Origin: a virus
Virus record (IMG/VR): IMGVR_UViG_3300000304_000008
Coordinates: 5,363 to 69,362 of that record
Reading direction: 5' to 3' (one strand)
Length of the DNA stretch: 64,000 nt
Part shown: positions 1 to 64,000 of the stretch, in pieces
Numbering within the stretch: position 1 is the stretch's first letter
Layout: each line of letters opens with the position of its first letter
Notes under the pieces: generated by a model
The model's database searches: none
Seen by the model: the letters and a program-made list of their open reading frames with translations, nothing else
What the model was told of the DNA's origin: nothing
Translations under genes and position numbers: made by a program

Positions 1-395
1 CTACTTATTATCTTTACTAGTAATAGTATAATAATTCATCTTACTTTACAACATGTTATACTGTGTATCAAACCCCCTGCCCCCCAGCCTTTGGGGGTAA
101 CGAATTATTTTGATATGTGTTGTTTTATTTGTATTTTATTAACATTTATGTTAAATTATGAATAGCATTTATTATATATATTTAATAATATATATAATTA
201 TTTAACTATAATATTAAAAATATATAAAAATTTTACTATATATTGATGTGTGTGAAGTATAAATTTGGTATATATTATTACGCGTGTGAACCTGTACGAA
301 TCAAGTCCCCCTGGTCGAGAATTGGAGGAGAAGACCCCGGTGGGGTAATCGAATCCAAAATAAAATCGAGTATCAAACTTTAAAAACATAACGTT

Positions 396-1082
396 ATGGA
401 ATGCAAATTAAGTAAAGAACAAGGAGCAAAACTTGTAGAGTATATCAGTAAACCTGGTCATTACTATCTACATGGTGTATTCGTACCAGTTGGTATGTCT
501 CTGTTGGAATCTATCAGTCTTGGAACTAATGCGCAGTATATTCTGAATATCTTTCCTCAAAATGATGAGGAAGAAGCAGCAATAACTAATGCATTCAACA
601 ATGGTGATATGTTTAAAATAACATATCAAGTTGATAGATTTAAAATCAAAGTTGAACCATTCTTGATGAGGCGTTCACGTGATTCTCAATTTGGTAAAAA
701 AGGTGAAATAATCATGGATGGCATTAAGCCGAGAATCTATGATTATATTAACATTACAAGTTGGGTATTGGTTGACCAAGTTACAAAGAAGCCTATTCTG
801 GATAAAGATGGACAAGTACAACCTAAATTGAGTGAAAACGCACTCAAAGCAAGAGCGTTGTCTATCAAAAACTTCAGAATCAAGAATGGTGATTACGAGG
901 ATTATGCAACATACTTGGCTAAGAATGGTGCAATTGCAGATGAAGAACCAAGTGATGTTACAAACACTGAAGAAGAGAACAAGATTCAGGAAGAAGTAGC
1001 AACTAAAGCTAAAGAAGCTGAGGAAAAACGTAAACAACTCGAAGCACAATTAGCTGCATTAAATGCACCTGAAAAGTTCTAA
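396..1082 (+). CDS. hypothetical early protein (228 aa, acidic coiled-coil C-terminus)
   Basis: Long ATG-TAA ORF followed by a strong hairpin; no recognisable motif. Confidence 0.85.
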   Translation: MECKLSKEQGAKLVEYISKPGHYYLHGVFVPVGMSLLESISLGTNAQYILNIFPQNDEEEAAITNAFNNGDMFKITYQVDRFKIKVEPFLMRRSRDSQFGKKGEIIMDGIKPRIYDYINITSWVLVDQVTKKPILDKDGQVQPKLSENALKARALSIKNFRIKNGDYEDYATYLAKNGAIADEEPSDVTNTEEENKIQEEVATKAKEAEEKRKQLEAQLAALNAPEKF

Positions 1083-1088
1083 CACACA

Positions 1089-1126
1089 AAATATATGGCG
1101 ATTCATAAAAAGAGTCGCCATATATT
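1089..1126 (+). terminator. intrinsic terminator-like hairpin
   Basis: 16-bp stem aatatatggcgattc / gagtcgccatatattt with 6-nt loop right after the 396-1082 stop; U-tract is short. Confidence 0.65.
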
Positions 1127-1228
1127 TCCCTCCAAAAGCCGAAGAAAAATACATTAAAGTTATATTTCTTGAAGGAAACAATGATGTTGAACCTGATAAT
1201 GTAAATACTTCCATAATATCAAACAAAA

Positions 1229-1423
1229 ATGAATAAAATAGTTATCACAGGTATTACTATTGTATCAAATTCTGATACAATATTATTGCATGGTATACGT
1301 ACTAATACTAATGGTGATTTACCATTAGGTCTAACTATTCAAGCTAATATTACAGATTATCCTTATTATTATGCTTGTATGGAGACAGCTACTCCAATAG
1401 TTATCGATGAAAACAAAGAATAA
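1229..1423 (+). CDS. small hypothetical protein
   Basis: 64-aa ORF, A-rich start context, co-oriented with neighbours. Confidence 0.65.
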   Translation: MNKIVITGITIVSNSDTILLHGIRTNTNGDLPLGLTIQANITDYPYYYACMETATPIVIDENKE

Positions 1424-1523
1424 TTCATTATAGTTTATATTTTTTGTTGTTAATAAGTATAGTCAAGATTACAGGCACAAGAGTGTTAGCGTATGAGACT
1501 ATACTTATTTTAAATTAAAAAAT

Positions 1524-1712
1524 ATGAATATAAAAATTGAAACCTGGTTTTATACAGAAGGAAAACCAGCATTTCCTGGTCCAGTATTTAATAATAAAGA
1601 AAAATTAAAAGAATGGTATAAAAGAGGATATTTAAAAGGTACACAATATACCTTACTTATTAAACAAAATGATAAATTTATTCATATTAAAGAATTTATA
1701 AAACATGAGTGA
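1524..1712 (+). CDS. small hypothetical protein
   Basis: 62-aa ORF; stop overlaps the next start. Confidence 0.65.
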   Translation: MNIKIETWFYTEGKPAFPGPVFNNKEKLKEWYKRGYLKGTQYTLLIKQNDKFIHIKEFIKHE

Positions 1713-1827
1713 AACACAAATTTTATTATTATGCTTATTGATAATAGGTGTAATAGCATTTATTATTAAATCAACTAGAAATCATCAAGATGATGATTAC
1801 GACCCACCTTATTATGGAGGATGTTAA
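1705..1827 (+). CDS. small membrane protein (40 aa, below ORF-track cutoff)
   Basis: MSETQILLLCLLIIGVIAFIIKSTRNHQDDDYDPPYYGGC; one hydrophobic segment; start overlaps upstream stop. Confidence 0.55.
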   Translation: MSETQILLLCLLIIGVIAFIIKSTRNHQDDDYDPPYYGGC

Positions 1828-1848
1828 TAACTTTTAAATATAATCAAT

Positions 1849-2100
1849 ATGAGGTATTTTTATAATTTTATTCTTGGTATTTATTTTACCATATCTTTTG
1901 TTTTAATGTTCTTACCTTTATGGTATACTTATATACCAATAAATAGTATATATGTATGGTATTATAACAATTATGAATTAGTAGATAATATTATCTATAT
2001 TAATTTTGCTTTTTCTTATATAATGTCATTAATACTATTTTATTCTAATGGCTATGAAGATGGTAAAAAAGAAAATATCATTGGTCATAAAATGGATTAA
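1849..2100 (+). CDS. small hydrophobic/membrane protein
   Basis: 83-aa ORF with two hydrophobic stretches. Confidence 0.6.
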   Translation: MRYFYNFILGIYFTISFVLMFLPLWYTYIPINSIYVWYYNNYELVDNIIYINFAFSYIMSLILFYSNGYEDGKKENIIGHKMD

Positions 2101-2204
2101 AGAGCATCCAATGAGTTATATTATGATGGCAATATTAATATATTTAATATATAATATCACAGTATTTATTAAAGTAGTTTTTTAACATTTAAAACATTAT
2201 CAAA

Positions 2205-2651
2205 ATGAAACATTTAATGATTATTATGACATTTATTATGTCAATTGTATTAATGAGTTGTAATCCTCGTGAACAAAGAGAAAAATCTCGACAAGTTGTT
2301 GAATCAACTATCGTAGAACAAAAACCACAATTAACACCAGTTATTGTGGCAACAGAATTAATCAATACTAAAAAATCTAATATTGAATTAGATATGCTTG
2401 ACAGCGTATTTAAGACAATACCAGATGAAATCATTATATTTATATGTAATGATAGTAATCTAGATTTAGATACTATTGATTCTTATTCATTAGCTAAGTT
2501 ATATTTGTCTAAAAAAGAATTTTATGATAACATAACAGACAAATATAATAAAATTGAAAAATTTAAAAAACATGATAAATTATTTAAACCTGATGAAAAA
2601 CCTGTGAAAGCAAATACTGACCAACGGTTAGATTCAATTAAAAACGTTTAG
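2205..2651 (+). CDS. putative lipoprotein
   Basis: Hydrophobic N-terminus ending LMSC (lipobox-like); ends at TAG. Confidence 0.65.
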   Translation: MKHLMIIMTFIMSIVLMSCNPREQREKSRQVVESTIVEQKPQLTPVIVATELINTKKSNIELDMLDSVFKTIPDEIIIFICNDSNLDLDTIDSYSLAKLYLSKKEFYDNITDKYNKIEKFKKHDKLFKPDEKPVKANTDQRLDSIKNV

Positions 2652-2695
2652 TACTTTACTTTAAATCATGTTTTAACCAAGTAGTTTTATTTAGT

Positions 2696-3019
2696 CTTAA
2701 CTCTATTGTGAAATACAGTTAAGGCGTCTTCAGAAAATGACAAGCATGTGGGGCGTAAGTGTATAGTTACTTGAAGTATTATGTATTGTGCGTATACATA
2801 GTGAAGAGACGCATTATCTATATACAATCGTGCAGACGTTAAAACCATGTACTCCAATAAGGTTAGCTTGACAGCTTACCTGCTTATGAGTTAAAACTAT
2901 AGTGAGAGTCATAAAAATAATTTAATCTATCGTTATTCTAAAGGCTAATTAAGTAATTACGGTTATTCTTTAATTATACTCGCTGCATCGAGTATAAATA
3001 TTAATCCTAATGCAGTAGG
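2696..3019 (+). ncRNA. candidate structured intergenic RNA
   Basis: Several helices (2696-2723, 2724-2732/2802-2812, 2780-2800, 2759-2766/2818-2825) plus two hairpins with complementary loops (2974-2997, 3006-3019); no ORF. Confidence 0.45.
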
Positions 3020-3056
3020 CGTCGTTAATTAACTCTAAACTTTAAAATTATGTAAA

Positions 3057-3272
3057 ATGTTAATCAAAAAGAAATTAAAAGTAATCAAGGCAATTATTAA
3101 AGCAGATTACCTTGATATGGAAGTGTTAGGTTCTATACCTTGTTATTTAAAAGGTAAACATGAATGGGTTTCTGAGTTTAATCCTAAAGAGGAAATAACT
3201 AAACCTGTTAATCAAAGAGTTTATTGTAAGCATTGTGGTATTTATTACGGCAGTGCAAAGTTTCATCATTAA
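3057..3272 (+). CDS. small Cys/His-containing hypothetical protein
   Basis: C..GKHEW and YCKHCG motifs suggest metal binding. Confidence 0.65.
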   Translation: MLIKKKLKVIKAIIKADYLDMEVLGSIPCYLKGKHEWVSEFNPKEEITKPVNQRVYCKHCGIYYGSAKFHH

Positions 3273-3285
3273 AATTATTTAACTT

Positions 3286-3681
3286 ATGAAATTAATTATT
3301 ATTGGCATCAACAACAATGTTGATGAATCTACCTTAAGAGTAGCATTACAAAAATTTGCAAAAATTGTAAATGGTACATCAACTCCTATCGTTATTGAAG
3401 AAGCAGATTTAAAAATTGCTGAACAAGAACGTACGGATTTTGAAAAAATCATTGATGATGTTATTACAATTTGTGGTTCTCCTCAAAAAAGAATTGAATT
3501 TGATGCAGCATTTTGGACAAAATTTATCGGTCATTTTAAAGATAAAGATGATGCAAAAGTAATTCTAAATAAAATTGTAGATTCATGCTACAATGATACA
3601 GAAGCACGAGCATATCTTCGTAAGATTAATGCTGATAGAATATTTGAACTTTGTAAACTTGCACTTGGAATGATTCGTTAA
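3286..3681 (+). CDS. hypothetical protein
   Basis: 131-aa ORF in tightly packed operon. Confidence 0.75.
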   Translation: MKLIIIGINNNVDESTLRVALQKFAKIVNGTSTPIVIEEADLKIAEQERTDFEKIIDDVITICGSPQKRIEFDAAFWTKFIGHFKDKDDAKVILNKIVDSCYNDTEARAYLRKINADRIFELCKLALGMIR

Positions 3682-3683
3682 CT

Positions 3684-3785
3684 ATGGGAAAGACATATCG
3701 TGATTATCCTAAAGATAAACCTAAGGATAATTATAAAAAAGCAAAACATGTTAAAATGAAACCTTATAAAAGAAATGAAAAGTGA
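3684..3785 (+). CDS. small basic protein (33 aa)
   Basis: MGKTYRDYPKDKPKDNYKKAKHVKMKPYKRNEK fills the gap between neighbours and overlaps the next start. Confidence 0.45.
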   Translation: MGKTYRDYPKDKPKDNYKKAKHVKMKPYKRNEK

Positions 3786-3966
3786 TTATATTGAATTTCA
3801 TCAAGATAATGAATCTGTTTTTATTAACAAAAATATGATTGTTGCCATATATATAGATGAAAGTTCACTTGATAAATGTTTATGTGGTACAACAATTGAA
3901 TGCTTAAATGGTGACACATATACTGTTGATGAAAATATAAATGAAGTAATAAAATGTTTAGAATAA
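3775..3966 (+). CDS. small hypothetical protein
   Basis: 63-aa ORF overlapping the next gene. Confidence 0.7.
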   Translation: MKSDYIEFHQDNESVFINKNMIVAIYIDESSLDKCLCGTTIECLNGDTYTVDENINEVIKCLE

Positions 3967-4394
3967 ATCAACTTGTGTTATTACCTTGTCATGAAGCTAT
4001 TGGTCAAATAGTTTATATTGATGAGAATAAAATGGTAGTTAGAGTATCAGAAGATATTAATCATAAAAAGATTGATACTTATGATGTTACTTTAACACCT
4101 GAAGGTTATATACCTCATACTAAAGTATCTTTAATGGAAAGAATACCATTCTATGAAAATGAGAATGTATATATTAAATCATTAGATGGTACTGTAGATA
4201 TAGGTAAAGTATCAAACTTTAGAGTACAAAAATATCCAGATTCTGAATGTATTGAACTAGTTGCTGATTTTATATCAGATAATAGAGTTACAGCAGTAAA
4301 TATGGATAAATGTTTTAAACTATCTCAATTAAAGAGACAGATTGATAAATATTCACGTGAAAATGAAAATTTATACTCTTTTAATGTTAGATAA
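3954..4394 (+). CDS. hypothetical protein
   Basis: 146-aa ORF. Confidence 0.75.
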   Translation: MFRINQLVLLPCHEAIGQIVYIDENKMVVRVSEDINHKKIDTYDVTLTPEGYIPHTKVSLMERIPFYENENVYIKSLDGTVDIGKVSNFRVQKYPDSECIELVADFISDNRVTAVNMDKCFKLSQLKRQIDKYSRENENLYSFNVR

Positions 4395-4469
4395 TTGTTA
4401 ATGGTGGACCGTACTTAGAGGAATTGGTGTATAGATATTAGCATACTAAGTATTTTAATTTTTTAAATT

Positions 4470-4667
4470 ATGGCAGAATACGTTAACTTATTATTAAGAC
4501 AAAAAGATTTTACATTTAAAGAAGAACTTGTCGAATGTAAAAGAATAGGTAAACCTTTTCCAAATAAAAATAAAAAGATTAAAAGATTGTATCAAAAAAT
4601 ACAATACAAACATCCTTTTTATAATAAAATTGTAGAAGGTGTAGTACCAGAAAGTATTATATATTAA
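4470..4667 (+). CDS. small basic hypothetical protein
   Basis: 65-aa ORF with good start context. Confidence 0.65.
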   Translation: MAEYVNLLLRQKDFTFKEELVECKRIGKPFPNKNKKIKRLYQKIQYKHPFYNKIVEGVVPESIIY

Positions 4668-4722
4668 TTATATAATATAGTGTTTATCAAAATTTTGTTT
4701 AACTATCAAAACTATTAAAATT

Positions 4723-5109
4723 ATGGAAGAAACAAAAAAGTACAATTTCGATGACGCAATCGCAAATGAAGAAACTACAAAAGTTCAATCAGCAGCTGTA
4801 ACTCGTGCAAAACAGAAAATGGAAGAAGAACAACTTGAACGTGATGCTCGTGAAGTACAACGCCGGTTAACTCGTGCAGATGAAGATGTAAAAAATGCTG
4901 AACGTGCCGGTAGATATGCTTCTAAAAAGAAGAATATCTTGAAAAAGTATTCTGAAGCGCTTGTTGAAGCGAAAAATCAGTTTGAAACTGATGGCGATTG
5001 GAAAGCATACGATAAGAAAATTAACGACCTCAAGAACGAAAAAGACAAATCTATTCGTGACGCAAAAGAGGCTGTTTACGGTGATGACGCATGGTGCATT
5101 TCCGACTAA
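4723..5109 (+). CDS. coiled-coil hypothetical protein
   Basis: 128-aa charged helical ORF. Confidence 0.8.
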   Translation: MEETKKYNFDDAIANEETTKVQSAAVTRAKQKMEEEQLERDAREVQRRLTRADEDVKNAERAGRYASKKKNILKKYSEALVEAKNQFETDGDWKAYDKKINDLKNEKDKSIRDAKEAVYGDDAWCISD

Positions 5110-5149
5110 TCCTAGTCTAATGTTTTAATACTAAAAAGACTATTTTATC

Positions 5150-5470
5150 GTAGTAACATATAGAGGAAGTGAAGGTTCTATAGACGCGAGGGACTTCCGA
5201 AAGTGTTATAAGATAAATGCGAAAGCAAGTAAATAACTTAATGTTAATACTCTGGATTAATAATATGTCGTTTCTCATGACTTTAAAAGAGACAGTCTGT
5301 AACCAAGTACTATATGGAAAGGAATGTGTTAGACTCTGAGAGCGCATCAGACTAATCTAAGGATGAAAAAATGTACATATTATCAAAATATAGATATAGG
5401 TGTGTGTCGTAGAACCTTTAGTTCAATTGAGTCCCAGTAATGGTGAGCACTTGCTAACATCTATATTCTA
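5150..5470 (+). ncRNA. candidate structured RNA upstream of tmRNA
   Basis: Hairpin 5165-5198, closing helix 5394-5403/5457-5466, long-range pairs 5171-5180/5410-5419 (10 bp) and 5190-5195/5430-5435 (6 bp), GNRA hairpin TGC-GAAA-GCA. Confidence 0.5.
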
Positions 5471-5626
5471 TCAAAGAGGTCTATCATTTATTATATTAAA
5501 TAATATGCTTTATGCTGTATTATATAGTTTATACTTTATGTTCATACTATAAATATATATTTAAATATGCTTAGGCTAAAACAATATATATTAAAATAAT
5601 ACTTATTTAATATAATTAACTTATTA

Positions 5627-5937
5627 AGTATGAGGAGCTTAATTGTTCCTCATACTACTATATGACTGTTAGGTCATTATACAGTTGTTAAGACGAGGGT
5701 TCGATTCCCTCTAGCTCCACGCTCTATGAGCACAAGGAAAAACATCATTTAGGTTTCTACTCTTCTTTTCCTTAAATAAAAAAGAAGAGATTAGGGGCTA
5801 ACTGGTTTTGATTAGCAACAAGATATAATGAATAGGTCATATAATTGTCTAAATGGCAATAAATTTGTTACAGACTATACTCGGATTGCAGCGTAATCTA
5901 AGTATAGCAGGGCTAAGCTAATGTCCTAGAAAGCTGG
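5627..5937 (+). ncRNA. ssrA: tmRNA, circularly permuted (two-piece) form
   Basis: T-arm GAGGG-TTCGATT-CCCTC (5695-5711) plus acceptor 3' strand TAGCTCC-A (5712-5719) lie upstream of 5' strand GGGGCTA (5794-5800), giving a 7-bp stem with G3.U70; helix 2 pairs 5659-5690 with ~5813-5853; tag frame 5855-5896 GNKFVTDYTRIAA*; outer ends approximate. Confidence 0.9.
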
Positions 5938-5982
5938 TGTGTGTAGTTGGTATTACTAGGTTCGAATCCTAGCACACAACTA
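5938..5982 (+). ncRNA. tRNA-like minihelix (acceptor stem plus T-arm only)
   Basis: TGTGTG/CACACA 6-bp stem, CTAGG-TTCGAAT-CCTAG T-arm, 12-nt linker replacing D and anticodon arms, 3' ACTA. Confidence 0.6.
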
Positions 5983-6013
5983 ATAATATTGTTTAATTTA
6001 AATTTATACGCGT

Positions 6014-6223
6014 ATGAGAACAGTAAATCAAAGAAAAGCAAGTACCCGTAATCATCAATTAATGCTGTTAGCTGGTATGATTACTAATCTTAACAGTATG
6101 GAAAGACAATGTGCATCTATACCTATTAGAGATCATATTGATAAAGTAAAAAATAGTATTCAAAAACTTCAAAATGCTATTTTTAGAAGTGAAACTAAAG
6201 ATTGGATTGAACAACCTTATTAA
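6014..6223 (+). CDS. small hypothetical protein
   Basis: 69-aa ORF, first of a packed operon. Confidence 0.7.
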   Translation: MRTVNQRKASTRNHQLMLLAGMITNLNSMERQCASIPIRDHIDKVKNSIQKLQNAIFRSETKDWIEQPY

Positions 6224-6225
6224 TT

Positions 6226-6543
6226 ATGAATAGAGGTAGACATCATTATCAAATGGATGAAATAGTTAAACTAGCAAAACAATATGGCGCACATTATCCT
6301 AAAGCATGGAAAAATAGTATTTCTCATGAAAATCTAATAAATTTAATTAATACTCAAAAAGAAAAGTGTGGATTTAATGATTTACATATTTTTGAAACTA
6401 ATTTTACTAGTAGTGATATAACTAAAGGTGGATTTAACTGGGGTAGAACTGAAGAAGGCTTTTATTTTTGGCAAAAAGTTTTAGAGAGATTATACTATAG
6501 AATACTAAATTATAAAAGTAAATCAAATCAAAAAAAACACTAA
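6226..6543 (+). CDS. hypothetical protein
   Basis: 105-aa ORF with aromatic FNWGRTEEGFYFW motif. Confidence 0.75.
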   Translation: MNRGRHHYQMDEIVKLAKQYGAHYPKAWKNSISHENLINLINTQKEKCGFNDLHIFETNFTSSDITKGGFNWGRTEEGFYFWQKVLERLYYRILNYKSKSNQKKH

Positions 6544-6556
6544 TAATTAAATTAAA

Positions 6557-6874
6557 ATGAATCAATCAAAAGGCTTAAGAATAGCTATCAAGCATTATAT
6601 GCCTGAAGCTTGGGAAAAAATTCTTAGAAAATATAAAATATATCAACAATATGTTGAATATGTTTATATGTCTTTACCAGATTATATGAAAGGTTCTAAA
6701 ATATATTATGGTAAAGTAGGATGGTGTATTGGCTTAAATAGAATTAAATTTATATTCAAAAATTGGGCTATTGATGAATGTATACAAGGTCAATATAAAC
6801 AAGCATTTAAAAAACCAATATTTTGGAATAAAATTAAAGCCGAAATTATGCAATATAATCAAAATTGTAGATAA
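6557..6874 (+). CDS. hypothetical protein
   Basis: 105-aa ORF. Confidence 0.75.
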   Translation: MNQSKGLRIAIKHYMPEAWEKILRKYKIYQQYVEYVYMSLPDYMKGSKIYYGKVGWCIGLNRIKFIFKNWAIDECIQGQYKQAFKKPIFWNKIKAEIMQYNQNCR

Positions 6875-6876
6875 TT

Positions 6877-7074
6877 ATGGAAATAATTTCATATGTAAAA
6901 TGGACAGAACCTGGTGAATATAACAGATTTTGTGAATTAATTACATCTACAAAAGATAATATTGAATTAAAAGATAAAATTATGAAATCTTTTAATGTAG
7001 ATAAAACTACAGCAAATATTATAATTTTGAGATACAAAAACAAAATTAATACATTACGTTTAAAAAATAGTTAA
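6877..7074 (+). CDS. small hypothetical protein
   Basis: 65-aa ORF. Confidence 0.65.
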   Translation: MEIISYVKWTEPGEYNRFCELITSTKDNIELKDKIMKSFNVDKTTANIIILRYKNKINTLRLKNS

Positions 7075-7077
7075 TTT

Positions 7078-7554
7078 ATGGCAAAAGAATTAAAAGAGGG
7101 CATATATATTGCTCAAAGTCCAGAGATTAATATACTCATCAGAGTGGCTGGAAAAGCACCATTATTATCAATAATTGGCGCAATCGATTTGAATAAATTT
7201 TATCAAACCGGTAAAGTAGAGAATTTATCAGAAAATTCTATTGAAGTATTAGACATTATGTCTTGCCCTGAGAAGTATCGTTTTGAACCACCTTCAATTA
7301 CATCTGCAATTGAAAGTACTGGTATTAACAAAGAATTAGGTCGTACTCTCAGTGATATAACAGATGATGAGGAATCAGAATTTGTTCGCAAATATCAAGA
7401 ACTTATACGATTATATGGTTCTTGTGACAAAGCCGATAATCGTATGATTCTTTGGCTTAAAAAAGAAAAGAATATTGCAATTTCACAAGGTAGATTTGTG
7501 ATTGAAAAGATTAAAAAATTAATTCAGTCATATGGAACTCAAAGAGATTGTTAA
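7078..7554 (+). CDS. hypothetical protein
   Basis: 158-aa ORF overlapping the next gene. Confidence 0.8.
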   Translation: MAKELKEGIYIAQSPEINILIRVAGKAPLLSIIGAIDLNKFYQTGKVENLSENSIEVLDIMSCPEKYRFEPPSITSAIESTGINKELGRTLSDITDDEESEFVRKYQELIRLYGSCDKADNRMILWLKKEKNIAISQGRFVIEKIKKLIQSYGTQRDC

Positions 7555-7990
7555 CATTCTTAACAAAAATTTAGATTGGGACTTCAAATTTAATTTAGAC
7601 ACTATTTATCAATCTTTAGCTGTATATGATGGTACTAAAATTAGTGGATTTGTATGTTATCTTAATAGTATTATAAAAGATTATTCAGTCATGCCTAAAA
7701 ATTTTACATGGGATATGTATGCAGACCAAAAATTAAAAGTACTTCAATTAAGCTATTGGATTAATGAACATATATTTATGGAATCCTTACAAAAATTGTG
7801 TGATAATAAACCTCCAATGCATCAAACAATGTATGTAAGATTAAGAATTGCTATAAATATGATAGATAAATTAAATTTAAGAAATTCTCAAAAATTAGAA
7901 TGGCAAGACCATTTAAGGTTGGTTTGTCATAGTAGAAATTTAGTTATGAGTAATTATTATTTAGATAATATTATTCAATTGCCATTCTAA
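7532..7990 (+). CDS. hypothetical protein
   Basis: 152-aa ORF. Confidence 0.8.
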   Translation: MELKEIVNILNKNLDWDFKFNLDTIYQSLAVYDGTKISGFVCYLNSIIKDYSVMPKNFTWDMYADQKLKVLQLSYWINEHIFMESLQKLCDNKPPMHQTMYVRLRIAINMIDKLNLRNSQKLEWQDHLRLVCHSRNLVMSNYYLDNIIQLPF

Positions 7991-8040
7991 TATTAGGGTG
8001 TAGGTTATTGGGTTAACCTACACCCACTAAAATTTAGCTT

Positions 8041-8604
8041 ATGGAACAGGAAATAATTACCTTAGTAGAGCAAGCTAAAAAAGGTTCAGAAAGAGCTTTT
8101 AATAGACTCTATAGACGTTATAGACCATTAATATGGAAAAATACATATAATATGGTTCATAATAGAGATTTAACTGATGATTTGGTATCTGTTATATTTA
8201 CTAAAGCATATACTAAATTAGATTCTTATGTTAATCATATTTCATTTGAAATGTGGCTAAAAACTATTGCTATTAATACAGTAATAGATTATATTAGAAA
8301 ATATAGGAATGAAAAGTTAAATGATTATGTAGATGATGAAAATTGTAATATACAATTAGAAGGTGAAGAATTATCACCTGAAGATAAATCTATATATAAA
8401 GAACAATTAGATTTAGCAATGAGTCTAATTCCTACTCTTAAACGTACTCATAGAGAAGTATTATTAGCTAAAATGGATGGATTATCTTATAAAGAAATAT
8501 CCGAAAAGCTTGCAATTGATGAAAGCTCTGTTAAGAGTCTACTCAATAAAGCAAGACAAATTTTAAAGCGTAAATTAAATAACATCAATACTAACAAATC
8601 CTAA
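8041..8604 (+). CDS. ECF-type RNA polymerase sigma factor
   Basis: Region 2-like AF..LY..Y...DDLV...F.KAY...F..WL..IA.N..ID..RK and region 4 HTH (GLSYKEISEKLAIDESSVKSLLNKARQILK). Confidence 0.85.
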   Translation: MEQEIITLVEQAKKGSERAFNRLYRRYRPLIWKNTYNMVHNRDLTDDLVSVIFTKAYTKLDSYVNHISFEMWLKTIAINTVIDYIRKYRNEKLNDYVDDENCNIQLEGEELSPEDKSIYKEQLDLAMSLIPTLKRTHREVLLAKMDGLSYKEISEKLAIDESSVKSLLNKARQILKRKLNNINTNKS

Positions 8605-8614
8605 CAATAATTTT

Positions 8615-8956
8615 ATGCTACAAATTTTTATTGCATTTATTGTAATGGCAATCGTTTGTCTTTTAATCGCGCGAATTAAGAAAGACTCACGAGTTTATAC
8701 TCAATTAATGTTGGGTGTATGCCTTGGATTTATTGTAGGTGCTTCAGTAAAGCATAGTATGACTACTGAAAGTAATAACCAACAGCAGGAAATAACTGCT
8801 CATCCCACGGTTCAATCTCCTGTATCATCTGTTGTAAGGAATGATACAGTGACATTTTGTGAACCGAGTAAGGATTTAAATGAGAGTGACACAGTTATAC
8901 CTACTGTTAGTTTACCTACTAGTCCACAAACAAATGAAATACAAGATGATTCATGA
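8615..8956 (+). CDS. membrane protein
   Basis: Two N-terminal hydrophobic segments and a polar tail. Confidence 0.75.
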   Translation: MLQIFIAFIVMAIVCLLIARIKKDSRVYTQLMLGVCLGFIVGASVKHSMTTESNNQQQEITAHPTVQSPVSSVVRNDTVTFCEPSKDLNESDTVIPTVSLPTSPQTNEIQDDS

Positions 8957-9025
8957 CTGAATAATGCACAGTATAAGTGAATTATTAAGTATTTCTAGTA
9001 TTAACAATTTAAAAACATTATCAAA

Positions 9026-10450
9026 ATGACAAAGAAATCTAAAGCAGAAAGAAAAGCTGAAAAGCTTGCTAAAGTAACAGCATCTAAGAATGCAGCAACT
9101 ACAAAAGTAGAAGATGTAAAAAAAGAAGTTACACCGGTTGAAGAAACAAAACCAGAACCTCAACCAGAACCTAAAAAGGAGGAAGTAAAAAATGAAACTC
9201 AAAAAGAAAAATCAATTGAAAAACCAGTTGAAAAACCCAAAGATACATCAGGAGACAAAACCAAAACTAAGCCTAAAACAACTACTTCAGTTAAGGCAAA
9301 AATCGAAGAAGTTGAAGCAGAAGTTGTTGAACCAATGGTTGATACCAAACCGAATAAGCAAACAATTGCTGGCAGCTTAAACGGTATTGCTAATGGTGAA
9401 CGTATTGATTTGAATCATGGCGTTGAATTAATGGGTATGATTCATAAGCAATATGTAACTAATCCAGATACACCTGAAGAATTGCGTAAAGCAATGAATA
9501 CACAATTTGATGCTATGGCATTTATTCATTTGTATCATTGGAATGAACAAACGAAGAATGATTTCAAAGAAGCCGGTATTAAAGTCAATTCAGAAATGTT
9601 TAATGCTATGTCTGATGCAGTTGCAAATGCATTAGGTATTACATTAGTTGGTTTACCTGTAAAGGAAGACCCAAAACAAATGAAAATTGACTTCGAAGCA
9701 ACAATGAAAGATGCTCCGCAAGAAGCAAAAGAAGCGATTGAAGCTGAAAAGAAAACAAAAGTTATTACTGAAGTACCGAAGTATGATTCTTCAATGACTG
9801 ATGAACAAGTTGTTGAAAATATTCGTGCTATTATGTCTATGCATAGTGGTAGTAATGGTATGAGTAATAATCTTGTAAACGCTGTTAATTTTGCACGTGA
9901 TGCATTTGGTCTTAAAGATGCACAACCTGCCGAAATTCTTGCTGTAATTCTTTCTAAGCTTGATACTCCGCACGTGTTAGTAAATTCCTTTCGTGCCATG
10001 GCTTACGGAAGTCTTCAAAAATGGGAAAATCCGTTCATATCTCATGCAAGATTCATGGCGAAACTTAAACCCTATTCATATACTGATAAAGAAGTAGCTG
10101 ATATTGTTCGTCTTTTTTTAGCAAATGCTATGGAGAACAATGCAAAAGATGATAAAAAATCATTAGAATCTACTGAAACAGCATATGAAGAACTTTTTAA
10201 AGCTTATAATGATTCATTAATTAATGAAATTATGGGCTGTGCGAAAGATTCTAAAAAGGTAGTAAAACTACCAGGAATAAAAGGTTTATCTATGAATAAT
10301 AAACCTATTGATTGTAAAGGAATCTTTCAGATAATGAAAGAAGCTTATGGTGATTTAAGCGATAAGCTTATGAAAAAACAGTTACAAACTATTGCAGCTT
10401 TATATATGAAGCCGATTGGTACCGTGGCAGATTATACTAAGTTGTCTTAA
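9026..10450 (+). CDS. hypothetical protein (474 aa) with K/E/P-rich low-complexity N-terminus
   Basis: Long ORF with no internal stop. Confidence 0.85.
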   Translation: MTKKSKAERKAEKLAKVTASKNAATTKVEDVKKEVTPVEETKPEPQPEPKKEEVKNETQKEKSIEKPVEKPKDTSGDKTKTKPKTTTSVKAKIEEVEAEVVEPMVDTKPNKQTIAGSLNGIANGERIDLNHGVELMGMIHKQYVTNPDTPEELRKAMNTQFDAMAFIHLYHWNEQTKNDFKEAGIKVNSEMFNAMSDAVANALGITLVGLPVKEDPKQMKIDFEATMKDAPQEAKEAIEAEKKTKVITEVPKYDSSMTDEQVVENIRAIMSMHSGSNGMSNNLVNAVNFARDAFGLKDAQPAEILAVILSKLDTPHVLVNSFRAMAYGSLQKWENPFISHARFMAKLKPYSYTDKEVADIVRLFLANAMENNAKDDKKSLESTETAYEELFKAYNDSLINEIMGCAKDSKKVVKLPGIKGLSMNNKPIDCKGIFQIMKEAYGDLSDKLMKKQLQTIAALYMKPIGTVADYTKLS

Positions 10451-10461
10451 TCGTTATCAAA

Positions 10462-10830
10462 ATGAAAAAATTTAATACAGTATTACTAACATTAATTGTC
10501 TTTACTATTTGTGGTTTTATTGGTTATAGTACCAATTATACTCAAACAGTAAAAGCTAATGATTCGCCAAAGATGCCTTTGGTAGTATTCAACACAGAAC
10601 CAGTAGTAACTGGTTTTAATATTAATCTTGATTTAAATACTGGTAAAGCAGTTGTACGCGATACTGATAGAGATATTAAGATTAATATACAAAGAAAAGA
10701 TAGTATTATTACTCGATGGAAAACTTCTATTGTAGAGAAGACTAAATATATTCGAGTAAGAGAATTACCTGCAATGCAAATGCCGAAGACAATTGTAAGT
10801 CTTCCTTTTACAAAGCCTGAAAAGATTTAA
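10462..10830 (+). CDS. exported or membrane-anchored hypothetical protein
   Basis: Signal-peptide-like N-terminus. Confidence 0.75.
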   Translation: MKKFNTVLLTLIVFTICGFIGYSTNYTQTVKANDSPKMPLVVFNTEPVVTGFNINLDLNTGKAVVRDTDRDIKINIQRKDSIITRWKTSIVEKTKYIRVRELPAMQMPKTIVSLPFTKPEKI

Positions 10831-10899
10831 TATTTATTAAATCTATTTTTAAGATAGTACAGGATACTATTAGTTAATTTTATAGCTACAACTATATAA

Positions 10900-12920
10900 T
10901 TAATGAAAAGTATGATAGTCCTATATGTTTATATACTATCTATAAACCGAAAAGTTATAGGAAAAATGGGAGAGTGTGCATAACCCATGTAATATAATGA
11001 TTGAGAACCGATTGGAGATGATTTATATTATAAAGACACAATTTATTCTGCTGTATCGTCGGAAGTGAATAAGTTAAACTCTGCAAAGGTATCGTTAACC
11101 TATCGTCCGCGTATAATCAATATATGAATCAAGAAGGGACAATAACACGTGCTGCAAACTTGCCAAACGGGTAAGTATAAAAACCTCCATTAGCTCCAAA
11201 CTATATGGTTGAATTTAAAAGCAGGACTGACTAACGTCCTAGGGTGTCTCCAAAACATCCTTGCGGTTTTGTAAACGCTAAAAATATATCAAACATAGTG
11301 TTCTATACGTCAACCTATGGAAGTTGGCTCTAAAGAGCTTAAAAACGTATATATGAAGGTGTTATATTATATTATACATAGTACTACTTATAATACTAAG
11401 TAAGTGAGTAGTAGATTGCGTGTTCTAAGAACTGTATGCAAAACTTCAATTGTAATGAAGAAATGTCTATCGCAATGCAAGGGGAACCGGTACCTAGCTA
11501 ATCTAGACGTAGAGTAAGGATAGTTGCAAGACTATATTCTCAGTTTAATGGGATTGTGTAAATCAAGTGTATATATAATAGAAGTGATCGATTGTCATTT
11601 ATATCACTATAATATCTAACGTGCTTTGCACTGGTGTATGACAAATGACTCTGGCGGATGAAGGGCGCCAAAACCCTATTTCAATAAACAACGATTTGAT
11701 ATAAGTTGTTCGTATAAATAAGTTACTCAGGACTAGAACTGGGTTGTGGAATTCTAGGCAAGGTGGGACAGCAATCCTAATCGCTGTATATGGCACAATC
11801 TACGTACATTCCAGTACGAATTGAAAGAGACCATATTAAATATCGGAACTTATTTAAGTCACAATAACGCAGAATATTATTAGTATAGATGTATACTATA
11901 AGAAGTGTAAGTCATTGTTGGAAGATATTAATTAACTTAATGTATAATATTTTAAAAAATGAGGAAGTTCAATGGACGTAGAAATACTTCTCCACCCTCG
12001 ACTGTACAATATAATTGCTTAAACGAAAATCATTGACAGCAAATCATGATGTAAGTATCGCTGAATCGAAATAAATTTCTTCTCATTAGAGAAATTGATT
12101 GATGATAGGTGGAAATCCTAAAATTATGTGCAGTATAAGAACAAAGTCGTAAGTACACGCAGACGGCACAAAGACGTCTATAAATAAAACAAGTGGGCAT
12201 TGCGAAACACCAATGGCTTGTTCATAGTTTTGTGTAACGGTTTTCAACAAAATCGACCGGCTTTTAAGTCGACAATAACTAAAATTTGTTTGCCTATAGA
12301 AAATACCAAAAACTATTATTAACTATCTAAAATTATAAGCGTATGAACAAATTAATTTTTAACCACCATTTAATATAATATCGAGCACGCCTAAATTTAG
12401 TCGCTGTTAGGCTCGTTAAATAATCAGGGAAAGAATCGAACTCCTCTCGTTAACAGGAAAAACATAATACTATTAGAATTACTTATATTAATTTATGGGC
12501 GTAGCTATTCCTACCGTTGGAATCCCGTTATACGTTTTCTAACATATAACTACATTGATATATAATTTCACAAAATAGTATTTCGATAAATGATAAGAAG
12601 AACAGTTGACTCATCTGTCTCATGAGTAAAGTCCTACGGGGAATGCTGAAAGAGTAATAACTCTTAATCTAGTATTACATTTATCATTAAACTAACAAAG
12701 ACTCTCAAATTGTTATAATCTTATTTTATAGAATTATTTGTTTGGCACAAATATTAACGTTAAGTTCATAATGTTATATGATATAACTATCCTCATTCAA
12801 AGCTTTATAAAAGCGTACTATTAAGAACATAGTAAGGATAAATAAAAAGAATTTGACAGAGATTATTTAACTAAATGTTTAATTTATCCGTGGTGACATC
12901 AATCACGGAATCAAAAAAGG
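10900..12920 (+). ncRNA. ~2-kb non-coding tract, candidate large structured RNA(s)
   Basis: No credible ORF; many short hairpins (11158-11176, 11223-11240, 11241-11261, 12106-12120, 12382-12415, 12609-12627, 12887-12909); strand assumed from flanking genes. Confidence 0.4.
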
Positions 12921-12928
12921 ATAATTAA

Positions 12929-13474
12929 ATGGATAAAATTTTAGAATTTACAGAATCCGAACTGAATCAGTATCGAGCTGTGTTAGCTATTTATGGACAA
13001 TATTATGGTAAAAAAGTAGTTAGTCCGTTAAGTGAAAATCTTGATTTAGATCATGCAGAAAAGGAAAAGAAGAATATTAATCCTCGCTTTGCAAAGGCTA
13101 TTAAGAAATTTTTCACGAAGTCTTATACTTTAACATCTTTTGATTTAACTCGAAATGCAAATGGTAAAGTATGCATTACTATTAATCATGACCCGCAATT
13201 AACTTTCCCATTAGTTGCAAATGATAAACCATCAATGCTTGAATCAAGCGAAGAGGCTATTACTAATGCTCTTATTCAGCATCAGACCAGTGGAAAAATC
13301 ACTTTTTTTACTGATTTAGAAAAGGTAAATGAAGTAATTACTAATTTGAATGAACAAAATGCACGAGATTTGGAAGATTTTGCAGATTCTTGTGTAAATT
13401 TTGCTTCAGCATTGCGAAATATTAATACCGCAGAACGACAATCTGTTACAGACTATTTGAATTCTCTTAAATAA
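12929..13474 (+). CDS. hypothetical protein
   Basis: 181-aa ORF. Confidence 0.8.
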   Translation: MDKILEFTESELNQYRAVLAIYGQYYGKKVVSPLSENLDLDHAEKEKKNINPRFAKAIKKFFTKSYTLTSFDLTRNANGKVCITINHDPQLTFPLVANDKPSMLESSEEAITNALIQHQTSGKITFFTDLEKVNEVITNLNEQNARDLEDFADSCVNFASALRNINTAERQSVTDYLNSLK

Positions 13475-13483
13475 TTGTAATCT

Positions 13484-14002
13484 ATGGAAGATGCAGTAAA
13501 AATTAATCCGTATAAGTTGGATATGCTGCGTCTCTTGTTAAAAGATCCAAAAATTCAATCGTGTGTTATTTGGGATGGAGAAACAGCGAAAGAATTTTTA
13601 GTAAAAGACAATGGAGATATATTGTTAGGTAGATGTAAATATGGTTGGGTTAATCATCTATTTAATTCATATAAAGAAATTGACTTTTTCACAATGGCAA
13701 GTAAGATTGCAGTATGTGTAACAGGCTCTGTTAAGAAAGTAAATCCGGATTTGGTTGGGATATTCGATGAAATTTTAAACAAAGTTTTAATTACAAACAA
13801 TAGAGAACAAATAATAGACTTATTATTTCAATATGTCGTTTTGTTTGATGAAGATAGTGTATTCTCTTCTAAGTTTATTCAAGGGAATGCTCTTAGGTCA
13901 CGAAATAAAGATGACCCAAAATCTAGAACTATAGGAAAAGTTGCTTTGGACTTGGGTGGATGTTTCCTAGGCGATATACCAATTATTTTAGATAAATCAT
14001 AG
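13484..14002 (+). CDS. hypothetical protein
   Basis: 172-aa ORF ending at TAG. Confidence 0.8.
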   Translation: MEDAVKINPYKLDMLRLLLKDPKIQSCVIWDGETAKEFLVKDNGDILLGRCKYGWVNHLFNSYKEIDFFTMASKIAVCVTGSVKKVNPDLVGIFDEILNKVLITNNREQIIDLLFQYVVLFDEDSVFSSKFIQGNALRSRNKDDPKSRTIGKVALDLGGCFLGDIPIILDKS

Positions 14003-14099
14003 AATAAACAAAAATATAAGTGTGGGATGGATTAGCTTATAGTAATGCATCATAATCGTTAAGATGTGGATGGATAAGTCTTAACGACTATGATGTTTA

Positions 14100-14160
14100 T
14101 AGCTAGTATGGTAACTTTATGGTTGGGAAGATTGATAGTTCGATTCTATCTCTAGCTACA
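14100..14160 (+). ncRNA. degenerate tRNA-like element
   Basis: TAGCTAG/CTAGCTA stem plus GATAG-TTCGATT-CTATC T-arm, 27-nt interior with no proper anticodon arm. Confidence 0.45.
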
Positions 14161-14213
14161 CGGTAAACGATTATACATGGTTTTAGTATTAATAATTAAA
14201 ATCAATATAATCA

Positions 14214-14711
14214 ATGAAATCAAAAGCTAATAAATTAATTGAAAAACGAGATAAATTATCTACAGATATTACTAAGTATTGGAATATTATTAATGTTGAA
14301 AATGTAGTTAATAAAAATTACAAACGTCATTATGAATTAAAAGAACTTTATAATAGTATAGTAGAAATGTGCAAAGAACGTGCTATGACTAAATTAAAAG
14401 CTCTTTGTATTAATATGGGTATTCGTAATTTTAAAGATTTACCAGCAGATAATATTCAAAAAGATATCTTTATACTTAGTGAATTAAATGAAATCAAAGT
14501 ACGATTAAGCAAAGTACGTACTATTAATCCTAAATTAAAGATTTCCAAAGGTAAAAAGAATCTTAATAAAACAGAAGTTTTAACTTCTAATTGGATTAAA
14601 GCTCGTATTGATGAACTCGATTTACAAATTATAGAAATTAAAGATAAGCTTAATAAATTTAATGAATCTGCGGAACTAGAAGAAGAAACTCCTATGGAAT
14701 TAGCCGCATAA
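14214..14711 (+). CDS. coiled-coil hypothetical protein
   Basis: 165-aa ORF. Confidence 0.8.
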   Translation: MKSKANKLIEKRDKLSTDITKYWNIINVENVVNKNYKRHYELKELYNSIVEMCKERAMTKLKALCINMGIRNFKDLPADNIQKDIFILSELNEIKVRLSKVRTINPKLKISKGKKNLNKTEVLTSNWIKARIDELDLQIIEIKDKLNKFNESAELEEETPMELAA

Positions 14712-14735
14712 TGTTTAATCAATAAATAAATCAAT

Positions 14736-15419
14736 ATGATTGTTCCAGAATTTATCAAAAATAGTAACAAATTTAGTAATACTTGTAAAATAGTAAAAAT
14801 AACAACTCATCATCGTAATGATGATATCGATGGTACACATAAAAAATCAACAGTAAGAGAATATTTTACTTGGTCTAGAAGAGGTAGAGAAGCTCTTGAA
14901 GCTTATCATCGTTCTAAAACACCAGTAAATTATTCTCAGTATAAAAAACCAAAAGAAAAAAAGAAATCTCTTTCGAAAGAAGAAAAGCTAGCATTAAGAC
15001 AATATTCTGAATATCATTATAAGCTTATTAATCAAGCTTATGGTAAAGAAAGTGCAGAAAATCGTCTACTAAAACAAGCTGCATTAAATGATGCACATGA
15101 AATAGCGATTGAAAATTTAATGGCTAGACTTAAAATTTATAAATATAGTCTAAAATTCAGAAATTCAAAGAATTGTAAATATAAAATAGTAGTGTGGGTT
15201 GAGAATGAAAAACATAAACCTATAATATTTACAGAGAAATACGTTCCTAATGTTACTCAAGCTGTTCATGAAGCAGCTAAAACATATAATAGTAATATGA
15301 GTAAATATATGTTTTATCATCATACTAGTATATATGATATTGAGAATAAACGTCCTGTAGCTATATTTACACGTAATTTAATTGAATTTAAAGAAGCTGT
15401 TACAATGTGTGCAGCATAA
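14736..15419 (+). CDS. basic hypothetical protein
   Basis: 227-aa ORF. Confidence 0.8.
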   Translation: MIVPEFIKNSNKFSNTCKIVKITTHHRNDDIDGTHKKSTVREYFTWSRRGREALEAYHRSKTPVNYSQYKKPKEKKKSLSKEEKLALRQYSEYHYKLINQAYGKESAENRLLKQAALNDAHEIAIENLMARLKIYKYSLKFRNSKNCKYKIVVWVENEKHKPIIFTEKYVPNVTQAVHEAAKTYNSNMSKYMFYHHTSIYDIENKRPVAIFTRNLIEFKEAVTMCAA

Positions 15420-15432
15420 TTCTCTATAGAGA

Positions 15433-15512
15433 AGCGTAGGGGAGTTATGGAATACTCGCATACGATTCCATGGCGTATGAATTAATCAGTTCGAATCTGG
15501 TCTACGCAACTA
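15433..15512 (+). tRNA. tRNA-like gene with non-canonical enlarged anticodon loop (identity unresolved; central triplet CCA)
   Basis: Acceptor GCGTAG/CTACGC, D-arm GAGT/ACTC, anticodon stem CATACG/CGTATG with 9-nt loop ATTCCATGG, 5-nt variable loop, T-arm ATCAG-TTCGAAT-CTGGT. Confidence 0.6.
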
Positions 15513-15523
15513 AATTAGTAATT

Positions 15524-17371
15524 ATGAAAATAAGAAATAAAATAGTTTATGTTTATGATATAGAAGTATTTAGAAATGTATTTCATTGTACATTACTTAA
15601 TACTGAAACAGAAGAACTTATAAAGTTCGAATGTTCTATACGTAAAAATAATATAGAAGAAATGTGTAAATTCTTTAAACAAGATGCATATTTCGTAGGT
15701 TATAATAATATACATTATGATAATCCGATAATAAACTATTGTATTGAATATTTTTCTAATTCTAAATACACATATAATAAAATTTGTTTATCAATATTTA
15801 ATTTATCAAATATTATTACACAAGATAAGGAGAATATTGATAGATGGAAACGTTGGAAATATGCCAATAATTTTCTAACAGTTGATTTACTTACTATGCT
15901 TTATAGTAAAGCATTACGAGTATCTTTAAAAGAAATGCAAGTAACAATGATGTATAAAAACGTTCAAGAATTTAATCAAGATTGGAATAGTAATTTAGCA
16001 GACAATAATATAGATTCTATGATAGAATATAACATTAATGATGTTATGTCTACTTATGAATTATTAAAAAGATGTGAAAAAGATATTCAATTACGATTAA
16101 ATATTGAAGACCAATACCATATTCATTGTCTTTCTAAAGATGGTGTAAATATTGGTATGCAAATATTAGCTGAAGAATACATGAATAAAACAGGTATATC
16201 TTGGGATATACTTAAAAATATGCGTTCACCAGCAGACATCATTGATTTAAATGAAATAATTTTACCAATAATAAAATACAATACACCAATTTTACAAGAT
16301 TTATTAAATGAAATGAAACAATTAAAAGTTTCACCTGGTAGAAAAGGTTATGAAAAACAATTTCTATTAGAAGATTTAACAATATCTGTTGGTGTAGGTG
16401 GTATTCATAGTATTAATGAACCAGAAATTATAATACCAAATGAAGATGAATTACTTGTAGATTTAGATGTTGCATCACTATATCCTTCAATGCTATTAAA
16501 TTTTAATTTTTATCCTAGACATTTAGGTAAAGAATTTAAAGAAATCTATCAAGAAATAAAAGATAGACGAATATATGCAAAGAAAACAGGTGATACAGTA
16601 ACTAATGAAACATTAAAATTAGCTTTAAATGGTTTATCAGGTAATTTACAAAATGAATTTAGTTGGTGTTATGATCCTAAATCAGTAATGGGTATTAGAA
16701 TTAATGGTCAATTATTACTATTAATGCTTACTGAAAGATTAATTGCTATTGGTGCAAAACCTATTCAATTAAATACTGATGGTATATTTTGTAAAATACC
16801 AAAAAATAATTATGAATTAGCTAAACAAATATGTAAAGAATGGGAATCTTTAACAGGTTTAATTCTTGAAGAAGATAGATTTAAATCTTTTTATCAATTA
16901 GCTATTAATGATTATTTTGGTGTATTTGAAAATGGTAAAATAAAAGAAAAAGGTTGCTTTATAACAAAAGTAAAATTAGGTAAAGGATTAAGTCCTAAAA
17001 TCATACCTAAAGCTGTAGAAAAATATTTTCTTGAAAATATTAAACCTAAAGATTATATTCCTACAGTAACAGATATTAAAGATTTTTTAATGTCTGAAAA
17101 AACTGGAAAACAATGGCATGTTGAATATAATAACACGTCACAACAAAGAACAAATAGATTTTATGCTTCTACCGATGGTTATTATTTATATAAATGGAAA
17201 GATAATCAAGGAATTAAAGAATATCAGAATATGCTTGTAGCATCTGGTGTTACTTTATTAAATAATTTTGATGATTTAAAAGAAAATCCTAAAATTAATT
17301 ATCAATATTATATTACAGAAGCAAATAAAATTATAGCACAATTTAAAAATAAACAACTATCGTTGTTCTAA
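15524..17371 (+). CDS. polB: DNA polymerase, family B
   Basis: Exo I YDIE, motif A DLDVASLYPS, motif B KLALNGLSGN, motif C NTDG; start placed at MKIRNK because the upstream ATG lies inside the tRNA-like gene. Confidence 0.92.
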   Translation: MKIRNKIVYVYDIEVFRNVFHCTLLNTETEELIKFECSIRKNNIEEMCKFFKQDAYFVGYNNIHYDNPIINYCIEYFSNSKYTYNKICLSIFNLSNIITQDKENIDRWKRWKYANNFLTVDLLTMLYSKALRVSLKEMQVTMMYKNVQEFNQDWNSNLADNNIDSMIEYNINDVMSTYELLKRCEKDIQLRLNIEDQYHIHCLSKDGVNIGMQILAEEYMNKTGISWDILKNMRSPADIIDLNEIILPIIKYNTPILQDLLNEMKQLKVSPGRKGYEKQFLLEDLTISVGVGGIHSINEPEIIIPNEDELLVDLDVASLYPSMLLNFNFYPRHLGKEFKEIYQEIKDRRIYAKKTGDTVTNETLKLALNGLSGNLQNEFSWCYDPKSVMGIRINGQLLLLMLTERLIAIGAKPIQLNTDGIFCKIPKNNYELAKQICKEWESLTGLILEEDRFKSFYQLAINDYFGVFENGKIKEKGCFITKVKLGKGLSPKIIPKAVEKYFLENIKPKDYIPTVTDIKDFLMSEKTGKQWHVEYNNTSQQRTNRFYASTDGYYLYKWKDNQGIKEYQNMLVASGVTLLNNFDDLKENPKINYQYYITEANKIIAQFKNKQLSLF

Positions 17372-17419
17372 CAAAAACTCTCAGATGATCAGTTCGATAG
17401 TCAAAATATGTGAAATATT

Positions 17420-17977
17420 ATGATACTAGAATTAGATTCATCTTTATTCAATAAAATAGAGGATTTATCAATTAATCAATTAGTATTTTTAACGCTGTGT
17501 TTGAATAATAATCAAACTAATCATCAAGATATTCACCAGTTTCTCAGCCGAATTAGTGAAACAGAGATACAGCAGTTAATCGACAATGGATATATTGCCA
17601 TTACTACTTTGGACAATAATATAGTATATGAAATAACAGATAAATTGAAAGAAATTCTTGGTAAAAAAGAAGATTACTTTCAATTATTTTATGATACTTA
17701 CCCAATTTATGTAGTTAGACCTGATGGTACAAAAGGATTTTTACGAGGAAATATTAATAAATGTCGTAAAGAATTTAATCGTATAGTAGGTCAATCTAAA
17801 ACTATGGCAGAACATTTATTAGAATGTCTTAATTTTGATATACAAGAAAAAACTATGTATGGAAAATTAGGATATTTTAAAACAATGTGGAAATGGCTTG
17901 TACAACATGAATGGGAATCCATTGAAGAACAAATGAATTATAATTCAATAGAAACATATGGAACAGCAATTAGCTAA
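17420..17977 (+). CDS. putative replication initiator or helicase-loader-like protein
   Basis: Overlaps dnaB start; N-terminal wHTH-like pattern; function inferred from position. Confidence 0.5.
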   Translation: MILELDSSLFNKIEDLSINQLVFLTLCLNNNQTNHQDIHQFLSRISETEIQQLIDNGYIAITTLDNNIVYEITDKLKEILGKKEDYFQLFYDTYPIYVVRPDGTKGFLRGNINKCRKEFNRIVGQSKTMAEHLLECLNFDIQEKTMYGKLGYFKTMWKWLVQHEWESIEEQMNYNSIETYGTAIS

Positions 17978-19770
17978 ACGAATCGATGAGGTTACTAAAG
18001 AAACCTTACGATATATCGAAGATAGAAGAAAACATAATATTGTTTCTCTTAAAACTCGATGGAATAAGTTTAATAAAGTATGTTTCTTTGAACCTAATAT
18101 GATTTATACTGTTGCCGGTACATCTGGTGCAGGTAAAAGTGCATTTGTAAATATTATTACTAATGATTTAATTGATTTTAATACTTCTCAGGATATAGTT
18201 ATTCTTAATTTCAGTTTTGAAATGTTAAGCTATAGAAATGTTGGTAGATTACTTTCAAATAAATTGAAAATGACTACTAATGATTTATATAGCAATGAAA
18301 AAGACATTACAGATATTGAATATCAACAAATAGAAGAAACGGCTAAGTCACTAGAAAAAAAGAATATCTACTATATAGATACTCCAATGACTGTTGATAA
18401 AATAGAAGAAACTATAGTACAATTTCATAATACTATCGCTAAAAATAAATGGTTAATAATAGTATTAGACCATACGTTATTAGTAGAAGGTGATACTGAA
18501 AGAGGTACTCTCATCGATTTACAGAAAATGTTTATACGAGTAAAGAAATTAGAAAAGACTAGTATTATACAGATTTCACAGATGAATCGAAATATTGAGA
18601 CTCCTGAAAGAATTAATAATCCTGTAACTCACTTCCCAATGAGAAGTGATTTATCAGCTTCTGATGCTATATTTCAAGCTAGTGATTATGTATTAGTAAT
18701 TCACCGTCCAGAAATACTCAATAAAATGTATGTTGAGTCTAAACTCCGTTAAACGGTGAAAGTCCGATGGGATAACGCCGTACCAAGCTTATATAGAAAT
18801 ATATAAGTAGTGTCTAACGACTATTAGTGAAACTAAAGCTATATAGCTATGTTAATAAATTCTAACACGAAAGCGGGGAATATAACTTTTAATATAATTA
18901 TTCATTCCATATAAATAAATAAATAATAAATATTTTATGGAACTAATAATAAACAATAAAAAATATAGTATTTCTTCAAGAAGAAAAGTACAATATAATG
19001 ATAACGAACCATTATTTTATTGTACTAAATGTAAACAATATTTACCAATTTCTTCTTTTGAATTAAAATGGAATAATTCAAAGACAGAAAAAAATAATAT
19101 ACGTAGTGAATGTAAACAATGTAGATGTGAAGAAAGTCGTCTTTATCATTTTTACAGAAGAAGAAAATATACAGATTTAGTAGCTAAAGAAAAAATAATA
19201 CATTTAGATAAATTAAAACATGATTTAAATTATCATAATCAAATACTTCTTTGGAAATCTGCTAAACAACATGCAAAAAAATTAAATATTGAATTTACCA
19301 TTCAACCTACAGATATTATTATTCCTACAAAATGTCCAATTCTAAAAAAGGATTTTATATTACACGATAAAAAATATACATATTCTATTGATAGAATTGA
19401 TAATAATAAAGGTTATGTAAAAGGCAATATTGCTGTAATTTCAAGATTAGCAAATATAATGAAAAATTGTGCTTCAAAAGAAGAATTATTATTATTTTCT
19501 AAAAATATTAAAAGCTATATTAAGAAATAGTCTGAACTATCTATATAAATGAAAAGATAGATGTATAAGATAAAGAGCTTATACGATAACAATATGTTAC
19601 AATTTTACGGGGTTAATCGTTTACCTGCAAGAAATAAAGTTTATCTCCACTTACTTAAAGTAAGAGAAGGAGAGCCATGTATCCTCGTATTTGAAAATAA
19701 TTTAAAATACGGTGATTTAATTGAAACTACATTAGAAACTGAAAAACAAACTAAAGTAGTATTTAAATAA
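17958..19770 (+). CDS. dnaB: replicative DNA helicase, split by a group I intron: join(17958..18722,19597..19770), 312 aa
   Basis: Walker A AGTSGAGKS, LDH, SQMNR and SDAIFQASD motifs; splicing gives ...HRPEILN|LQFYGVNRLP... Confidence 0.88.
18723..19596 (+). mobile_element. group I intron in dnaB
   Basis: Exon CTCAAT pairs with IGS GTTGAG (U.G at splice site), P7 AACGACTA (18816-18823)/ATAGTC (19527-19532), terminal G, P10 AAAATGTA/TACAATTT; splicing restores frame. Confidence 0.88.
18937..19530 (+). CDS. intron-encoded HNH-type homing endonuclease
   Basis: CxxC..CxxC plus SIDRIDNNKGYVKGNIAVISRLANIMK; lies between the two P7 strands. Confidence 0.8.
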   Translation: MELIINNKKYSISSRRKVQYNDNEPLFYCTKCKQYLPISSFELKWNNSKTEKNNIRSECKQCRCEESRLYHFYRRRKYTDLVAKEKIIHLDKLKHDLNYHNQILLWKSAKQHAKKLNIEFTIQPTDIIIPTKCPILKKDFILHDKKYTYSIDRIDNNKGYVKGNIAVISRLANIMKNCASKEELLLFSKNIKSYIKK

Positions 19771-19786
19771 TAAAAGGCTGAAAATT

Positions 19787-20284
19787 ATGAAAAAGATTTA
19801 TTTAAACGATAATAACACCACTATTAAAGATAAAATTACAAACGCAATTGCAAATAAATATCCGATGTTTGGTATTAAACCAAAAACTGAATTACATCTT
19901 GATGATTTAGTCTTTACAGCATATGAACCTGTAAATACAAAAGCTATTCAAATTCCGTTCTTAGCTTGGTTTAAGAATGAAATTACAGATAAACTTCGTT
20001 ATGGATTATTTGCAAAGTCTAAAGAAGAAAAAGCTAAAAAGAATCTTGCACTTATGGCAGCTATGGAACGGTTACGTAAGTATGCAGCAGAATTAAAAGA
20101 TAATGAAGAAGACGACGATGAACTATTCTTCATGGGTAAACGAATTAAGTTCTATGATAACTTTATTCAAGTAGGTTCAGAGATTATTTCTCTGTATGAT
20201 TACATGCCGTATTTTAAGAAGAATAAAAAGAATGGTATTACTATTCAGTTCATGATTAGTCTTAGCGATGAACTTGATTTATAA
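19787..20284 (+). CDS. hypothetical protein
   Basis: 165-aa ORF within replication module. Confidence 0.8.
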   Translation: MKKIYLNDNNTTIKDKITNAIANKYPMFGIKPKTELHLDDLVFTAYEPVNTKAIQIPFLAWFKNEITDKLRYGLFAKSKEEKAKKNLALMAAMERLRKYAAELKDNEEDDDELFFMGKRIKFYDNFIQVGSEIISLYDYMPYFKKNKKNGITIQFMISLSDELDL

Positions 20285-20357
20285 TTCTTTACTATTGAAA
20301 TAACTAACAAATACTCTCAAATTCTATCAGATTTCTTTAGTAGTTAAACATTTTATT

Positions 20358-21919
20358 ATGATAATACTACCAAAAGAAAAAACACAGCCAGTTAAAAACT
20401 CTATTAAATTTATGATATTATTTGGTAAGCCAAAAGCCGGTAAATCATCGGCTATGGCTGCCTTAGATTATAATCTTATCATAGATTTAGAAGATGGTTA
20501 TAAAGGTTTAAGTGCTTTAGTAGTACAAGCTAGAAACATTAATGATTTTGGCGAAATAGCTAAAGCAATAAAAGAAGAAATTAAAGAAACAGGTAAATTT
20601 CCATATAAGTATATTACTATAGATAACGCTACCAGACTTGAGGAAATATGTATGGGGTATGCTATTACACTCTGAATTGCGGAGCTTCATATAGCGATAT
20701 ATGATGAAAAATTCCTTGAATTTCTGGAACATCTTTCCTTGATATACGTTTTTCACAAGGAAAGACAATCAGAAGCTAAGTATTATGAAACAGGAAACTT
20801 TAAAAAAATACATTAATCATACTTTTGGTAATTATACAGTTTTAGATATTGACCACGAAGAATATAATAAAGAAAATTATAGAAAACGTACATATTTTAA
20901 ATGTAAATGTAATAGATGTGGAAAAGAATGTATTGTAAGGTCTGATAAAATGACTTCAAAAAGATTTCCACCAAAGTGTTGTCAATATTGTATGAATAAC
21001 CAACAAAAAGAAACAGCAGAAAGAAAATATAAAATAAAAGATACAAAATATTTAAGAGATAGAATAAATTCTATTAGAGGTAATGCAAAAACAAGACATT
21101 ATAATATGGAACTAACAAATGAGCAAATATTAAATATCATAAAACAACCATGTTATTATTGTAATCAAGAAATTGCATTAGGTATTGATAGATTAGATTC
21201 TACTAAAAATTATACTTTAAATAATTGTGTACCTTGCTGTTTTATTTGTAATAGAATGAAAAATAAATATTCATTACAAACTTTTTTAGAAAAAGTTCGA
21301 TTAATTTACAATAAGTTTTATAATAAAAGTTCAACGACTATCTCGAAAGAGAGTACATCTGAAGCTAACGCAGATGGAAGCAGGGAACATCTTAACGTTG
21401 CTTAAGATGATGATATAGTCTAATCTGTATGGTAACATACAGCAGTTCATAAGAGAACGTATATAAGAGTTGCGTCTTATATAGAATATAAATGACAAAC
21501 AAACACCTCAAGGTAAGAATTATCAAGGTACTGATATTCGTACTTTACCTCAAGGTGCAGGTTATAATTATTTAAGAACAGCTGTTCGAAAAGTAATTGA
21601 TATGTTTCGTAGTTTATGTGAAACATGTATACTTGTAGCTCATGTTAAAGAAAAAATGATTAATGTTGAAGGTGAAGAAATGTCAGAAATGACACTTGAT
21701 TTAACAGGTAAATTAGGTGATATACTATGTGGTGAAGCTGATGCTATTGGCTATGTATATAGAAAAAAGAATGAAACTATAATTTCATTTGAAGGTGGAA
21801 TGAACTCTATTAGAGAAGCTCGACCAATTCATTTACGTGGCAAAAAAATAGTAATAGGCGAAAGTGATGAAAATAATAATTTAATTTTTCATTGGGATAA
21901 AATATTTTTACCAGAATAA
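20358..21919 (+). CDS. AAA-family ATPase (Sak4-like), split by a group I intron: join(20358..20673,21495..21919), 246 aa
   Basis: Walker A FGKPKAGKS, IIDLE and TIDNAT motifs; splicing gives ...AITLY|KQTPQGKNY... in frame with the 21602 ORF. Confidence 0.8.
20674..21494 (+). mobile_element. group I intron in ATPase gene
   Basis: Exon CTCT pairs with GGAG (U.G), CAACGACTAT (~21332) / ATAGTCT (~21415) P7, terminal G at 21494; splicing restores frame. Confidence 0.85.
20785..21405 (+). CDS. intron-encoded HNH homing endonuclease
   Basis: CKCNRCG, CYYC, GIDRLDSTKNYTLNNCVPCCFICNRMK. Confidence 0.85.
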   Translation: MKQETLKKYINHTFGNYTVLDIDHEEYNKENYRKRTYFKCKCNRCGKECIVRSDKMTSKRFPPKCCQYCMNNQQKETAERKYKIKDTKYLRDRINSIRGNAKTRHYNMELTNEQILNIIKQPCYYCNQEIALGIDRLDSTKNYTLNNCVPCCFICNRMKNKYSLQTFLEKVRLIYNKFYNKSSTTISKESTSEANADGSREHLNVA

Positions 21920-21937
21920 ATTTAAAAAATATTAGTT

Positions 21938-22537
21938 ATGGGATATAATAAAGAAGCAGCGTTAAGCGTAACGGATTATAAGTCGAATTATATTGCAGCA
22001 GGTATTCAGGAAAATATTACATTAGATAAAGTAGAAGTTGCGACTTCACCAACAGGTAATAAATATTTTCAATTAACGTTTAGTAATGATGAAGGTCAGA
22101 TTGCTACTCATACTGAGTGGGAACCTAAAATGGGAGCTTTTACTAAAACTGAAGCCGATCTTGACCGAGCTATGAATCGACAATATAAGCGTATGTTGCA
22201 GATTCTTATGTGTTTTTATAAAGACGAACAAATTAACTTTAATGGTGAAAAGTTTATTGATTTTGCAAATTATATAGCTACAATGCTAAATTCAGCAGAT
22301 AAATCAATTAAACTTCGTGTTAAGTTCGTATACAATTCGAAAGGATTTATTGTTTTGCCGAGTAAGGTTGATAATATATTTATCGAACCTATGAGTATTC
22401 CTAAAGAAGAATCTAAGATTGAAATTAAATCTGATGATATTATTACTCGTCCTATTATTGCTGATAAAGAAATTAAAAACGATAATCCTTTAGATGAAAA
22501 GAAAGAAGAAGAAAATAATAATGATTTACCGTTTTAA
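21938..22537 (+). CDS. putative single-stranded DNA-binding protein
   Basis: Acidic C-terminal tail ending DLPF; located between ATPase and primase. Confidence 0.55.
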   Translation: MGYNKEAALSVTDYKSNYIAAGIQENITLDKVEVATSPTGNKYFQLTFSNDEGQIATHTEWEPKMGAFTKTEADLDRAMNRQYKRMLQILMCFYKDEQINFNGEKFIDFANYIATMLNSADKSIKLRVKFVYNSKGFIVLPSKVDNIFIEPMSIPKEESKIEIKSDDIITRPIIADKEIKNDNPLDEKKEEENNNDLPF

Positions 22538-22631
22538 ATAAATTCATACTAGGCGAAGAGGATAGTCACTGAATTAAATTAAGGCTCTTACTACTTTCGG
22601 TGGATGTGGAAATAACCGAATATTCTTTCTA

Positions 22632-22674
22632 GGAGTGAAAACGTAATGGGGATTCGTATTCCCCCACTCCACTA
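22632..22674 (+). ncRNA. tRNA-like minihelix (acceptor stem plus T-arm only)
   Basis: GGAGTG/CACTCC, GGGGA-TTCGTAT-TCCCC, 10-nt linker, 3' ACTA. Confidence 0.6.
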
Positions 22675-22686
22675 AATTAAGTAACT

Positions 22687-23694
22687 ATGTATAATAAAGA
22701 GAAAGCTAAAAAGCCAATCTATACTTTAGATTGGATATTATCTAAAGTAACAGAATATGATATATATGCTAGTTACTTAGGTGAATTTAAAGTAGGACTT
22801 ATATATAATAGTCCATTTAGAGAAGATAAAAATCCATCATTTGGTATATACTATAGTAAAAGAACTCAACAACTTTTATTTAAAGACCATGGTACTGGTC
22901 AATGTGGTAATGTGATTAAATTCGTATCTCTAATAACAGGTAAGACTAATTATGATGATATATTAGAAGATATAGTAAATCATACTCATATTACTAATCG
23001 TACCAAATTAGCTAGCTCTAAGCATTATATACCATCTACAGAGACAATTATAGGCGTTGTAAGACAAGATTTTACTGAAACTGATAAGAAGTATTGGTCA
23101 CAGTTTAATATTAGCTTAGAAACGCTTAAAATGTATCATGTAAGTAGTATTAAATATTATTTATGTAATGGTATTGTTAAAGGTATATACAAAGATGATA
23201 ATCCTATGTATGCTTATAAAGTATATAATCATTTTAAGATATATAGACCTTTAGCAGATAAATACCATAAATGGCGTAACAATCTTGAACAAAACGATAT
23301 ACAAGGTTATGAACAACTACCAGAAGTAGGTGATTTATTAATTATAACTAAATCAATGAAAGATGTTATGTGCTTTCACGAAATGGGTTATAATGCTATA
23401 TCTCCTGCTTCTGAAAGTACATTTATCTCAGACATCGCTTTAGAGACTATTTTAAGGCGATTTAAGACAGTTTTAATAATGTTTGATAGAGATGGTGCTG
23501 GAGTTAATTATCTTCGCAAAATAAGCCAAAAAACAGGCTTAAAACCGATTTTAGTCCATCGTAAGTTTAAAGCAAAAGATATATCTGATGCAATTAAGCT
23601 AAATGGATTTAAAAAAGTAAAAGAATGGTTTGATAAAGAAATGAAAAAATATGTAGAACCAAAAGATAAAGAATGCAACAGTAACAATTGTTGA
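22687..23694 (+). CDS. dnaG: DNA primase (DnaG-like, TOPRIM)
   Basis: SPFREDKNPSF zinc-ribbon-like region, TKSMKDVM, MFDRDGAG (DxD), KDISD. Confidence 0.88.
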   Translation: MYNKEKAKKPIYTLDWILSKVTEYDIYASYLGEFKVGLIYNSPFREDKNPSFGIYYSKRTQQLLFKDHGTGQCGNVIKFVSLITGKTNYDDILEDIVNHTHITNRTKLASSKHYIPSTETIIGVVRQDFTETDKKYWSQFNISLETLKMYHVSSIKYYLCNGIVKGIYKDDNPMYAYKVYNHFKIYRPLADKYHKWRNNLEQNDIQGYEQLPEVGDLLIITKSMKDVMCFHEMGYNAISPASESTFISDIALETILRRFKTVLIMFDRDGAGVNYLRKISQKTGLKPILVHRKFKAKDISDAIKLNGFKKVKEWFDKEMKKYVEPKDKECNSNNC

Positions 23695-24040
23695 TAATAT
23701 AAAATTTAAGTCTAAATTAGAGGCTTATACATATCAAAAGCTGAAAGAAGCAAATATAGATGTTCAATATGAACCAATCAAATATGAGCTACTTCCAGCT
23801 TTTATTTTTAAAGAAAAGAAAATAAGACCTATTACTTATACACCAGATTTTGTAAATGATAAATTTATTATCGAATGTAAAGGTTATCCTAATGAGAAAT
23901 TCCCATTAAAATTAAAACTTTTTTATTATTACTTATTAAATAATAATATAAATAATATTAATTATTATATAGTAAAGAATAAAAAAGACGTTGATAATTT
24001 AGTAAAACAACTAAAAGATGAGAATACTAGGTCTTAGTGA
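23651..24040 (+). CDS. PD-(D/E)xK endonuclease (endonuclease I / resolvase-like), 129 aa, TAG at codon 2; absent from ORF track
   Basis: ATG TAG AAC CAA... gives MQNQKIKNAT...FKSKLE...YEP...YTPDF...IIECKG; ends TAG TGA. Confidence 0.8.
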
Positions 24041-24857
24041 TTTGCATGGTAATTTATTAGAAACTATACCTAAATGTGATGTACTTTGTTTATGTGGAGA
24101 TATAATACCATTAAGTATACAAAGAAATAATCAACAATCAGAGTATTGGTGGAAAAATAAATTTACTTCATGGATAAATAAAATAGATTGTAAAGAAGTA
24201 ATAGTAGTACCAGGTAATCATGATTTTTATTTTGAATGGTTGTATTGTTTATTAGATAATAATAATCAGCATACTGAATATGATAATTTTTGTAATTTAT
24301 TAAATTATATATGTAAAAAACCAATTCATATATTAATTAATGATAGTGTTACTATTAACAATATAACTTTCTATGGTTGTCCTTTTGTACAACCTATAGG
24401 AGGATGGGCATTTGAATGTACTACTCATAAACAAATAGAAATACCTAAATGTGATATACTATTAACTCATGATAGTCCTATAAAGAATCATAATTTAGAA
24501 TATTATGGTACAGGTAAATCTAAATATTGGTTATATGGACATTGGCATGAAGGAGAATCAGATTATGCTAAAGACTGGTATAATTGTTCACGTTTAGATG
24601 ATAGATATTGTTTTAAAAAGAATTATAAATACGTATTAATCGATATTAATATGCCAAAAACAACATTTGAAATATTACAAGAATTTGCAGAAGAAATTAA
24701 AGATTATGCTGCATCATTACTTGATAGTGAAACTGAATATGATAATTTTTGTCATAAAGTTGATGAAATATTTATCAAGTACATAGATAATCCTAAAGAT
24801 ACAGAAGATGAAATTCCTTGGACTGATTCTTCTATAATTAATGATATGGAGGATTAG
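24018..24857 (+). CDS. calcineurin-like metallophosphoesterase
   Basis: SDLHG, CGD, GNHD, THD and GHWH motifs. Confidence 0.9.
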   Translation: MRILGLSDLHGNLLETIPKCDVLCLCGDIIPLSIQRNNQQSEYWWKNKFTSWINKIDCKEVIVVPGNHDFYFEWLYCLLDNNNQHTEYDNFCNLLNYICKKPIHILINDSVTINNITFYGCPFVQPIGGWAFECTTHKQIEIPKCDILLTHDSPIKNHNLEYYGTGKSKYWLYGHWHEGESDYAKDWYNCSRLDDRYCFKKNYKYVLIDINMPKTTFEILQEFAEEIKDYAASLLDSETEYDNFCHKVDEIFIKYIDNPKDTEDEIPWTDSSIINDMED

Positions 24858-24859
24858 AT

Positions 24860-25852
24860 ATGAAAGAAATGGACTTATCAATATCATATTACGATGACCT
24901 TCAAAGAATAAGTAACAGTGCTATCGGAGTATATCTAAAGAAAGGTCCATTAGCTTTAAAACATCTTATGAATGGAGAAGATGAAAAACTTAGTTTACCT
25001 GCATTAGAAATAGGTACTATGATTCATGAATATATTCTCCAACCTGAAGAATTTTGGAAAGATTATTGTATACTTGATTTTACAATACCTAAAGTAAAAC
25101 AGCAAAAAGATTTATTAGATGAATATCATAGATTAATGGAAATAGATCCATTTAAATCACAAGATGAAATCAAATTAGCTGCATATAGAAAAGCATACAA
25201 TAATAAAAAGAAAGATGATAAATGTATTAAAGAAACAGAAGATTTAATTATGGTTTATCAAGATTACTTAGAATATTTAAGTAATAAAAATAATAAAAAA
25301 GTTATATCTTTTGCTGATTTAAATACATTAAAAAAGATTAAACAAAATCTTCAAGAGCATAAAAAAGCTAATGAATTATTGTTTAATCTATCTGATAAAT
25401 GGGAATGTTATAATGAATTTCATATAAATTGGGAATGCCAAAATGTGCAATGTAAATCTCTACTAGATAGAGTATGTTTTAATTTTGAAGAAAAGAAAGT
25501 TATTCTAATAGATTTAAAAACTACTCCTAATGTATATGATTTCAAACATTCTATAGAAGAATTTGATTATTATAGACAGTTATCATATTATACTATGGCA
25601 ATATTCTGGTATCTTGAAAACATTAAAGAATTAAATCCAGATGATTTCGATTTAGAAGTATATATTATTGCTATAGGTAAAGATAAAGATAATCAAATTC
25701 GAGTTTTTAATATGTTAAATGAAACAGAATTAACAGTAAGAGGAAAATTACTAACAAATACTCTCAAAGCTATCGATTATCATATATCCTCTAATAACTG
25801 GGAACACAGTAAAGAGTATTATGATAGCACAGGAATCGAAGAAGTATCTTAA
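24860..25852 (+). CDS. PD-(D/E)xK exonuclease (RecE/RecB-like)
   Basis: ISNS, GTMIHEYIL, KSLLDRV..IDLKTT, YYRQLSYY. Confidence 0.85.
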   Translation: MKEMDLSISYYDDLQRISNSAIGVYLKKGPLALKHLMNGEDEKLSLPALEIGTMIHEYILQPEEFWKDYCILDFTIPKVKQQKDLLDEYHRLMEIDPFKSQDEIKLAAYRKAYNNKKKDDKCIKETEDLIMVYQDYLEYLSNKNNKKVISFADLNTLKKIKQNLQEHKKANELLFNLSDKWECYNEFHINWECQNVQCKSLLDRVCFNFEEKKVILIDLKTTPNVYDFKHSIEEFDYYRQLSYYTMAIFWYLENIKELNPDDFDLEVYIIAIGKDKDNQIRVFNMLNETELTVRGKLLTNTLKAIDYHISSNNWEHSKEYYDSTGIEEVS

Positions 25853-26363
25853 TCCTGAAAATAAAACTATAACTACTGTATTTCTATTACCGTTATTATT
25901 TGATAATAGAAAAATATTATATAATAAATATGGTTTTGTTAATGCTTTTATTGAAGATATTAATAGACCTTGGTTAGATAATCATATATTCGTACTATTT
26001 AAAACTAGTAGTATATCAGATTCTATAGAAAAAGATATGCGAAACAATAAATATTTCTATGATATAAAGCAGATAATTATAGATAATAATTTTTATGAAG
26101 AATATATATTTATTATACCACCAGAATATAAAAAAAGTCTTGAAACATTCAAGACTATAAGTTATAATATCTTAACGGTAGAAGATAAAATTAAAGTATT
26201 AAAGTTTTGGGGTTTAGAAGATATTCCATATATAGATATATTATTAAATTCTAATCCAGAATATGCTGAATTTGAAAATGATAATATTGTACCTGAAGAA
26301 GATTCAGTAGATGAGTTTAATGAATTAAATTCAAAAATATTCCTACAACAGTTAGGTTTTTAA
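25821..26363 (+). CDS. hypothetical protein
   Basis: 180-aa ORF, last + strand gene. Confidence 0.8.
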   Translation: MIAQESKKYLNPENKTITTVFLLPLLFDNRKILYNKYGFVNAFIEDINRPWLDNHIFVLFKTSSISDSIEKDMRNNKYFYDIKQIIIDNNFYEEYIFIIPPEYKKSLETFKTISYNILTVEDKIKVLKFWGLEDIPYIDILLNSNPEYAEFENDNIVPEEDSVDEFNELNSKIFLQQLGF

Positions 26364-26371
26364 AGGTTGAT

Positions 26372-26410
26372 AAAAAAGAAGGGCGAGGTCTTATGACTCC
26401 GCCCTTTATT
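26372..26410. terminator. bidirectional intrinsic terminator between convergent blocks
   Basis: A-run, AAGGGCG..GTC-TTAT-GAC..CGCCCTT hairpin, T-rich 3' side; flanked by convergent stops. Confidence 0.85.
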
Positions 26411-26411
26411 A

Positions 26412-29400
26412 TTATTTATCAAGCTGTGATTCAAGATATTGCCATTTAATACGTGCTCCTTGTGATTCCCAGGCTCCTCGTAAGCCAGGAACAGATTTTA
26501 TTAAAGTACGCTACCATTTTTCCATATCTTTATAATATCCAGATTTAATTACATCTGTTGAATAATTTTTATCAAATCCAAAAGGATTTACTAAATTTAA
26601 TGCATTTTCAAAAGGTGTAATAGCTGGTGAAACGTTTTTAATCTAATTAACTAAGTCTAAAGGATTATATTCTGAAAACTCTTCAAATCTTAAAGCATCT
26701 AAAGTATATCCTGTTATCTATTTTAACTAATTATCTTTATCTCTTTCAGCTTCTGGTTTTAGCCAGAAAGCTACCAACAGATATAACATTCCAACTATAC
26801 TTAACTACATTAAAATACGCTTCATATTATAATATTCAGGATTTGTATAACTTTTTTTATTTTGCTGTGTCTATTCTTTATTTCCTAGATGTTTTACAGA
26901 ATTATATAAGTTATATAACCATTTACCTATACCTACAAATCCAGATACATACTTAGCCTCATCATAATCTTCTATTAAAGGATTATACTAATAATTTTTA
27001 AATAAGTTTTCATTCATATTAACTATAAAGAAACTACGGTGCATTCCAATAGCAGCACCAATAGCATTTTGGAAAATAGAAAGTTTATCTTCTGTCTAAA
27101 GCTAACCATCTATACGAGAACACAATATGCTAGATATATTCTTTAAGCTCTACTAGATAGTTTTATCATTAATAGCTTCTGAATATTGTTCATACTCTGG
27201 TTTAATTACTAACTTACCATTTTTAACTTGATAAACGTCAAGCATAGAAATAGTATGAAGATGATTAAACCTTTTTCTTTTCTATTTTATTGTTTCATTT
27301 GGGAATAACTTTTCATACTAAGTAAATGTCATAAACTTACCATATTCAGGTATATACTTAGTATTAGCGTAAACTGATTCTACAATAGGTACTTTTACCA
27401 TAAAATCAGCAGCTTGCCAACCACCCCATACTAAATATTTATAAAATATTCTAAATAATCTATTATACTATAAACCTTCTACTTTTTCTCTAGTATCATG
27501 AGCTATACCATTATGTTCAAGTAAAGCATAAGATATATCATTTTCCATGGCATTACCTATATTAAGTAAACGCCAAGGAGTACGCCATAACTGTCTTAAA
27601 AATGATTTACTTAAGTCACTCATAGTATAGAACTATCCAGCAAAACCTTCTACAAAAAATTTATCAAATCCTTGTAATATACTTTTACCAATAGATAAGA
27701 AGTTATTACCTAAGTTAGAAGCACTAGCGTATCTCTAAATTAAACTAGCTAACTTAGTAACAGATATACTATATACTTTACCATTTCTTTTAAATTCCCA
27801 TGTCCAAGGTTTTGCAGTTCTACCGTATAATTGCATTTCTATATAGTCTCTTAGTCTATTAGAAGTATTAGATTGCTTACCTTCTATATTACTCTATATA
27901 AAATTATTAACATTCTATTTAGTAAAAGTACGAATATCGTATAAGTCCTATATAATGTCAAACTAAGATGCCTACTCATTCTTTAATCTATAGTTTTCAG
28001 CCATTCTACTATATTCAGATAACAGCCCAATTAAATTTCTAGATATATTTTCAGGATGTTCAAGCATCTTTACATAGTGAGTAGGTACTAGATTTAACTA
28101 TGTACCGTCTGCTTTAGTAATAGAATTATCTAAAGCAAATTGAGTATCATCGTTTCTAGCTACTATAGAGTCTCTTATCATAAAACCCAAGTTCTTAAAG
28201 AAGTTACCTTGTCTCATAGTAAAGTCTATAAAATCACCAGTAGCTTGTGGTAATCTATAGTTATCTCTTTTACTCATAAAGGATAACTTACTATTAGATT
28301 CATCCATAGTATCTACTATTAACTTATATATATCCTACTATGCTTTAGTTTTAGTAGCTTCTTCATAAGCTTTAGAATTATCATATAATTCTTTTTTAGG
28401 CTGATAATATTCAGGGTCTTCAAAATTATAATTAGGGTTAATCATATTAGAATTTTTATCCAATTCTTGATTCATCCTACTTAGTCTATATTCATACTTA
28501 AAACCCGAATCTTTATTAATTATTAATCTGGTATAATAAGAAGCTATTCTTTCGTTGCCTTTAGCGTCTCTATAATGATTGGCATTATACCATTTCTAAT
28601 AAGCTTCTTTTCCTTTAGCTTTAGCCTAAGCTTTATCTCTTTCATATGAAGTTGTCGGTATTATACTAGCTATTTTAAAGAATTCTTTATCTGCTTTACT
28701 ATGTTTTGAGCGTAATTCGTTAATCTATCTGTCTAATTCTAATATACGTTCTTTAGCTTGTTGCGTATATTTTTCAGCTATGTTTATAGGATTATTATTA
28801 TCTCTACCTAATTGCAATAGCTATCTTCTTTCTTCATATAACTAATCATATAAAGCCTAATCTGAACCAAAATCAACAGTACTTAAACCTTTTATTGCTT
28901 TAATAAAATCTTCTGGAAACTATAAACTTATATTACGTCTAAACCATTTTTCATATAGTTCTGGACTTAATTCTTTTTGTTTTTGTTCCATAAGTTTTAA
29001 CACCTATTCTTGAGTCATAGTTTTAGATTTAATATTACCCTATCCTATAGAATCATAAAATCTCTAAAACTCTTTAGCTATTTGTAAATCTTCGCCCTAT
29101 TTTAAATTACCATCTAAATCATAATCGTTAGATAAATTCTTTTTCATAGAATAAAGTTTATCTAATCTAGCCCATTCACTTTCAGATAACTGCTCAAGAT
29201 GAGGTCCATCCTAATCTGTTACACCTTCTATTATTGCAGATATTTGTTCAGAATATATTTTTGATTTTTCTCTAGCCAACTGACTTAACTTGTTATATTC
29301 TTGATAATATGCATTTTTAAATTTACGTTCACAGTGTTTTTCAAGCCATTCTTCCTTTTCTTTGCAATAATTAATAAAATCATCACCTTCTAACAGATAA

Positions 29401-31733
29401 TAATTCTAGTCTACTACTCCATATCTAGAATCTAAATCCGATAAAAATTCATGATAATCTTTTTTAAACTATCCATAATTTAAGGGTCTTACTAAATAAC
29501 CAGTTGCTTTACCATCTTTATCTTTCTCAAAGTATAATAACTACTGTGATTTAGTTATATTACTAAATGACCTAATTAAATCTTGTGTTTTATTATTAGT
29601 AAACCACTATACTTGACTATTTATATCCGTCATCATTCTATTTACCATTCTGATACCCATGTCAGAAGCATTAGAAGCAAACTATAAATAACGATATATA
29701 ACATTCATATCCTTAGCAGAATTGTTTAATTTATCATTTATAAACTATTCTACTTCGTCGGTTTTAAATCCGTATTGCTATCCTTTTTCTTTAAAGATAT
29801 TTATCACTCTTTGTTTAAGTAAAAAGTTGTATTTACCCTATATTTCTTGATATGCTTTATTGATTAATGATAAATTATTTTTAATATTCTCTATCTACTC
29901 TGGAGACAGATTATTAAAGTAACCCTAAAAGAATAGTTTTCTATTTATATCTTCAGTAATAGGACCGTAGAAATCTAAGAAGTCATTTTTAAAGTTCTTT
30001 AAATCATCATTTGTAAGTATATTAGGATTAGATACAGCTTTTCTAATTATATTTAACACTGGTCTAAACTACTAAGATGCACGTGTTATAAACTCTGATA
30101 ACACTTCCTAGTCTTCACCTTTCTATAACTATAAAGTATACCTTGCTATATCCTACTGTAATTTAGTAATCTATACTGGAGATTTATCACGTGATTTTAA
30201 AGCCTTTTCTGATGCTTTAAGACCGTTCATAGCTTTTTTTATGATGTTGTCAGCTTCTCCTTTCAACCAAGAGTAATCTACATCTGTCTAATAAAACAAT
30301 TCTTCTCCTGTATCTTCTAAATCAGGGTCTAATTTACGGTTATTTACAGCATCTTGTATGGCATTATATGCAGAATATACATCATTAGGCTATAGTTTAT
30401 TAGCCATTTTAGTGAGTTTTAAGGCATTTAAAAGTGAGAATAGTATTCTCCTCCACCATGACATGTTTTTCTTGATTACAGCGTCTCTAAACGCCTTATT
30501 TACGTATAACTCTGATATAAACTCCTATGGACTTGTTAAACCATAGTATAAACCTTTTCTTTTATATTTAGATTTAGGGAACTATTCTGATACTTTGTTA
30601 AATAAGTTATCTATTTTACTTTTAAAGAAAGTATTATTCTTATACTGATTAATAGTAAAATGATGAAGTAATTCATGCATATAAGCATTAGTAATATCAT
30701 AATTACTAAGACTATTAAAAGAGTCTATATTTACTCTAATAACACCATTCTAGTAAGACATTACATAATCTTTATTATTTACCAATTCTACCTATACATC
30801 ATCAGCTAAATTATCAAATAAAGACTAAGCTAACTAATACTGTTCTTCTGTTAGTATATTATTATTTAATATATTATTTAATACTGATTTAGCAGATTGC
30901 TATCTGGTATTAAACAATTTACCTATACCCTACTTACCAGCATAATATGAATTAGTTTGTTTAGTAGATATATTATCTTTTATATAATTATATATATTAT
31001 TATCAGTAAGAGAGAACTAACCATTATTGTCTATAGATTTTATTTGATTAGAGTTAAACACAACAAACTCAGTAGAATTGTTCCAACTACTAGTAGCTAA
31101 TCCGTCTATATTTTGGCTCTTTAATTTTTCTACATCTTCTTGTGTTATATCTTGATAATTAATATAATTTTTATCGAACAACTTGTTTATATTTTTTAAA
31201 AACTATAGACCGTAAAACTATACTTGTTTTATATTCTATATATTTTTAGCAGATATAAATACTGGATATATCTATTTATTTTTACGATAAGCCTCAGCAT
31301 ATTGTTCTGCTACTTTCGGTTTGTTTATAAAATATATTCCCATCTAGTTGCTACGATTTAACACCGTGCTATGTAATCCAGCATATTTTTTTGGCAAATC
31401 TTTTGGATTAACGAATTGTTCTATACCCTATGGTCCACCGTGATATACTATCATCGGTTCATTATTTTCGTCTATTACTTTAGAACCGTAAAACCACTAT
31501 CTAAATTCATTAGATAGTGTTTTAGCTTTAGCTTTTATAGCCTTATTTCTATCTTTATAATAGTCATATAAGTCATTAAATAGCTTAGACTATGCCCCAT
31601 TAGGGGCATAATCCAAACTATAACCATTATTCTAATCCCATACATAATAAGCTGTATTCTCACCTAGAACAGAGACAAGCTCATCAAATTCTTTTTTAAC
31701 CTAAGGATTACTTAAATTTGGACATATTATCAT
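26412..31733 (-). CDS. large virion ejection/cargo protein (1,773 aa, TAG=Gln) with ART-PolyVal-like and zincin HExxH domains
   Basis: Starts MIICPNLSNPQVKKEFDEL; one frame to triple TAA when TAG is read through; WFYGSKVIDENNEPMIVYHG...VVFNSNQIKSIDNNG; MHELLHH. Confidence 0.8.
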
Positions 31734-31735
31734 AA

Positions 31736-34700
31736 TTATTCTCCTTTACAATTTTTCTTAATCTGTTCACCATCTCTATTCATCTATTCTATATCTGGGT
31801 CACTTTGTAACTCAGATTCATCAAATGTAGCAAAATCTGCCAAGTTAAATGGTTTAGTTGGTTGTTGCTGTTCTTGTACCTATTGAACTGTTGATTCAGT
31901 TTGAATTTGGACAGAACCAAATGTTTTCTAGAATACTTGTTCAATAGCATTGATACCTTTATCTGTTATTTCCCTAGTACCAATACCAGCAAATTTAGGT
32001 GTTAACGTAGGTATGTCTTCAGCTACAAACGTATTATCGTTGTAATCAAATCTATACCATTGGTCATACACCTAATCATATACATGAATAGGTTTGTGCA
32101 AATCAATACCCATTTGAACAGCATAACCAGTACCACCATCTACACTAGGTATAGTGCTACGTACAGTATATCCTTTAGAATTCTTTTCACCAGGTCTTAA
32201 TATATGACCTATAGCAAATATAGAATCAGCAGCTTTAGCTTGTAGATAATCTCTACGTACTAATTTACCAGCTGTAGTATTGCCGTTTAATACTTTTCTA
32301 CCTAGCCTGTTTGCAGCAGCAGTATATTGTGTTTCTACTTCCTGCATCTATTCTGGAGTAAGAACATCCAACGTTTCAGGTCTATAGTGTCTTATCTTAC
32401 CTATATTATACTTACTAGCTATTTCACCCCATTTAGTATCAGCTCCTACTGCTCCACCAGAATATAAATGATAATCTTTTGGATTAGCAGATTGTTCTAT
32501 TTGAGTCTATTCTGAAAGCTAAGTATTATTATTATCTCTTATATAGTTTAGTAATTCCTGATATTTTTGCTGCAAATAATTATAGATTTTAGGTACTCTT
32601 TGCTATGTAATTTCACTTATAGGACCATTAAACAATACATCTCCACGACCAAATACTAATTGTTTATATCTACCAGTATCCCATTTACGTTTGATGTATT
32701 CTATTTCTGCGTCAATAGTAGTCTTAAATTCATCAAACGCATTATCTGTCCATCTCCCAGATTTACCTTTAGCTCCTTCATGATACCATCTCTAAGTACT
32801 AATTGGCATAGCGTTATTTAACCCTCTAATTACAGCTTGTGTTTCTTTAGTAGGATAATGTTTATTTTTACCATATTTTTGGGCATATTCTGAGTCAGGG
32901 TCTATTAAATTTCTGCCTGAATCTCTGTCTGTATTATCAGTAAAGATAAATAGTTTATCTTTTTGATTTTCTACCTCTCTTCTAGTCCAATTATGGTCGT
33001 AATTAGTAACAATATTTTGGTCAGTTATTACTTCTCTAGTACCTGTAATAGCATGACTAGTTAATACTACAACATTATCTTTAGCTCTACTCATAGCAAC
33101 ATATTTTAATTGCTGTTTAACTAATGGGTCACTAAACCTATCAATAGTATCAGCATATATTAAAACGTTATTATAAGTACCACCTTGAGATTTATGTATA
33201 GTATGAGCATAACCATAATCTAATGCTTTATGTAATAACAACCTATTACCAGAACCAGTATAATCTCGCATAAGTACAGTAGAAGCTTCAAATTGTGATT
33301 TTAACTACATTAATTTATTAGCTAAATCGTAATTATGGTCCATAAATGCTTGACTAATTTGGGTATTAATGTATTTCAAATCGTCAGATAATTTCTATAA
33401 AGTTTCATCATCTGTATCATTACTTACTACAAATACTGTTCTCTTACGATTATCTTCAGGTCTAGCATTAGCTTCGTCTAATACAACATTATATCCTTTT
33501 ACTTTAACTTTAGATAAACCTACAGTTCTAGTTTGTTGCTCACTAACTTCAGATACTACATAGTCAATACTGTTTGCTATCAACTAAGCTCCATCCATAT
33601 CTGGGTCTAGTACATTACTATAACCCATCATTACATCTCCTACTTCTATCTACTTAGGATTATCCCCAAACAATATCCTTCTTACTCTATTGTTAGCATC
33701 AGAAATCATATCATTTGTAGCACTAAGTATTCTAAAGTATAATGGATTAGTTTTAAACTCAGCAGAATTAACAATAGTATCTATTACTTCGTTTGCTCTA
33801 TCTGTAGAATTAGTAAACTCGACATTGTCTCTGGTTTCATAACTAAAGTCTTGTTTGTTACGTAATCTAGTAGATTCTGCTAATATTGCATTATCACCAG
33901 TTCTTTCTACCTTAGTTAACTATAACTTAGTGTAATTACCAGTAAATACAGGAGATATAGTGTCATCATTAACAGGAGCTAACTGCGCATCGTCACCTAC
34001 ATAAATAATTTTTACATTGTGGTTATTTTTATAGTCTTCAATAAACTAGAACAAACCTTTACTAATCATAGATGCTTCATCTATAATTAATACACTTCCA
34101 TCTTTTAATTTAGGTCTATTACGTTGTTGATTCTTTAATTTACGTAAATCATAGTTACCGTCAGTTAAATCAATTACATTAGTAAGACCAAATAATGAAT
34201 GTAAAGTACTTACATCTGCTTCAGGGTTATTCATTCTAGTAACAGCATTAGCTCTATGAGTTGGTGCTGAATACTTAGGCTTTATATACTTAGATTTAAG
34301 ATATTTGTCAAATATACCTATTAATGTAGATTTACCAGTACCAGCATATCCACACAAAGTAATTACGTTACTATACTTTTTAGGATTAGTAACAAAATCT
34401 TCAAGTACTAATAAAGCTTTAGTCTATTGTTCATTTAATTTAAATGGTATGTTTACTTTAGTACCATCTTTAAATGTAAATACATTAGCTTCTGTTTGTT
34501 CTACTTCAATCTAATCACCCTAATCTGTCTACGTAGTATAATCTTGGGTAGATTCAGTATTTAACCCTAACGTTAATAAATTAGTATATAATGCCTATGT
34601 TACAGGAGTTATATCATTTACAGCAACGAAACTATTTTTTATTTCAGTTATCCAATTATTAACATCTGTTTCATATCCTAATTTCTAAATAGTATTTATT

Positions 34701-37700
34701 ACTGATTCTGGAGTGATTATACTATTACCAGATATAGCATTCTTAATATTATTAAAATCAAATATACTATCAGAAGAATTATTATACTCTTTTATTACTC
34801 TACCACCTTGATTTAAACCTTTTTTATAAGTTATAACATATAAAGGTGTTTCATTACCTTTATTATTTAATACTGTACCAACATATTTGTAAAGTAATAT
34901 ACCTTCTGGAGTAGTTCTATCTACTACTACTTTCACATAAGGAGTATACAAAGGTTGTTCTAAACTATTTTTACCGACAGTCGGTCTATTAGGATTAAGC
35001 ACAATAGGTACTCTAATCTTAGAATTATTTATAGTAATATCACCATATAGTATAGGAAATCTATCAGCATCATATACTTCACCTACTTCTTCATCAAACT
35101 ACTATATTTTAGTATCTATAGTAGGTACTATTTTACTATTATTCCAGTTATTTAAAAATAAATCATTATAATTTAAATCTGCTTCGGTAAAATTCTTTAC
35201 AGCGTTGTCTATATATGAAGCATAACCACTATTTAAAATAGCAGAAACTGGCAATAAATTCCATATACCGTTCTTAGTAAAGTTACCAGCAGTTGTTGCT
35301 AACTAATAATCGATTAAATCATTGGCAAAATTCCTAATTTCCTCATGTGGAGATTCTAATAACTCTTCCCAATATAATTTAAGGTCTTGTTTTAAGAATT
35401 TATCAGTTTCATTTACTCTGTTAGTAGCTATAATAGCAGGCGCATTATAAGCGTCTGTACTAAATCTAGCTAAACTAGTTAAATGGTCTAATAATTTATT
35501 AGCTATTTTACCATCTGCTGTTAACAATTCAGGATATTTACCTTGTATAATATCGTTTTTAATGTTAGCTAATCTCTAAGCCATAGAGTTTTTGCCGTAA
35601 AACATATTATATAAGTTAAATCCATCAATATTGTTTAAGAATTTCCACCTAATCTAACCTTCTAATTCGTTAGATATTGTTTTGTTTAGAGCTTCGTCGT
35701 TTACATTATCCATTCGTGTTAAAGTTAACACTTTAGTTACAGAATCTTTAAACGATTGTTTACTTCTAAACATAGTATCCTAGAATATAGAAGCTGGTAA
35801 TATCATACCATTTATAGCTTTAGTAAGTAAGAAAGATTCAGCAAAGTATTTTTCTACATCAGCTCTATTAAACAGCGTAGTAGTATTTAAGAAAGATTTA
35901 AGACGATACATAAATCTATCTTGTTCTACAAAATTACCACCGTATCTTTTAGTATCGATTTGCGACAGCTAAACTAATTTAGACATATCCTAAGCTAATG
36001 TGTTTAACTATAAGAATATTTCAGAATATCTTAGCTAGTCTCTATAATATTTAGCTTGCACGTCTGCATCTGCTGTATCTATAGCAGATGTATCTAATAA
36101 TGCGTCTATAAGGTAATCTCTACCCATCATTACAGGTGCATAATCTTCTATTTTTACATTATTACGGTCTATTAAATTACCTCTGTCATTAAAATCTAAT
36201 TCTACAGGTACACCAGATTTAGCACAAGCTTCTGTATATTTTTTATAGTAATCTCTACGTATGTTACGTATCTCTTCATTTACTATAGAAGTTTTACTAC
36301 CTCCTTTCACACCATATATACCGTTAGCTCTTTCATAAGCTAATGCCATCTATTTAAGTATTGGTTGTGGTAAGAAGTAAAACGTATTTTTACCAAATCC
36401 AGCTCTAAGTAAGAAGTTACAAATATTATAAGTATATTGACGTACATTAAGTCTAATAACGTATGGGTCTTTAGCAACGTCTACGTGAGCGTTAATCATT
36501 GCTGAAATCCAATCCAATATATTAAGACCTTCTTCCTATATCATTATAGGAACGCCGTTATCATCGTATTTTATATTACCGTATTTGTCTCTTTTATATA
36601 CAGTTTCATTTTGAGATTTAATACCATTCAAACCAGTAAAACCAAGCGATTTTAATAACGTATTATCTTTAAATATTAAATTGGTTAACTAAGTTATTAC
36701 ATGGTTTTTATTATTTAATGCAAAAGGTCCAATACCTGTTTTACCTCCACTATACTCATACTTCTTATTCATCTAGAAAGTAGGAGATAATTCTAAGAAT
36801 GGAACTTCATCACCTTTCTTCTAATTACTGTCTACTACAGGTAATATTTCATTTTTAATTACACCTGTTACTTTGTCAAGAGGTAATCTTGTTTCAGTAA
36901 TGTTTTTATCATCAGTTAATACTAGCATATATGTATCTAATAGTAAATTTTCATTTGCTTCTCTACTATTAGCTTCATATACATTAGTAGGATTACCTAA
37001 TCTGTTTAACCAGTTATTAAACAGTCTCATAGTAGCTTCTTGACCTCTTTCAGAACCTTCAAAGCTACCACCTTCTTCTTCAATGTATCTGCGTTTTAAA
37101 TAGTCTTCAAAAGATTCATCTTTCTACAATCCTTTAAATTCTATTTTATTACCATCTTTGTCAAAATTGTAACGGGCGATGTATAATTTATCAATCGGTT
37201 ATCTTTATACTTTCATATAAAGCCTGACTATATCTTCAGTCTGACAACTGCTCCCCATTTCGCTTTTCCAGCTACTCTACTCACTTCTTCACCTTTCGGT
37301 TATGCTTTCGATAGTCGATGAACTTTTACCTAAACGGCACTTAGCTGCTGATTGTCCAATCTTACTTTTCTTAAACATTCGCACTTACCTTTTCAAGTTA
37401 TGCTGTAGTAAGTAAGCTCTAAGGAGTTTCCAGCAATTAAAGGAGTTTTACTTTAACGTTGTTGTATAATTAATACAATTTTCTACCATCAAAATCTGAG
37501 CCCGTTTGAGTAGTAAACTCATCGGGTAATACAATTATATCACCAACATTGCTAGGTAATACATCTTTAATATGTAAACCAGCAATAGATGATAAACCTT
37601 GAGTAGGAATACGATAACCCATAGCTATAGGTCCAGCATTGTCACCTATAAGATTATGAGCTATCAACCATTGCTTAGCTTCACTAAATGATTTTTTATC

Positions 37701-40700
37701 AAAATCAGGTATAATGTGTCTAAATAGATTAATACTAATTTCGCAATCCATACTACCGTCATCACGTACATTTATTAATCTACTAGATTCTACTCCTATT
37801 TTCTTAAAACCAAATGAAGACATCTAAATAAATGCTCCACCTGGTAATTCAATATCTACTGCTTTCTTGTTAGCAGTAGAAGTAAGAGTAGTTTCTACCC
37901 ATTTACTATCTGGTAATGCAGCTAAAGGTACAGTTAAACCATCTTTATCGTCATTTACAGCTAACGCTGCTTCCAAGTCTCTACCCATATTTGATGAACG
38001 AGCTGCCCTAACTAATACATCAGAAGTTTTGGACCAATCTAACTCTCCATCCGTAAGGAACATTTCCCTCATTTGCTCTGCACCTTTATTAGATATAGCA
38101 TTAATTGTACCAAATAACTGGTTTTTTAACTGTTGCCCAGTACGTTGCATGTCTTCAGGTTTACCTTCACCATACACTCTATCCATTTTAAGATTGGCTA
38201 CAGCCACAGTTGATACCTAAGTACCAAATAACTACCTTTCATGAGTATGTGGGTCTGTTATTAACTGTCTACGAAGATTCCTAAACTCCTATATAGTAGT
38301 ATGTATATTTGTTAAATCATTTATCTATTCGTTATTATAATCTTTGTAGAAGTTCTGTCCACCTTCTATACCTACTTTAACAGCCGACTCAAACGCAATC
38401 TAATCTATAGGTTTAAGACCTGCGTATTTGCCAACAGCGTTCATTCGTTCGTAAATGTCTAAATTATCACCATTTGCTAATACTTTAAACATAGGGAACA
38501 TTGCCATTTTATTAAATACAGGTACGTTGTGCTATAGATTATTATCGTATCTATATCCAAAATAAGTAGTTTTAAGAGCCTTTATAAGTGTTTTAAGAGA
38601 CTTTTGATATAATACAGGGTCGTTTAACCAATCTTCCGCTGATTCAAGTATATCATAAGCTTCTTTTACTTCATCAGACCATTCACCAAGCATTCTAATT
38701 ATGTCTTGATACATCTGTGGTCTAATATATACAGCAGCATCGGCTTGATTAATGTTACCCTATCCGTCACTTAAACCATAAGCGTCTGCATCTTCTTTAG
38801 CGAGATTACCAGCTAATTCGTATATAAAAGGATATTGTTCTTTAGCAGACTCTTGATTCTTCATCAGTTCATCTACCTGAGATTCAGTAAGACCTTCTTT
38901 CTCTATTAACAAGTTTCTAACATTAGCATAAGTAAACTTATCTAATAAAGTTTGATACTATTTAGAAGGTATCATATTATCATTGAATATGGCACAAGTA
39001 TAAGTCTACCTAGCTTGTAATCTTCTATATTCAGGTGTGAACTGAGGATTGTTAGTTAACCATTGAGTACGCATATTATCTCCAGTAGATAATACAGCTC
39101 CAAGGCGTTTAATCTAGTCATCAGTATCTTTATAGAAAGCTAAATCACCTGTAAATATCTTTTCTGTTTCTAACTTAGAAACATTAGCATTTAACATGTG
39201 ATTACCAATCATAGTCATTACTGCATACCTATCAGCATTATTACGTATAGCTTGATTTGGAGAATTTATATACCAACTTTTAACTTCTTCATACACTCTA
39301 GAATCCATTAATTTATTACTTAATTTTTTAGGATTAGTAGAATCTCTATTAATTAGTCCTAAATTACAAGCAGTTTCTAATTCGTTCTAAAGTTCTAAGA
39401 ATAGATTATTATTTATTCTACCTTCTGTATATTCTATTTTATCTTGAGTAAATAAATCCTATCTTATCTATTCTAATGTTTCTAATACTGTACCATTCTT
39501 TATACCAGCATCTATAATCTTATTTAAATCTATATAAGTACGCTTACCATTTACTACTTCATAATAACCTTTAAAATGTCTAAACTTACCACCAAGGTTT
39601 TTAGTGTGATAATTTTTAATTTTAGTAGTCACATTGGGTAATGATTTCCAGTACTGAACTATAGATTCAAATTCATCTTTCCAGTATCCATACATCTAGT
39701 CTAACGCTTCCTGGTCAAACTATATGTATAAAGAACCATCTTCTTGCTATGTTATGTTAAATGGTTTGTTAAACAAAGTACACCCAGATATTACATTCCA
39801 AGTTTTCTTATCTGCCATAGTAGGGAATATGATAAAATTATTCCACGTTAACGACATTTTTAACACGTAATCCTCTGTAGGCGATACTTGTAAATATTCC
39901 CTACCTTTATCACCACTATTGTTACCATAAAAATTAATAAATGTGTGTAATTTTATAGGGTGATTAGAATTTACTGCTGATTTTATTAAAGATGAATTAC
40001 AATATATGTCATTATTTATACCAGTTAAAGTAGAAGCGTCGTGTTCATTAAGTCTACGGACTAAATCAGTACAATAATTATTTTGTGTTTTTAAATAAAA
40101 TATATTGTTGTTAGGTCCTAACACATTTAGTTCGTTATTCTATGGAGCAGCAGTAGCCTGGGCATATGCAATCCTATTTATAATGTGGTCTGCTCTACGT
40201 CTAGTGTATATCTAATCTAATTGTACTGCTCTACTAGGTTTGTCCGAAGCAATATCTGCTAATATTACATCAAATATAGCACTTAACGTATTAACATCAC
40301 TACTTCTACGTCTAGATACTAATTGTACTAAATTACGTTTTCTATCTCCTCTTAATAATTCTTCAATAGCCTCATTGTCTACCTAAATACCAACAGAATT
40401 TAACAAAGCAACTATACCGTTACGATATACGTCTATATCAGTATCAGTCATAGTGGCAGAGTTTTTAAATATATCTTTTACTAACTAATCATATTCTTCT
40501 ACTATTTTTCTAATTACTTTTTTATCTACTGTAATTTCAGTATCAGATTGCTTTACTAACGGAGAATTAAAGAAAACAGATGACCAAGCAGTAGGTAACA
40601 TTCTAATAGTACTCTTAATTGTACTATCTGTTACTTTAAACTAACCAACGCCATTTTTATCGGTAAAATAACTTACTTCTATTGGATTAAGACTAGCAGA

Positions 40701-43700
40701 TTTTACAGTTTGTAATATCTAGGTTTCTAGATTACTATCTTTAATACTAGATAATCGATGATATAGAGCCGCAAATATAGCCTTTTCTCTAGATAAAGTA
40801 ACACATCTTCCTAACAATGATTTATTTGGGTCATCACCTGGAGTAGGACTATATGTTTCTATCGAACCTAATTTCTTTAAAGCTTGAGTAGCTACAGTAT
40901 CATAATCGTAAACTCTTGGTAAACCAGTAATTGGGTCTTTGCGCATTTTTAGCAATTTGTTCTTACCGTTGGGAGTATCTATATAATCATAATAATACTC
41001 CGGTATTGTAGATAAGAATAGTTTTACTATACCTAAAGCATTATCCTTTTTACTAAACTCATGTGCTGCTTTACCGTAGTTCTGTATACCTGTTTCTTCT
41101 CTATCTAAGAAGTCATTCTCTTCATTATTATCTATCTCCCTAATGCCTAATTGAGCTAACATTGGTTGCATTTCATACATCCAATCGTCAAAATTATCTA
41201 TTATTTCTTGTATAGATTCTTTTTGTTGTGTAGTAGTTTTAGAACTAGATACAACTCCTTTAAGCATATCTAATAATTTACCTTTATTAAGGTTATTTAT
41301 ATCAGATATGAATTTAACTCCATTAGCTATTAATAAACAAGAGCACAAACTACTCATAGTTGTGTGAAAATCAGATAATGTAGGGAAATGATTAGGCTGA
41401 TGAGTGCCATCTTTACCTACTTTATAATAAGCTTCATTATCAATATAAGCGTTTTTAAACTCAGCTACACTAGCTTCATTTAATTTATATGATTTAAAAT
41501 CACCATACTTAATAGCTTGATAAATAGAATTAAGATTTCTAGGATTTATTCTACGATTTAAACCGATAAACTTAAGTATATCTCTAAATATCTTATTAAT
41601 ATAATATCTTAATGTAGACTATTTATCATTAAGCATATATTCCATAAATCTATCAGCTAATGCTTCTTCTAATACCTAGTCTGATACATTTCTATACTGA
41701 GGATATTGTTTACGATATTCTTCATACAGATTCTTCCTCATTTCAGGAGTAAGCATTAACAACGATACTCTATGCCATGCTTCATGATACTGTACACCTT
41801 CTACTGCCATATTAGATATATTAATACAATCTGCATTACATACACCATATACAGCAGAACCATTAGCAAACTATCTAATTACTCCATCTGTAATAGTTAT
41901 TTGCTCATCTGTAAGACCAAATGTACGTTTTAACCATTTAACAGCTTTAACTGTATTAATACGTTTAAAGTGTCTTAACTAAGTTCTGTTAGATATTTTA
42001 TATGCACCTAAATTTTTGAATAGGTCATCTACATTCATACCATCACCAGAGAATAGTTCATCAACCTAATCTTGTACTTCTTTTGAAGTGGGATCCTTAT
42101 ACATCAAGCGTTCTACTTTATTCATTGCTTGGTCAACTGTAATTGCTCCGCTATGAACAAAGTCTAACAATTGCTCCAAATATCTCAATACTGGTAAAGG
42201 TGCAGTAGTTTTCTAAGAAAAATTAGAAACTCTGTCATGCAATTGCTAATGTGTGCTATTTATATCTTCAAATATTCTTCTTATAGAAGACCTTAAATAT
42301 TTTATCTGCAATTCTGATAAACTTAAACTAGTACTTTCAGCGCTAGTCCAATTTTGTATCGTTCCGACAGGGTCGCTCTATAAAAATTCTTCTACATTTA
42401 CTTCTTGTGAAGCAGTAGGTTGTTCGGTTTGCTATACTTGGTCACGTATAGGATTTAAAGAATTTTGGTCATATATTCTTTCCTAACCATCAGGCATACG
42501 AACACTAATGGTACCATTACCGTGAACTCTGATTACTTCACCAATTATATCACCAGATGGTCTCCATATAGAAACTTTATCGCCTACTTTAAATTTAGAT
42601 TCTTTAACAGTTGATGGTTCAGGATTAATTGGGTCTTCAGTTGCAGTCTTTAATTGCTATTCTTGTTGAGTAGGATTATCATTTATAACAGGTTCGCCTA
42701 CATAAATAAAAGGACTAGTATAAATCTAATCTTGTAAATCAGATTGTAATTTACCTTCTTTTATTAACCATTCTAGACCAGTATAACCATTATCTCCAGG
42801 TATAGGTTGTAATGGATTCCTAAAATCATTTACTTTCTATAAACCTAAATCTTTAAGTGTAATCTTAAATCCAGGAGCTAATTCTATTTCATCTGGAATA
42901 GTATTTAAGTCCATGTTACGATAATGAGACCTAAAATAAGAAGTAAACATATCTCTCATAGGAGTCTATAAACCTTCATAATCCATAGACCAGTGAGAGT
43001 TTTGTTTAATGAAGTTTGTTACTTCCGCTAACCCCTAATCGTTTTGATATTCAGCTAATGGTCTAATGGTAGTACCTAACTATAGCATTGGAGTTTGGTC
43101 TTGTGTAAACAGTTTAATCTGTTTATCAGACATTATATCAAATCTAGGGTCATTCTCACTTATCTGTTCCCAATCAGTAAATATCAATAGCTTACGTAAA
43201 GGTTCTGTATCATACCCTTCTCTTGTCCTAGAATATAATACAGCTTGAGCCGCTAAATCTGCTAAAGCATTATCTTCATCTGCAAATCGTTTCTCGTTTA
43301 ATTTAATTACAGAATTCTATAATCCTGACGGGTTACTATTAGCAGAAGGAATGATAAATATATTACCGTATCCACCACGTATTGCTTGCCCATTTAAATT
43401 TTGTTCAAGATTATATTTAAGCCCAGGGTCGTTATTCAATACAGTTAACCTAAAATTATTTCTATAACCTTCACCTATACCGAATGCTATATCTGTATCA
43501 AGTAATCCATGTAAATCTGATGGTAAATTTAATCCTTTAACTTCCTGTAGATTCCTATTTACAGCAGCTTGATATGTCTAACCATCTCTAGTAACAGTCT
43601 ATCTGTTAGCATTCAATTGACCATTAGTCATTCTAACATGATTGAATGTAACAGTAGCATTAGGATTACGTAATTTAGCCTCTATAATAGTATTTCTAAG

Positions 43701-46700
43701 CGTTCTAAGACCATTTTCTTCTTCAGGTGATAACTACTACCCGTGAGCTAATTTAAGCTGTTTAGCACCATCTATTGTCTTTAAAGCTGTAATGTACTGT
43801 TTACCATCAGGAGCTTGTATTGTAACATATACAGCTGCATTATCCCATGTCTTTTTGTCATTAGGGTTATATGCGCCATATTTAGAATTAGAATCAGCTA
43901 CTTGAGCAGTAATAGAACTATTACTTATATTACCAGGAGTAGAAGAGAAAGTGTTAAAAGAGCTACCAGATTCATAACCCTAAAACATTGGAGTATCTGT
44001 ATTCTAATAATACAAAGTACCTTCTGTTAAATTGTTATCTGGTTGTGGAGTAGGAAGATTCTAATTGCCTTCTACCAATTTATCTTTATATTCTTCTGAT
44101 GTACCTTTATCAACGATTTCAGGTTTATTAACAGGAGCTGCTTCAGTAGGTATAGTTCTAGGAGTTTCAGTTTCCTATTCTTCTCCCTGTTCAGCCTAAC
44201 CCGTTTCATTAGGGTCAAATGTTGAAAAACTAGTTAAATCAAAAGGTTTACTTTGCGATTCATCAGATTCATTAGATGCTCCTTCGTCTGCCGATGTAGT
44301 AGGATTATCCGAGTCATTATTAATATTAGACTCCTACTATTCATTTATAAAATCCTCTTCGGTCAATTCATCCTACGTATAATCGTCATCATTTGTATAT
44401 GGCTCAGAAGGGTCATATGTGGGTAAATTAGTTATATCAAAAGGAACTTTTGATTGTGATTCAGGAGAAGGTGAAGCTGGAGGAGAAGGAGGAGTAGGAG
44501 GAACCTAAGGAGTAGCTGGTGGAACAGGACCTTTAGACTCATCATTACCGTTATTATCGGATTTATCTTCTGATTCTGGTTTATTTTGAATCTGTTCGTT
44601 ATCTGTACTTAATACTACTTCTGGTGTGTCTGTAGCAGCAGTGTTATCGTCTGTTCTTTCAGGTTCTACAGTTGAAACATTATCTTCAGTATTATCTACT
44701 ACACTCTGTTTGTACTTATCTATAGCAGCTTGCATTGTAGCTTTATCTGAACTTAATTTACTATAGTCTTGTCTAGTTTTACGTAAAGCTCTATCTGCTA
44801 TAATTGTTTGTAAGAATGTACTTTTAATATTGTTAACAACGCCACGTAATGTTTTATTCTCAACAGTTTTATCAATACCAGCTTGTTTTAACGATTCGTT
44901 AATATAATTAGCTTCTTGTTGTAATGATGATTGATTTAAATACATTTCATCAATTAAATCCATCATTTCTGGTGTTGAATGTCTTGCATTAGCTCTTTTA
45001 AGTTTGTTTAGATAACTACTTATGGCTTGTTGAGAATATTTATTTAAAAAATAATTAGTTAATAAAGTAGCATTTTCTTCAGATAAACCTTCTGTATTAC
45101 GTATAAGTCTATTTACAGCGTTCTAAACACTATTAATAAATTCAGGAGTACGTATAGAATTATATGAAGATTGCATTCTATCAAGTATATCTTCATTGTG
45201 CTTAAGTAAAGCAGCAGCGATTGGTCTATCTGCACGATTAAATTGTCTAATAAAACTATTATTTTCAATTATATCGTATATATCATTTATATTCTACTTT
45301 TCTTTTTCTAAGTCTTCCCTGGTCCAACCTTCCGGTAAGAAATCATCATTAAGTTGTGTATCAATACCATCTAGCATTGCTTTTCTATCAGCCATACGCA
45401 TGTTGGCTTTCTCACCATACTTGATGTATTTATATACATCTTCTTTAGCTTGTATCTATTCAGCCATCATATGACGAGCTAAGTCTCTACCGGCAGTATA
45501 CCCTCTATAATTACGTACACCATCTCTTATATTAAGAGGTCCACCCATCAGAAAACCGATAGCCATACCAACTTTAAAATTATCGGCAAGTTCTTTATCA
45601 GAATTTAATGCGGGGTCACCACTAATACCAAGTACACCAGCCATACCTTTTACGAAAGCATAGCTATTTTCAGCCATCATTTCAACAGTATCAAAAGGAT
45701 TATACCAATCTCTATCTTCATCAGAAGGGTCTCTAGAAATCATATACTGTGTAGCTTCTTCGCCACCTTCTAGCAAAGCATTAGCCCCCATCCTATATAT
45801 AGGTTCTACAACATACTTCATAGCACCACTAGCGGCAGCTCGCTTAGCTGCACTAGCACCGGCTTTACGCATGGTATAGTCTACAGCCTTATCTAATCCT
45901 TTATATATTAAATTTGTACCTACTTCGCCAATATTGGAGTTCTATAAAGCCTTACCAATGATTTTACCTGCGCCAGGTATCATAATAACGTTCTAAGCTA
46001 AATCTACACCAACTAACGCCATATTACGATTATATACATCATTTAATCTATTCTTTGCGTCAGCGGCAACAACATTTAGCTCATCTATACCAGTATCTAT
46101 ATCATATGCCAGCATTGCATCTAACACTTTATCATCAGATACGGTAGAATAGTCTTGACCAGTAAGAGCTGTAAGTCTTTGTCTTACTCCTGAATTAGTA
46201 ATAGCACTAAGCGGTAATTGATTTTCATTTAAAAAATCATAGATTTTACCTTTGTACGCACCAGATACTTCAGCTAATGACTCTTGATTGCGAGATAACA
46301 AAGTACTACCTGCCATTAAACTCATACCTAAGTATGCACCACCAGCTGTACCGGCAGGACCTGCGAAAGAACCAGCCGCGCCTAATAAAGTAGCCGCCCC
46401 ATATGCTGCTAAATTAGTAGCCATAGAAGGAACAGAGGAAGCTATACCTGCTGGTATTTGGTAAAACCAATTTTTCTTTTTAGCATCTTCCCATTCATCA
46501 CTTGGTTTATAAATAGAATCAACTTGGTTGAGTAAACCTTGCCAGAATTCCATATCATCTCTATCTGTATTGATATACTCATTAAGTTTAGTCAAACGGT
46601 CATTGATTTTGTTTATGCGCTTATCAATATCTTCATCCCGATAGTATTTATTATAATCTTCTCTTTCATCGTTCATACGAAGATAATCTTGTCTCCATTG

Positions 46701-47288
46701 GTCATCCATAGATTTGTAAACAGAATATTCTTCGTATGCCTAATCGATTTCATCCTGATTGCCAGAACGCATAGCCTAGGTTAATTTACTCCTAGTTCTA
46801 TTTAAATCTTTATAGTTTTGTAAATATTGTTTCTAAAAATTTAAATCATCAGATTCTTTCTAATCTCTAAGTATATTACCTATGTTAGATTCTATAAAGT
46901 TTTGTACACCACTTCTTAAAAAGTCAAAAGCAGCGTCTTTAACAAACCCTTTCTTAATATCTTGAGATAACTAATTTGTAGTATACGGTGTACCAGTTTC
47001 AAATGGATTTGTTGCTTCATTAATATTGTATTTATTAAGTTCCGCAATTTTATTACCCAACTTCGTAAAGAACCCTGGTTCTTCAGAGCTACTTGATTGG
47101 TTAGCTTCTGTATTTATAACAGGAGTTTCACCAACATCATATCTATCAATCAACTATTCCGCAGGACTATAAATCACTGCGGAATTAGTATCATTACTAG
47201 AAGATGCTGTAGCTGCCTAAAGTAACGCTTCGAAACCTTTGTCGATTTGTTCTCTACTGCTTGCAGTAAGTTCTGTATTATTTGCCAT
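31736..47288 (-). CDS. giant virion RNA polymerase polyprotein, join(37488..47288,31736..37195), ~5,086 aa, TAG=Gln
   Basis: All ORF-track fragments fall in one frame on each side of the intron; catalytic GSDFD|IDKLY; HEAWH zincin (~41770); SF1B helicase motifs; SLOG-like GGAVGAD domain near C-terminus. Confidence 0.82.
37196..37487 (-). mobile_element. ORF-less group I intron (292 nt) in the RNAP catalytic motif
   Basis: Exon TTTTGAT pairs with IGS GTTAAAG (U.G), ATCGACTAT/ATAGTC P7, terminal G; removal fixes the frame shift and restores DFDID. Confidence 0.88.
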
Positions 47289-47293
47289 AATTG

Positions 47294-49135
47294 TTATTCG
47301 TTGTTTTCATTAAAAGTTACCCATGGGAAAGCCTAGTCTTGTACATCCTAATATAATTCAGAATACGTAGTAGGATTTACTGTGCTCTTTAAAGCGGATT
47401 GATTTAAATATTCTGCTCCTACAGCGTCCATAGGAACTTCACTAGTTAAATTAACTACCCAATAATTATTGCCATTGGTTGTTGAAGTACTGGATGAAGC
47501 TTTTTCAAATGAAGGAGTAGCGCCATCCTAATCATAAGTACCAGATAAACTAGTAGTAGTTGTAGTTTTACCAGGTTTAGTATATAATACTGCACCAGCT
47601 TGTTTCATATCACTATCTGTAAGTCCTCTTGCTTTGGCTTCATCAGCAGATATAGCTACTCTTATAGTTTGCATACTTAACGAAGTATCTTTACCAAATC
47701 TATCTTTAATTGGTATAGTAAGTATACGCTCGTTGCTCAATACAATCATGTTGTTTAAACCACCGCCTTTGAGCTCATTTAAGAATTTACTTCTACCAGA
47801 AGGAGTAGGATTTAAACCAGCTATAGCAGCTATGCTTCTAGTGGCTAAGTCCAAATTAGCCCCACTAGATAATGTTCTATATTTGCCTAACGGAGTAGTT
47901 TGAGCATCTGCGCTAATACCAGGTATAGTATTTAAAAGCAAATTACCATAAGTACCAGATATAGGGGTAGAGAAATTATTTAACACGTCGTTAGTAGCTG
48001 CTGTTACCTGACCTGTGTTCATTTGTAAACCACCTTTATCTGTAACCGTACCATGTTGATCAAACACAGACCTAAATAATTGTTGAGGCGATTGATACGC
48101 GTTATATAACGCCTGTAACTCAGTTCTACCCTGTTCTTGCAATACAGGGTCTTTACTATTTAAATGTTCTACAGCGGTACGGTAATTTGGATTACGCGCT
48201 ATTATATCTATTCTACCGTTTAAGAATGTTCTATCACCTGTTGTTTGTATTTGATTAGTTAAGTAACGAGGATTTCTTGGGTCTTCAGGATTTTTATCTC
48301 TGTTAGCAGGATTGTTTGGATCTGCCCATCTGCTACGAATCAATTGATCATTATATTGCATAGTAGCAAAAGGATTGGTTCTCCTGTTCTCATGAGCGTA
48401 TCTAGAAGCAGCTAAAGTTAAATTATTAGCTAATAAAGCTTGAGCATCTTCAGGACTGTAACCAGCTCTAACGTATTGTCTCATATACTCTCTACCTTGC
48501 GGTGACGTAAGTAAAGAATTCATGTTAGCTCCAATTACGGTTTGTATCTATTCTGGAGTTACACCGTAATAGTCAAATCCATCTTGAGTTCTAATGTAAC
48601 TATCTTTGATACCGTCTATATAAGGTTTAACCAATTCTGCTGTAGAACTATACGGTGTTACATTAATATCATTAAACAACCCTTGCCTTAAAGTATCGTA
48701 GTTTGTCATGCTAATATTATGCCAAGGCTCATAGTAAGTACCATCCTTAATTAGCTCTTGAATATTCTTTTGTCTTTGTAGCATGTTCTACCTACTCTAT
48801 TCTAGCTAACTTAACTCAGCATACGGTCTAGTGTTAATAAAATTCTATATTCTACGTCTACCTTCTGGTGTACGCAATATGTCTGGATTAGCTGCTACTT
48901 CGTTAGCTAATTGCGATGCTGGCTTAACGGTTAAATCATACCATCTCTAAGTATCTACAGCTGATGGTGAATTAAATTCCCTATACTATTGTAACGCTGT
49001 TTGAAATGCTGTTTCTGTCGCATCTCTCTGCGTATTATACACCTAACCTAATTTATACAAAGTATCAAAAGGTATAGGTATATACTATTCTACATACGGC
49101 GCAATTGACGCCTCATCATATCTATTTACTGGCAT
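47294..49135 (-). CDS. virion cargo/ejection protein (613 aa, TAG=Gln)
   Basis: Starts MPVNRYDEASIAPYVEQYIPIPFDTLYKLG; joins ORF fragments 48548-48784 and 47528-48523 in frame. Confidence 0.75.
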
Positions 49136-51159
49136 TATCTCATTCCTCTTTTTAAGTTAGCAAAAGCTTCACTAGTAGAACCATATTCTAAGAATGGTCT
49201 CATATATTCTAACAAAGCCTAATCTCTTTTATTCTAACGTATATCTCGCAACATTGATGGAATTATTGCAGCATTTGCACTACGATATTGTCTACGTAAA
49301 TTACGTGCTTGTGCTCTATTCTGTGCATATTCTACATCAGCAGTATGCTGTGCTTGAGCATTAAATTGTGAAGTAGCGGTAGCAACTTGTGCATTTCTTG
49401 CACGAGTTTGATTATTGATGGCTCTTTGGTTATTGTACGCTTCGTTGATAGCTCTATTTCTAGCAACAGCTGACTATATACCAAACGCTAAATTAGCACC
49501 AGTTCTAGGAGCTAATTGAGTTTCATTATATCTAGCAATAGCATTAGTTCTGTTTATTGCATCTAATTGCGGCTAGATATTGTATTCTACAGGACTAAAG
49601 TATGCTCTAGCATATCTTGGATACACCGGTTCAGGATTTAAATCTTTAGCATTCTGATGGTTGGCTATAAATGAGGATAAACCTGATATTAAAGGACTTA
49701 AATCACCAATATTGAAACTTCTAGAATTATTACCAGCGTTACCTTTTGAATTAGTTATGTTTCTTGTAGCTCTAGGTATTGTTCTAGCTTGAGTAGTGTT
49801 AGCTAAGTCACTTAAATCTAAATATGGTACTTCGTTAGAATTTACCGGAGCAATTGTTCTAGTGTTACGTCTAAAGTTAACCATACCGTTATCTGAATTA
49901 ATAAACGCTTCTACATAAGGATGTAAACTTGATTGTATCTAAGATAACTATTCAGGAGTTACATTTCTACCAAGATGTCTTAACCAAGTAGCGGTACCTG
50001 GTAAACCATCTCTCCACGTTTCAGGACTATCACCAGTACTACCAACTGCTGTTAATCTATTATTTCTGTATAAATCTCCTATAGCAGCATTTAAATCTGT
50101 TAAATTATCAAACGCTCCTTGATATTTTCCTACCGCTTCACTTGGGGTAATAATATTGCCTGGTTTAGTGCTCGTAAATCCCAACGTAGCATAAGTATTC
50201 TAAAGATTGTTGTAATCCTGCATATTTTCAGGAGTAATCATACTCAATGTAGAACGATACCAATCGGTTGGCATAATATCTCTAGCCCAGCTTAAATCAT
50301 CTGCTGACCTTACGTTTTTAGTACCTTTATCATATTTACCAATAGATTTCTTTATACCTTTCTTTTTCTTCATATCTTCTTGTATAGTAAGTAATTCGTC
50401 ATATGCTTTCTAGTTATGTCTATCGTTTAGCATTTTACTATTCTAAGCATATATATCATTACCGTATTTCTATTTCTTCATTAATTTTCTACCTACTTCT
50501 GCAAATGTTTCTTTAGTACCTGGTACTTTTAAGGTATCACTTAATACCTAAGTACCTTCTGGTACAGATACCAAATTACTATCCGTAGGTTTACCTTGCT
50601 CTGGTATATTTATTATTTCACCATTTGGTGTACGTAACAATTCACCATCATCTACATATGCTAAAGCGTTCGGTATTACACCACCATTGGCTGCCAGTGT
50701 ATAATCATTTGCACCGTTTTCCTAGTACCAGTCATATGCTGCTGTAGTATTATAATCTCGATAAGCATTGTTTTCACGAATATTTCGTGAGCGTTCATAT
50801 AATTCATCTTTAGATGGTCCACGTCTACCTTTAATACCTGAACCTTCGGTTACTTCACCTGTTACAGGGTCAACAGAACCTTTACGCCCCATAAGACTTG
50901 GTACAAGTCCTGAAACACCACCAACAACAGCACCGATAGCTGCACCCCATGGTCCACCAATAGCCATACCAGCAGAAGCGCCTGATGCCATACCACCTAA
51001 TGTTGAACCAATAGTATTGGCTGCGGTTACACCATTTTCTTTACTATTCTAAGCAGCTTGCATACCTATCTGAACAATAGAACCTGCACCGTTCAAACCG
51101 CCAACTGCATCTGTAGCACCAAATTTATTTTTTGGTATATTTTTTAATCTTTTTTTCAT
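49135..51159 (-). CDS. virion cargo/ejection protein with Gly/Ala-rich hydrophobic N-terminal segment (674 aa, TAG=Gln)
   Basis: GASAGMAIGGPWGAAIGAVVGG and AYVDDGELLRTPNG..IPEQGKPTDS motifs; three ORF fragments share the frame; TAATG overlap with next gene. Confidence 0.75.
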
Positions 51160-54100
51160 ACTAATGAATCTCTATATGTCGTTTTAATGAAAGGTATTTC
51201 TATTTGCCTTTCTTCATTACAATTAAATGTATAATCACAAATCAAATATTTACCTCTCATTCTTGCTGCATAAGACATGCTTTCTTTTGTTTGAGTTTCA
51301 ACATCATCTAAATGTTCACGAGGTATAAAAAATCTATAAGTATCCTCCCTATTATCTATTACTTGATAATCTATTGCATCTGTATACTACGTTTTAGTCG
51401 TAAATACTATTGACGTAATCTATTTTAAATCGTCTAATTGCGCATCAAAGAATACGTTATCATATACTTTTGTTTGAATATAATTATCATTAATAATCAG
51501 TTGTAATTTACAGATTTTATCTTCTACATTACTATTAATTAAATTATATGTATTGTGTATATAATATATATTATTATCTTTTATAGTAGCTATATGATCC
51601 GAAAAAGGTAATGCGAAATCTATTGCATGGGTATAGAAACTAGTAAAGAAATTACACTATTCATTAAATATTAATGGCTTATCAACGATATTAAACCATA
51701 CCTCATTATATTTATTATCATATAATGATACTACAGATGATTTATTTTCTTTATCCGTATTATTCAAACAAGTTTGTACCTTTTTGAGTTTAGATAATTC
51801 GATAATAGAATTGTTATAAGCACATAATATATTTTTATCATAATCATACCAATATATGGTAGATGTGCTGGTAACTATACTCTTATCTCTTATTTTACTA
51901 TCACCATATTGTTGAACAACATAATCGTATCTACCAAGTACTGTACCAGTGCCTAATACTAATTCAGCATCATTCTAGTCTGTTATTAAAGAACGTTCGT
52001 TTACTTGAGCTATCCCTAATGCATCATCCTAAAAGAAAAATAAACGACCGTTAAAGTTTAACAGATTTGTTATATATCCGTGATTATTATCTACATCTAA
52101 ATAATCTGCAAATCTGAATTTTGACCAACTATCTATAATTTCACCACTGGTTTTTACATCAGAAGTAATTATTCTTGTAGGGTATTCATTGAAATCTTTA
52201 TCATATACACCTTTTTGTACTTTATTCTAAACGCCATCTGTATTACTATATGCTGAATTATAAGAATACATTGGTTCAGATTGAGAACCAAATGCATTTA
52301 TACCTACTTCTGTCATATAGTAGGTATTAGCATATCCACCACGTTCGTTAGAACCTGCTGATGTATTCTATAGAAAATGTTCATCTGTTCTTAAATATAC
52401 ATTAACTGATGATTCTAACGGTATTAATGTTTGTATATACGCTCTATTACTTAACGATAAATTATACTATGGATCATTAGGATAATATAAACTAGTATAG
52501 GTATGGTCTAATATACCTAAGAAAGTATCTCCATTAAAACAATTAATATCCGCTTTATTACTTTCAACTTTACTATATCCGCAACTTACATTATAAATAG
52601 AATTACTTCTAGAAAAGTAACTATTACCTCCGTATTGAGCTTGAGATCTACGTTTAATGTTACAAATTAAAACAGACTAAACACCATAAGTACTTTCATC
52701 TGACATTTGTTTACACAATTGAGGATTCTAATCGTCTATACCAACAAATCTTGAACCAGCGTCATCGCCATACATGTCTTCTGACTGTATTAAAAGAGTT
52801 ACACCATGTATACCATATCTAACAGTACTTTCAACTTGTACAAAAGGTAAATTTCTCCAACCACCTATGGAAATATTTTGATATGTGTAATTACCAACCT
52901 AATCAATATATTTATTCTCAATATCAGTAATAGAAGTAACTATTTCAGTATTGGGTATGTTTGATGCTATTTTAACCGCATCAATCATTTTACTATACCT
53001 GCGTGTAGTAGTAGAATACCCACCAGATGTAGCATTACTACTATCGTAAAATTTAAAATATTTAAATTCAGCACAAGGTATTGTCCATATTGGAACTGAG
53101 CCAAGCAATGATCCAAAACACCATGGTTCTAAACCATCTGTAACTAATATGTTACCTTTTCCGTGTGGGTCATCGCTAGGGGTATCTGTTACTTGTATTA
53201 TTGCACCAGTGTAATTATAATCATACGATGTTTCACCACGTAACTCTTCAGCCTAAAACTATATACCTGCATTCTAAGGTAAAGTATTAAATCTAAATAA
53301 AAACGGATATAACTGTATACCTTCGTCTGGTGCTAATCTACTAGGGGTAGACTGTATTACAGAAGAAGCTACATACAAAGGAACTATATAGTCACCAGGT
53401 CTAATTATTTCTGTATCTTTGTTAAAATCCTAATCAGCTGATATAAATTCAAAAACATCTTCTGCATTATTAGATTCAGTATAAGTTAAACCGTATGGAT
53501 ATTCATGATCGTCTTCACCATCCACACCAATTGTAGCTACGTTATGTTGTCTAGCAAATCCAGGTATAATGTAAGGTCTTAAATCATTAGAATTAGTTAC
53601 ATCCACTTCATAATTATTCCACAACATTAACTTACTTAATGCACCTTGTGTTACTACAGTTCTATCTGATTCTGTTCTCCTGCATCTTACTATTTCTATA
53701 GCTTTTACATCGTTAGGTATATTACTAAACTAAAATCTAATACCAAGTGGTCTAGATGTAAGTTCATTAGAACCAGATACAGCATTATTACTAGTTAAAC
53801 TATTTACACTATACGCAAACGGTGAAAAAGTAAAATTAGACTTAATCTTACACAATGCGTCCGGGAATCTTATATCACCAATCCAATGCACTGGAGAAGC
53901 AATACTTTTTGAATTATAAAATACTACACCGAATCTATATATCTCATCTCTCTAATACGATAGAGCTTTAGTAACTATTTCCGAATTACTATAATTTTTT
54001 ATACCAGGATTAACAGGTATTGAATAATTAGTACCGTTAGGTATACTAGTAGTAACTGTTAACTGTGTTGTAGCGTTACTAGTAGAATTAGTGGTAATAT

Positions 54101-55472
54101 CATATTTCATCTTTACTACACCATCATCTGAAACAGTTTTATTTTCTGATTCAGTTAAATTGGTCATAGTAAAATAATATACTACGTTTTTACCAGCGCC
54201 ACCATAAACATAACTACTACCATTGTTTACTATAGTATAAGAGTAATCATCAGCTAAACCTTCTTGAGGATACGTAATGTACTAATTTAATGGGTTTATA
54301 CAATCATGTGTATCAGGTACTATAGAGCTACCATTAATTATATCAGATAGCTTGTATTCTAAAACATCTTCCGTATTTATACTAGTAAGTTTTACTTTAC
54401 CTTGTTTATTACAACGATAAGCTCTTGCATCGTATTCTACATCCCAAGTAGTTTCAGTTATATTTGCAGCAAACAATCTATTATCTTTTTTACATAACAC
54501 CTATGCAGTAAAATCTACTAATCTTATTTCATTAAACTGTTCTATTGTTAATTCGTTTAAAGCATTCGAACCATCATCAACCAGCGTTAAGCTAACATTA
54601 CTACCTGTATTATTGAAAGTACTTTCATTAATTAAAGTTATAGTAGGGTCGTCTGTTGAACTAGTGTATAGTATTCTATATAACCTTAAGCCATTAAATT
54701 GAGTAGAAGCATTAGATATATTTACATTTAATCGTACGCCTCTATTACTGATCTACCTACTAGATGGATAACCATTTACGTCTATCGTATTGATTGCATT
54801 AGGAGATATAGGCATTTTTAAACTTACAGGTGACATAGCTGATTCTATACCATTTCTAGAAAACAACTAATAGCAATACTGTACTTGCCCTACAGGCAAT
54901 GCACCAGAAATAAACTAGCCTAATTTGGGTGGTTCTAATATACATTTACCAGTAATATCAATATCACCAGATTCTATCTCTCTATTATAACCAGTTCTAG
55001 TATTAATTATTTTTAATGTGTTTTTACCATCTGTAATATATACTTTGCAAACATCTCTGTTTTCGCAATTCAGTATCATCTGTACATCGGTTGTAATACC
55101 CCAATATCCTTTACAAACTACAACATTGGATAGATTTACCTAATCGAAATGTGATATTTCAATTAACGTATTATAAGTTCTGTTATCAATCAGTCTGTAT
55201 AATAAAACATAAGCTACGTCAGTATATTGGCTTTCAAAATTATACGATTTGCCAGATACTACACCCAATACAACACCTTCCATTTTCCAATTAGTATTTA
55301 TACTATAACGGTGTACGGTATCTGTTTCATTCAGAATACTTGTAGACCCATCGTTGTTTGTAACAACTCGTACGTTTTCTGCATAACTCCATGACTGGTT
55401 TGGAATAGAAGATAAATCAGAATCCAAATCCATTCCACCAGTAAATATGTTTGTCTGAGATTTTATTTCCAT
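51156..55472 (-). CDS. tail stabilisation/muzzle protein (1,438 aa, TAG=Gln)
   Basis: Starts MEIKSQTNIFTGGMDLDSD..AENVR; five ORF fragments share the frame; ends at TGA overlapping the next ATG. Confidence 0.78.
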
Positions 55473-55473
55473 A

Positions 55474-56373
55474 TTATCTATTCCAATTTAATATATGTTG
55501 TTCATCACCAGTAGTACTATAGAATTCATCGTATGCTTCATATTCTGGTACTAAAGTATGCCAAGTATCTTTAATATTTTCTATTTCATTACCGTTAGGT
55601 AGCATAGCTTCAGCATATGCCTGATTACGATAGAAATTCCAGCTACGTTTAGCATCATAATATAAAGCCTATGGTTTAGTACCATTATAATATTCTATAA
55701 AGATAAGTTTCATTGCTACATACCAATATATAGCTTCAAAGTATGAAGTCATATCAGGTATCATAGGCATACCTTCTTCATCTGTATAAATAGCCGAGTA
55801 CTATATCTTTACAAACCCGTCACGTATGTTACTATATAAAAATCCTGGTTTTATATCATACTATACTGTTGGACTAAAATTAGTACCTTTATGCGCATAC
55901 GGGTGTTTGCCCCAGGTATATTGATTTAATAAAGCACTTAAAGTTTGCCTAATGTTTTTATCATTATTTATTACATCCAAAGCTTCTCTATCACTTGTAA
56001 GATTAAATAAGTTCTTTACTAAAGGTATTAATTCACTATCTTGAATTAACATATGCGGATGCTTACAACAATCTACTTTATCACACACGCTAAACACACC
56101 TGTAGATTTTTTCATAGGTATCCAACCGCCGGTAAATCCTGAAGCATATGCTACAAAATTTAATCTGTATAAATCACAAGGAAGTTTAGCTTGATAATTC
56201 TTTAATTCTATTACAGTCGTTTTGTTATCTAACTAAGTAACAGCACCTATCTTTTCCATAGCCTCACCAATGTACTCAGATATATCTGTAATCTTAATTT
56301 TATCTTCTCTTAGATTAAGGTCTGCTATTATCTTAGCTACTACTGCTTTACTACTAACCATTTTATATACCAT
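55474..56373 (-). CDS. tail ring/tubular protein (299 aa, TAG=Gln)
   Basis: MVYKMVSSKAVVAKIIADL...AKLPCDL; position directly upstream of the muzzle gene as in crAss-like tail clusters. Confidence 0.72.
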
Positions 56374-56375
56374 AT

Positions 56376-56843
56376 TTACACCTCCTCATAATCTAATAGA
56401 TGTTGTTTAATACACTACGCTAATCTACGTTTATTAGTACGTGTAAGAACTAACTAATACCAAGTTTTATTACTTGTAAGTATATCCTACTTATCCCAAT
56501 GGCATCTGTATTTATAAAAATTAGAATGCTCATTTAATAAATACACTAACTTACCCTATTCTTTTGTAGCTTTATAATCTAGTCTTAAACTACGCCTATC
56601 CCAATACTTAGGTAGATGTTTAACTATCTATACATAACCTAATCTGTTAGGTATTCTAACTCTTTTACCCTTTTCTATTAACTCATCTCTTAAATACTAA
56701 AAATACTCTGTAACAATGCTACGGTATACAGAGTAAGGAATATCATATATGGTATCTTCTTCTATACTATCTAAATAATAATTATAAAAAGAAGGTATAG
56801 TATATGATTCTGTTTTATCTGCTAATTTTACTTTCTAATTCAT
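56376..56843 (-). CDS. crAss-type IHF-like structural-cluster protein (155 aa, 7 in-frame TAG)
   Basis: Hand translation open only with TAG readthrough: ...RIPNRLGYVQIVK...SLRLDYKATKEQG...YKYRCHWDK. Confidence 0.68.
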
Positions 56844-57496
56844 CTTCTACTCTGCTATACTCTATTTAATGTATTATCATCAGTATCGTTAGTATCATCA
56901 GTTATTGCTCTAACTAAAGCAGGTATATCCCTTTCCATTATAAACTGTTTTATAGTAGCCCACATATCTGCTGGTAAAGGGTATTCATCTTCGTACGGGT
57001 CATAACATTCTACTGCTTCTGTTGGGTCTTCTGCGATTAACTATACTTCTATAAATTCTAATAAATTACTATCACCTTCTACATACAAATAGTCATCTTT
57101 AATATACGCAATATACCGTGCACAAGTATATTTACGATATTTCTAGAATTTCATTTTAGTTTCTGAACCTATTTGTATTAAGTGCCCAAATCTATCTTTA
57201 ACAGATATTACACCAGGATGCCAATTAAAATCTATTAACTTTGGCAACTTCTCATCTGTTCGGTATTCTACGTGACCAAACTCACCTTCTTCTTGCATTT
57301 TAGAAATATGAAATTGCATAGTCTAAGTGTACATTGGGTCTATGGTTTTATCTTTATTTACTTGCTACTTAATAAGCAAAGCTCTATAAGTTTTAATCCA
57401 TAACTCAATTTGATGTCTACTTAGATGCTCACTTTCTGCTATATTACTATTTCTAGCTTCAAGAAGTATATCATCAATTAAATTTTCTAATGTCAT
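56840..57496 (-). CDS. tail ring protein (218 aa, TAG=Gln)
   Basis: MTLENLIDDILLEARNSNIAESEHLSRHQIELWIKTYRALLIKQ...; ATGA overlap with next gene. Confidence 0.72.
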
Positions 57497-57620
57497 ATTA
57501 ATACGTATTAAATAATACCTTTAAAACGTATTTTAAGCTTCTCTGTGACATTTTGTGTATTTAGTAATACATTCGTACCAAAACTCAATAGCTTTTGTTA
57601 TACGACTTGTATTTAATAAA

Positions 57621-57748
57621 TTGCGAGCGATGCGAGCAATATGTGAGCATCGCGAGTAATTTATTACGATAGTAATAATTACGAGCTTTTGCACTACATT
57701 CATGTAGTGAGCGAGTGCTAACGAGCGAACGTGTGAGCGATGCGCGTA
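57621..57748. repeat. cluster of imperfect RYGAGY repeats with two small hairpins
   Basis: About nine copies of gcgagc/gtgagc/acgagc; hairpins TTATTAC-GATA-GTAATAA and CACTACA-TTCA-TGTAGTG. Confidence 0.6.
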
Positions 57749-57753
57749 ACAAT

Positions 57754-57782
57754 AAAAAAGGTCAACTGTTTTAGCTGACCTT
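57754..57782 (-). terminator. intrinsic terminator
   Basis: Minus strand GGTCAGCT-AAAAC-AGTTGACC followed by a T-run. Confidence 0.75.
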
Positions 57783-57816
57783 AATAATATCATCTTGTTT
57801 ACAAGTAGGTATATCA

Positions 57817-58017
57817 TTATTTAACTATTCTAACATTCTACGACATTAGATTTACACCGTATTGTTCAGCTACTTTAGTAGCCTGTGCTAAATCCCAATG
57901 AGCACCTTTAGTACCATCAGAATTGTGCATTTTTGATACGGCTTTTAATGCACATTCTTCAGTGAAATGTGGACCATACATGCGTTCATGACGTTCCAAT
58001 TTCATTTTATTATGCAT
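57817..58017 (-). pseudogene. short, possibly truncated gene (66 aa)
   Basis: MHNKMKLERHERMYGPHFTEECALKAVSKM...GAHWDLAQ..VAEQYGVNL then ends abruptly. Confidence 0.45.
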
Positions 58018-58025
58018 ATTGATTA

Positions 58026-58658
58026 TTATTCTAAAGTTATTAACTTAGTATCAGTTACTTTGATAAGTTCGTTACTGTTTTTGATAGTGTATCTGTATAC
58101 TCTTTCTTTCTTAAAATCAAATTTTAATAAGCGTCTAAACCAATTTTTATATTTACGTTTATATTCTTTTTTAGAACTTAAAAATAAAGTCTAAGTATTC
58201 TTGATATCTATTTTTGCTGTCAAGATTGAATCTGTTTTAGCAATTATGATTGACGTCAATTCATTCGGTCTGATAACCTCTTTAAAGTTGTTCTCTTTAA
58301 CAACAATCGCAGTGTCCACAATTATCTGCTATGTCTGGGACTAAGCTTGCTCAAGCTATTTATCTTTAATGTTTAATTCTTTTCTAACATTATTTAACTA
58401 CTAAACAATACTATCTTTAGAGTCTTTAAATTCATCAACAGTAAGTCTTAATACTCTATTATCATTCTATAGAGTATCCTACTATTCCTAATAATACAAT
58501 ATATTATTATTAAGTCTATCTATTTCTTTATTCTTATCTTTCAATTGGTTATGCTATAAAACAACAAAAGCAGCGAATATCCCTATGATAAACACTGCTA
58601 GTACTTTGAAATTCTTTGATAACCAACTGATAATATTACTTAGTATTTTTGGTATCAT
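58026..58658 (-). CDS. spanin-like membrane-anchored coiled-coil protein (210 aa, 11 in-frame TAG)
   Basis: N-terminal TM segment, long coiled coil, overlaps the holin 3' end; open only with TAG readthrough. Confidence 0.68.
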
Positions 58659-59139
58659 CTTTGGTATTTTCTAAACTGATAATATCTGAGAGGTCAACGT
58701 CTAAATACTTCTCTGCTTTAGACTTAATGACTTTTGCGAGTATTCGTGATAGTATTGCGTGAGGATGTAAAGCTCTAAAAGATTCTAATAATGATATGCC
58801 CTCGCCTAAACATATTGCACCTGCAACTACTTTAACAGCAGTTAATTCTTCATAAGTCATCGTTATGTACTTATCTATTAACAAACCTAGAGTTATTACT
58901 GAAAAAGCTTCTAAGAATTTATTAACAGTTTTCCATATCTTATGAGATTCAATATGTGGTTTACCACATCTTCTAGATACTTTATATCCAAAAATAGCGT
59001 CGGTTACTATAAATAGAAGAACAGTTATGACAATCGGTATTGCCGGCATATACAATACTGCTATGCCCGAAACAAATCCTAATAATGCTGCTTGACCATC
59101 TGTAAATAACTTTTTAATTAAATTCATTAGTTCGTTCAT
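58636..59139 (-). CDS. holin
   Basis: Three to four hydrophobic segments, TDAIFG, ESHKIWKT and EGISLLESF motifs, basic C-terminus. Confidence 0.75.
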   Translation of the reverse strand: MNELMNLIKKLFTDGQAALLGFVSGIAVLYMPAIPIVITVLLFIVTDAIFGYKVSRRCGKPHIESHKIWKTVNKFLEAFSVITLGLLIDKYITMTYEELTAVKVVAGAICLGEGISLLESFRALHPHAILSRILAKVIKSKAEKYLDVDLSDIISLENTKDDTKNTK

Positions 59140-59272
59140 TGTGTAACCATTCGCATTTGATAGTTTTTGATAGCTCTAGGGGGTATTTAAAACCCCCTTA
59201 CACTATCTATAACGTATTATATTTATTATGTTTCTTTTTGTTGTTTAAGCAATTTAATCGTAATAGCCTTTA

Positions 59273-60490
59273 TTATGATGCCAAAATACCAGCTGTTCTT
59301 AATGCAGCTAAAAGATTATTTAATGTAGTTGCTACTGTGGTAGCCGTTTCTGTACCATCAATAGTGGTATCGGTAATAGTTGTTGCTTGTTTAACACCAC
59401 CTAATACATCGCTAGTTGCACCAGGTAATACATAATGATTAGCATCTGTTTCCACACTATCTAATTTTTGTTTATCCGTACTACTCATTAACCCATTTGT
59501 AGATGTTGTAGCAACAGTATTATCTGCTTTATTAGCTATTTGATTAGTGATGGTAGTTATGAAACTAGGATCATCACCTAAAGCAGCAGCTAATTCATTA
59601 AGAGTATCTAATGTTTCTGGAGCGGAATCTACTAATGCTGCTATTTTAGCATCTACCTGTGATTCAGTCTGATAACCTGCTGTATTACTTACAAGATTAT
59701 CTAAATTCTGTTTGTCAGTACTAGACATTAAACCGTTAGACGATGTGGTAGCTACGTCTTTCGATGCTAAATCATCTAAATCAGTAAGCAGTGCATATTT
59801 GTTTTCAAGATATACACCATTCTCCATTATACCTGATTCAGTTAATTTCAAAGGTACAGAAGATTGAACTGTGAATGTCATAGAGTCTATGCCTGCGTTT
59901 GCAGTTCTAACCTAGAATTCAGTAGAACTACTTTGTAAATATACCATAGCTCCTTCATCACCAGTCATTATAGCAAGATTTGGTACGCCAACAGCACCGG
60001 TAAATTCACCACCAGCCTTATCCATTTTAGTATCTAATTGCACTTCTGTAGCATATGAACTTAAATCGATACTACCGGCGTTTCTATCTCCAACCATCAA
60101 TGTATAAGTATCATCTTCACCTGTTAATTGAATAGAGGCTACGTCTTCTTCTACATTATCTATACTATTCTATAGTTGTGTGTCTGCATTTTGCCTATCA
60201 GTAATTTCTTGATTTATAGATTGTCTTAATTGATTATCTGCTTGTATTCTTGCAGCTTCTTCAGAATCTATGTTGTTCTATAATTGTTGTTCGGCTGCCT
60301 TAGCTCTAGCTATTTCTTCTGCTATATCTCTGTCTTGGTCATCCATTCTATTAAGATAATCCCAAGTCTAACCATTCCAAAACTTTATAATACCACCATT
60401 GGTGTCTTCAGATAAATCAATCCAATAATCTATTTCTTTAGGGTTGGGAGCGATAGTCTAAGCTACCCATTTAATATTATTTGTAACCAT
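59273..60490 (-). CDS. fibre protein (405 aa, TAG=Gln) with head-fibre-like C-terminal motif
   Basis: MVTNNIKWVAQTIAPNPKEIDYWIDL start; two ATTS.NGLMSSTDKQ.LD repeats; SAPETLDTLNELAAALGDDP; ends LNNLLAALRTAGILAS. Confidence 0.75.
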
Positions 60491-60501
60491 ATTATTTATA
60501 T

Positions 60502-61146
60502 TTATTCTGTTTCTTCGTCTTTGTCACCACTAGATGATGATTCTAAAGCAGTTATTCTACTATCTAACGACGCTATTGTAGATTCCATAGAACTTTGTTT
60601 CTACTGTATTATTTCTATCTATGTTTCTATTGATTCTACTCTTATTTTTAATTTATCAAACTCTTCTAGTAATTCTTTATATTTGGTATAATCTTCTGAT
60701 TTAAGTATACCATTATTACCTGATTCATCTACGTATATAGCTTTCAACCACATGGTACCTTTATCCCCATAACCGTCATCAGATTCTCTTATTTCTACAT
60801 CCCATCTATCACCATCATTAGTCTTAGTTAATTTAGACTTTACTATACCTGGTAATTCAGTTGTGGCATAATCTATATGTACTTTACCTTTATTCTTTTC
60901 ACCCCAACTACATTCAGTAAGCATTACTAAGAAATCATTAGGCATATCGTTACCTTCATCGTCTTTCTCACGCTTATTTTCTTCACTGATAGTTATACCA
61001 CCTACTTTATCTTCAGTAGCTACTGGTACCGCAAAGTCTATTAATTGAGCCATTTGATGATTGTGATTCTTAGTTGCTTTACCGTGTATTTGATGTTGTA
61101 GGTTGGCTAACTAAGTAGCCAACCCTGATATATCATTAATTGTCAT
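60502..61146 (-). CDS. tail-fibre-associated protein (214 aa, TAG=Gln)
   Basis: TINDISGL and HNH fibre-repeat-like N-terminus; extends ORF 60619-61053 at both ends. Confidence 0.65.
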
Positions 61147-61360
61147 ATTTAAAATAAATTGTAAGTTTATCAGTTATCTGCCAAAATATTTAGATTATCT
61201 CTTCCATATTATCCGGATTCTGGTATTCATACCAGTTGTAAGACGTCAAGAAAGCTGTTTTTGACAAGTAGGTGCTGTTTCATCCATGATTATTTAGTTT
61301 TTAATCACGGTGTAAATATACAAAAGATTTATTCTAAATTACCCCAAGTCTATAGGCGGA

Positions 61361-64000
61361 TTAGTTACCATAATCTGGCTCATTAATATCCGCATTTTCT
61401 GCGTCTTTAATTGTTGAGATATCTATCTGTCTGTATTCTGATATAGCACCTATTTCGTATAATCTTTTAAATACTTGGTTAGCAACACAAGCAGATGGCT
61501 TAGATAACATGTGTGTTCCACTTTCACCATTGACTATACACCAAGGTATTCTACCTTCTTGTATAGCTTTTTTGTCTGCTGCTATATCTGCGGGTAAACA
61601 AGTGTATTTGTATGCGCCTTCTCCACCTTCGGGATCAGATACAAGTCTAAATCCAAGTTGATAACCTGCGTCTCTCCATCCATATTCTCTTAGATATTTA
61701 CGTACATTCAAATATCTAAATCCAAACTCTTGCTCCATGCGCATATCAAAGTAATCCCAAAATGCAATCCTGCCGTCTGCTGATTGTTGATCAACAAATG
61801 CTGTCATATAAAATCCTAAGAAAACATAGTCGTTGTATTGCGGTGCGCATAGTGTTGCTAATTGTTTATAATAACTTACTAATATATCTGCGCATTCTTT
61901 TTTCGATAAGGTCAAGTTTGGATATTCGCTATCTCCCACTTTGTTTATTATATCTATAGGTTCCCATCCTCCATTTGTTCCCATAAAGCAAACTAAAATA
62001 GAGTCTCTTGTAACTGTTGCAGGTTTAGCATAAGAAACAGATTCAATAACAACTTCTTCTCCATTTTCTTGTCTTTGAAAACCATAATTATCCCTATTTG
62101 GAGTTGACCTCTTAAAAAGTAAATTTCCTAATACTCCATTAACAAAACTTTTCTGACTTCCATAAGGATTTATACCTTCTCCATAAATAGATGTTTCTTC
62201 TCCACTTTCTCCTTTATAATAGGTATTAATATAAGTCTTATTTTCTCCATCTTCAGCTATCACTGTCTTTAGAAATTTCTGTGGCGAAATTTTAATGTTT
62301 ACAACCGTATTTTTATCTGCTGGTATGGTAAATGGCTCTATCGCATAAGGACTAATACCAATATGTGCCAATGTATCCAAACAACTTTCACCACCGATAC
62401 AGTTGTTTCTTATGGTATGATTTCCCAATGGGTTGAGCGTATTCATTTTAGCCATTGCAGAACCTATCTGACTACCAATACTATCTCCATAAACATCAAT
62501 AAATCTGTAAGATGCGGTATCTTTGTCGGGAATTAAAGATTCATCAATATATTCTTTATATTCCTCCCAAGCATATAATGGATTGTTTATTTCATAACAA
62601 TAATAAAAATTATTTTCATCAGCAATAATAGTACTTGTACTCCATCTTGCATATACCGCTCCCTCTACCCAAGTTAATGTGTCTGATTGAGTAATTGTTC
62701 CGGGTATTACATTGTCATTAATATCATATAATGCTGCATAGTTTTGTTGAGTAGAAAAGGAAGGGTTAAAATTAGAAAATACCAAAGTCTCTCCTTCTTT
62801 TATTCTAATAGGAGCAGTAACTCCACCATTACCATTACCAGCCACAATTTTACCTTCACTGTTGATATAAGCTGTTTTTACATCTAACCCTGTCCCTCTT
62901 TTATATTTGTTTTTTCCTATTATAAGATTAGGTGTTTCTGACATTTTCAAATCTACTTCCTTATTTATAACTAATTGTTCTTGCTTGTTATTATCAATAA
63001 GAGTCCGCAAATTAGTTATCCCATATACTATAGGGTTTTCTGTATAGCGATCGTGTGTAAAGAGGATATATTCGGCATCTTCGGGTTTATTTTGCAAATC
63101 AATATAAACGTCTTTAAGCAATTCGTTAGCTTTTGCTTCCAAAATAGTAGATACATATTGTCCCTCTCCTTTGTACCATCCAACAAATATTCCTCCACTA
63201 AAATTTATAAATTTCAATACACTAAAGTATAAATATAATATATTGTCGGTGATAATCTTAGAGACAGTACTAGTACCTGCTTGAGATAAAGTTCCGCTAC
63301 TGTTTATATATCTCTGAGAACCAAAATCAGTGTATGTCAATTCTGCTTTAGAAATACCGTAAAACATATCATTTAATTCTTTTCTATCAGCCTTTACTTT
63401 TAAATAATCTTCTACCATAGAATATGGTATAATTATTTTTGGTTCTTCCCATGTAGTAATTGGATTGCTTTGCTCATAACAATATAAATTCTTGCTACCG
63501 CTATCATTAATCCACCCGCTTGGTATTGTCCATGCCGCATAAACTGCGCCTTCCATCCATGTTAATGTATTAGACTTTACAACACTTCCCTCAATAGCAT
63601 TTCCATACATATCGTATAAAGCGGCATATTGATCTTGTATAGTTTCTATAGCGAATTCACTAAAAACTAAAGTTTCTCCTTTATTGATTGCAACAAAAGA
63701 TGAAACAGCATAATTGCCATTTCCCTCTACAATTTCGCCATTACTGTTTATATATCTACTTTTCTGTTCACTGCCTGTTATATATCGGTTTTTACCATAA
63801 GTAATAGGTAATTTCGAGTTAAGTAGATAATTATTTACCTTATCTACCTTAGAAAATTTATTTGCTCCAACTTCAGAAAAACTACCAACAGCCCATGAGC
63901 CACCTTGATACTCCCATGTTTCCAATTCTCCTGCCTCGTCCAGAAACGAACATTTTAAACCGACATTCCTAAGTTCTGCCGGAACTTTGGTGATTGCCGT
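61361..64000 (-). CDS. tail spike / receptor-binding protein with SGNH (GDSL-like) hydrolase domain; 5' partial
   Basis: Frame open to the window edge (TAITKVPAELRNVGLKCSFLDEAGELETWEY); YGDSIG, GGE, MGTNG and GTH blocks; internal ~120-aa duplication. Confidence 0.78.
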   Translation of the reverse strand, partial: TAITKVPAELRNVGLKCSFLDEAGELETWEYQGGSWAVGSFSEVGANKFSKVDKVNNYLLNSKLPITYGKNRYITGSEQKSRYINSNGEIVEGNGNYAVSSFVAINKGETLVFSEFAIETIQDQYAALYDMYGNAIEGSVVKSNTLTWMEGAVYAAWTIPSGWINDSGSKNLYCYEQSNPITTWEEPKIIIPYSMVEDYLKVKADRKELNDMFYGISKAELTYTDFGSQRYINSSGTLSQAGTSTVSKIITDNILYLYFSVLKFINFSGGIFVGWYKGEGQYVSTILEAKANELLKDVYIDLQNKPEDAEYILFTHDRYTENPIVYGITNLRTLIDNNKQEQLVINKEVDLKMSETPNLIIGKNKYKRGTGLDVKTAYINSEGKIVAGNGNGGVTAPIRIKEGETLVFSNFNPSFSTQQNYAALYDINDNVIPGTITQSDTLTWVEGAVYARWSTSTIIADENNFYYCYEINNPLYAWEEYKEYIDESLIPDKDTASYRFIDVYGDSIGSQIGSAMAKMNTLNPLGNHTIRNNCIGGESCLDTLAHIGISPYAIEPFTIPADKNTVVNIKISPQKFLKTVIAEDGENKTYINTYYKGESGEETSIYGEGINPYGSQKSFVNGVLGNLLFKRSTPNRDNYGFQRQENGEEVVIESVSYAKPATVTRDSILVCFMGTNGGWEPIDIINKVGDSEYPNLTLSKKECADILVSYYKQLATLCAPQYNDYVFLGFYMTAFVDQQSADGRIAFWDYFDMRMEQEFGFRYLNVRKYLREYGWRDAGYQLGFRLVSDPEGGEGAYKYTCLPADIAADKKAIQEGRIPWCIVNGESGTHMLSKPSACVANQVFKRLYEIGAISEYRQIDISTIKDAENADINEPDYGN

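Follow-up and report, generated by a model that had tools for sequence, protein, structure and literature searches.

A probable circularly permuted, two-piece tmRNA gene in a TAG-recoding crAss-like phage

The window analysed here, a 64-kb stretch of a crAss-like phage genome, carries on its + strand what is very probably a functional, circularly permuted ssrA gene giving rise to a two-piece tmRNA. ARAGORN calls positions 5630-5987 as a permuted tmRNA with the tag GNKFVTDYTRIAA*, and the Rfam model RF04321 (tmRNA_permuted), whose gathering score is 47, matches 5662-5896 with 58 bits and E 1.2e-8 when run over the whole 64-kb window, spanning the full model (positions 1-213 of 213). An earlier sequence-only reading of this DNA had proposed a circularly permuted two-piece tmRNA in a crAss-like phage and had suggested ARAGORN and a permuted-tmRNA covariance model as a check. 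Both programs call the gene, and together with the covariation between the two halves in relatives they place the permuted tmRNA at 5630-5987 well beyond chance; the tag is moreover kept at the amino-acid level. All of the elements that had been listed for 5627-5937, i.e. the T arm, the acceptor strands, the spacer hairpin and the tag frame, are present in the sequence. These limits are right for the core of the gene, but the functional unit is slightly longer, with a tRNA-like minihelix at 5937-5980 abutting the coding piece.

The acceptor piece comes first in the gene (5662-5719, + strand) and is delimited by the 3′ tRNA domain of ARAGORN, the RF04321 alignment, covariation and the near-identical 3′ ends of Bacteroides tmRNAs. 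It contains a T stem GAGGG/CCCTC (5695-5699/5707-5711) enclosing the T loop TTCGATT (5700-5706), and continues with the acceptor 3′ strand TAGCTCC (5712-5718), the discriminator A73 (5719) and then CGC. The coding piece (5794-5936, + strand), defined by the ARAGORN 5′ tRNA domain and tag, Rfam and the fold of the alignment, starts with the acceptor 5′ strand GGGGCTA (5794-5800), followed by a D-loop analogue (5801-5811); we infer its 3′ limit (~5936) from where the abutting tRNA-like element begins. GGGGCTA and TAGCTCC rebuild the 7-bp acceptor stem with the alanyl G3.U70 pair that had been noticed before, and this G.U is found in 21/21 aligned sequences. It had also been said that CCA is not fully encoded; indeed, C74 alone is present after A73 in the window, and among the 21 aligned sequences a C follows A73 in every one while none encodes a full CCA. 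Between the acceptor piece and the coding piece, respectively, helix 2a is formed by GUUGUUAA (5684-5691) and UUAGCAAC (5812-5819), helix 2b by CAUU (5675-5678) and AAUG (5827-5830), and helix 2c by AUGACU (5662-5667) and GGUCAU (5835-5840). Helix 2c has a competitor in a local hairpin, GACU/GGUC, within the acceptor piece.

The covariation argument comes from 21 diverse relatives aligned and folded with RNAalifold, to which no structure was supplied. The program predicts 37 base pairs, 18 of them with compensatory double changes, and returns the inter-piece acceptor stem, the T arm, helix 2 and the 3′ hairpin; the multi-segment helix 2 that had been proposed from the window is recovered as four inter-piece segments. 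Compensatory changes occur in three acceptor pairs, in 5/5 pairs of the T stem, in helices 2a and 2b and in an extra 2-bp segment. Helix 2c is invariant in the main group, and support for it comes from the cr10_1/cr50_1 pair only (GGUUC/GAACU, a by-eye reading). Six variants of the acceptor halves were found (CAT/ATG, CTG/CAG, CTA/TAG, TAT/ATA, ATG/CAT and TTG/CAA), all of them complementary. This covariation shows that the two pieces would be held together by pairing in the acceptor stem and in helices 2a-2c.

Helix 5 (5875-5907, + strand) takes in the stop codon together with the seven tag codons before it, and is followed by a 5-bp 3′ hairpin (5909-5913/5923-5927, + strand); the segment comprising both (5870-5935) has a folding energy z of −2.45. 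With only ~14 nt between helix 2c and the resume codon, PK1 is absent. Of the PK1-PK4 set by which the tmRNA class is recognized, the RNA thus lacks PK1 and retains of PK2-4 at most one 3′ hairpin, since all that follows helix 5 is one 5-bp hairpin, whose loop could pair over at most 4 bp. Smaller sets of pseudoknots occur in other permuted and organellar tmRNAs. The mature RNA would measure ~200 nt (about 58 + 143 nt) compared to a median of 396 nt for 95 one-piece tmRNAs of Bacteroidota. A PK1-less RNA of ~200 nt would be a departure from the canonical tmRNA, and its activity is a prediction.

The tag reading frame extends from 5855 to 5896 on the + strand (GNKFVTDYTRIAA), with the GGC resume codon at 5855, GCG at 5893 and the TAA stop codon at 5894-5896, within helix 5. 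The ARAGORN tag call agrees with the frame predicted earlier, which resumed at GGC (Gly, as in Bacteroides) and ended in Ala. Among 66 unique relatives we found 20 tag variants with the common core [VI][TM]DYT[RG][LI]xA; the frame is intact in 66/66 and the final residue is Ala in all. Codon usage within this core varies synonymously, with D encoded by GAC 35 and GAT 26 times and Y by TAT 47 and TAC 18 times, and likewise for T and R. Synonymous changes combined with a conserved peptide indicate that the tag is translated. The stop codon is TGA in 38 cases and TAA in 28, but never TAG. The exact tag of the window is unique among the 66 unique sequences, so that it was rightly called distinct. 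The C-termini of the tags differ between relatives (IAA, LAA, LVA, LSA, ITA and IGA), and because of this variation a ClpXP-type degron is not assured.

BLASTN against phage records matched Suoliviridae crAss-like phages only. A 15-nt motif taken from the 3′ hairpin is present in more than 116 IMG/VR contigs, and with one HMM per piece both pieces were found in 80 IMG/VR loci, corresponding to 67 unique sequences; the tmRNA spans four Suoliviridae subfamilies. Homology of both pieces, the tag family and the crAss-like genome place the window's gene in this Suoliviridae tmRNA group. Homologues that break the acceptor stem or the tag frame, which would have spoken against the initial reading, did not turn up among the stem variants and tag frames described above. 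The same reading had left open whether this RNA was already catalogued, and it is: tmRNAs of sister phages carry the annotation "transfer-messenger RNA, SsrA" in RefSeq (cr125_1, cr60_1, cr52_1 and cr114_1) and GenBank (cr10_1 and cr50_1). The feature is absent from the public records of cr53_1, cr113_1 and cr6_1, whose genes are long or interrupted and so escape the detectors. In the literature on tmRNA in crAss-like, Crassvirales or recoded phages we encountered no description of a crAss-like tmRNA, only mentions of ARAGORN in methods sections, and the supplement of the tmRNA database contains no phage row. The 2025 tmRNA database counts 79 phage tmRNAs (PMC11915505); in another survey 53 of 133 unique phage tmRNAs had the two-piece form, 50 of these being marine or aquatic (PMC9004378). 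The tmRNA of the window is a sound find, but of a family that is already catalogued and little studied.

Several relatives carry unusual forms of the gene. An insertion of ~875 nt splits the acceptor-piece T loop in cr6_1 (NC_055894.1, about 1415-2345). This insertion matches an Rfam group I intron model with 96.7 bits (E 5e-25) and bears an endonuclease gene in opposite orientation; the 2025 tmRNA paper (PMC11915505) lists no gene form that is both permuted and intron-containing. Several IMG/VR loci show truncated matches to the acceptor piece at other positions. In cr113_1 (340-1000) and four further loci, spacers of ~600 nt harbour an endonuclease gene of opposite orientation. The T arm of these phages is also unusual (GGGGC-TATCGTAT-GCCCC), and their tmRNAs are missed by both ARAGORN and Rfam and lack RefSeq annotation. 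A tRNA-His(GTG) gene lies between the acceptor and coding pieces of cr114_1 (816-888). Other structured RNAs are found in the neighbourhood: in seven relatives, including cr113_1, cr114_1 and cr6_1, RAGATH-9, RAGATH-20, RAGATH-22 or RAGATH-7-assoc elements precede the tmRNA at distances of up to a few hundred bases. No RAGATH RNA was detected in the 64-kb window, where a 12-bp hairpin (5627-5656) takes that place. The window also contains a Hatchet ribozyme (2726-2850, + strand), to which RF02678 aligns over its full length with 88 bits and E 5e-17, the cut-off being 51.

The two pieces are separated by an intervening segment of 74 nt (5720-5793, + strand), close to the ~75 nt with its own hairpin reported initially. 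The hairpin is a 10-bp stem (CTCTTCTTTT, 5760-5769, and AAAAGAAGAG, 5780-5789, + strand) that ends 4 nt before G1. In relatives the spacer measures anything between 15 and 603 nt and is not conserved in sequence; among the 63 spacers with a length of 40 nt or more, 58 have their 3′-most predicted pair 0-5 nt from G1. Since spacers of such different lengths can even hold a tRNA-His (cr114_1) or an endonuclease gene (cr113_1), excision is needed. Upstream of the acceptor piece, the 12-bp hairpin at 5627-5656 (+ strand) is exceptionally stable (−19.3 kcal/mol, z −6.96, none of 200 shuffles as stable) and could be the 5′ end or a processing structure of the precursor; one relative's contig has another stem sequence at this site. 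A search for the upstream promoter motif ATGCTTTATGCT gave 14 matches vs 12 expected in the window, i.e. no enrichment, and sigma-70 and terminator scans produced nothing useful.

Directly 3′ of the coding piece lies the tRNA-like minihelix (5937-5980, + strand), which consists of an acceptor-type stem (GTGTGTG 5937-5943/CACACAA 5973-5979), a 12-nt connector and a T arm (stem 5956-5960/5968-5972, loop TTCGAAT 5961-5967), without D or anticodon arm. It is not a real tRNA as judged by ARAGORN and Rfam, neither of which calls it, and alone it folds weakly (z −1.12). Its T stem is kept by paired changes in contigs of relatives (5956C>T/5972G>A and 5957T>C/5971A>G). No fewer than 39 of the 67 unique relatives have a tRNA or tRNA-like element directly next to the coding piece when strict criteria are applied, and by eye a T-arm-like element is also visible in several sequences that fail these criteria; some of the abutting elements are genuine tRNA-Leu or tRNA-Ile genes. 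We infer from this arrangement that the minihelix may act as an RNase P signal setting the 3′ end of the coding piece. The locus was found in 13 public runs, four of which were examined, all as Logan contigs and mostly of relatives. A depth peak at 5689-5730 coincides with the conserved T arm and acceptor strand and probably stems from other tmRNAs; neither molecule ends nor a CCA were visible in these contigs. The runs with sequences near-identical to 5500-6100 are mostly chicken gut metagenomes, while the annotated relatives come from human faeces.

These data suggest the following course of events. A single + strand precursor would contain the acceptor piece, the spacer, the coding piece and the tRNA-like minihelix. 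As the acceptor 3′ strand precedes the 5′ strand in the gene, a cut between the pieces is required. Two-piece tmRNAs are presumably cut by tRNA-processing enzymes, with the pieces then joined by base pairing (PMC11915505, PMC9004378). Host RNase P would most likely cleave ahead of G1 (5794) and again ahead of the minihelix (about 5937), and trimming by the host 3′ of A73 (5719) would leave an acceptor end to be completed by the host CCA-adding enzyme. Host AlaRS could then charge the RNA through G3.U70. The complete 99.6-kb genome has no SmpB gene, and host SmpB must therefore serve; together with EF-Tu of the host it would bring the RNA to stalled ribosomes. Translation would resume at GGC, add (A)GNKFVTDYTRIAA and stop at UAA. 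The likely benefit for the phage would be an extra or re-specified capacity for ribosome rescue and tagging during infection.

That the locus might instead be a decaying fragment of a host ssrA gene, or a false positive of the detectors, deserves mention because ssrA fragments are known in prophages and ssrA is a common integration site (PMC9004378). However, the gene has been kept in four Suoliviridae subfamilies and is shared by more than 116 IMG/VR contigs, with compensatory changes at 18 pairs, and it sits in a complete crAss-like genome of the virulent type bounded by direct terminal repeats; we consider this explanation to have next to no chance, and family conservation, covariation and tag conservation effectively refute it. 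It is also very unlikely that the RNA is a decoy, with a tRNA-like domain that soaks up host SmpB or AlaRS or blocks trans-translation and a tag that is never used. A tmRNA-like gene without coding sequence in mycobacteriophage DS6A has been reported as such an inhibitor (PMC11915505), and the drastic reduction of the phage RNA, including the loss of PK1, would suit this role, but a decoy would not need a tag that is intact and conserved in 66/66 relatives through synonymous changes, nor a resume context and a stop codon inside helix 5.

A further possibility, which extends a suggestion made with the first description of the gene, is that the tmRNA exists specifically for the switch to a TAG-recoding code, rescuing ribosomes at UAG stalls or those that read through host UAG codons to the 3′ ends of mRNAs once the suppressor tRNA has been made. 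The recoding itself is clear. The source genome is complete (99,603 bp, direct terminal repeats), and its minus-strand late block (about 24/26-64 kb of the window) is open only with TAG as a sense codon, with up to 74 in-frame TAGs per late gene; a 3,272-aa ORF of this block has 65 in-frame TAGs, and ORF coverage there triples with TAG recoding. Outside the window, an amber-suppressor-type tRNA-CUA adjoins a tRNA-Met (genome 97,696-97,846, − strand), the two being the only tRNAs in the 99.6-kb genome. The co-occurrence of tmRNA and recoding in relatives was probed with a 1,438-aa late protein in the nine tmRNA-bearing RefSeq/GenBank records, all Crassvirales, whose orthologues are 35-48% identical; the tail-fibre protein is too divergent to be informative. 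Seven of the nine have 5-16 in-frame TAGs per matched segment, to which may be added that TAG is never the stop codon of the tag and that unassigned UAG codons in recoded E. coli are reportedly resolved in part by ssrA tagging (PMC6207430). On the other hand, cr10_1 and cr50_1 (Boorivirinae) possess the tmRNA while their orthologue is one open frame of 1,341-1,342 aa with no in-frame stop. The co-occurrence thus holds for seven records and breaks down in two, and the link between tmRNA and recoding is therefore not obligatory. In addition, the tmRNA lies in the + strand block (window 1-24000), which uses the standard code and is normal under code 11, and bacterial tags seldom end in TAG anyway. 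We regard a dedicated function in the code switch as unlikely, and a role of the tmRNA in it as secondary at best. A functional two-piece tmRNA acting in ribosome rescue and tagging is the reading that we retain.

As to its origin, the gene probably derives from a one-piece tmRNA of the Bacteroidota type that was independently permuted, and also shrunk, within the Suoliviridae lineage. The motif of the 5′ TLD, GGGG N5 TGG N TTTGACAGC, is all but confined to Bacteroidota contigs when one genome per species is scanned, and in the standard tmRNAs that ARAGORN finds at these motif loci the tag starts with Gly in 92/95 cases (GENNYALAA and similar). An HMM of the acceptor piece, which took no part in choosing these loci, matches the 3′ ends of Bacteroides tmRNAs almost base for base (E 5e-10). 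By comparison, the beta_tmRNA model reaches 34.7 bits where its cut-off requires 84, the match being limited to model positions 75-172, i.e. the TLD, and the alpha and cyano models (RF01849, RF01850, RF01851 set) are not among the matches listed with E up to 0.05, a list that omits two overlapping same-clan matches with lower scores. Since TLD and Gly resume codon are of the Bacteroidota type and not of the alpha, beta or cyano type, an independent permutation is probable. A broader and more tentative proposal is that the Suoliviridae tmRNA as a whole forms a permutation lineage separate from those of alpha, beta, cyano and mitochondrial tmRNAs, of Bacteroidota host origin, pared down to ~200 nt without PK1, released by tRNA or tRNA-like punctuation and with a tag possibly meant for a non-standard fate. 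As the DYT core is more conserved than the degron, the tag may mark proteins for a fate beyond the proteolysis linked to host ssrA.

CrAss-like phages rank with the most abundant viruses of the gut. If the proposed functions are correct, a whole phage family would have a miniaturised, host-derived RNA for ribosome rescue, by which a tag specific to the phage is written. In terms of tmRNA biology this RNA would represent a natural minimal design, in two pieces, PK1-less and about half the normal size, and probably one more independent case of permutation of a tmRNA gene. In terms of phage biology it hints that infecting phages deliberately control the trans-translation of their host. The value of the present analysis lies in characterisation and not in discovery, because the gene is already annotated publicly.

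The closest known systems are the annotated Suoliviridae tmRNAs (cr125_1, cr60_1, cr52_1, cr114_1, cr10_1 and cr50_1). They share the order acceptor piece, spacer, coding piece and tRNA or tRNA-like element, are 68-86% identical over parts, belong to the same tag family (GNFYVTDYTRIAA, GNTSYVMDYTRLAA and others) and are likewise all called permuted by ARAGORN. Unlike these kin, the tmRNA of the window has its own tag, an extra base pair in helix 2a, an AAUG/CAUU helix 2b, a short spacer of 74 nt and a minihelix in place of a full-size tRNA-like element. With the two-piece tmRNAs of Alphaproteobacteria, some Betaproteobacteria, Cyanobacteria and marine phages such as Melnitz it shares the form of the gene, the acceptor piece lying upstream. 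It differs from the consensus of RF04321, in which RF01849, RF01850 and RF01851 have been merged, by resuming with Gly and not with Ala, and from the alpha, beta and cyano two-piece RNAs by its TLD halves of the Bacteroidota type, the absence of PK1 and a much shorter length. The resemblance to the one-piece tmRNAs of Bacteroidota concerns the 5′ TLD motif (GGGG N5 TGG N TTTGAC AGC in relatives), a near-identical 3′ TLD half, the GAGGG/CCCTC T stem and, with respect to tags such as GENNYALAA and GNNNFALAA, the Gly resume codon and the Y-x-[LI]-A-A end. While the Bacteroidota form is a single RNA with a median length of 396 nt and a tag of 9-10 aa, the phage form is permuted, ~200 nt long and encodes a tag of 13-14 aa with a conserved DYT core.

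What the first reader, a model, noticed from the sequence alone, without database searches (positions are those of the whole stretch)
5938..5982. Recurring truncated tRNA mimics placed directly 3' of structured RNAs: possible host-RNase processing tags
This element and the one at 22632-22674 share one architecture with unrelated sequence: 6-bp acceptor-like stem, 5-bp T-stem with TTCG(A/T)AT loop, a 10-12-nt linker instead of D and anticodon arms, then ACTA. Same structure with different sequence is a covariation-like signal within one genome. Here the mimic starts right where the tmRNA coding piece ends; the other copy directly follows a structured RNA and precedes the primase start. Hypothesis: the phage uses acceptor/T-arm minihelices as RNase P/RNase Z cut sites to release ncRNAs from polycistronic transcripts, or as CCA-enzyme or anticodon-nuclease decoys. 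Minihelices are established RNase P substrates; this phage use is inference and may be an undescribed system.
Basis: partly seen in the sequence, partly recalled or inferred. Interest (0 to 1): 0.78.

Follow-up and report, generated by a model that had tools for sequence, protein, structure and literature searches.

The report
tRNA top-half mimics punctuating crAss-like phage genes
A gut crAss-like phage keeps small RNA folds that copy only the upper half of a tRNA at fixed spots (right after its split ribosome-rescue RNA, and just before its DNA polymerase and primase genes); they are under strong selection and most likely tell host tRNA-trimming enzymes where to cut the phage transcripts, although no cut has yet been observed.

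Summary
5938-5982 and 22632-22674 are acceptor/T-arm minihelices as described. 14100-14163 is a longer variant.

The window is a Suoliviridae (crAss-like) phage. Three elements occupy slots conserved across that family:
- directly after the pseudoknot that ends the coding piece of a permuted tmRNA (116 IMG/VR loci, 58 unique);
- 12-22 nt before the DNA polymerase start;
- 12-22 nt before the primase start.

Slot occupants range from canonical tRNAs of different identity, through forms with a crippled anticodon arm, to 40-nt minihelices. The acceptor stem, the T arm and an A-C-N-A tail always persist. Eleven of 12 pairs show compensatory changes. The primase element is as conserved as the primase coding sequence and five times more conserved than the spacer next to it.

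Best reading (about 0.55): these are reduced tRNAs kept as RNase P/RNase Z processing signals, like plant-mitochondrial t-elements or mascRNA. They would release the tmRNA and set mRNA ends. Cleavage itself is untested.

I found no paper describing them. This scan has noted the same kind of element before on other phage DNA, including a tRNA-like tail on another crAss-like phage tmRNA.

The parts
5662..5721 (+). Permuted tmRNA, acceptor piece: helix-2 3' strands, T arm 5695-5711, acceptor 3' strand TAGCTCC 5712-5718, then A-C (CCA not encoded)
   Evidence: Rfam RF04321, 58 bits against a gathering score of 47; ARAGORN 3' tRNA domain
5722..5793 (+). Intervening segment of the permuted tmRNA gene, removed on maturation in known two-piece tmRNAs
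   Evidence: Lies between the two tRNA-domain halves in the Rfam alignment. In relatives this segment holds a T-arm-like hairpin or a full tRNA-His
5794..5937 (+). Permuted tmRNA, coding piece: acceptor 5' strand GGGGCTA 5794-5800 (G3.U70 with 5712-5718), tag frame 5855-5896, H-type pseudoknot (5910-5913 with 5923-5926; 5916-5919 with 5932-5935), then GG
   Evidence: The pseudoknot is read from the sequence; one pair is G-C here and C-G in relatives. The motif is conserved in 116 IMG/VR loci
5938..5982 (+). The finding: tRNA top-half minihelix (6-bp acceptor, 12-nt linker with D-loop-like GG, 5-bp T stem, TTCGAAT loop, tail ACTA). tmRNA-tail slot
   Evidence: Homologous slot elements covary. 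Best sub-threshold Rfam matches are mascRNA-menRNA (16.5 bits) and tRNA (15.6 bits)
6014..6223 (+). First ORF after the tmRNA/minihelix (69 aa, no family match); no terminator lies between them
14100..14163 (+). tRNA-like variant (7-bp acceptor, 27-nt linker, GATAG-TTCGATT-CTATC T arm, 1-nt bulge, tail CACG), preceded by a strong hairpin at about 14043-14098. Weakest member
   Evidence: The syntenic slot holds tRNA-Leu(taa) in cr125 and a D-arm-only tRNA-like element in cr52
15434..15512 (+). tRNA-sized mimic not called by ARAGORN (6-bp acceptor plus an A.A pair, D-arm-like GAGT/ACTC, anticodon-like arm with an over-long stem/loop, ATCAG-TTCGAAT-CTGGT T arm, tail A-ACTA). DNA polymerase slot
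   Evidence: Slot conserved in 5 RefSeq relatives and in about 60 of 67 unique IMG/VR upstream regions
15524..17371 (+). DNA polymerase gene. The true start is at 15524, not the listed 15470, which lies inside the mimic
   Evidence: PHROG 1252, E 7e-138; N-terminus MKIR... conserved from 15524
22632..22674 (+). Second minihelix (6-bp acceptor, 10-nt linker without GG, GGGGA-TTCGTAT-TCCCC, tail ACTA), 12 nt before the primase ATG. Primase slot
   Evidence: (z -2.93). Slot conserved. Diversity of the slot element in a sister clade is 0.032 against 0.155-0.165 in the flanking spacer
22687..23694 (+). DnaG-type primase gene
   Evidence: Pfam Zn_ribbon_DnaG and Toprim_2; annotated 'DNA primase' in relatives

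Best explanation
The elements are reduced tRNA genes that Suoliviridae phages keep as cis-acting RNA-processing signals, in effect 'tRNA punctuation'.

Shown:
- The structure, its conservation, the fixed slots and the shared tail.

Inferred:
- Each element is transcribed as part of a long + strand transcript and folds into the acceptor/T-arm coaxial stack. In most copies a D-loop-like GG completes the elbow. This is the part of a tRNA that bacterial RNase P, RNase Z and the CCA-adding enzyme recognise.
- Host RNase P would cut at the 5' edge: 5937/5938 (or one base earlier if G5937.A5979 counts as pair 1:72), 15433/15434 and 22631/22632.
- RNase Z or exonucleases would cut or trim after the discriminator A: 5979, 15509 and 22671.
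- At 5938 this would free the 3' end of the tmRNA coding piece just after its protective pseudoknot and separate it from the downstream mRNA.
- At 15434 and 22632 it would give the DNA polymerase and primase mRNAs short A/T-rich leaders of about 12-22 nt.
- Decoding is dispensable, so the D and anticodon arms have decayed or been deleted in many lineages.
For: 1. Slot conservation independent of sequence.
- The tmRNA-tail element follows the conserved pseudoknot motif in 9 RefSeq relatives and 116 IMG/VR loci.
- All five complete relatives carry a tRNA-shaped element upstream of both the polymerase and the primase start, as do most of 67 and 53 unique IMG/VR upstream regions. Oafivirinae cr272 and cr7 have it too.

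2. Same slot, different occupants.
- The polymerase slot holds canonical tRNA-Arg(tct), Leu(taa), Met or Glu in some genomes, D-arm-only forms in others, and minihelices in others.
- The tmRNA slot holds forms with 4-6-nt 'anticodon' loops or none at all.
- Only the top half is constant.

3. Covariation, on a sequence-anchored MAFFT alignment of 24 tmRNA-slot elements.
- 85.9% of cells are paired, against 61.8% in shuffles (0 of 500 reach it) and 43-53% when the partners are slid.
- 11 of 12 pairs carry compensatory changes.
- In a fixed-register test, 30 of 55 unique elements have 7 of 7 acceptor pairs, against a mean of 3.9 for mismatched partners.

4. Purifying selection.
- In 32 unique loci of one clade the primase minihelix has diversity 0.032 (6 of 48 columns vary).
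- The upstream spacer has 0.155-0.165, and the primase coding sequence 0.028.

5. Shared 3' context.
- A-C-N-A follows the mimics, with A and C invariant in A4.
- The phage's real tRNA-Met and suppressor tRNA have the same tail.
- The tmRNA acceptor end has A-C then variable bases.
- This suggests one 3'-maturation route for all of them.

6. Transcript context.
- No terminator lies between the tmRNA and the next gene.
- A Hatchet self-cleaving ribozyme sits in another spacer of the same strand, so transcript cutting in this module is plausible.

7. Established knowledge.
- Acceptor/T-arm minihelices are RNase P substrates (McClain, Guerrier-Takada and Altman 1987; my recollection).
- t-elements direct RNase P/Z cuts at plant mitochondrial mRNA ends (PMC1920247).
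- Permuted tmRNA precursors are cut by tRNA-processing enzymes (PMC11915505).
Against: - No RNA end has been mapped. The only RNA runs found held assembled contigs of relatives, probably partly DNA.
- The window's stack is 6+5 = 11 bp, not the canonical 12.
- The primase copy lacks the linker GG and has T instead of A at T-loop position 58, so its elbow may not form.
- The base before the predicted RNase P site is not uniform.
- A protective hairpin just upstream of the elements, which the model would like, is not significant overall.
- Steigviridae (crAss001, cr111) express the homologous primase without any such element, with the genes abutting.
- The host, and its RNase P and RNase Z, are unknown.
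Confidence: 0.55

Rival explanations
1. The released minihelices are the functional product. They would be small CCA-tailed tRNA top halves acting in trans as decoys or sponges for proteins that bind tRNA acceptor ends or elbows, for example host defence toxins that modify or cut the acceptor end, the CCA-adding enzyme, or EF-Tu. This reading still needs processing, so it overlaps with the best explanation.
For: - The whole element, including the unpaired linker and the T loop, is conserved as strongly as coding sequence. That is more than a bare cleavage signal might need.
- The D-loop-like GG is kept in most copies.
- There are several copies per genome.
Against: - The acceptor-stem sequences differ freely between slots and lineages, which does not fit mimicry of one particular host tRNA.
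- Strict positional conservation next to start codons and to the tmRNA end is not needed for a trans-acting RNA.
- There is no anticodon, so anticodon nucleases are excluded as targets.
Confidence: 0.15
2. The elements are uncleaved structural parts of the RNAs. They would act as a 5' tRNA-like cap that stabilises or enhances translation of the polymerase and primase mRNAs, and as a 3' tRNA-like end on the tmRNA coding piece, comparable to the tRNA-like 3' ends of plant viral RNAs.
For: - The distance to the start codon is constant and short, about 12-22 nt.
- The leader after the element is as conserved as the element itself.
Against: - Where canonical tRNAs occupy the same slot, they must be excised to function, so cutting at the slot is the default expectation.
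- No aminoacylation identity is apparent. There is no G3.U70: position 3:70 is T-A in the window element.
Confidence: 0.1
3. The elements are neutral relics: decaying tRNA genes at hot spots where phages gain and lose tRNA genes, with no present function.
For: - Some relatives have canonical tRNAs of varying identity in the same slots, and there is a graded series of truncation.
- The 14100 copy looks degenerate, with a bulge and no A-C-N-A tail.
Against: - Compensatory changes occur in both stems.
- Diversity is five-fold lower than in the adjoining spacer.
- The same reduced architecture is kept with different stem sequences in separate lineages, for example GTCTGTG, CCCCTG and CCCCCG with an almost identical D-arm-only body.
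- All substitutions seen within the primase-slot clade preserve pairing.
Confidence: 0.07
4. For 5938 only: the element is a tmRNA-type tRNA-like domain without a coding part, binding or titrating SmpB. The comparison is the TLD-only sequence of mycobacteriophage DS6A, a molecule type reported to inhibit tmRNA.
For: - It sits next to a tmRNA.
- It has the same overall shape as a tmRNA tRNA-like domain: acceptor, D-loop analogue, T arm and no anticodon arm.
- The precedent is quoted in PMC4131195.
Against: - There is no G3.U70 alanine identity pair.
- Equivalent elements sit at the polymerase and primase genes, far from any tmRNA.
- In relatives the slot occupants carry anticodon-like arms.
- The linker shows no similarity to the phage tmRNA's own D-loop analogue.
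Confidence: 0.03

Closest known systems
t-elements of plant mitochondria (Forner et al. 2007, PMC1920247)
   Same: - They are non-decoding tRNA-like folds carrying the GGTTCRANYCC T-arm motif and are embedded in longer transcripts.
- They lie directly next to mRNA 5' or 3' ends.
- They are thought, and in some cases shown, to direct RNase P and RNase Z cuts.
- The excised element can carry non-encoded C/CCA additions.
   Different: - They occur in an organelle, not a phage, and are evolutionarily unrelated.
- Most t-elements are imperfect cloverleaves rather than pure top halves.
- Cleavage there has experimental support; here there is none.
- Here one element is coupled to a two-piece tmRNA.
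mascRNA / MEN-beta tRNA-like elements (Rfam RF01684)
   Same: - It is a small tRNA-like fold at the end of a longer non-coding RNA, and RNase P cleavage at its 5' side creates the mature 3' end of the upstream RNA.
- It is the best sub-threshold Rfam match to 5937-5979, aligned over the full model.
   Different: - It is a vertebrate nuclear RNA.
- The score of 16.5 bits is far below the gathering score of 42.5, so the phage element is not a member.
- mascRNA keeps a small anticodon-like arm.
Acceptor/T-arm 'minihelix' model substrates of RNase P, RNase Z and CCA-adding enzyme
   Same: The architecture is the same: a coaxial acceptor and T stem-loop with a single-stranded 3' tail beginning with a purine and then C.
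   Different: - Those are laboratory constructs with 12 bp and an RCCA tail.
- The window elements have 11 bp, a 10-12-nt internal linker and the tail A-C-T-A.
tRNA-punctuated and tRNA-linked processing of phage and bacterial RNAs, including permuted tmRNA precursors (PMC11915505)
   Same: - Permuted tmRNA transcripts are cut by tRNA-processing enzymes into two pieces.
- Phage tRNA clusters are matured by host RNase P.
   Different: A dedicated tRNA-like element that defines the 3' end of the coding piece has not, to my knowledge and by my searches, been described. In RefSeq it is either swallowed by the tmRNA feature (cr125, cr52, cr114) or annotated as tRNA-Leu (cr60).
TLD-only tmRNA of mycobacteriophage DS6A (PMC4131195)
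   Same: It is a phage-encoded RNA of about 65 nt comprising an acceptor stem, a D-loop analogue and a T arm, without an anticodon arm or a coding part.
   Different: - DS6A's element is a tmRNA derivative with alanine identity features.
- The elements here lack G3.U70 and recur at replication genes.

Membership tests
tRNA (Rfam RF00005 / ARAGORN cloverleaf) | A cloverleaf with a D arm and an anticodon arm with a 7-nt loop; a score above the Rfam gathering score of 29 bits, or an ARAGORN call | tested here: not met
   - ARAGORN finds no tRNA in the window.
- RF00005 scores 15.6 bits at 5937-5980 and 15.4 bits at 14101-14158, and gives nothing at 15434 or 22632.
- The D and anticodon arms are absent or abnormal.
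tRNA (Rfam RF00005 / ARAGORN cloverleaf) | An acceptor stem stacked on a T arm with a TTCRANY-type T loop | tested here: met
   covariation of both stems in homologues. The 22632 copy has a deviant loop, TTCGTAT.
t-element-like processing signals (functional class, PMC1920247) | A non-decoding tRNA-like fold with a conserved T-arm motif inside a transcribed, non-tRNA context | tested here: met
   - GGTTCGAATCC is present at 5959-5969.
- The elements lie in intergenic spacers on the coding strand between co-oriented genes.
- Transcription itself is inferred, not shown.
t-element-like processing signals (functional class, PMC1920247) | The ends of the element coincide with mapped RNA termini, or RNase P/Z cleavage is demonstrated | not testable with these tools
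   The public RNA runs held only contigs of relatives; no molecule starts or ends were reported.
mascRNA-menRNA (RF01684) | A score at or above the gathering score of 42.5 bits | tested here: not met
   16.5 bits, E 0.33. This is a resemblance in shape and in proposed mechanism only.
tmRNA tRNA-like domain / TLD-only tmRNA | The G3.U70 alanine identity pair in the acceptor stem | tested here: not met
   Position 3:70 is T-A in 5938-5978, and is A-T/T-A type in homologues. The true tmRNA halves at 5794-5800 and 5712-5718 do have G3.U70.
Permuted (two-piece) tmRNA (RF04321), for the neighbouring RNA | The 3' tRNA half precedes the 5' half, with helix 2, a resume codon and a tag frame; a score above the gathering score | tested here: met
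   58 bits against 47; the ARAGORN permuted call with its tag; annotated tmRNA in relatives.
RNase P minihelix substrate | A 12-bp coaxial acceptor/T stack and a 3' R-C-C-A tail able to pair with the P15 loop | tested here: inconclusive
   - The stack is 11 bp (6+5), or 12 layers if the G5937.A5979 mismatch is counted, as in the Rfam alignments.
- The tail is A-C-T-A. A73 and C74 are conserved and position 75 is variable.

The most novel reading that the evidence does not exclude
Suoliviridae phages run a mitochondrion-like tRNA-punctuation system. In addition, the excised, CCA-repaired top-half RNAs of about 45 nt are themselves active small RNAs: decoys that soak up host factors or defence enzymes acting on tRNA acceptor ends or elbows. 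That second role would explain why even their unpaired linkers are conserved as strongly as coding sequence.
Probability: 0.12. Interest if true: 0.85.

Novelty: new variant of a known kind. Interest (0 to 1): 0.6.

Why it matters
If the reading is right, it matters in four ways.

1. tmRNA maturation. It would explain how a two-piece tmRNA embedded in a phage transcript gets its fourth end. Three ends come from the tRNA-like domain itself, and the last would come from a dedicated tRNA mimic.

2. Phage tRNA genes. It would show that an abundant family of human-gut phages uses host tRNA-processing enzymes to cut its replication-gene transcripts. That gives phage 'tRNA genes' a second job, one that outlives decoding. 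It bears on the long-standing question of why phages carry tRNA genes and odd pseudo-tRNAs.

3. Annotation. These elements are currently hidden inside tmRNA features or mislabelled as tRNA-Leu, tRNA-His or 'tRNA-???'.

4. Testability. The predicted cut sites are precise to the nucleotide.

Tried and rejected
- RNA-end evidence. The look-up of sequencing runs and read laying gave only Logan contigs of related phages from animal-gut libraries, and no begin/end pile-ups. Alignment breaks at the spacers reflect sequence divergence, not RNA ends.
- A protective hairpin immediately upstream of every element. Upstream 40-mers fold slightly better than coding controls, but the median z against shuffles is about 0. 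Not supported as a rule.
- An alternative 5' acceptor strand upstream of the tmRNA acceptor piece (GGAGCT, 5634-5639). It is present only here and in cr125 and is not conserved. Treated as chance.
- Functional replacement by ribozymes. Rfam on 20 slot loci where my scan found no tRNA-like element gave only two ordinary tRNAs further upstream and no ribozyme.
- Promoter and terminator scans around the tmRNA. There is no terminator, and promoter-like sites are no more frequent than in shuffles. The Bacteroides-type -33/-7 pattern is not enriched.
- Covariance model across slots. MAFFT right-anchored the short elements and staggered their 5' strands, so no sound seed alignment was available. I used descriptor scans and the sequence-anchored alignment A4 instead.
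- attP or integration-site fragment. Rejected because both acceptor strands are present, there are three or four slots, and the stems covary.
- N4-type DNA-hairpin promoters for the virion RNA polymerase. Rejected because two stems separated by a linker covary, the loop is the tRNA T loop, and real tRNAs occupy the same slots.
- A structured ncRNA at 22549-22631. Not significant and not conserved.

Full report
WHAT IS THERE

The window is the 5363-69362 stretch of a 99.6-kb viral record with direct terminal repeats. Its nearest named relatives are Suoliviridae crAss-like phages from human faeces.

At 5662-5896 Rfam finds a permuted tmRNA (RF04321, 58 bits). ARAGORN calls a permuted tmRNA with the tag GNKFVTDYTRIAA*. 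ARAGORN's printed range (5630-5987) runs over the finding, but it does not use the finding as a tRNA domain.

Read from the sequence, the coding piece ends in an H-type pseudoknot: 5910-5913 pairs with 5923-5926, and 5916-5919 pairs with 5932-5935. Two G residues follow, and the element starts at 5938.

5938-5982 and 22632-22674 have exactly the architecture described: a 6-bp acceptor-like stem, a 10-12-nt linker, a 5-bp T stem, a TTCG(A/T)AT loop and the tail ACTA.

- A loose descriptor scan gives three good + strand hits in the window, against 0.43 hits per first-order Markov resampling.
- A scan that allows any 7-nt loop but demands the A-C-N-A tail gives, in the whole genome, only these two, a third element at 15434-15507, and an artefact spanning the two real tRNAs. 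The expectation is 0.58.
- The 14100 copy is a looser relative: 27-nt linker, 1-nt bulge, tail CACG.
- The 15434 element was not in the finding. It is tRNA-sized but not called by ARAGORN. Its anticodon-like arm is over-long, and its tail ends 11 nt before the real start (15524) of the DNA polymerase gene.
- The genome's only canonical tRNAs, an initiator-like Met(cat) and an amber suppressor (cta), lie outside the window on the other strand. They are followed by the same A-CTA.

WHAT RELATIVES SHOW

1. tmRNA-tail slot
- In nine RefSeq relatives and 116 IMG/VR loci found through the conserved pseudoknot motif, a tRNA-shaped element starts right after the motif.
- Among 58 unique versions the 'body' ranges from a 12-nt linker to 48 nt or more. 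The longer ones have a D arm and an anticodon-like stem closed by a 4-, 5- or 6-nt loop. That stem itself covaries in some clades, for example CTTAG/CTAAG against CTTGG/CCAAG.
- None of the tmRNA-slot forms I folded is a canonical tRNA. The cr60 copy that RefSeq and ARAGORN call tRNA-Leu(taa) has a mispaired anticodon stem.

2. DNA polymerase slot
- All five complete relatives, and most of 67 unique IMG/VR upstream regions, have a tRNA-shaped element ending 12-22 nt before the start codon.
- The occupants are canonical tRNA-Arg(tct), Leu(taa), Met(cat) or Glu in some, D-arm-only forms in many, and a 15-nt-linker minihelix in one.

3. Primase slot
- The picture is the same, and a 10-nt-linker minihelix is the commonest form.
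- The slot is present in all five Suoliviridae subfamilies sampled, including Oafivirinae.
- It is absent in Steigviridae crAss001 and cr111, where the primase gene abuts its neighbour.

4. The 14100 slot
- It holds tRNA-Leu(taa) in cr125 and a D-arm-only form in cr52.

SELECTION

The alignment A4 holds 24 tmRNA-slot elements and was anchored by flanking sequence, not by structure. On it:
- the acceptor and T stems pair in 85.9% of cells, against 61.8% in shuffles (0 of 500 reach the observed value) and 43-53% when the partners are slid by 1-3 columns;
- 11 of 12 pairs show changes on both sides.

In a fixed-register test, 30 of 55 unique elements have 7 of 7 acceptor pairs, against a mean of 3.9 for mismatched partners.

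Within one clade of 32 unique loci, the primase minihelix has nucleotide diversity 0.032. The spacer just upstream has 0.155-0.165, and the primase coding sequence has 0.028. The few substitutions inside the element are pair-preserving transitions.

After the acceptor stem, A and C are invariant, the next base varies (A, T, occasionally C), and an A follows. The tmRNA's own acceptor end also has A-C followed by non-CCA bases. So the mimics, the real tRNAs and the tmRNA share one 3' context.

These data exclude chance and make neutral decay very unlikely.

MECHANISM

What persists is the part of a tRNA that RNase P, RNase Z and the CCA-adding enzyme read: the acceptor/T coaxial stack, usually with a GG in the linker that could close the elbow. 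What is lost is what decoding needs. Where a slot holds a real tRNA, it must be excised, so cutting at the slot is the default expectation.

I therefore read the elements as reduced tRNAs retained as processing signals.

- At 5938, an RNase P cut would create the 3' end of the tmRNA coding piece just behind its pseudoknot. A cut after A5979 would free the downstream message. There is no terminator in between.
- At 15434 and 22632, the cuts would give the polymerase and primase messages short A/T-rich leaders.
- A Hatchet ribozyme in another spacer of the same strand shows that this module carries at least one other RNA-cutting device.

All of this is inference. I could not obtain RNA-end data.

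Weak points:
- The stack in the window copies is 11 bp.
- The T loop is deviant and the GG is missing in the primase copy.
- The host is unknown.

I put the processing reading at about 0.55.

The overlapping alternative is that the excised top halves also act in trans as decoys. I put it at about 0.15. Its best support is that even the unpaired linker is conserved.

COMPARISON WITH WHAT IS KNOWN

- The closest functional analogues are plant-mitochondrial t-elements (PMC1920247) and mascRNA. The latter is the best, though far sub-threshold, Rfam match to 5937-5979 (16.5 bits against 42.5).
- The elements are not members of the tRNA family by score or by architecture.
- They are not tmRNA-type domains, because they lack G3.U70.
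- The TLD-only RNA of mycobacteriophage DS6A (PMC4131195) is a look-alike with a different proposed role.

My literature searches found no description of these elements in crAss-like phages. In RefSeq they are buried in the tmRNA feature or annotated as tRNA-Leu.

This scan has noted the same kind of element before on other DNA: a tRNA-like tail on another crAss-like phage tmRNA (e1-3088072) and 'tRNA top-half mimics' in several unrelated phages. Those are unchecked AI notes. I used them as leads only.

VERDICT

This is a new variant of a known kind of signal. It is well grounded comparatively, mechanistically unproven, and directly testable.

Noticed in passing
window 2726-2850 (+): A full-length Hatchet self-cleaving ribozyme (Rfam RF02678, 88 bits, E 5e-17) lies in the spacer after ORF 2205-2651, on the same strand as the tRNA-like elements. 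It is a second kind of RNA-cutting device in the same gene module.
   Followed up: no
window 15470-15523: The mechanical ORF for the DNA polymerase starts at 15470, inside the tRNA-like element. The conserved N-terminus (MKIR...) and the slot geometry put the real start at 15524.
   Followed up: yes
own genome 97696-97846 (- strand, outside the window): The only canonical tRNAs are an initiator-like tRNA-Met(cat) with a C1.A72 mismatch and an amber suppressor tRNA(cta). This is consistent with TAG recoding of the late genes. Both are followed by A-CTA rather than CCA.
   Followed up: partly
L004 416-488 (cr114); L002 about 440-460 (cr125); L006 and L008 (cr10, cr50): In relatives the intervening segment between the two tmRNA halves holds a full tRNA-His(gtg) (cr114) or a T-arm-like hairpin (cr125, cr10, cr50). 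tRNA-shaped pieces may therefore also help to excise the spacer. The window's spacer has only a plain hairpin.
   Followed up: no
window 5634-5639 with 5713-5718: GGAGCT upstream of the tmRNA acceptor piece could pair with the acceptor 3' strand as an alternative, non-alanine tRNA-like fold of the precursor. It is seen also in cr125 but not in five other relatives, so it is probably chance.
   Followed up: yes
window 14160-14213, and syntenic spacers in cr6, cr52, cr53, cr125: Downstream of the 14100-slot element, a short motif (roughly CTAC-N-GGTA-RRCG, then GGT-N3-AGTATTAA) recurs in front of the homologous 165-aa gene. It may be a regulatory or promoter sequence.
   Followed up: no
window 10830-12929: A stretch of about 2.1 kb has no + strand ORF of 50 aa or more, in an otherwise tightly packed module. 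No Rfam family reaches its gathering score there.
   Followed up: no
L053, L091, L069, L008 (tmRNA-tail slot of relatives): One clade keeps a complete L-shaped mimic whose anticodon stem covaries but is closed by a 6-nt loop (NTNTTA). ARAGORN reports it as 'tRNA-???' with a 2-nt anticodon. It looks like a tRNA shape deliberately disabled for decoding.
   Followed up: partly

Follow-up and report, generated by a model that had tools for sequence, protein, structure and literature searches.

A conserved, structure-constrained non-coding locus of Suoliviridae crAss-like phages, very probably a new family of large RNA

The 64,000-nucleotide stretch of viral DNA analysed here (the window) contains a gene-free gap, 10831-12928 on the + strand, which encompasses an entire candidate RNA locus together with the leader of the next gene. 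Comparison across related phages indicates that this is a real, conserved, structure-constrained non-coding locus and very probably a new large RNA family of the Suoliviridae; we consider it highly likely that the gap is a functional structured-RNA locus. The original prediction had read the region as a candidate large phage non-coding RNA, and this reading is supported: the region is non-coding and syntenic, its predicted helices covary and it matches no known family.

The phage is, by its sequence, best placed as a TAG-recoded member of the Suoliviridae (delta crAss-like group), because of the identities of its polymerase and the dependence of its reading frames on TAG. Its DNA polymerase (15470-17371) is 68% identical to that of the crAss-like phage cr6_1 and 50-60% identical to those of other Suoliviridae. 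The + strand genes (1-26363) use the standard code; from 26412 on, the long genes of the - strand stay open solely when TAG is read as a residue, the late genes using it for Gln. Public runs containing the DNA of this phage come from animal-gut samples, many of them from chicken; Suoliviridae rank among the most abundant gut phages of humans and animals.

The gap spans 2098 bases between two co-oriented + strand genes (10462-10830 and 12929-13474). The longest table-11 ORF within 10831-12928 has 65 aa, and the longest stop-to-stop frames are of 90 aa (code 15) and 103 aa (code 4), with such frames scattered in both phase and strand. The predicted absence of a credible ORF between co-oriented genes is thus confirmed for codes 11, 4 and 15: the code-15 translation suggested as a check for hidden ORFs uncovers none, and code 4 likewise. 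The gap is also more balanced in composition than its surroundings, as had been noted, with a G+C content of 0.346 in 11001-12000, most of the adjoining kilobases having 0.25-0.30. All related loci have a homologous gap, of 1.85-2.5 kb.

A cmscan comparison, likewise suggested at the outset, finds the gap to be without a known RNA family in Rfam 15. A permissive search of 10700-13000, extended to E=10, returned one chance-level match (rpsL_ricks, 27.8 bits vs a 60-bit cut-off), and GOLLD, ROOL, OLE, RNase P, group I and II introns, rRNA, riboswitches and self-cleaving ribozymes were rejected as the family of the gap with no Rfam 15 match to any of them. At gathering thresholds the search of the whole window recovered only a Hatchet ribozyme (2726-2850) and a permuted tmRNA (5662-5896). 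An array of tRNAs or tmRNAs in the gap was also rejected, since ARAGORN finds no tRNA within the window and its sole tmRNA (5630-5987) lies elsewhere. Two sets of short resemblances, namely that of GAGUAAAGUCC to the RNase P CR-I string GAGGAAAGUCC, and those of CCUACGGGG and AAGUCGUAA to 16S rRNA strings, were dropped, being without support from an Rfam model. A self-splicing intron (group I or II) was discarded because in all lineages the two ORFs beside the gap are each complete and distinct, and no intron model was matched; among the contigs of RNA libraries (contigs only), none has the join over the gap that splicing would leave.

Examination of the syntenic region in related genomes, as had been suggested, finds both its place and its length kept across the Suoliviridae. 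In every related contig examined the gap follows the sigma-factor block and precedes the replication genes, and at this one syntenic position a gap of 1.85-2.5 kb is found in >90 contigs and 9 RefSeq Suoliviridae from 5 subfamilies. A blastn search against phage records located pieces of the gap in cr6_1, cr114_1, cr125_1 and cr115_1, each of which has an unannotated 1.85-2.2 kb in the same gene order: a sigma factor, a small protein, a ~460-aa protein, a ~125-aa protein, the gap, and then ~185-aa and ~175-aa proteins. A profile search with the downstream protein yielded 72 IMG/VR loci (a single-protein query returned no loci), with an ORF-free gap of 2.04-2.25 kb wherever the locus reached far enough. 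Scans with the most conserved 19-22-mers added further viral and metagenome contigs with unchanged synteny, and seven further lineages, reached via homologues of the 474-aa protein, have gaps of 1.86-2.25 kb in which independent gene callers call nothing. The RefSeq genomes cr52_1 (Loutivirinae), cr1_1, cr10_1 and cr50_1 (Boorivirinae), and cr124_1 (Oafivirinae) have gaps of 2.1-2.5 kb in the same place.

The nucleotide sequence of the gap is itself conserved: between clades the flanking proteins are 21-37% identical, whereas blocks of the gap retain 80-96% nucleotide identity. An nhmmer profile of 13 lineages matches cr1_1 (1.8e-55), cr10_1 (1.6e-38), cr52_1 (2.8e-26 and 7.7e-17) and cr50_1 (5.5e-20), with most of its signal falling over 10850-11407 of the window; the same nucleotide profile gives no match to the gap of cr124_1 (Oafivirinae). 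The conserved blocks are spread over the gap without clear boundaries. In the cr6_1-like population (55 distinct contigs), most of the gap has a nucleotide diversity of 0.019-0.036 vs 0.04-0.075 in the coding flanks, with a rise to 0.07 over the 250 nt that immediately precede the next gene. The gap body is therefore under purifying selection no weaker than that acting on the neighbouring genes, and the constrained part stops just after a motif near the 3' end that is described below.

The alignments display successive hairpins whose stem sequences differ between clades with the pairing kept. Over the first 590 nt, RNAalifold on 13 lineages predicts 47 pairs, 34 of them changed on both sides. 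Seven overlapping windows of the same 13 lineages give 116 pairs, of which 75 are compensated; with 20 lineages, 78 of 94 pairs are compensated, and 94-96% of pairs are standard vs 30-55% with shifted partners. Covariance models were built for three modules, for which we report the number of 500 shuffles reaching the observed value: R1, the 3' motif (12594-12680; 26 sequences, 19 pairs, 97.5% standard, 10 changed on both sides, 0/500 shuffles, 33-52% when slid); R2, a 5' module (10914-11108; 17 sequences, 24 pairs, 96.9% standard, 18 changed on both sides, 0/500 shuffles, 31-51% when slid); and R3, a middle module (11570-11700; 20 sequences, 9 pairs, 99.4% standard, 8 changed on both sides, 0/500 shuffles, 29-63% when slid). 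These alignments were fitted to their own models and the counts are hence flattered; counts based on MAFFT go in the same direction. R2 was built without the Boorivirinae and Loutivirinae and matched both at E 1e-15 to 1e-25 with compensated stems, which is, at the level of the model, a successful prediction of the fold in held-out subfamilies. An unbiased helix scan of 13 lineages gives a modest excess over its parallel control, modest because the alignment between clades is poor outside the conserved blocks; RNAalifold column-shuffle z-scores carry no meaning here, as the shuffles gave zero energy.

Taken over the syntenic region as a whole, the covariation that had been proposed as a check is strong, both in the RNAalifold counts and in the three covariance models (0/500 shuffles each). 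The individual stems first listed from the window fared unevenly. Those at 11241-11261, 12106-12120 and 12609-12627 are predicted on multi-lineage alignments with compensatory changes, and that at 11223-11240 covaries by eye in the alignments. The stem at 12382-12415 is conserved and predicted only in the window's own clade, and that at 11158-11176 sits in a clade-specific insertion. The element at 12887-12909 is a hairpin with a conserved loop and a varying stem in all subfamilies, and is part of the leader of the next gene. The pairing proposed at 12589/12681 is no better than shuffled AT-rich flanks; as a closing helix around the 3' motif it was rejected, standing above shuffled flanks in just 1 of 15 lineages.

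From 5' to 3' on the + strand, the locus opens with its most widely conserved part, the 5' domain (10850-11407), which is present in the Bearivirinae, Uncouvirinae, Boorivirinae and Loutivirinae (four of the five Suoliviridae subfamilies) and the window's own clade. At its 5' end the locus may extend into the final codons of the upstream ORF, which differs in length from lineage to lineage. Within the 5' domain lies the R2 module (10914-11108), with helices 10919-10925/10956-10962, 10927-10931/10943-10947, 10967-10970/10984-10987 and 11087-11090/11098-11101 and conserved single-stranded blocks between them (GAGAACC, AAGACGC). At 11103-11142 a helix, 11105-11108/11137-11140, encloses a small AUCAA-loop hairpin followed by AAUCAAGAAGG, the whole being a look-alike of the leader at 12887-12922. 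Two adjacent hairpins occupy 11222-11261: the first varies with compensation across the alignments; the second has a conserved CUCCAAA loop and a helix, 11242-11247/11255-11260, of 5 bp, 3-4 of which covary. The region 11293-11362 combines the invariant block UAGUGUUCUAUAC (11293-11306) with helices 11293-11296/11359-11362 and 11304-11310/11345-11351, in which three to four pair types appear at consecutive positions. The next sub-domain (11366-11579), whose interior length varies between clades, is closed by helix 11366-11372/11573-11579; across 20 lineages no other long-range helix shows strong Watson-Crick covariation, and a control in the parallel direction yields none.

The middle part of the locus is found in 20 lineages. 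Its R3 module (11570-11700) comprises helices 11583-11588/11603-11608, 11622-11624/11628-11630, 11657-11658/11681-11682 and 11662-11665/11674-11677, the first of these hairpins occurring with six different stem sequences; R3 was not found in the four subfamily representatives in which it was sought. Further conserved modules at 11802-12220 include helices 11802-11807/11814-11820, 12106-12109/12117-12120, 12148-12150/12157-12159, 12190-12194/12216-12220 and 12198-12202/12211-12215, as well as a GGAAGUUCAAUGG block with helices 11966-11969/12000-12003 and 11973-11976/11991-11994 (+ strand); the weaker of the two nhmmer matches to cr52_1 (E 7.7e-17) covers 11958-12419 of the window. The region that follows (12260-12590, + strand) is lineage-variable, having no consensus structure across all lineages and being conserved and foldable within the window's clade; the hairpin at 12382-12415 and an element at ~12488-12535 are conserved in that clade only. 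Between the 3' motif and the next gene's leader runs a less constrained spacer (12681-12886, + strand), with a diversity of 0.07 in the cr6_1-like population vs 0.02-0.036 in the gap body.

The 3' core motif (12594-12680, + strand) is an 87-nt element with four covarying helices around near-invariant junctions (GUAAAGUCCUACGGGGAAUG) and a trailing UCUAGUA. It is 90-96% conserved where the remaining gap has diverged to ~50%, and occurs in one copy per genome. Lineage L260 has a compensated outer helix, CCGU/ACGG instead of CAGU/GCUG, and in lineages L088 and L185 the 5' half of the motif is replaced. It occurs only in a subset of lineages, being absent from L261-L263, cr52_1 and cr1_1. When the motif was searched for in bacterial genomes and metagenomes, all true matches were crAss-like contigs; matches in L166, L168, L178, L190, L193 and L196 were rejected as chance 19-mers in unrelated contexts. 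As judged from its sequence distribution, the motif behaves like an accessory module, situated at the 3' boundary of the constrained region; possible roles for it are those of an end-forming element, a ribozyme or a binding site.

The leader of the gene at 12929-13474 (12887-12922, + strand) consists of an AUCAA-loop hairpin followed by AAUCAAAAAAGGA, and is present with varying stems in all five subfamilies (in cr1_1 with an nhmmer E of 4e-7). The same arrangement of hairpin and tail recurs inside the 5' domain (11103-11142) and before gene 14214, and the pattern has 5 matches in the window vs 0.45 expected. This recurrence, the one clue to mechanism that emerged, could mark a shared RNA-binding factor; alternatively, the pattern may merely be the translation-start or ribosome-binding context of this phage. 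Ribosomal-protein mRNA leaders, which mimic rRNA binding sites in autogenous control, offer a parallel: at the level of sequence pattern, the element at 11103-11142 recurs in the next gene's leader in the manner of target mimicry.

The RNA strand is likely to be the + strand, because of an excess of G-U pairs and because all neighbouring genes lie on +. The modelled helices contain 63 G-U vs 3 A-C appositions, some positions being G-U in most or all sequences, and for pairs predicted on both strands the figures are G-U 20 vs A-C 10. Consensus energies of 13 lineages favour + in every window with a consensus structure; those of 20 lineages are similar for the two strands. Contigs of four animal-gut RNA libraries over 5001-25000 cover the gap and the genes to a similar degree, with DNA carry-over possible, and run across the borders of the gap; such contigs are without strand, end or level information. 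A promoter scan of the gap gave 19 promoter-like sites vs 13.8 +/- 3.5 by chance with a sigma-70 consensus, which is wrong for Bacteroidota hosts, and a terminator scan recognised no + strand terminator.

Four proteins are always found with the gap: a 474-aa and a 122-aa protein upstream (9026-10830, + strand) and a 181-aa and a 172-aa protein downstream (12929-14002, + strand). Searches of all four against Pfam, PHROG and the Atlas returned no family. The 474-aa protein is predicted by AF2 to have a disordered Lys/Glu-rich N-terminus and a confident all-alpha C-terminal domain (overall pLDDT 69, C-terminal domain 80-95); a Foldseek search of this model against the PDB and AFDB clusters gave no fold match.

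We propose that the gap encodes, in one gene or several, a large structured non-coding RNA that is peculiar to crAss-like phages of the Suoliviridae. It would be transcribed from the + strand together with the surrounding early and middle genes, span ~10850 to ~12680, roughly 1.8 kb, and fold locally into numerous hairpin modules, with highly conserved single-stranded junctions connecting them; its parts would be a 5' domain, then a middle domain and a lineage-variable region, followed in many lineages by the 87-nt 3' motif. One tentative and rather unlikely suggestion as to its function, made by analogy, is that the RNA might, during infection, scaffold proteins of the phage or the host, in an RNP or an ornate RNA assembly; it is made because an element of the 5' domain copies the hairpin-plus-AAUCAA(A)GG leader before the next genes. 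A likeness of this sort is seen where an RNA-binding protein controls its own mRNA, which mimics the protein's main RNA target. A more far-reaching and distinctly unlikely version would have one ~1.8-2 kb RNA and the four adjacent orphan proteins form a phage RNP machine, which would be catalytic or reprogram host translation or RNA processing, with the 3' motif as its active or end-forming centre.

How many RNAs the locus makes is a question within the RNA reading. The modules differ in their ranges, the 5' domain extending over four subfamilies, R3 over only 20 closer lineages and the 3' motif over a subset, and therefore several RNAs fit as well as one. An array of independent smaller RNAs (5' domain, middle modules and 3' motif), each with its own function and processing, is possible if somewhat doubtful: the variable 330-nt stretch that separates the 3' motif from the rest, the local nature of almost all supported helices and the presence of other small structured RNAs in this genome (the Hatchet ribozyme and the permuted tmRNA) are all compatible with it, but the total length stays in a narrow band across very divergent lineages, which is easier to explain with one unit, the conserved blocks lack clear boundaries and the scan, with its inappropriate sigma-70 consensus, saw no internal promoter or terminator signals. 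That the gap is instead a long structured cis-regulatory 5' UTR, controlling the translation or stability of the operon from 12929-14002 onwards, we regard as quite improbable. It does lie directly upstream of the next genes on the same strand, the conserved hairpin and AAUCAAAAAAGGA stand just before the start codon and RNA-library contigs run from the gap into these genes (DNA carry-over being possible); the most constrained part, however, stops ~250 nt short of the gene, and constraint is lowest in the intervening stretch. To our knowledge, no leader described from bacteria or phages comes close to nearly 2 kb of conserved covarying structure, and this disfavours such a leader.

The gap could also be an element acting as DNA, such as a replication origin or a packaging or recombination site, whose hairpins would form in single-stranded DNA or which would prime replication through an R-loop, in the manner of ColE1 RNA II or the T4 oriF and oriG origins. 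The gap heads the replication module (polB at 15470) and the similarity of the two-strand consensus energies in 20 lineages would suit such an element. Nevertheless, origins need less than the dozens of distinct covarying hairpins, with conserved junctions, that extend over 1.8 kb here, and the + strand keeps G-U pairs, some of them invariant. An origin would be recognised by iterons or repeats, an AT-rich unwinding element and a skew switch; here no iterons or repeats were seen, the core motif is single copy, the gap is richer in G+C than its surroundings and the cumulative GC skew turns at ~26 kb, where gene direction flips, and not at the gap. We thus hold a DNA-level element to be very improbable. 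Hidden coding, whether by small proteins, a recoded gene or a split gene, is barely plausible. RefSeq annotates a 53-aa ORF (cr114_1, cr125_1) and a 61-aa ORF (cr10_1) in the homologous region and the late genes do recode TAG, yet no frame is open under codes 11, 15 or 4, the annotated small ORFs are not common to different lineages, substitutions track base-pairing rather than codons and the RNA-library contigs include no spliced bridge over the gap.

Returning to the reading as a large structured RNA, the locus would, from its aligned sequences, belong to the descriptive class of large ornate non-coding RNAs by virtue of its size, non-coding nature, covarying helices and conserved junctions. 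GOLLD and ROOL are large ornate RNA classes borne by phages, and the locus is closest in kind to these two, being a member of neither. Like GOLLD, it is a very large, many-helix, phage-carried non-coding RNA candidate conserved by covariation; unlike GOLLD, it is about twice as long (as an RNA of ~1.8-2 kb it would exceed twice the size of GOLLD) and occupies a fixed site in the Crassvirales replication/early module instead of lying beside tRNAs, and the Rfam model of GOLLD has no match here. With ROOL (rumen-originating, ornate, large), which is ~580 nt long, it shares a gut association and the character of a large structured RNA often borne by phages, and it differs in taxonomic range and in having no match to the Rfam model. 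Full-text literature searches on non-coding or structured RNA of crAss-like phages and Crassvirales, and the main comparative paper (PMC7886860), yielded no description of the locus. Uncultured gut phages, some of them near the Crassvirales, carry a conserved structured non-coding region associated with the UG27 RT, which has three long stem-loops adjoining the RT gene and two partner genes (Mestre et al., 2022; PMC9226505). We rejected this RT-associated RNA as the identity of our locus, which is far larger and whose four neighbour proteins contain no RT or other Pfam domain.

In every subfamily examined, a non-coding locus under structural constraint takes up ~2% of the genome. Strong pressure keeps phage genomes compact, and the retention of this much despite it implies an important, undescribed function at the RNA level. 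Public annotation, in which the region is blank or carries spurious small ORFs, would be corrected, and the three covariance models could become families in the style of Rfam. The locus is a new target for the structural biology of ornate RNAs, notably by cryo-EM, with the 87-nt motif as a possible new ribozyme or protein-binding core. Were the RNP machine to be true, no phage would be known to carry a larger structured RNA, and it would occur in a virus family that is among the commonest of the human gut.

The conserved 5′ part of the candidate RNA locus carries small RefSeq-annotated ORFs in the homologous loci of phages cr114_1 (L002, 2308-2469; 53 aa), cr125_1 (L003, 1824-1985; 53 aa) and cr10_1 (L256, 6387-6572; 61 aa). 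These ORFs are not common to different lineages and are probably spurious calls.

A recurring pattern, ATCA followed after 6-16 nt by RAATCAMRRR, is observed five times in the window, against an expectation of 0.45: the matches lie at 864, 11116, 12898 and 14201 on the + strand and at 60206 on the − strand. Two of the five copies directly precede a start codon, one each at 12929 and 14214, and another is internal to the candidate RNA locus. About 3 kb 3′ of the gene-free gap, the population alignment of cr6_1-like contigs contains a hypervariable segment (reference L007, ~7040-8460), in which nucleotide diversity rises to 0.14-0.18, several-fold that elsewhere in the 8.5-kb stretch.

The window also encodes known small RNAs: a Hatchet self-cleaving ribozyme (2726-2850, +; full-length match, 88 bits versus a gathering score of 51 bits, E 5e-17), placed between early genes, and a permuted, two-piece tmRNA (5630-5987, +; Rfam 58 bits, also detected by ARAGORN), for which ARAGORN gives the tag peptide GNKFVTDYTRIAA. 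ARAGORN found no suppressor tRNA across the 64-kb window. The late genes at 26412-61146 (−), with as many as 74 in-frame TAG codons per gene, lack open frames unless TAG is read as Gln.

Upstream, the gap is neighboured by the gene for a 474-aa protein (9026-10450, +), with ~134 disordered residues rich in Lys, Glu and Pro preceding a confidently modelled all-alpha domain, for which neither PDB nor the AFDB clusters yielded a structural match. Where the region 5′ of the gap was examined in related loci, most have an ECF-type sigma factor two to three genes before it, and then a small hydrophobic protein. In the window this sigma factor lies at 8041-8604 (+; Sigma70_r2 and r4_2 domains), and it may drive transcription of the gene block to which the gap belongs.

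Follow-up and report, generated by a model that had tools for sequence, protein, structure and literature searches.

In phages, stop-codon recoding is known to block the translation of late genes and of lysis genes (Ivanova 2014; Yutin 2021, PMC7886860; Borges et al., 10.1101/2021.08.26.457843; Mgcod, 10.1101/2022.06.29.495998). The decoding of TAG as glutamine has been proven by proteomics in crAss-like phages (PMC9523058), and the late strand usually has a Sup-CTA tRNA at its 5' end (10.1101/2022.06.29.495998). Block recoding as published involves many TAGs per gene, and the replication machinery of crAss-like phages is stated to use the standard code. The view of stop-codon reassignment as a translation timer has so far rested mostly on correlations at the level of gene blocks, the late genes being recoded and the early genes not. 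The general principle of translation timed by recoding is already published; no mention of a resolvase gene was found, the word 'resolvase' being absent from the recoding papers of Ivanova 2014, Yutin 2021 (PMC7886860), Borges et al. and Mgcod.

Delays acting on individual enzymes have also been described. In the TGA-recoded Agate phages, a group I intron within an early gene encodes a homing endonuclease that contains in-frame TGA (Borges et al., 10.1101/2021.08.26.457843). This DNA nuclease lies among early genes, and its recoded stops are predicted to delay it to the late stage of infection. In phage T4, the main role of the resolvase endonuclease VII is debranching at packaging, and the enzyme also cuts stalled or regressed forks (PMC3016281). 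Several T4 late genes, including I-TevI, soc and e, are present on early polycistronic mRNAs and are repressed at translation by hairpins that sequester the ribosome-binding site; a paper on gene 49 (endonuclease VII) is among the citations given for this repression (PMC2988022).

The DNA analysed here, a stretch of 64,000 nucleotides referred to as the window, belongs to a 99.6-kb Suoliviridae phage, a gut crAss-like phage in which TAG is read as Gln in late genes. Its organisation resembles published block recoding both in layout, the replication strand being compatible with the standard code and the late strand being recoded and headed by a suppressor tRNA, and in principle, as an in-frame TAG that the host cannot read becomes Gln once the phage tRNA(CTA) is present. 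It differs in a single exception inside the standard-code block, a gene for a resolvase-like nuclease, which in this family typically has one TAG within its first ~10 codons. The Agate nuclease, in contrast, belongs to a mobile element and to another phage clade, uses TGA as Trp, and was reported as a gene-wide preference for recoded codons, not as one conserved N-terminal codon of a core gene. The T4 genes offer the closer parallel of a packaging-stage enzyme that is co-transcribed with early genes and delayed in translation, as may also be the case here, but they achieve this by RNA structure and a late promoter, not by codon reassignment, and endonuclease VII, an HNH-type enzyme, has no relation to DUF1064. 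We favour, with a probability of about 0.6, the reading that the TAG in the N-terminal tail of the resolvase is a selected single-codon translational gate, which would delay one enzyme.

Gene structure and reading frame

The resolvase-like nuclease gene (DUF1064, PD-(D/E)xK) lies on the plus strand at 23651..24040, TGA included, and encodes 129 aa when TAG is read as Gln. Its ATG start codon (23651..23653, plus strand) is the sole canonical start in the TAA/TGA-bounded frame 23645-24040. Directly after it, as codon 2, comes an in-frame TAG (23654..23656, plus strand), the proposed gating codon, which lies 5' of all catalytic residues. The nearest 5' TAA or TGA in this frame is the TGA at 23642-23644, leaving the frame open from 23645. 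In the table 11 ORF listing there is no ATG, GTG or TTG in the resolvase frame 3' of the TAG, and no plus-strand ORF of at least 40 aa between 23694 and 24018. The standard-code product of the gene is therefore Met-stop only, and it is confirmed that a complete nuclease is obtained only if TAG specifies an amino acid. The gene closes with a tandem TAG-TGA (24035..24040, plus strand), at which the standard code stops at the TAG (24035-24037) and the TAG=Gln code stops one Gln later at the TGA (24038-24040).

The ATG at 23651 aligns with the annotated starts of orthologues, and it fits the N-terminus of the family, as the Pfam match begins at residue 8, corresponding to profile position 5. An earlier note on this DNA, made from the sequence alone, had described an ATG-TAG start, the lack of any other ATG before the catalytic motifs, a complete 129-aa PD-(D/E)xK enzyme with TAG as Gln and a TAG-TGA end. 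The start and the end were found as described, GTG and TTG proved to be missing along with ATG everywhere after the TAG in frame, and the translation and the DUF1064 profile match agree on a complete enzyme.

Protein family and predicted function

The protein matches Pfam PF06356 (DUF1064) with 40.3 bits against a cut-off of 24.7 (residues 8-97, profile positions 5-103 of 117) and phrog_190, 'Holliday junction resolvase', with an E value of 5.8e-13. The residues E24, D66, E75 and K77 are invariant in alignments of 17 and of 28 orthologues, and the family profile matches T7 endonuclease I (1m0d, E 0.0036) with the E, D and ExK motifs aligned. The AF2 model of the resolvase (pLDDT 87.5) has the element order expected for the alpha-beta-beta-beta-alpha-beta core of the restriction-endonuclease-like fold. 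Its best structural matches are all PD-(D/E)xK nucleases and moderate only, with every Z below 8 (I-Bth0305I 7.9, VRR_NUC 7.3, TnsA 7.0, Bax1 6.8, Vsr 6.2 and Hjc 5.5), and a Foldseek search of the PDB with the model gave nothing significant (E 0.07 or more). Residues 1-10 are predicted to be disordered in the model, so a Gln at codon 2 would be harmless.

T7 endonuclease I (gene 3) and DUF1064 share the PD-(D/E)xK core with E...D...ExK aligned, a small size (about 130-150 aa) and a place in a phage replication/recombination module. The T7 enzyme is nevertheless distant in sequence (E 0.004-0.03), and the monomer model of the resolvase superposes poorly on the domain-swapped T7 dimer. No biochemical test of any DUF1064 member was found in the literature. 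The gene product is probably a small structure-specific nuclease and a candidate Holliday-junction or branch resolvase, a function predicted from its homology, from how relatives are annotated and from its position near a primase, an Mre11-like phosphoesterase and an exonuclease.

The plus-strand replication block

The resolvase gene is overlapped at both ends by plus-strand neighbours. Upstream is a DnaG-type primase gene (22687..23694, plus strand; Zn_ribbon_DnaG, Toprim_2; phrog_12622, E 5.5e-42), which is without TAG and is read in a different frame, its last 44 nt covering the resolvase start. Downstream is a metallophosphoesterase gene (24018..24857, plus strand; Metallophos, 42.2 bits), Mre11-like in sister-phage annotation, whose ATG lies 23 nt inside the 3' end of the resolvase gene and which has TAG as its terminal codon and a second, back-up stop two codons beyond. 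An exonuclease gene (24860..25852, plus strand; phrog_412, E 1.8e-23), also without TAG, is next in this packed co-directional run. No plus-strand terminator-like site was found between the primase-overlapped start and the resolvase end. Together with the 44-nt and 23-nt overlaps, this leaves no room for transcription signals of the resolvase's own, and the gene is probably co-transcribed with its neighbours. A sigma-70 promoter scan was at chance level, and the sigma-70 consensus does not apply to Bacteroidota promoters or to those of phage RNA polymerases.

The plus-strand block within positions 396-26363 of the window (~50 ORFs and ~6,800 codons, the resolvase left out) was scanned for other in-frame TAGs. 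These are terminal and able to act as stops, in genes ending at 2651, 14002, 19530 and 24857, except for one remaining TAG that is directly followed by ATG (TAG-ATG at 19558-19563). The ORF concerned, at 19549 with TAG as codon 4, was considered as a second gated gene of the block and rejected, since with an ATG immediately next to the TAG no decoding is needed. The resolvase gene is thus the only plus-block gene of its own genome that needs TAG to be read. This upholds the earlier description of the replication block as otherwise TAG-free, for which polB had served as an example; that gene (15470-17371, 633 aa) contains no TAG.

Recoding machinery and late genes

The TAG-recoded late block lies on the minus strand, the part within the window at 26412..61146, and includes ORFs with 74, 36, 65, 12, 13 and ~23 in-frame TAGs. 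The first three, of 1773, 1764 and 3272 aa, are long only when TAG is a sense codon. Over the whole genome the late block has 373 in-frame TAGs, equal to 37% of its Gln codons, and the many in-frame TAGs of this block indicate that the phage does decode TAG. The suppressor tRNA(CTA), a 74-nt cloverleaf at genome positions 97773-97846 on the minus strand, outside the window, adjoins a tRNA-Met and stands just 5' of the first recoded late gene.

An independent metagenome contig (L017) carries a resolvase 95% identical to that of the window, with the same ATG-TAG and the same TAG-TGA ending. Of the 74 late-gene TAG columns compared between the window and this contig (73% identical), 20 are still TAG and 25 are CAA or CAG. 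Single TAGs thus turn over fast in late genes, while the tail-TAG state of the resolvase persists as the tail sequence changes.

Recurrence of the N-terminal TAG among relatives

A search of IMG/VR with the single protein returned only 5 loci, and a search with an alignment as query returned 80. The comparison set comprised 55 TAG-recoded relatives (50 distinct sequences) and 16 standard-code loci. A tail TAG, in the arrangement of ATG, 1-8 codons, TAG and then a conserved NAT motif, was found in 44 of the 55 recoded resolvase loci (41 of 50 distinct sequences), and none of these 44 has an alternative canonical start after it. No TAG follows the resolvase ATG in any of the 16 standard-code relatives, so the comparison of orthologues for start position and near-start TAG, which the earlier note had put forward as a check, comes out in favour of its reading, with strong enrichment of the codon among recoded relatives and none among standard-code ones. 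Across the recoded clade, the tail TAG is found at 7 different distances from NAT and in no fewer than 16 sequence contexts. Its recurrence in recoded relatives, as it appears from sequence comparison, is a new result.

The standard-code loci form a single clade in the tree, for which reason the correlation of code status with the tail TAG is uninformative on the tree. All recoded loci likewise form one clade; the relatives are not phylogenetically independent, and the number of independent origins of the tail TAG is uncertain. Five of the 55 recoded relatives, a cr4_1-like group, have no resolvase TAG at all, and 6 further ones have it only deeper in, at codon 19 or about codon 30, indicating that the gate is common, not obligatory, and would be dispensable or replaceable. 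No stop follows the ATG in the resolvase homologues of Steigviridae and Oafivirinae (L101-L105), which, as they may belong to either code, count neither for nor against.

Among 707 same-strand neighbour genes in the 55 recoded relatives (180,218 codons), none was shown to need TAG decoding. Set beside the 44 of 55 resolvase loci with a tail TAG, and with the same ATG-TAG on the independent contig L017, this puts the feature beyond chance. Forty of them have a non-terminal TAG, and in 39 of these a start follows 0-10 codons later or the TAG is a real stop. The fortieth, a 190-aa ORF (L061 9185-9757) with TAG at codon 8 and the next start 21 codons after the TAG, is not assigned either way.

The K/R-rich tail of the resolvase runs on both sides of the TAG, which aligns with K or Q in relatives; MKR-TAG-RKKKEGKV, for example, aligns with MVRKRTKKEGKV. 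A TAG in the body of the cr113_1 resolvase likewise aligns with Q in cr109_1. These alignments suggest that translation of the tail continues through the TAG. The 'Holliday junction resolvase' CDSs in RefSeq for cr53_1 (KNV47_gp51), cr113_1 (KNV54_gp33) and cr56_1 (KNV48_gp33) are sister Suoliviridae orthologues in which the same ATG is annotated and an in-frame TAG at codon 3-10 is read through; they differ from the present account in being annotation alone, the TAG being given no significance.

An overlapping upstream gene was considered as the cause of the TAG and rejected, as the nearest upstream ORF of at least 80 aa ends before the TAG in 32 of the 44 loci. In 11 more there is no such ORF within 400 nt upstream; the test is a crude one, in which small ORFs were not counted.

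The tail is of low complexity and rich in Lys, and positional homology within it is hard to judge. With AAG (Lys) a single step from TAG and a tail tolerant of Gln, relaxed constraint could give part of the N-terminal enrichment.

Proposed translational gate

Under the proposed gate, translation would begin at the ATG at 23651, and codon 2, TAG, would be read as Gln by the phage tRNA(CTA). Early in infection a ribosome would meet the TAG and the host release factor would end synthesis after Met, while the neighbouring primase, phosphoesterase and exonuclease genes are readable with the standard code of the host. Full-length resolvase would be made only after accumulation of the suppressor tRNA, whose gene heads the recoded late strand. 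In this way the gate would uncouple the output of the resolvase from that of its neighbours and move it toward packaging, when branched DNA must be resolved. As there is one TAG to read, the gate would open at a lower suppressor level than late genes with tens of TAGs. The more specific proposal, in which selection has made the lone amber among the first ~10 codons a dose-sensitive switch that opens at the first suppressor tRNA, the resolvase being made between replication and packaging, is tentative and has slightly less than an even chance of being correct.

The amber-gate interpretation of the earlier note is supported overall, each of its parts open to sequence analysis having been borne out; we infer the timing and the toxicity of early expression.

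Alternative explanations

The recurrence of the tail TAG could also have come about by permissive drift. A resolvase needed late, and perhaps expressed late, would collect TAG=Gln in its disordered, Lys/Gln-rich tail by single-step changes of AAG or CAG to TAG, without regulatory purpose. The tail is indeed disordered and highly variable, it also contains Gln encoded by CAA or CAG (26 codons, vs 44 TAG), some recoded relatives have no TAG or have it in the body only, and turnover among TAG, CAA and CAG is fast in late genes. Drift, however, predicts the ~35% TAG share of Gln codons seen in late genes throughout the gene, whereas the share is 9.6% in the resolvase body and 63% in the tail; per codon, TAG amounts to 0.20% in the body, 7.1% in the tail and 1.77% in late genes. 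It further predicts TAGs in other variable N-termini of the block, against which stand the 0 of 707 neighbour genes needing TAG to be read, and late expression sits poorly with a gene into whose surroundings a separate late promoter would not fit. A TAG in codons 2-12 is found in only 15 of 105 late ORFs (14%), compared with a tail TAG in ~80% of distinct resolvase sequences. Drift is accordingly regarded as an unlikely explanation. Still less likely is a limit on dose instead of timing, under which TAG suppression would compete with the release factor all through infection and keep a dangerous nuclease scarce, the N-terminal site avoiding fragments that poison the dimer. There is usually one TAG per resolvase gene, the body avoids TAG, and the TAG is always 5' of the catalytic residues, all of which would suit such a limiter. 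Phage junction resolvases are needed in small amounts, which would suit it as well. Late proteins with 36-74 TAGs nevertheless require near-complete suppression, which leaves a lone TAG unable to limit dose after the switch to the late code, and before that time the effect would be indistinguishable from the delay that we propose.

Initiation at a rare downstream codon, ATA at codon 6 or ATT at codon 13, would leave the TAG untranslated and make the ATG-TAG either incidental or a regulatory start-stop mini-ORF. Both are table-11 start codons, the ATA at 23666 would still leave a complete domain, given a Pfam match from residue 8, and ATA or ATT occurs between TAG and NAT in 6 of 18 distinct tails. 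In the other 12 tails there is no table-11 start of any kind in this interval, on which ground ATA, ATT and CTG were all rejected as rare starts, and GTA or GTT occupies the -2 codon relative to NAT at 37 of 49 loci. The ATG, moreover, is always 1-8 codons 5' of the TAG with no TAA or TGA between, homology of the Lys/Arg-rich tail to the tails of standard-code relatives extends over both sides of the TAG, and some relatives carry in-frame TAGs inside the conserved body, where decoding is required. The downstream non-ATG start that the earlier note had raised against its own reading is thus unsupported, and we consider it very improbable. A pseudogene, an assembly error or a primase-nuclease fusion by frameshift in the 44-nt overlap is yet harder to credit. 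The standard code does yield Met-stop only, and the primase overlap would permit a +1 shift, but the catalytic residues are invariant and the remaining frame is clean, and the same ATG-TAG is present on the independent contig L017, whose identical codons also led to the rejection of sequencing error as the source of the TAG. The gene preceding the resolvase varies, being an HNH endonuclease in cr125_1 and small ORFs in cr4_1 and cr6_1, and in cr56_1 the primase precedes the resolvase in the same frame and without overlap. The resolvase TAG is kept in cr125_1 and cr56_1; cr4_1 has none and cr6_1 only one further in. Frameshift fusion was consequently rejected as a general mechanism, the upstream gene and its frame relation varying among relatives with a tail TAG (cr56_1, cr125_1).

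Implications for recoding as a timer

One enzyme with a probable late role departs here from the block pattern of recoding by a single start-proximal codon, and does so repeatedly in a large family of abundant human-gut phages. A lone start-proximal TAG of this kind is what a regulatory use of recoding, and not code drift alone, would be expected to leave. If the dose-sensitive switch described above is real, the resolvase would be the first gene of the replication or recombination core with a demonstrated timing of its own set by a change of genetic code, and its gate would be a natural built-in reporter of the moment at which the code changes during infection. With ~15 codons and one tRNA, it provides a minimal testable element for the timing and sharpness of the code switch, which could also show whether early resolvase activity harms replication.

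The arrangement also affects annotation, as gene calling of the replication block with code 11 will miss or shorten the resolvase gene. In cr52_1 the resolvase gene contains three TAGs and is unannotated.

The resolvase frame and its neighbours

The resolvase gene (a DUF1064 nuclease, window 23651-24040, + strand) begins with ATG at 23651-23653 and TAG immediately after it at 23654-23656, as read in window 23400-24300, the nearest upstream TAA or TGA of its frame being the TGA at 23642-23644. The frame ends with TAG at 24035-24037 followed by TGA at 24038-24040, with no TAA or TGA before that TGA, and with TAG read as Gln the product (P0001) is 129 aa. In the interval 23694-24018 no + strand ORF of at least 40 aa was found under table 11, which leaves the frame without any ATG, GTG or TTG downstream of codon 2. 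These coordinates bear out the earlier note, which described an ATG-TAG start with no other in-frame ATG upstream of the catalytic motifs and a 129-aa product ending in TAG-TGA.

The gene for a 335-aa DnaG-type primase (22687-23694, +) lies in another frame, and its 3' end overlaps the resolvase start by 44 nt. A metallophosphoesterase gene (24018-24857, +) begins before the resolvase ends, the overlap from its ATG being 23 nt, and an exonuclease gene follows from 24860 (+). No terminator-like sites occur on the + strand between the primase, the resolvase and the following genes. Separate transcriptional control of the resolvase is unlikely because it is wedged between overlapping neighbours.

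Protein family

P0001 matches PHROG 190 ('Holliday junction resolvase') and Pfam DUF1064 (40.3 bits, threshold 24.7; residues 8-97, profile positions 5-103), which Kosinski et al. (PMC1189080) classed within the PD-(D/E)xK superfamily. When 17 orthologues were combined into a profile, it matched T7 endonuclease I (1m0d, E 0.0036), aligning the motifs FRSxLE, TYxPDF and ExKG, and residues E24, D66, E75 and K77 are invariant in both of two orthologue alignments. The AlphaFold model built from 28 sequences has an alpha/beta core (pLDDT 87.5) and low confidence at residues 1-10, which makes disorder of the N-terminal tail probable. Foldseek gave no significant match to the model; an exhaustive structural comparison ranked the PD-(D/E)xK nucleases I-Bth0305I, VRR_NUC, TnsA, Bax1, Vsr and Hjc at the top, with only moderate scores (Z 5.5-7.9). 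Together, these matches and invariant residues make membership of the nuclease family sound, in agreement with the PD-(D/E)xK enzyme proposed from the sequence, and from it we infer junction-resolving activity.

TAG in the N-terminal tail of relatives

The phage has its relatives in the Crassvirales, family Suoliviridae. A TAG lies 2-9 codons past the ATG in nine orthologues from 16 public Suoliviridae genomes, and for several of these the annotation 'Holliday junction resolvase' extends across the TAG. The orthologue of cr52_1 (NC_055888.1, 677-1057), with one TAG in the tail (the residues before the NAT motif) and two in the body, is unannotated in RefSeq, while sister genomes annotate theirs.

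An alignment-based scan of IMG/VR gave 80 loci with 10-kb flanks, whose code was judged by the TAG content of opposite-strand late ORFs (55 recoded, 16 standard-code and 13 without a late gene in range). The arrangement ATG, 1-8 codons, TAG and then V(K/R)NAT was present in 44 of the 55 recoded loci (41 of 50 distinct sequences), and none of the 44 has a canonical start after the tail TAG, whether before V(K/R)NAT or to at least 29 codons past the motif. In six other recoded loci TAG first appears deeper in the gene, at codon 19 or around codon 30, and five loci have none, whereas no TAG follows the resolvase ATG in any of the 16 standard-code loci. The check proposed earlier, for TAG near the start in relatives, therefore came out in favour of an association with recoding, although shared ancestry means that these counts are not independent events. 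The tail TAG stands at any of seven distances from NAT, and at least 16 distinct tail sequences contain it; these contexts are scattered across the whole recoded clade in a tree of primase, resolvase and exonuclease. The Lys/Arg-rich tail sequence flanking the TAG on both sides corresponds to that of TAG-free relatives, and where a TAG falls in the body, sister genomes have Gln at the aligned position, from which it follows that the tail TAG is translated.

In one relative (L018, 9977-10657), whose branch in the tree is very long, the resolvase frame runs on through two TAGs into about 100 more residues, perhaps a C-terminal extension by fusion or read-through.

TAG in the replication block and the late block

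The plus-strand replication block holds about 50 genes and about 6,800 codons. Terminal TAGs of the genes ending at 2651, 14002, 19530 and 24857 can act as real stops, and the remaining TAG directly precedes an ATG (19558-19563). With every other in-frame TAG ordinarily explained, the resolvase alone in the block depends on TAG being read, which upholds the earlier description of the block as otherwise TAG-free.

Counting the resolvase, five genes of the block end in TAG (2649-2651, 14000-14002, 19528-19530, 24855-24857 and 24035-24037), each with a back-up TAA or TGA 1-20 codons beyond. Once the suppressor, a phage tRNA with anticodon CTA, was active, the five proteins would gain about 1, 2, 6, 20 and 20 aa at the C-terminus, so terminal TAG seems to be a stop early in infection and a sense codon late. 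The window sequence 19549-19563 reads ATG AAA AGA TAG ATG, a four-codon mini-ORF whose TAG is followed at once, in the same frame, by the ATG of a 69-aa gene; in three standard-code relatives (L004, L070 and L079) a TAG likewise stands right before the resolvase ATG (NKS-TAG-ATG). Elsewhere, window 10830-12929 (2.1 kb) lacks any ORF of at least 80 aa under either code, and ARAGORN predicts a permuted tmRNA at window 5630-5987 (tag peptide GNKFVTDYTRIAA).

The whole genome is a single contig of 99,603 bp, in which the minus strand from window 26412 on carries very long ORFs if TAG is Gln, with 74, 36, 65 and more TAGs. This late block has 373 TAGs (37% of Gln codons). ARAGORN places tRNA(CTA) outside the window at genome 97773-97846 (minus), beside tRNA-Met and immediately 5' of the first recoded gene, a layout reported for such phages (10.1101/2022.06.29.495998); proteomics supports TAG as Gln in crAss-like phages (PMC9523058). 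The tRNA-Met(CAT) and tRNA(CTA) genes are 6 nt apart at the late-strand head (genome 97696-97846, minus), and some 20 small minus-strand genes that lack TAG lie ahead of them (genome 98124-99352 and 1-5751). Further TAG-free genes lie within the heavily recoded strand (window 57533-57817 and 58636-59139; outside the window, genome 82440-83423 and 86595-88064), including a 489-aa and a 327-aa ORF, and may encode highly expressed proteins avoiding suppressor dependence.

Across the same 55 recoded loci, a non-terminal TAG occurs in only 40 of the 707 other genes on the same strand (180,218 codons). Nearly all have a start 0-10 codons past it where homology begins, or a TAG that lies between genes or ends an exon; the exception is a 190-aa ORF in one locus (L061). 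TAG accounts for 7.1% of tail codons and 0.20% of body codons of the resolvase and for 1.77% of codons in late genes, or 63%, 9.6% and 35% of Gln codons, respectively. The typical resolvase has a single TAG at its very start, whereas TAG in codons 2-12 occurs in just 15 of 105 late ORFs. Individual late-gene TAGs turn over quickly; only 20 of 74 in a late gene of the window are still TAG in an independent contig with the same ATG-TAG (L017; late protein 73% identical). By these densities and this turnover the resolvase is unlike early genes, which have no TAG, and unlike late genes, which have TAG throughout.

In three loci a polB homologue is halted at TAG after about 420 codons (L046 2152-3492, L058 1540-2880 and L060 1667-3007), in keeping with an intron-interrupted polB of the kind described in Delta-group crAss-like phages.

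A proposed single-codon gate and its alternatives

The best reading, to which we give a probability of about 0.6, is that the codon-2 TAG is a selected single-codon translational gate. A ribosome initiating at 23651 early in infection would stop at codon 2, and full-length resolvase would be made as tRNA(CTA) accumulated, a timing that we infer. Gln is predicted to be tolerated in the disordered tail, and N-terminal placement would avoid truncated fragments. A single TAG would be passed at a lower suppressor level than tens of them, making the resolvase the first of the TAG-dependent products. Drift of TAG into a tolerant tail is an unlikely alternative account, weakened by the low TAG share in the resolvase body and by the absence of TAG dependence from the 707 neighbours, the L061 ORF apart. 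That the TAG limits dose is more doubtful, initiation at a non-canonical start downstream of it very improbable, and a pseudogene or frameshift fusion more improbable still.

By analogy with T4, such a gate is biologically plausible, because the T4 resolvase acts mainly in debranching at packaging and is able to cut stalled or regressed forks (PMC3016281), and T4 holds back translation of late genes included in early polycistronic mRNAs, the examples cited including a gene 49 paper (PMC2988022). Block-wise recoding and its proposed role in timing have already been published, and the crAss-like replication machinery was stated to be in standard code (Borges et al., 10.1101/2021.08.26.457843); the resolvase is not mentioned in the four key papers searched on phage stop-codon recoding. 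An analogous case is the intron homing endonuclease of Agate phages, which has an in-frame TGA inside an early gene (Borges et al., 10.1101/2021.08.26.457843).
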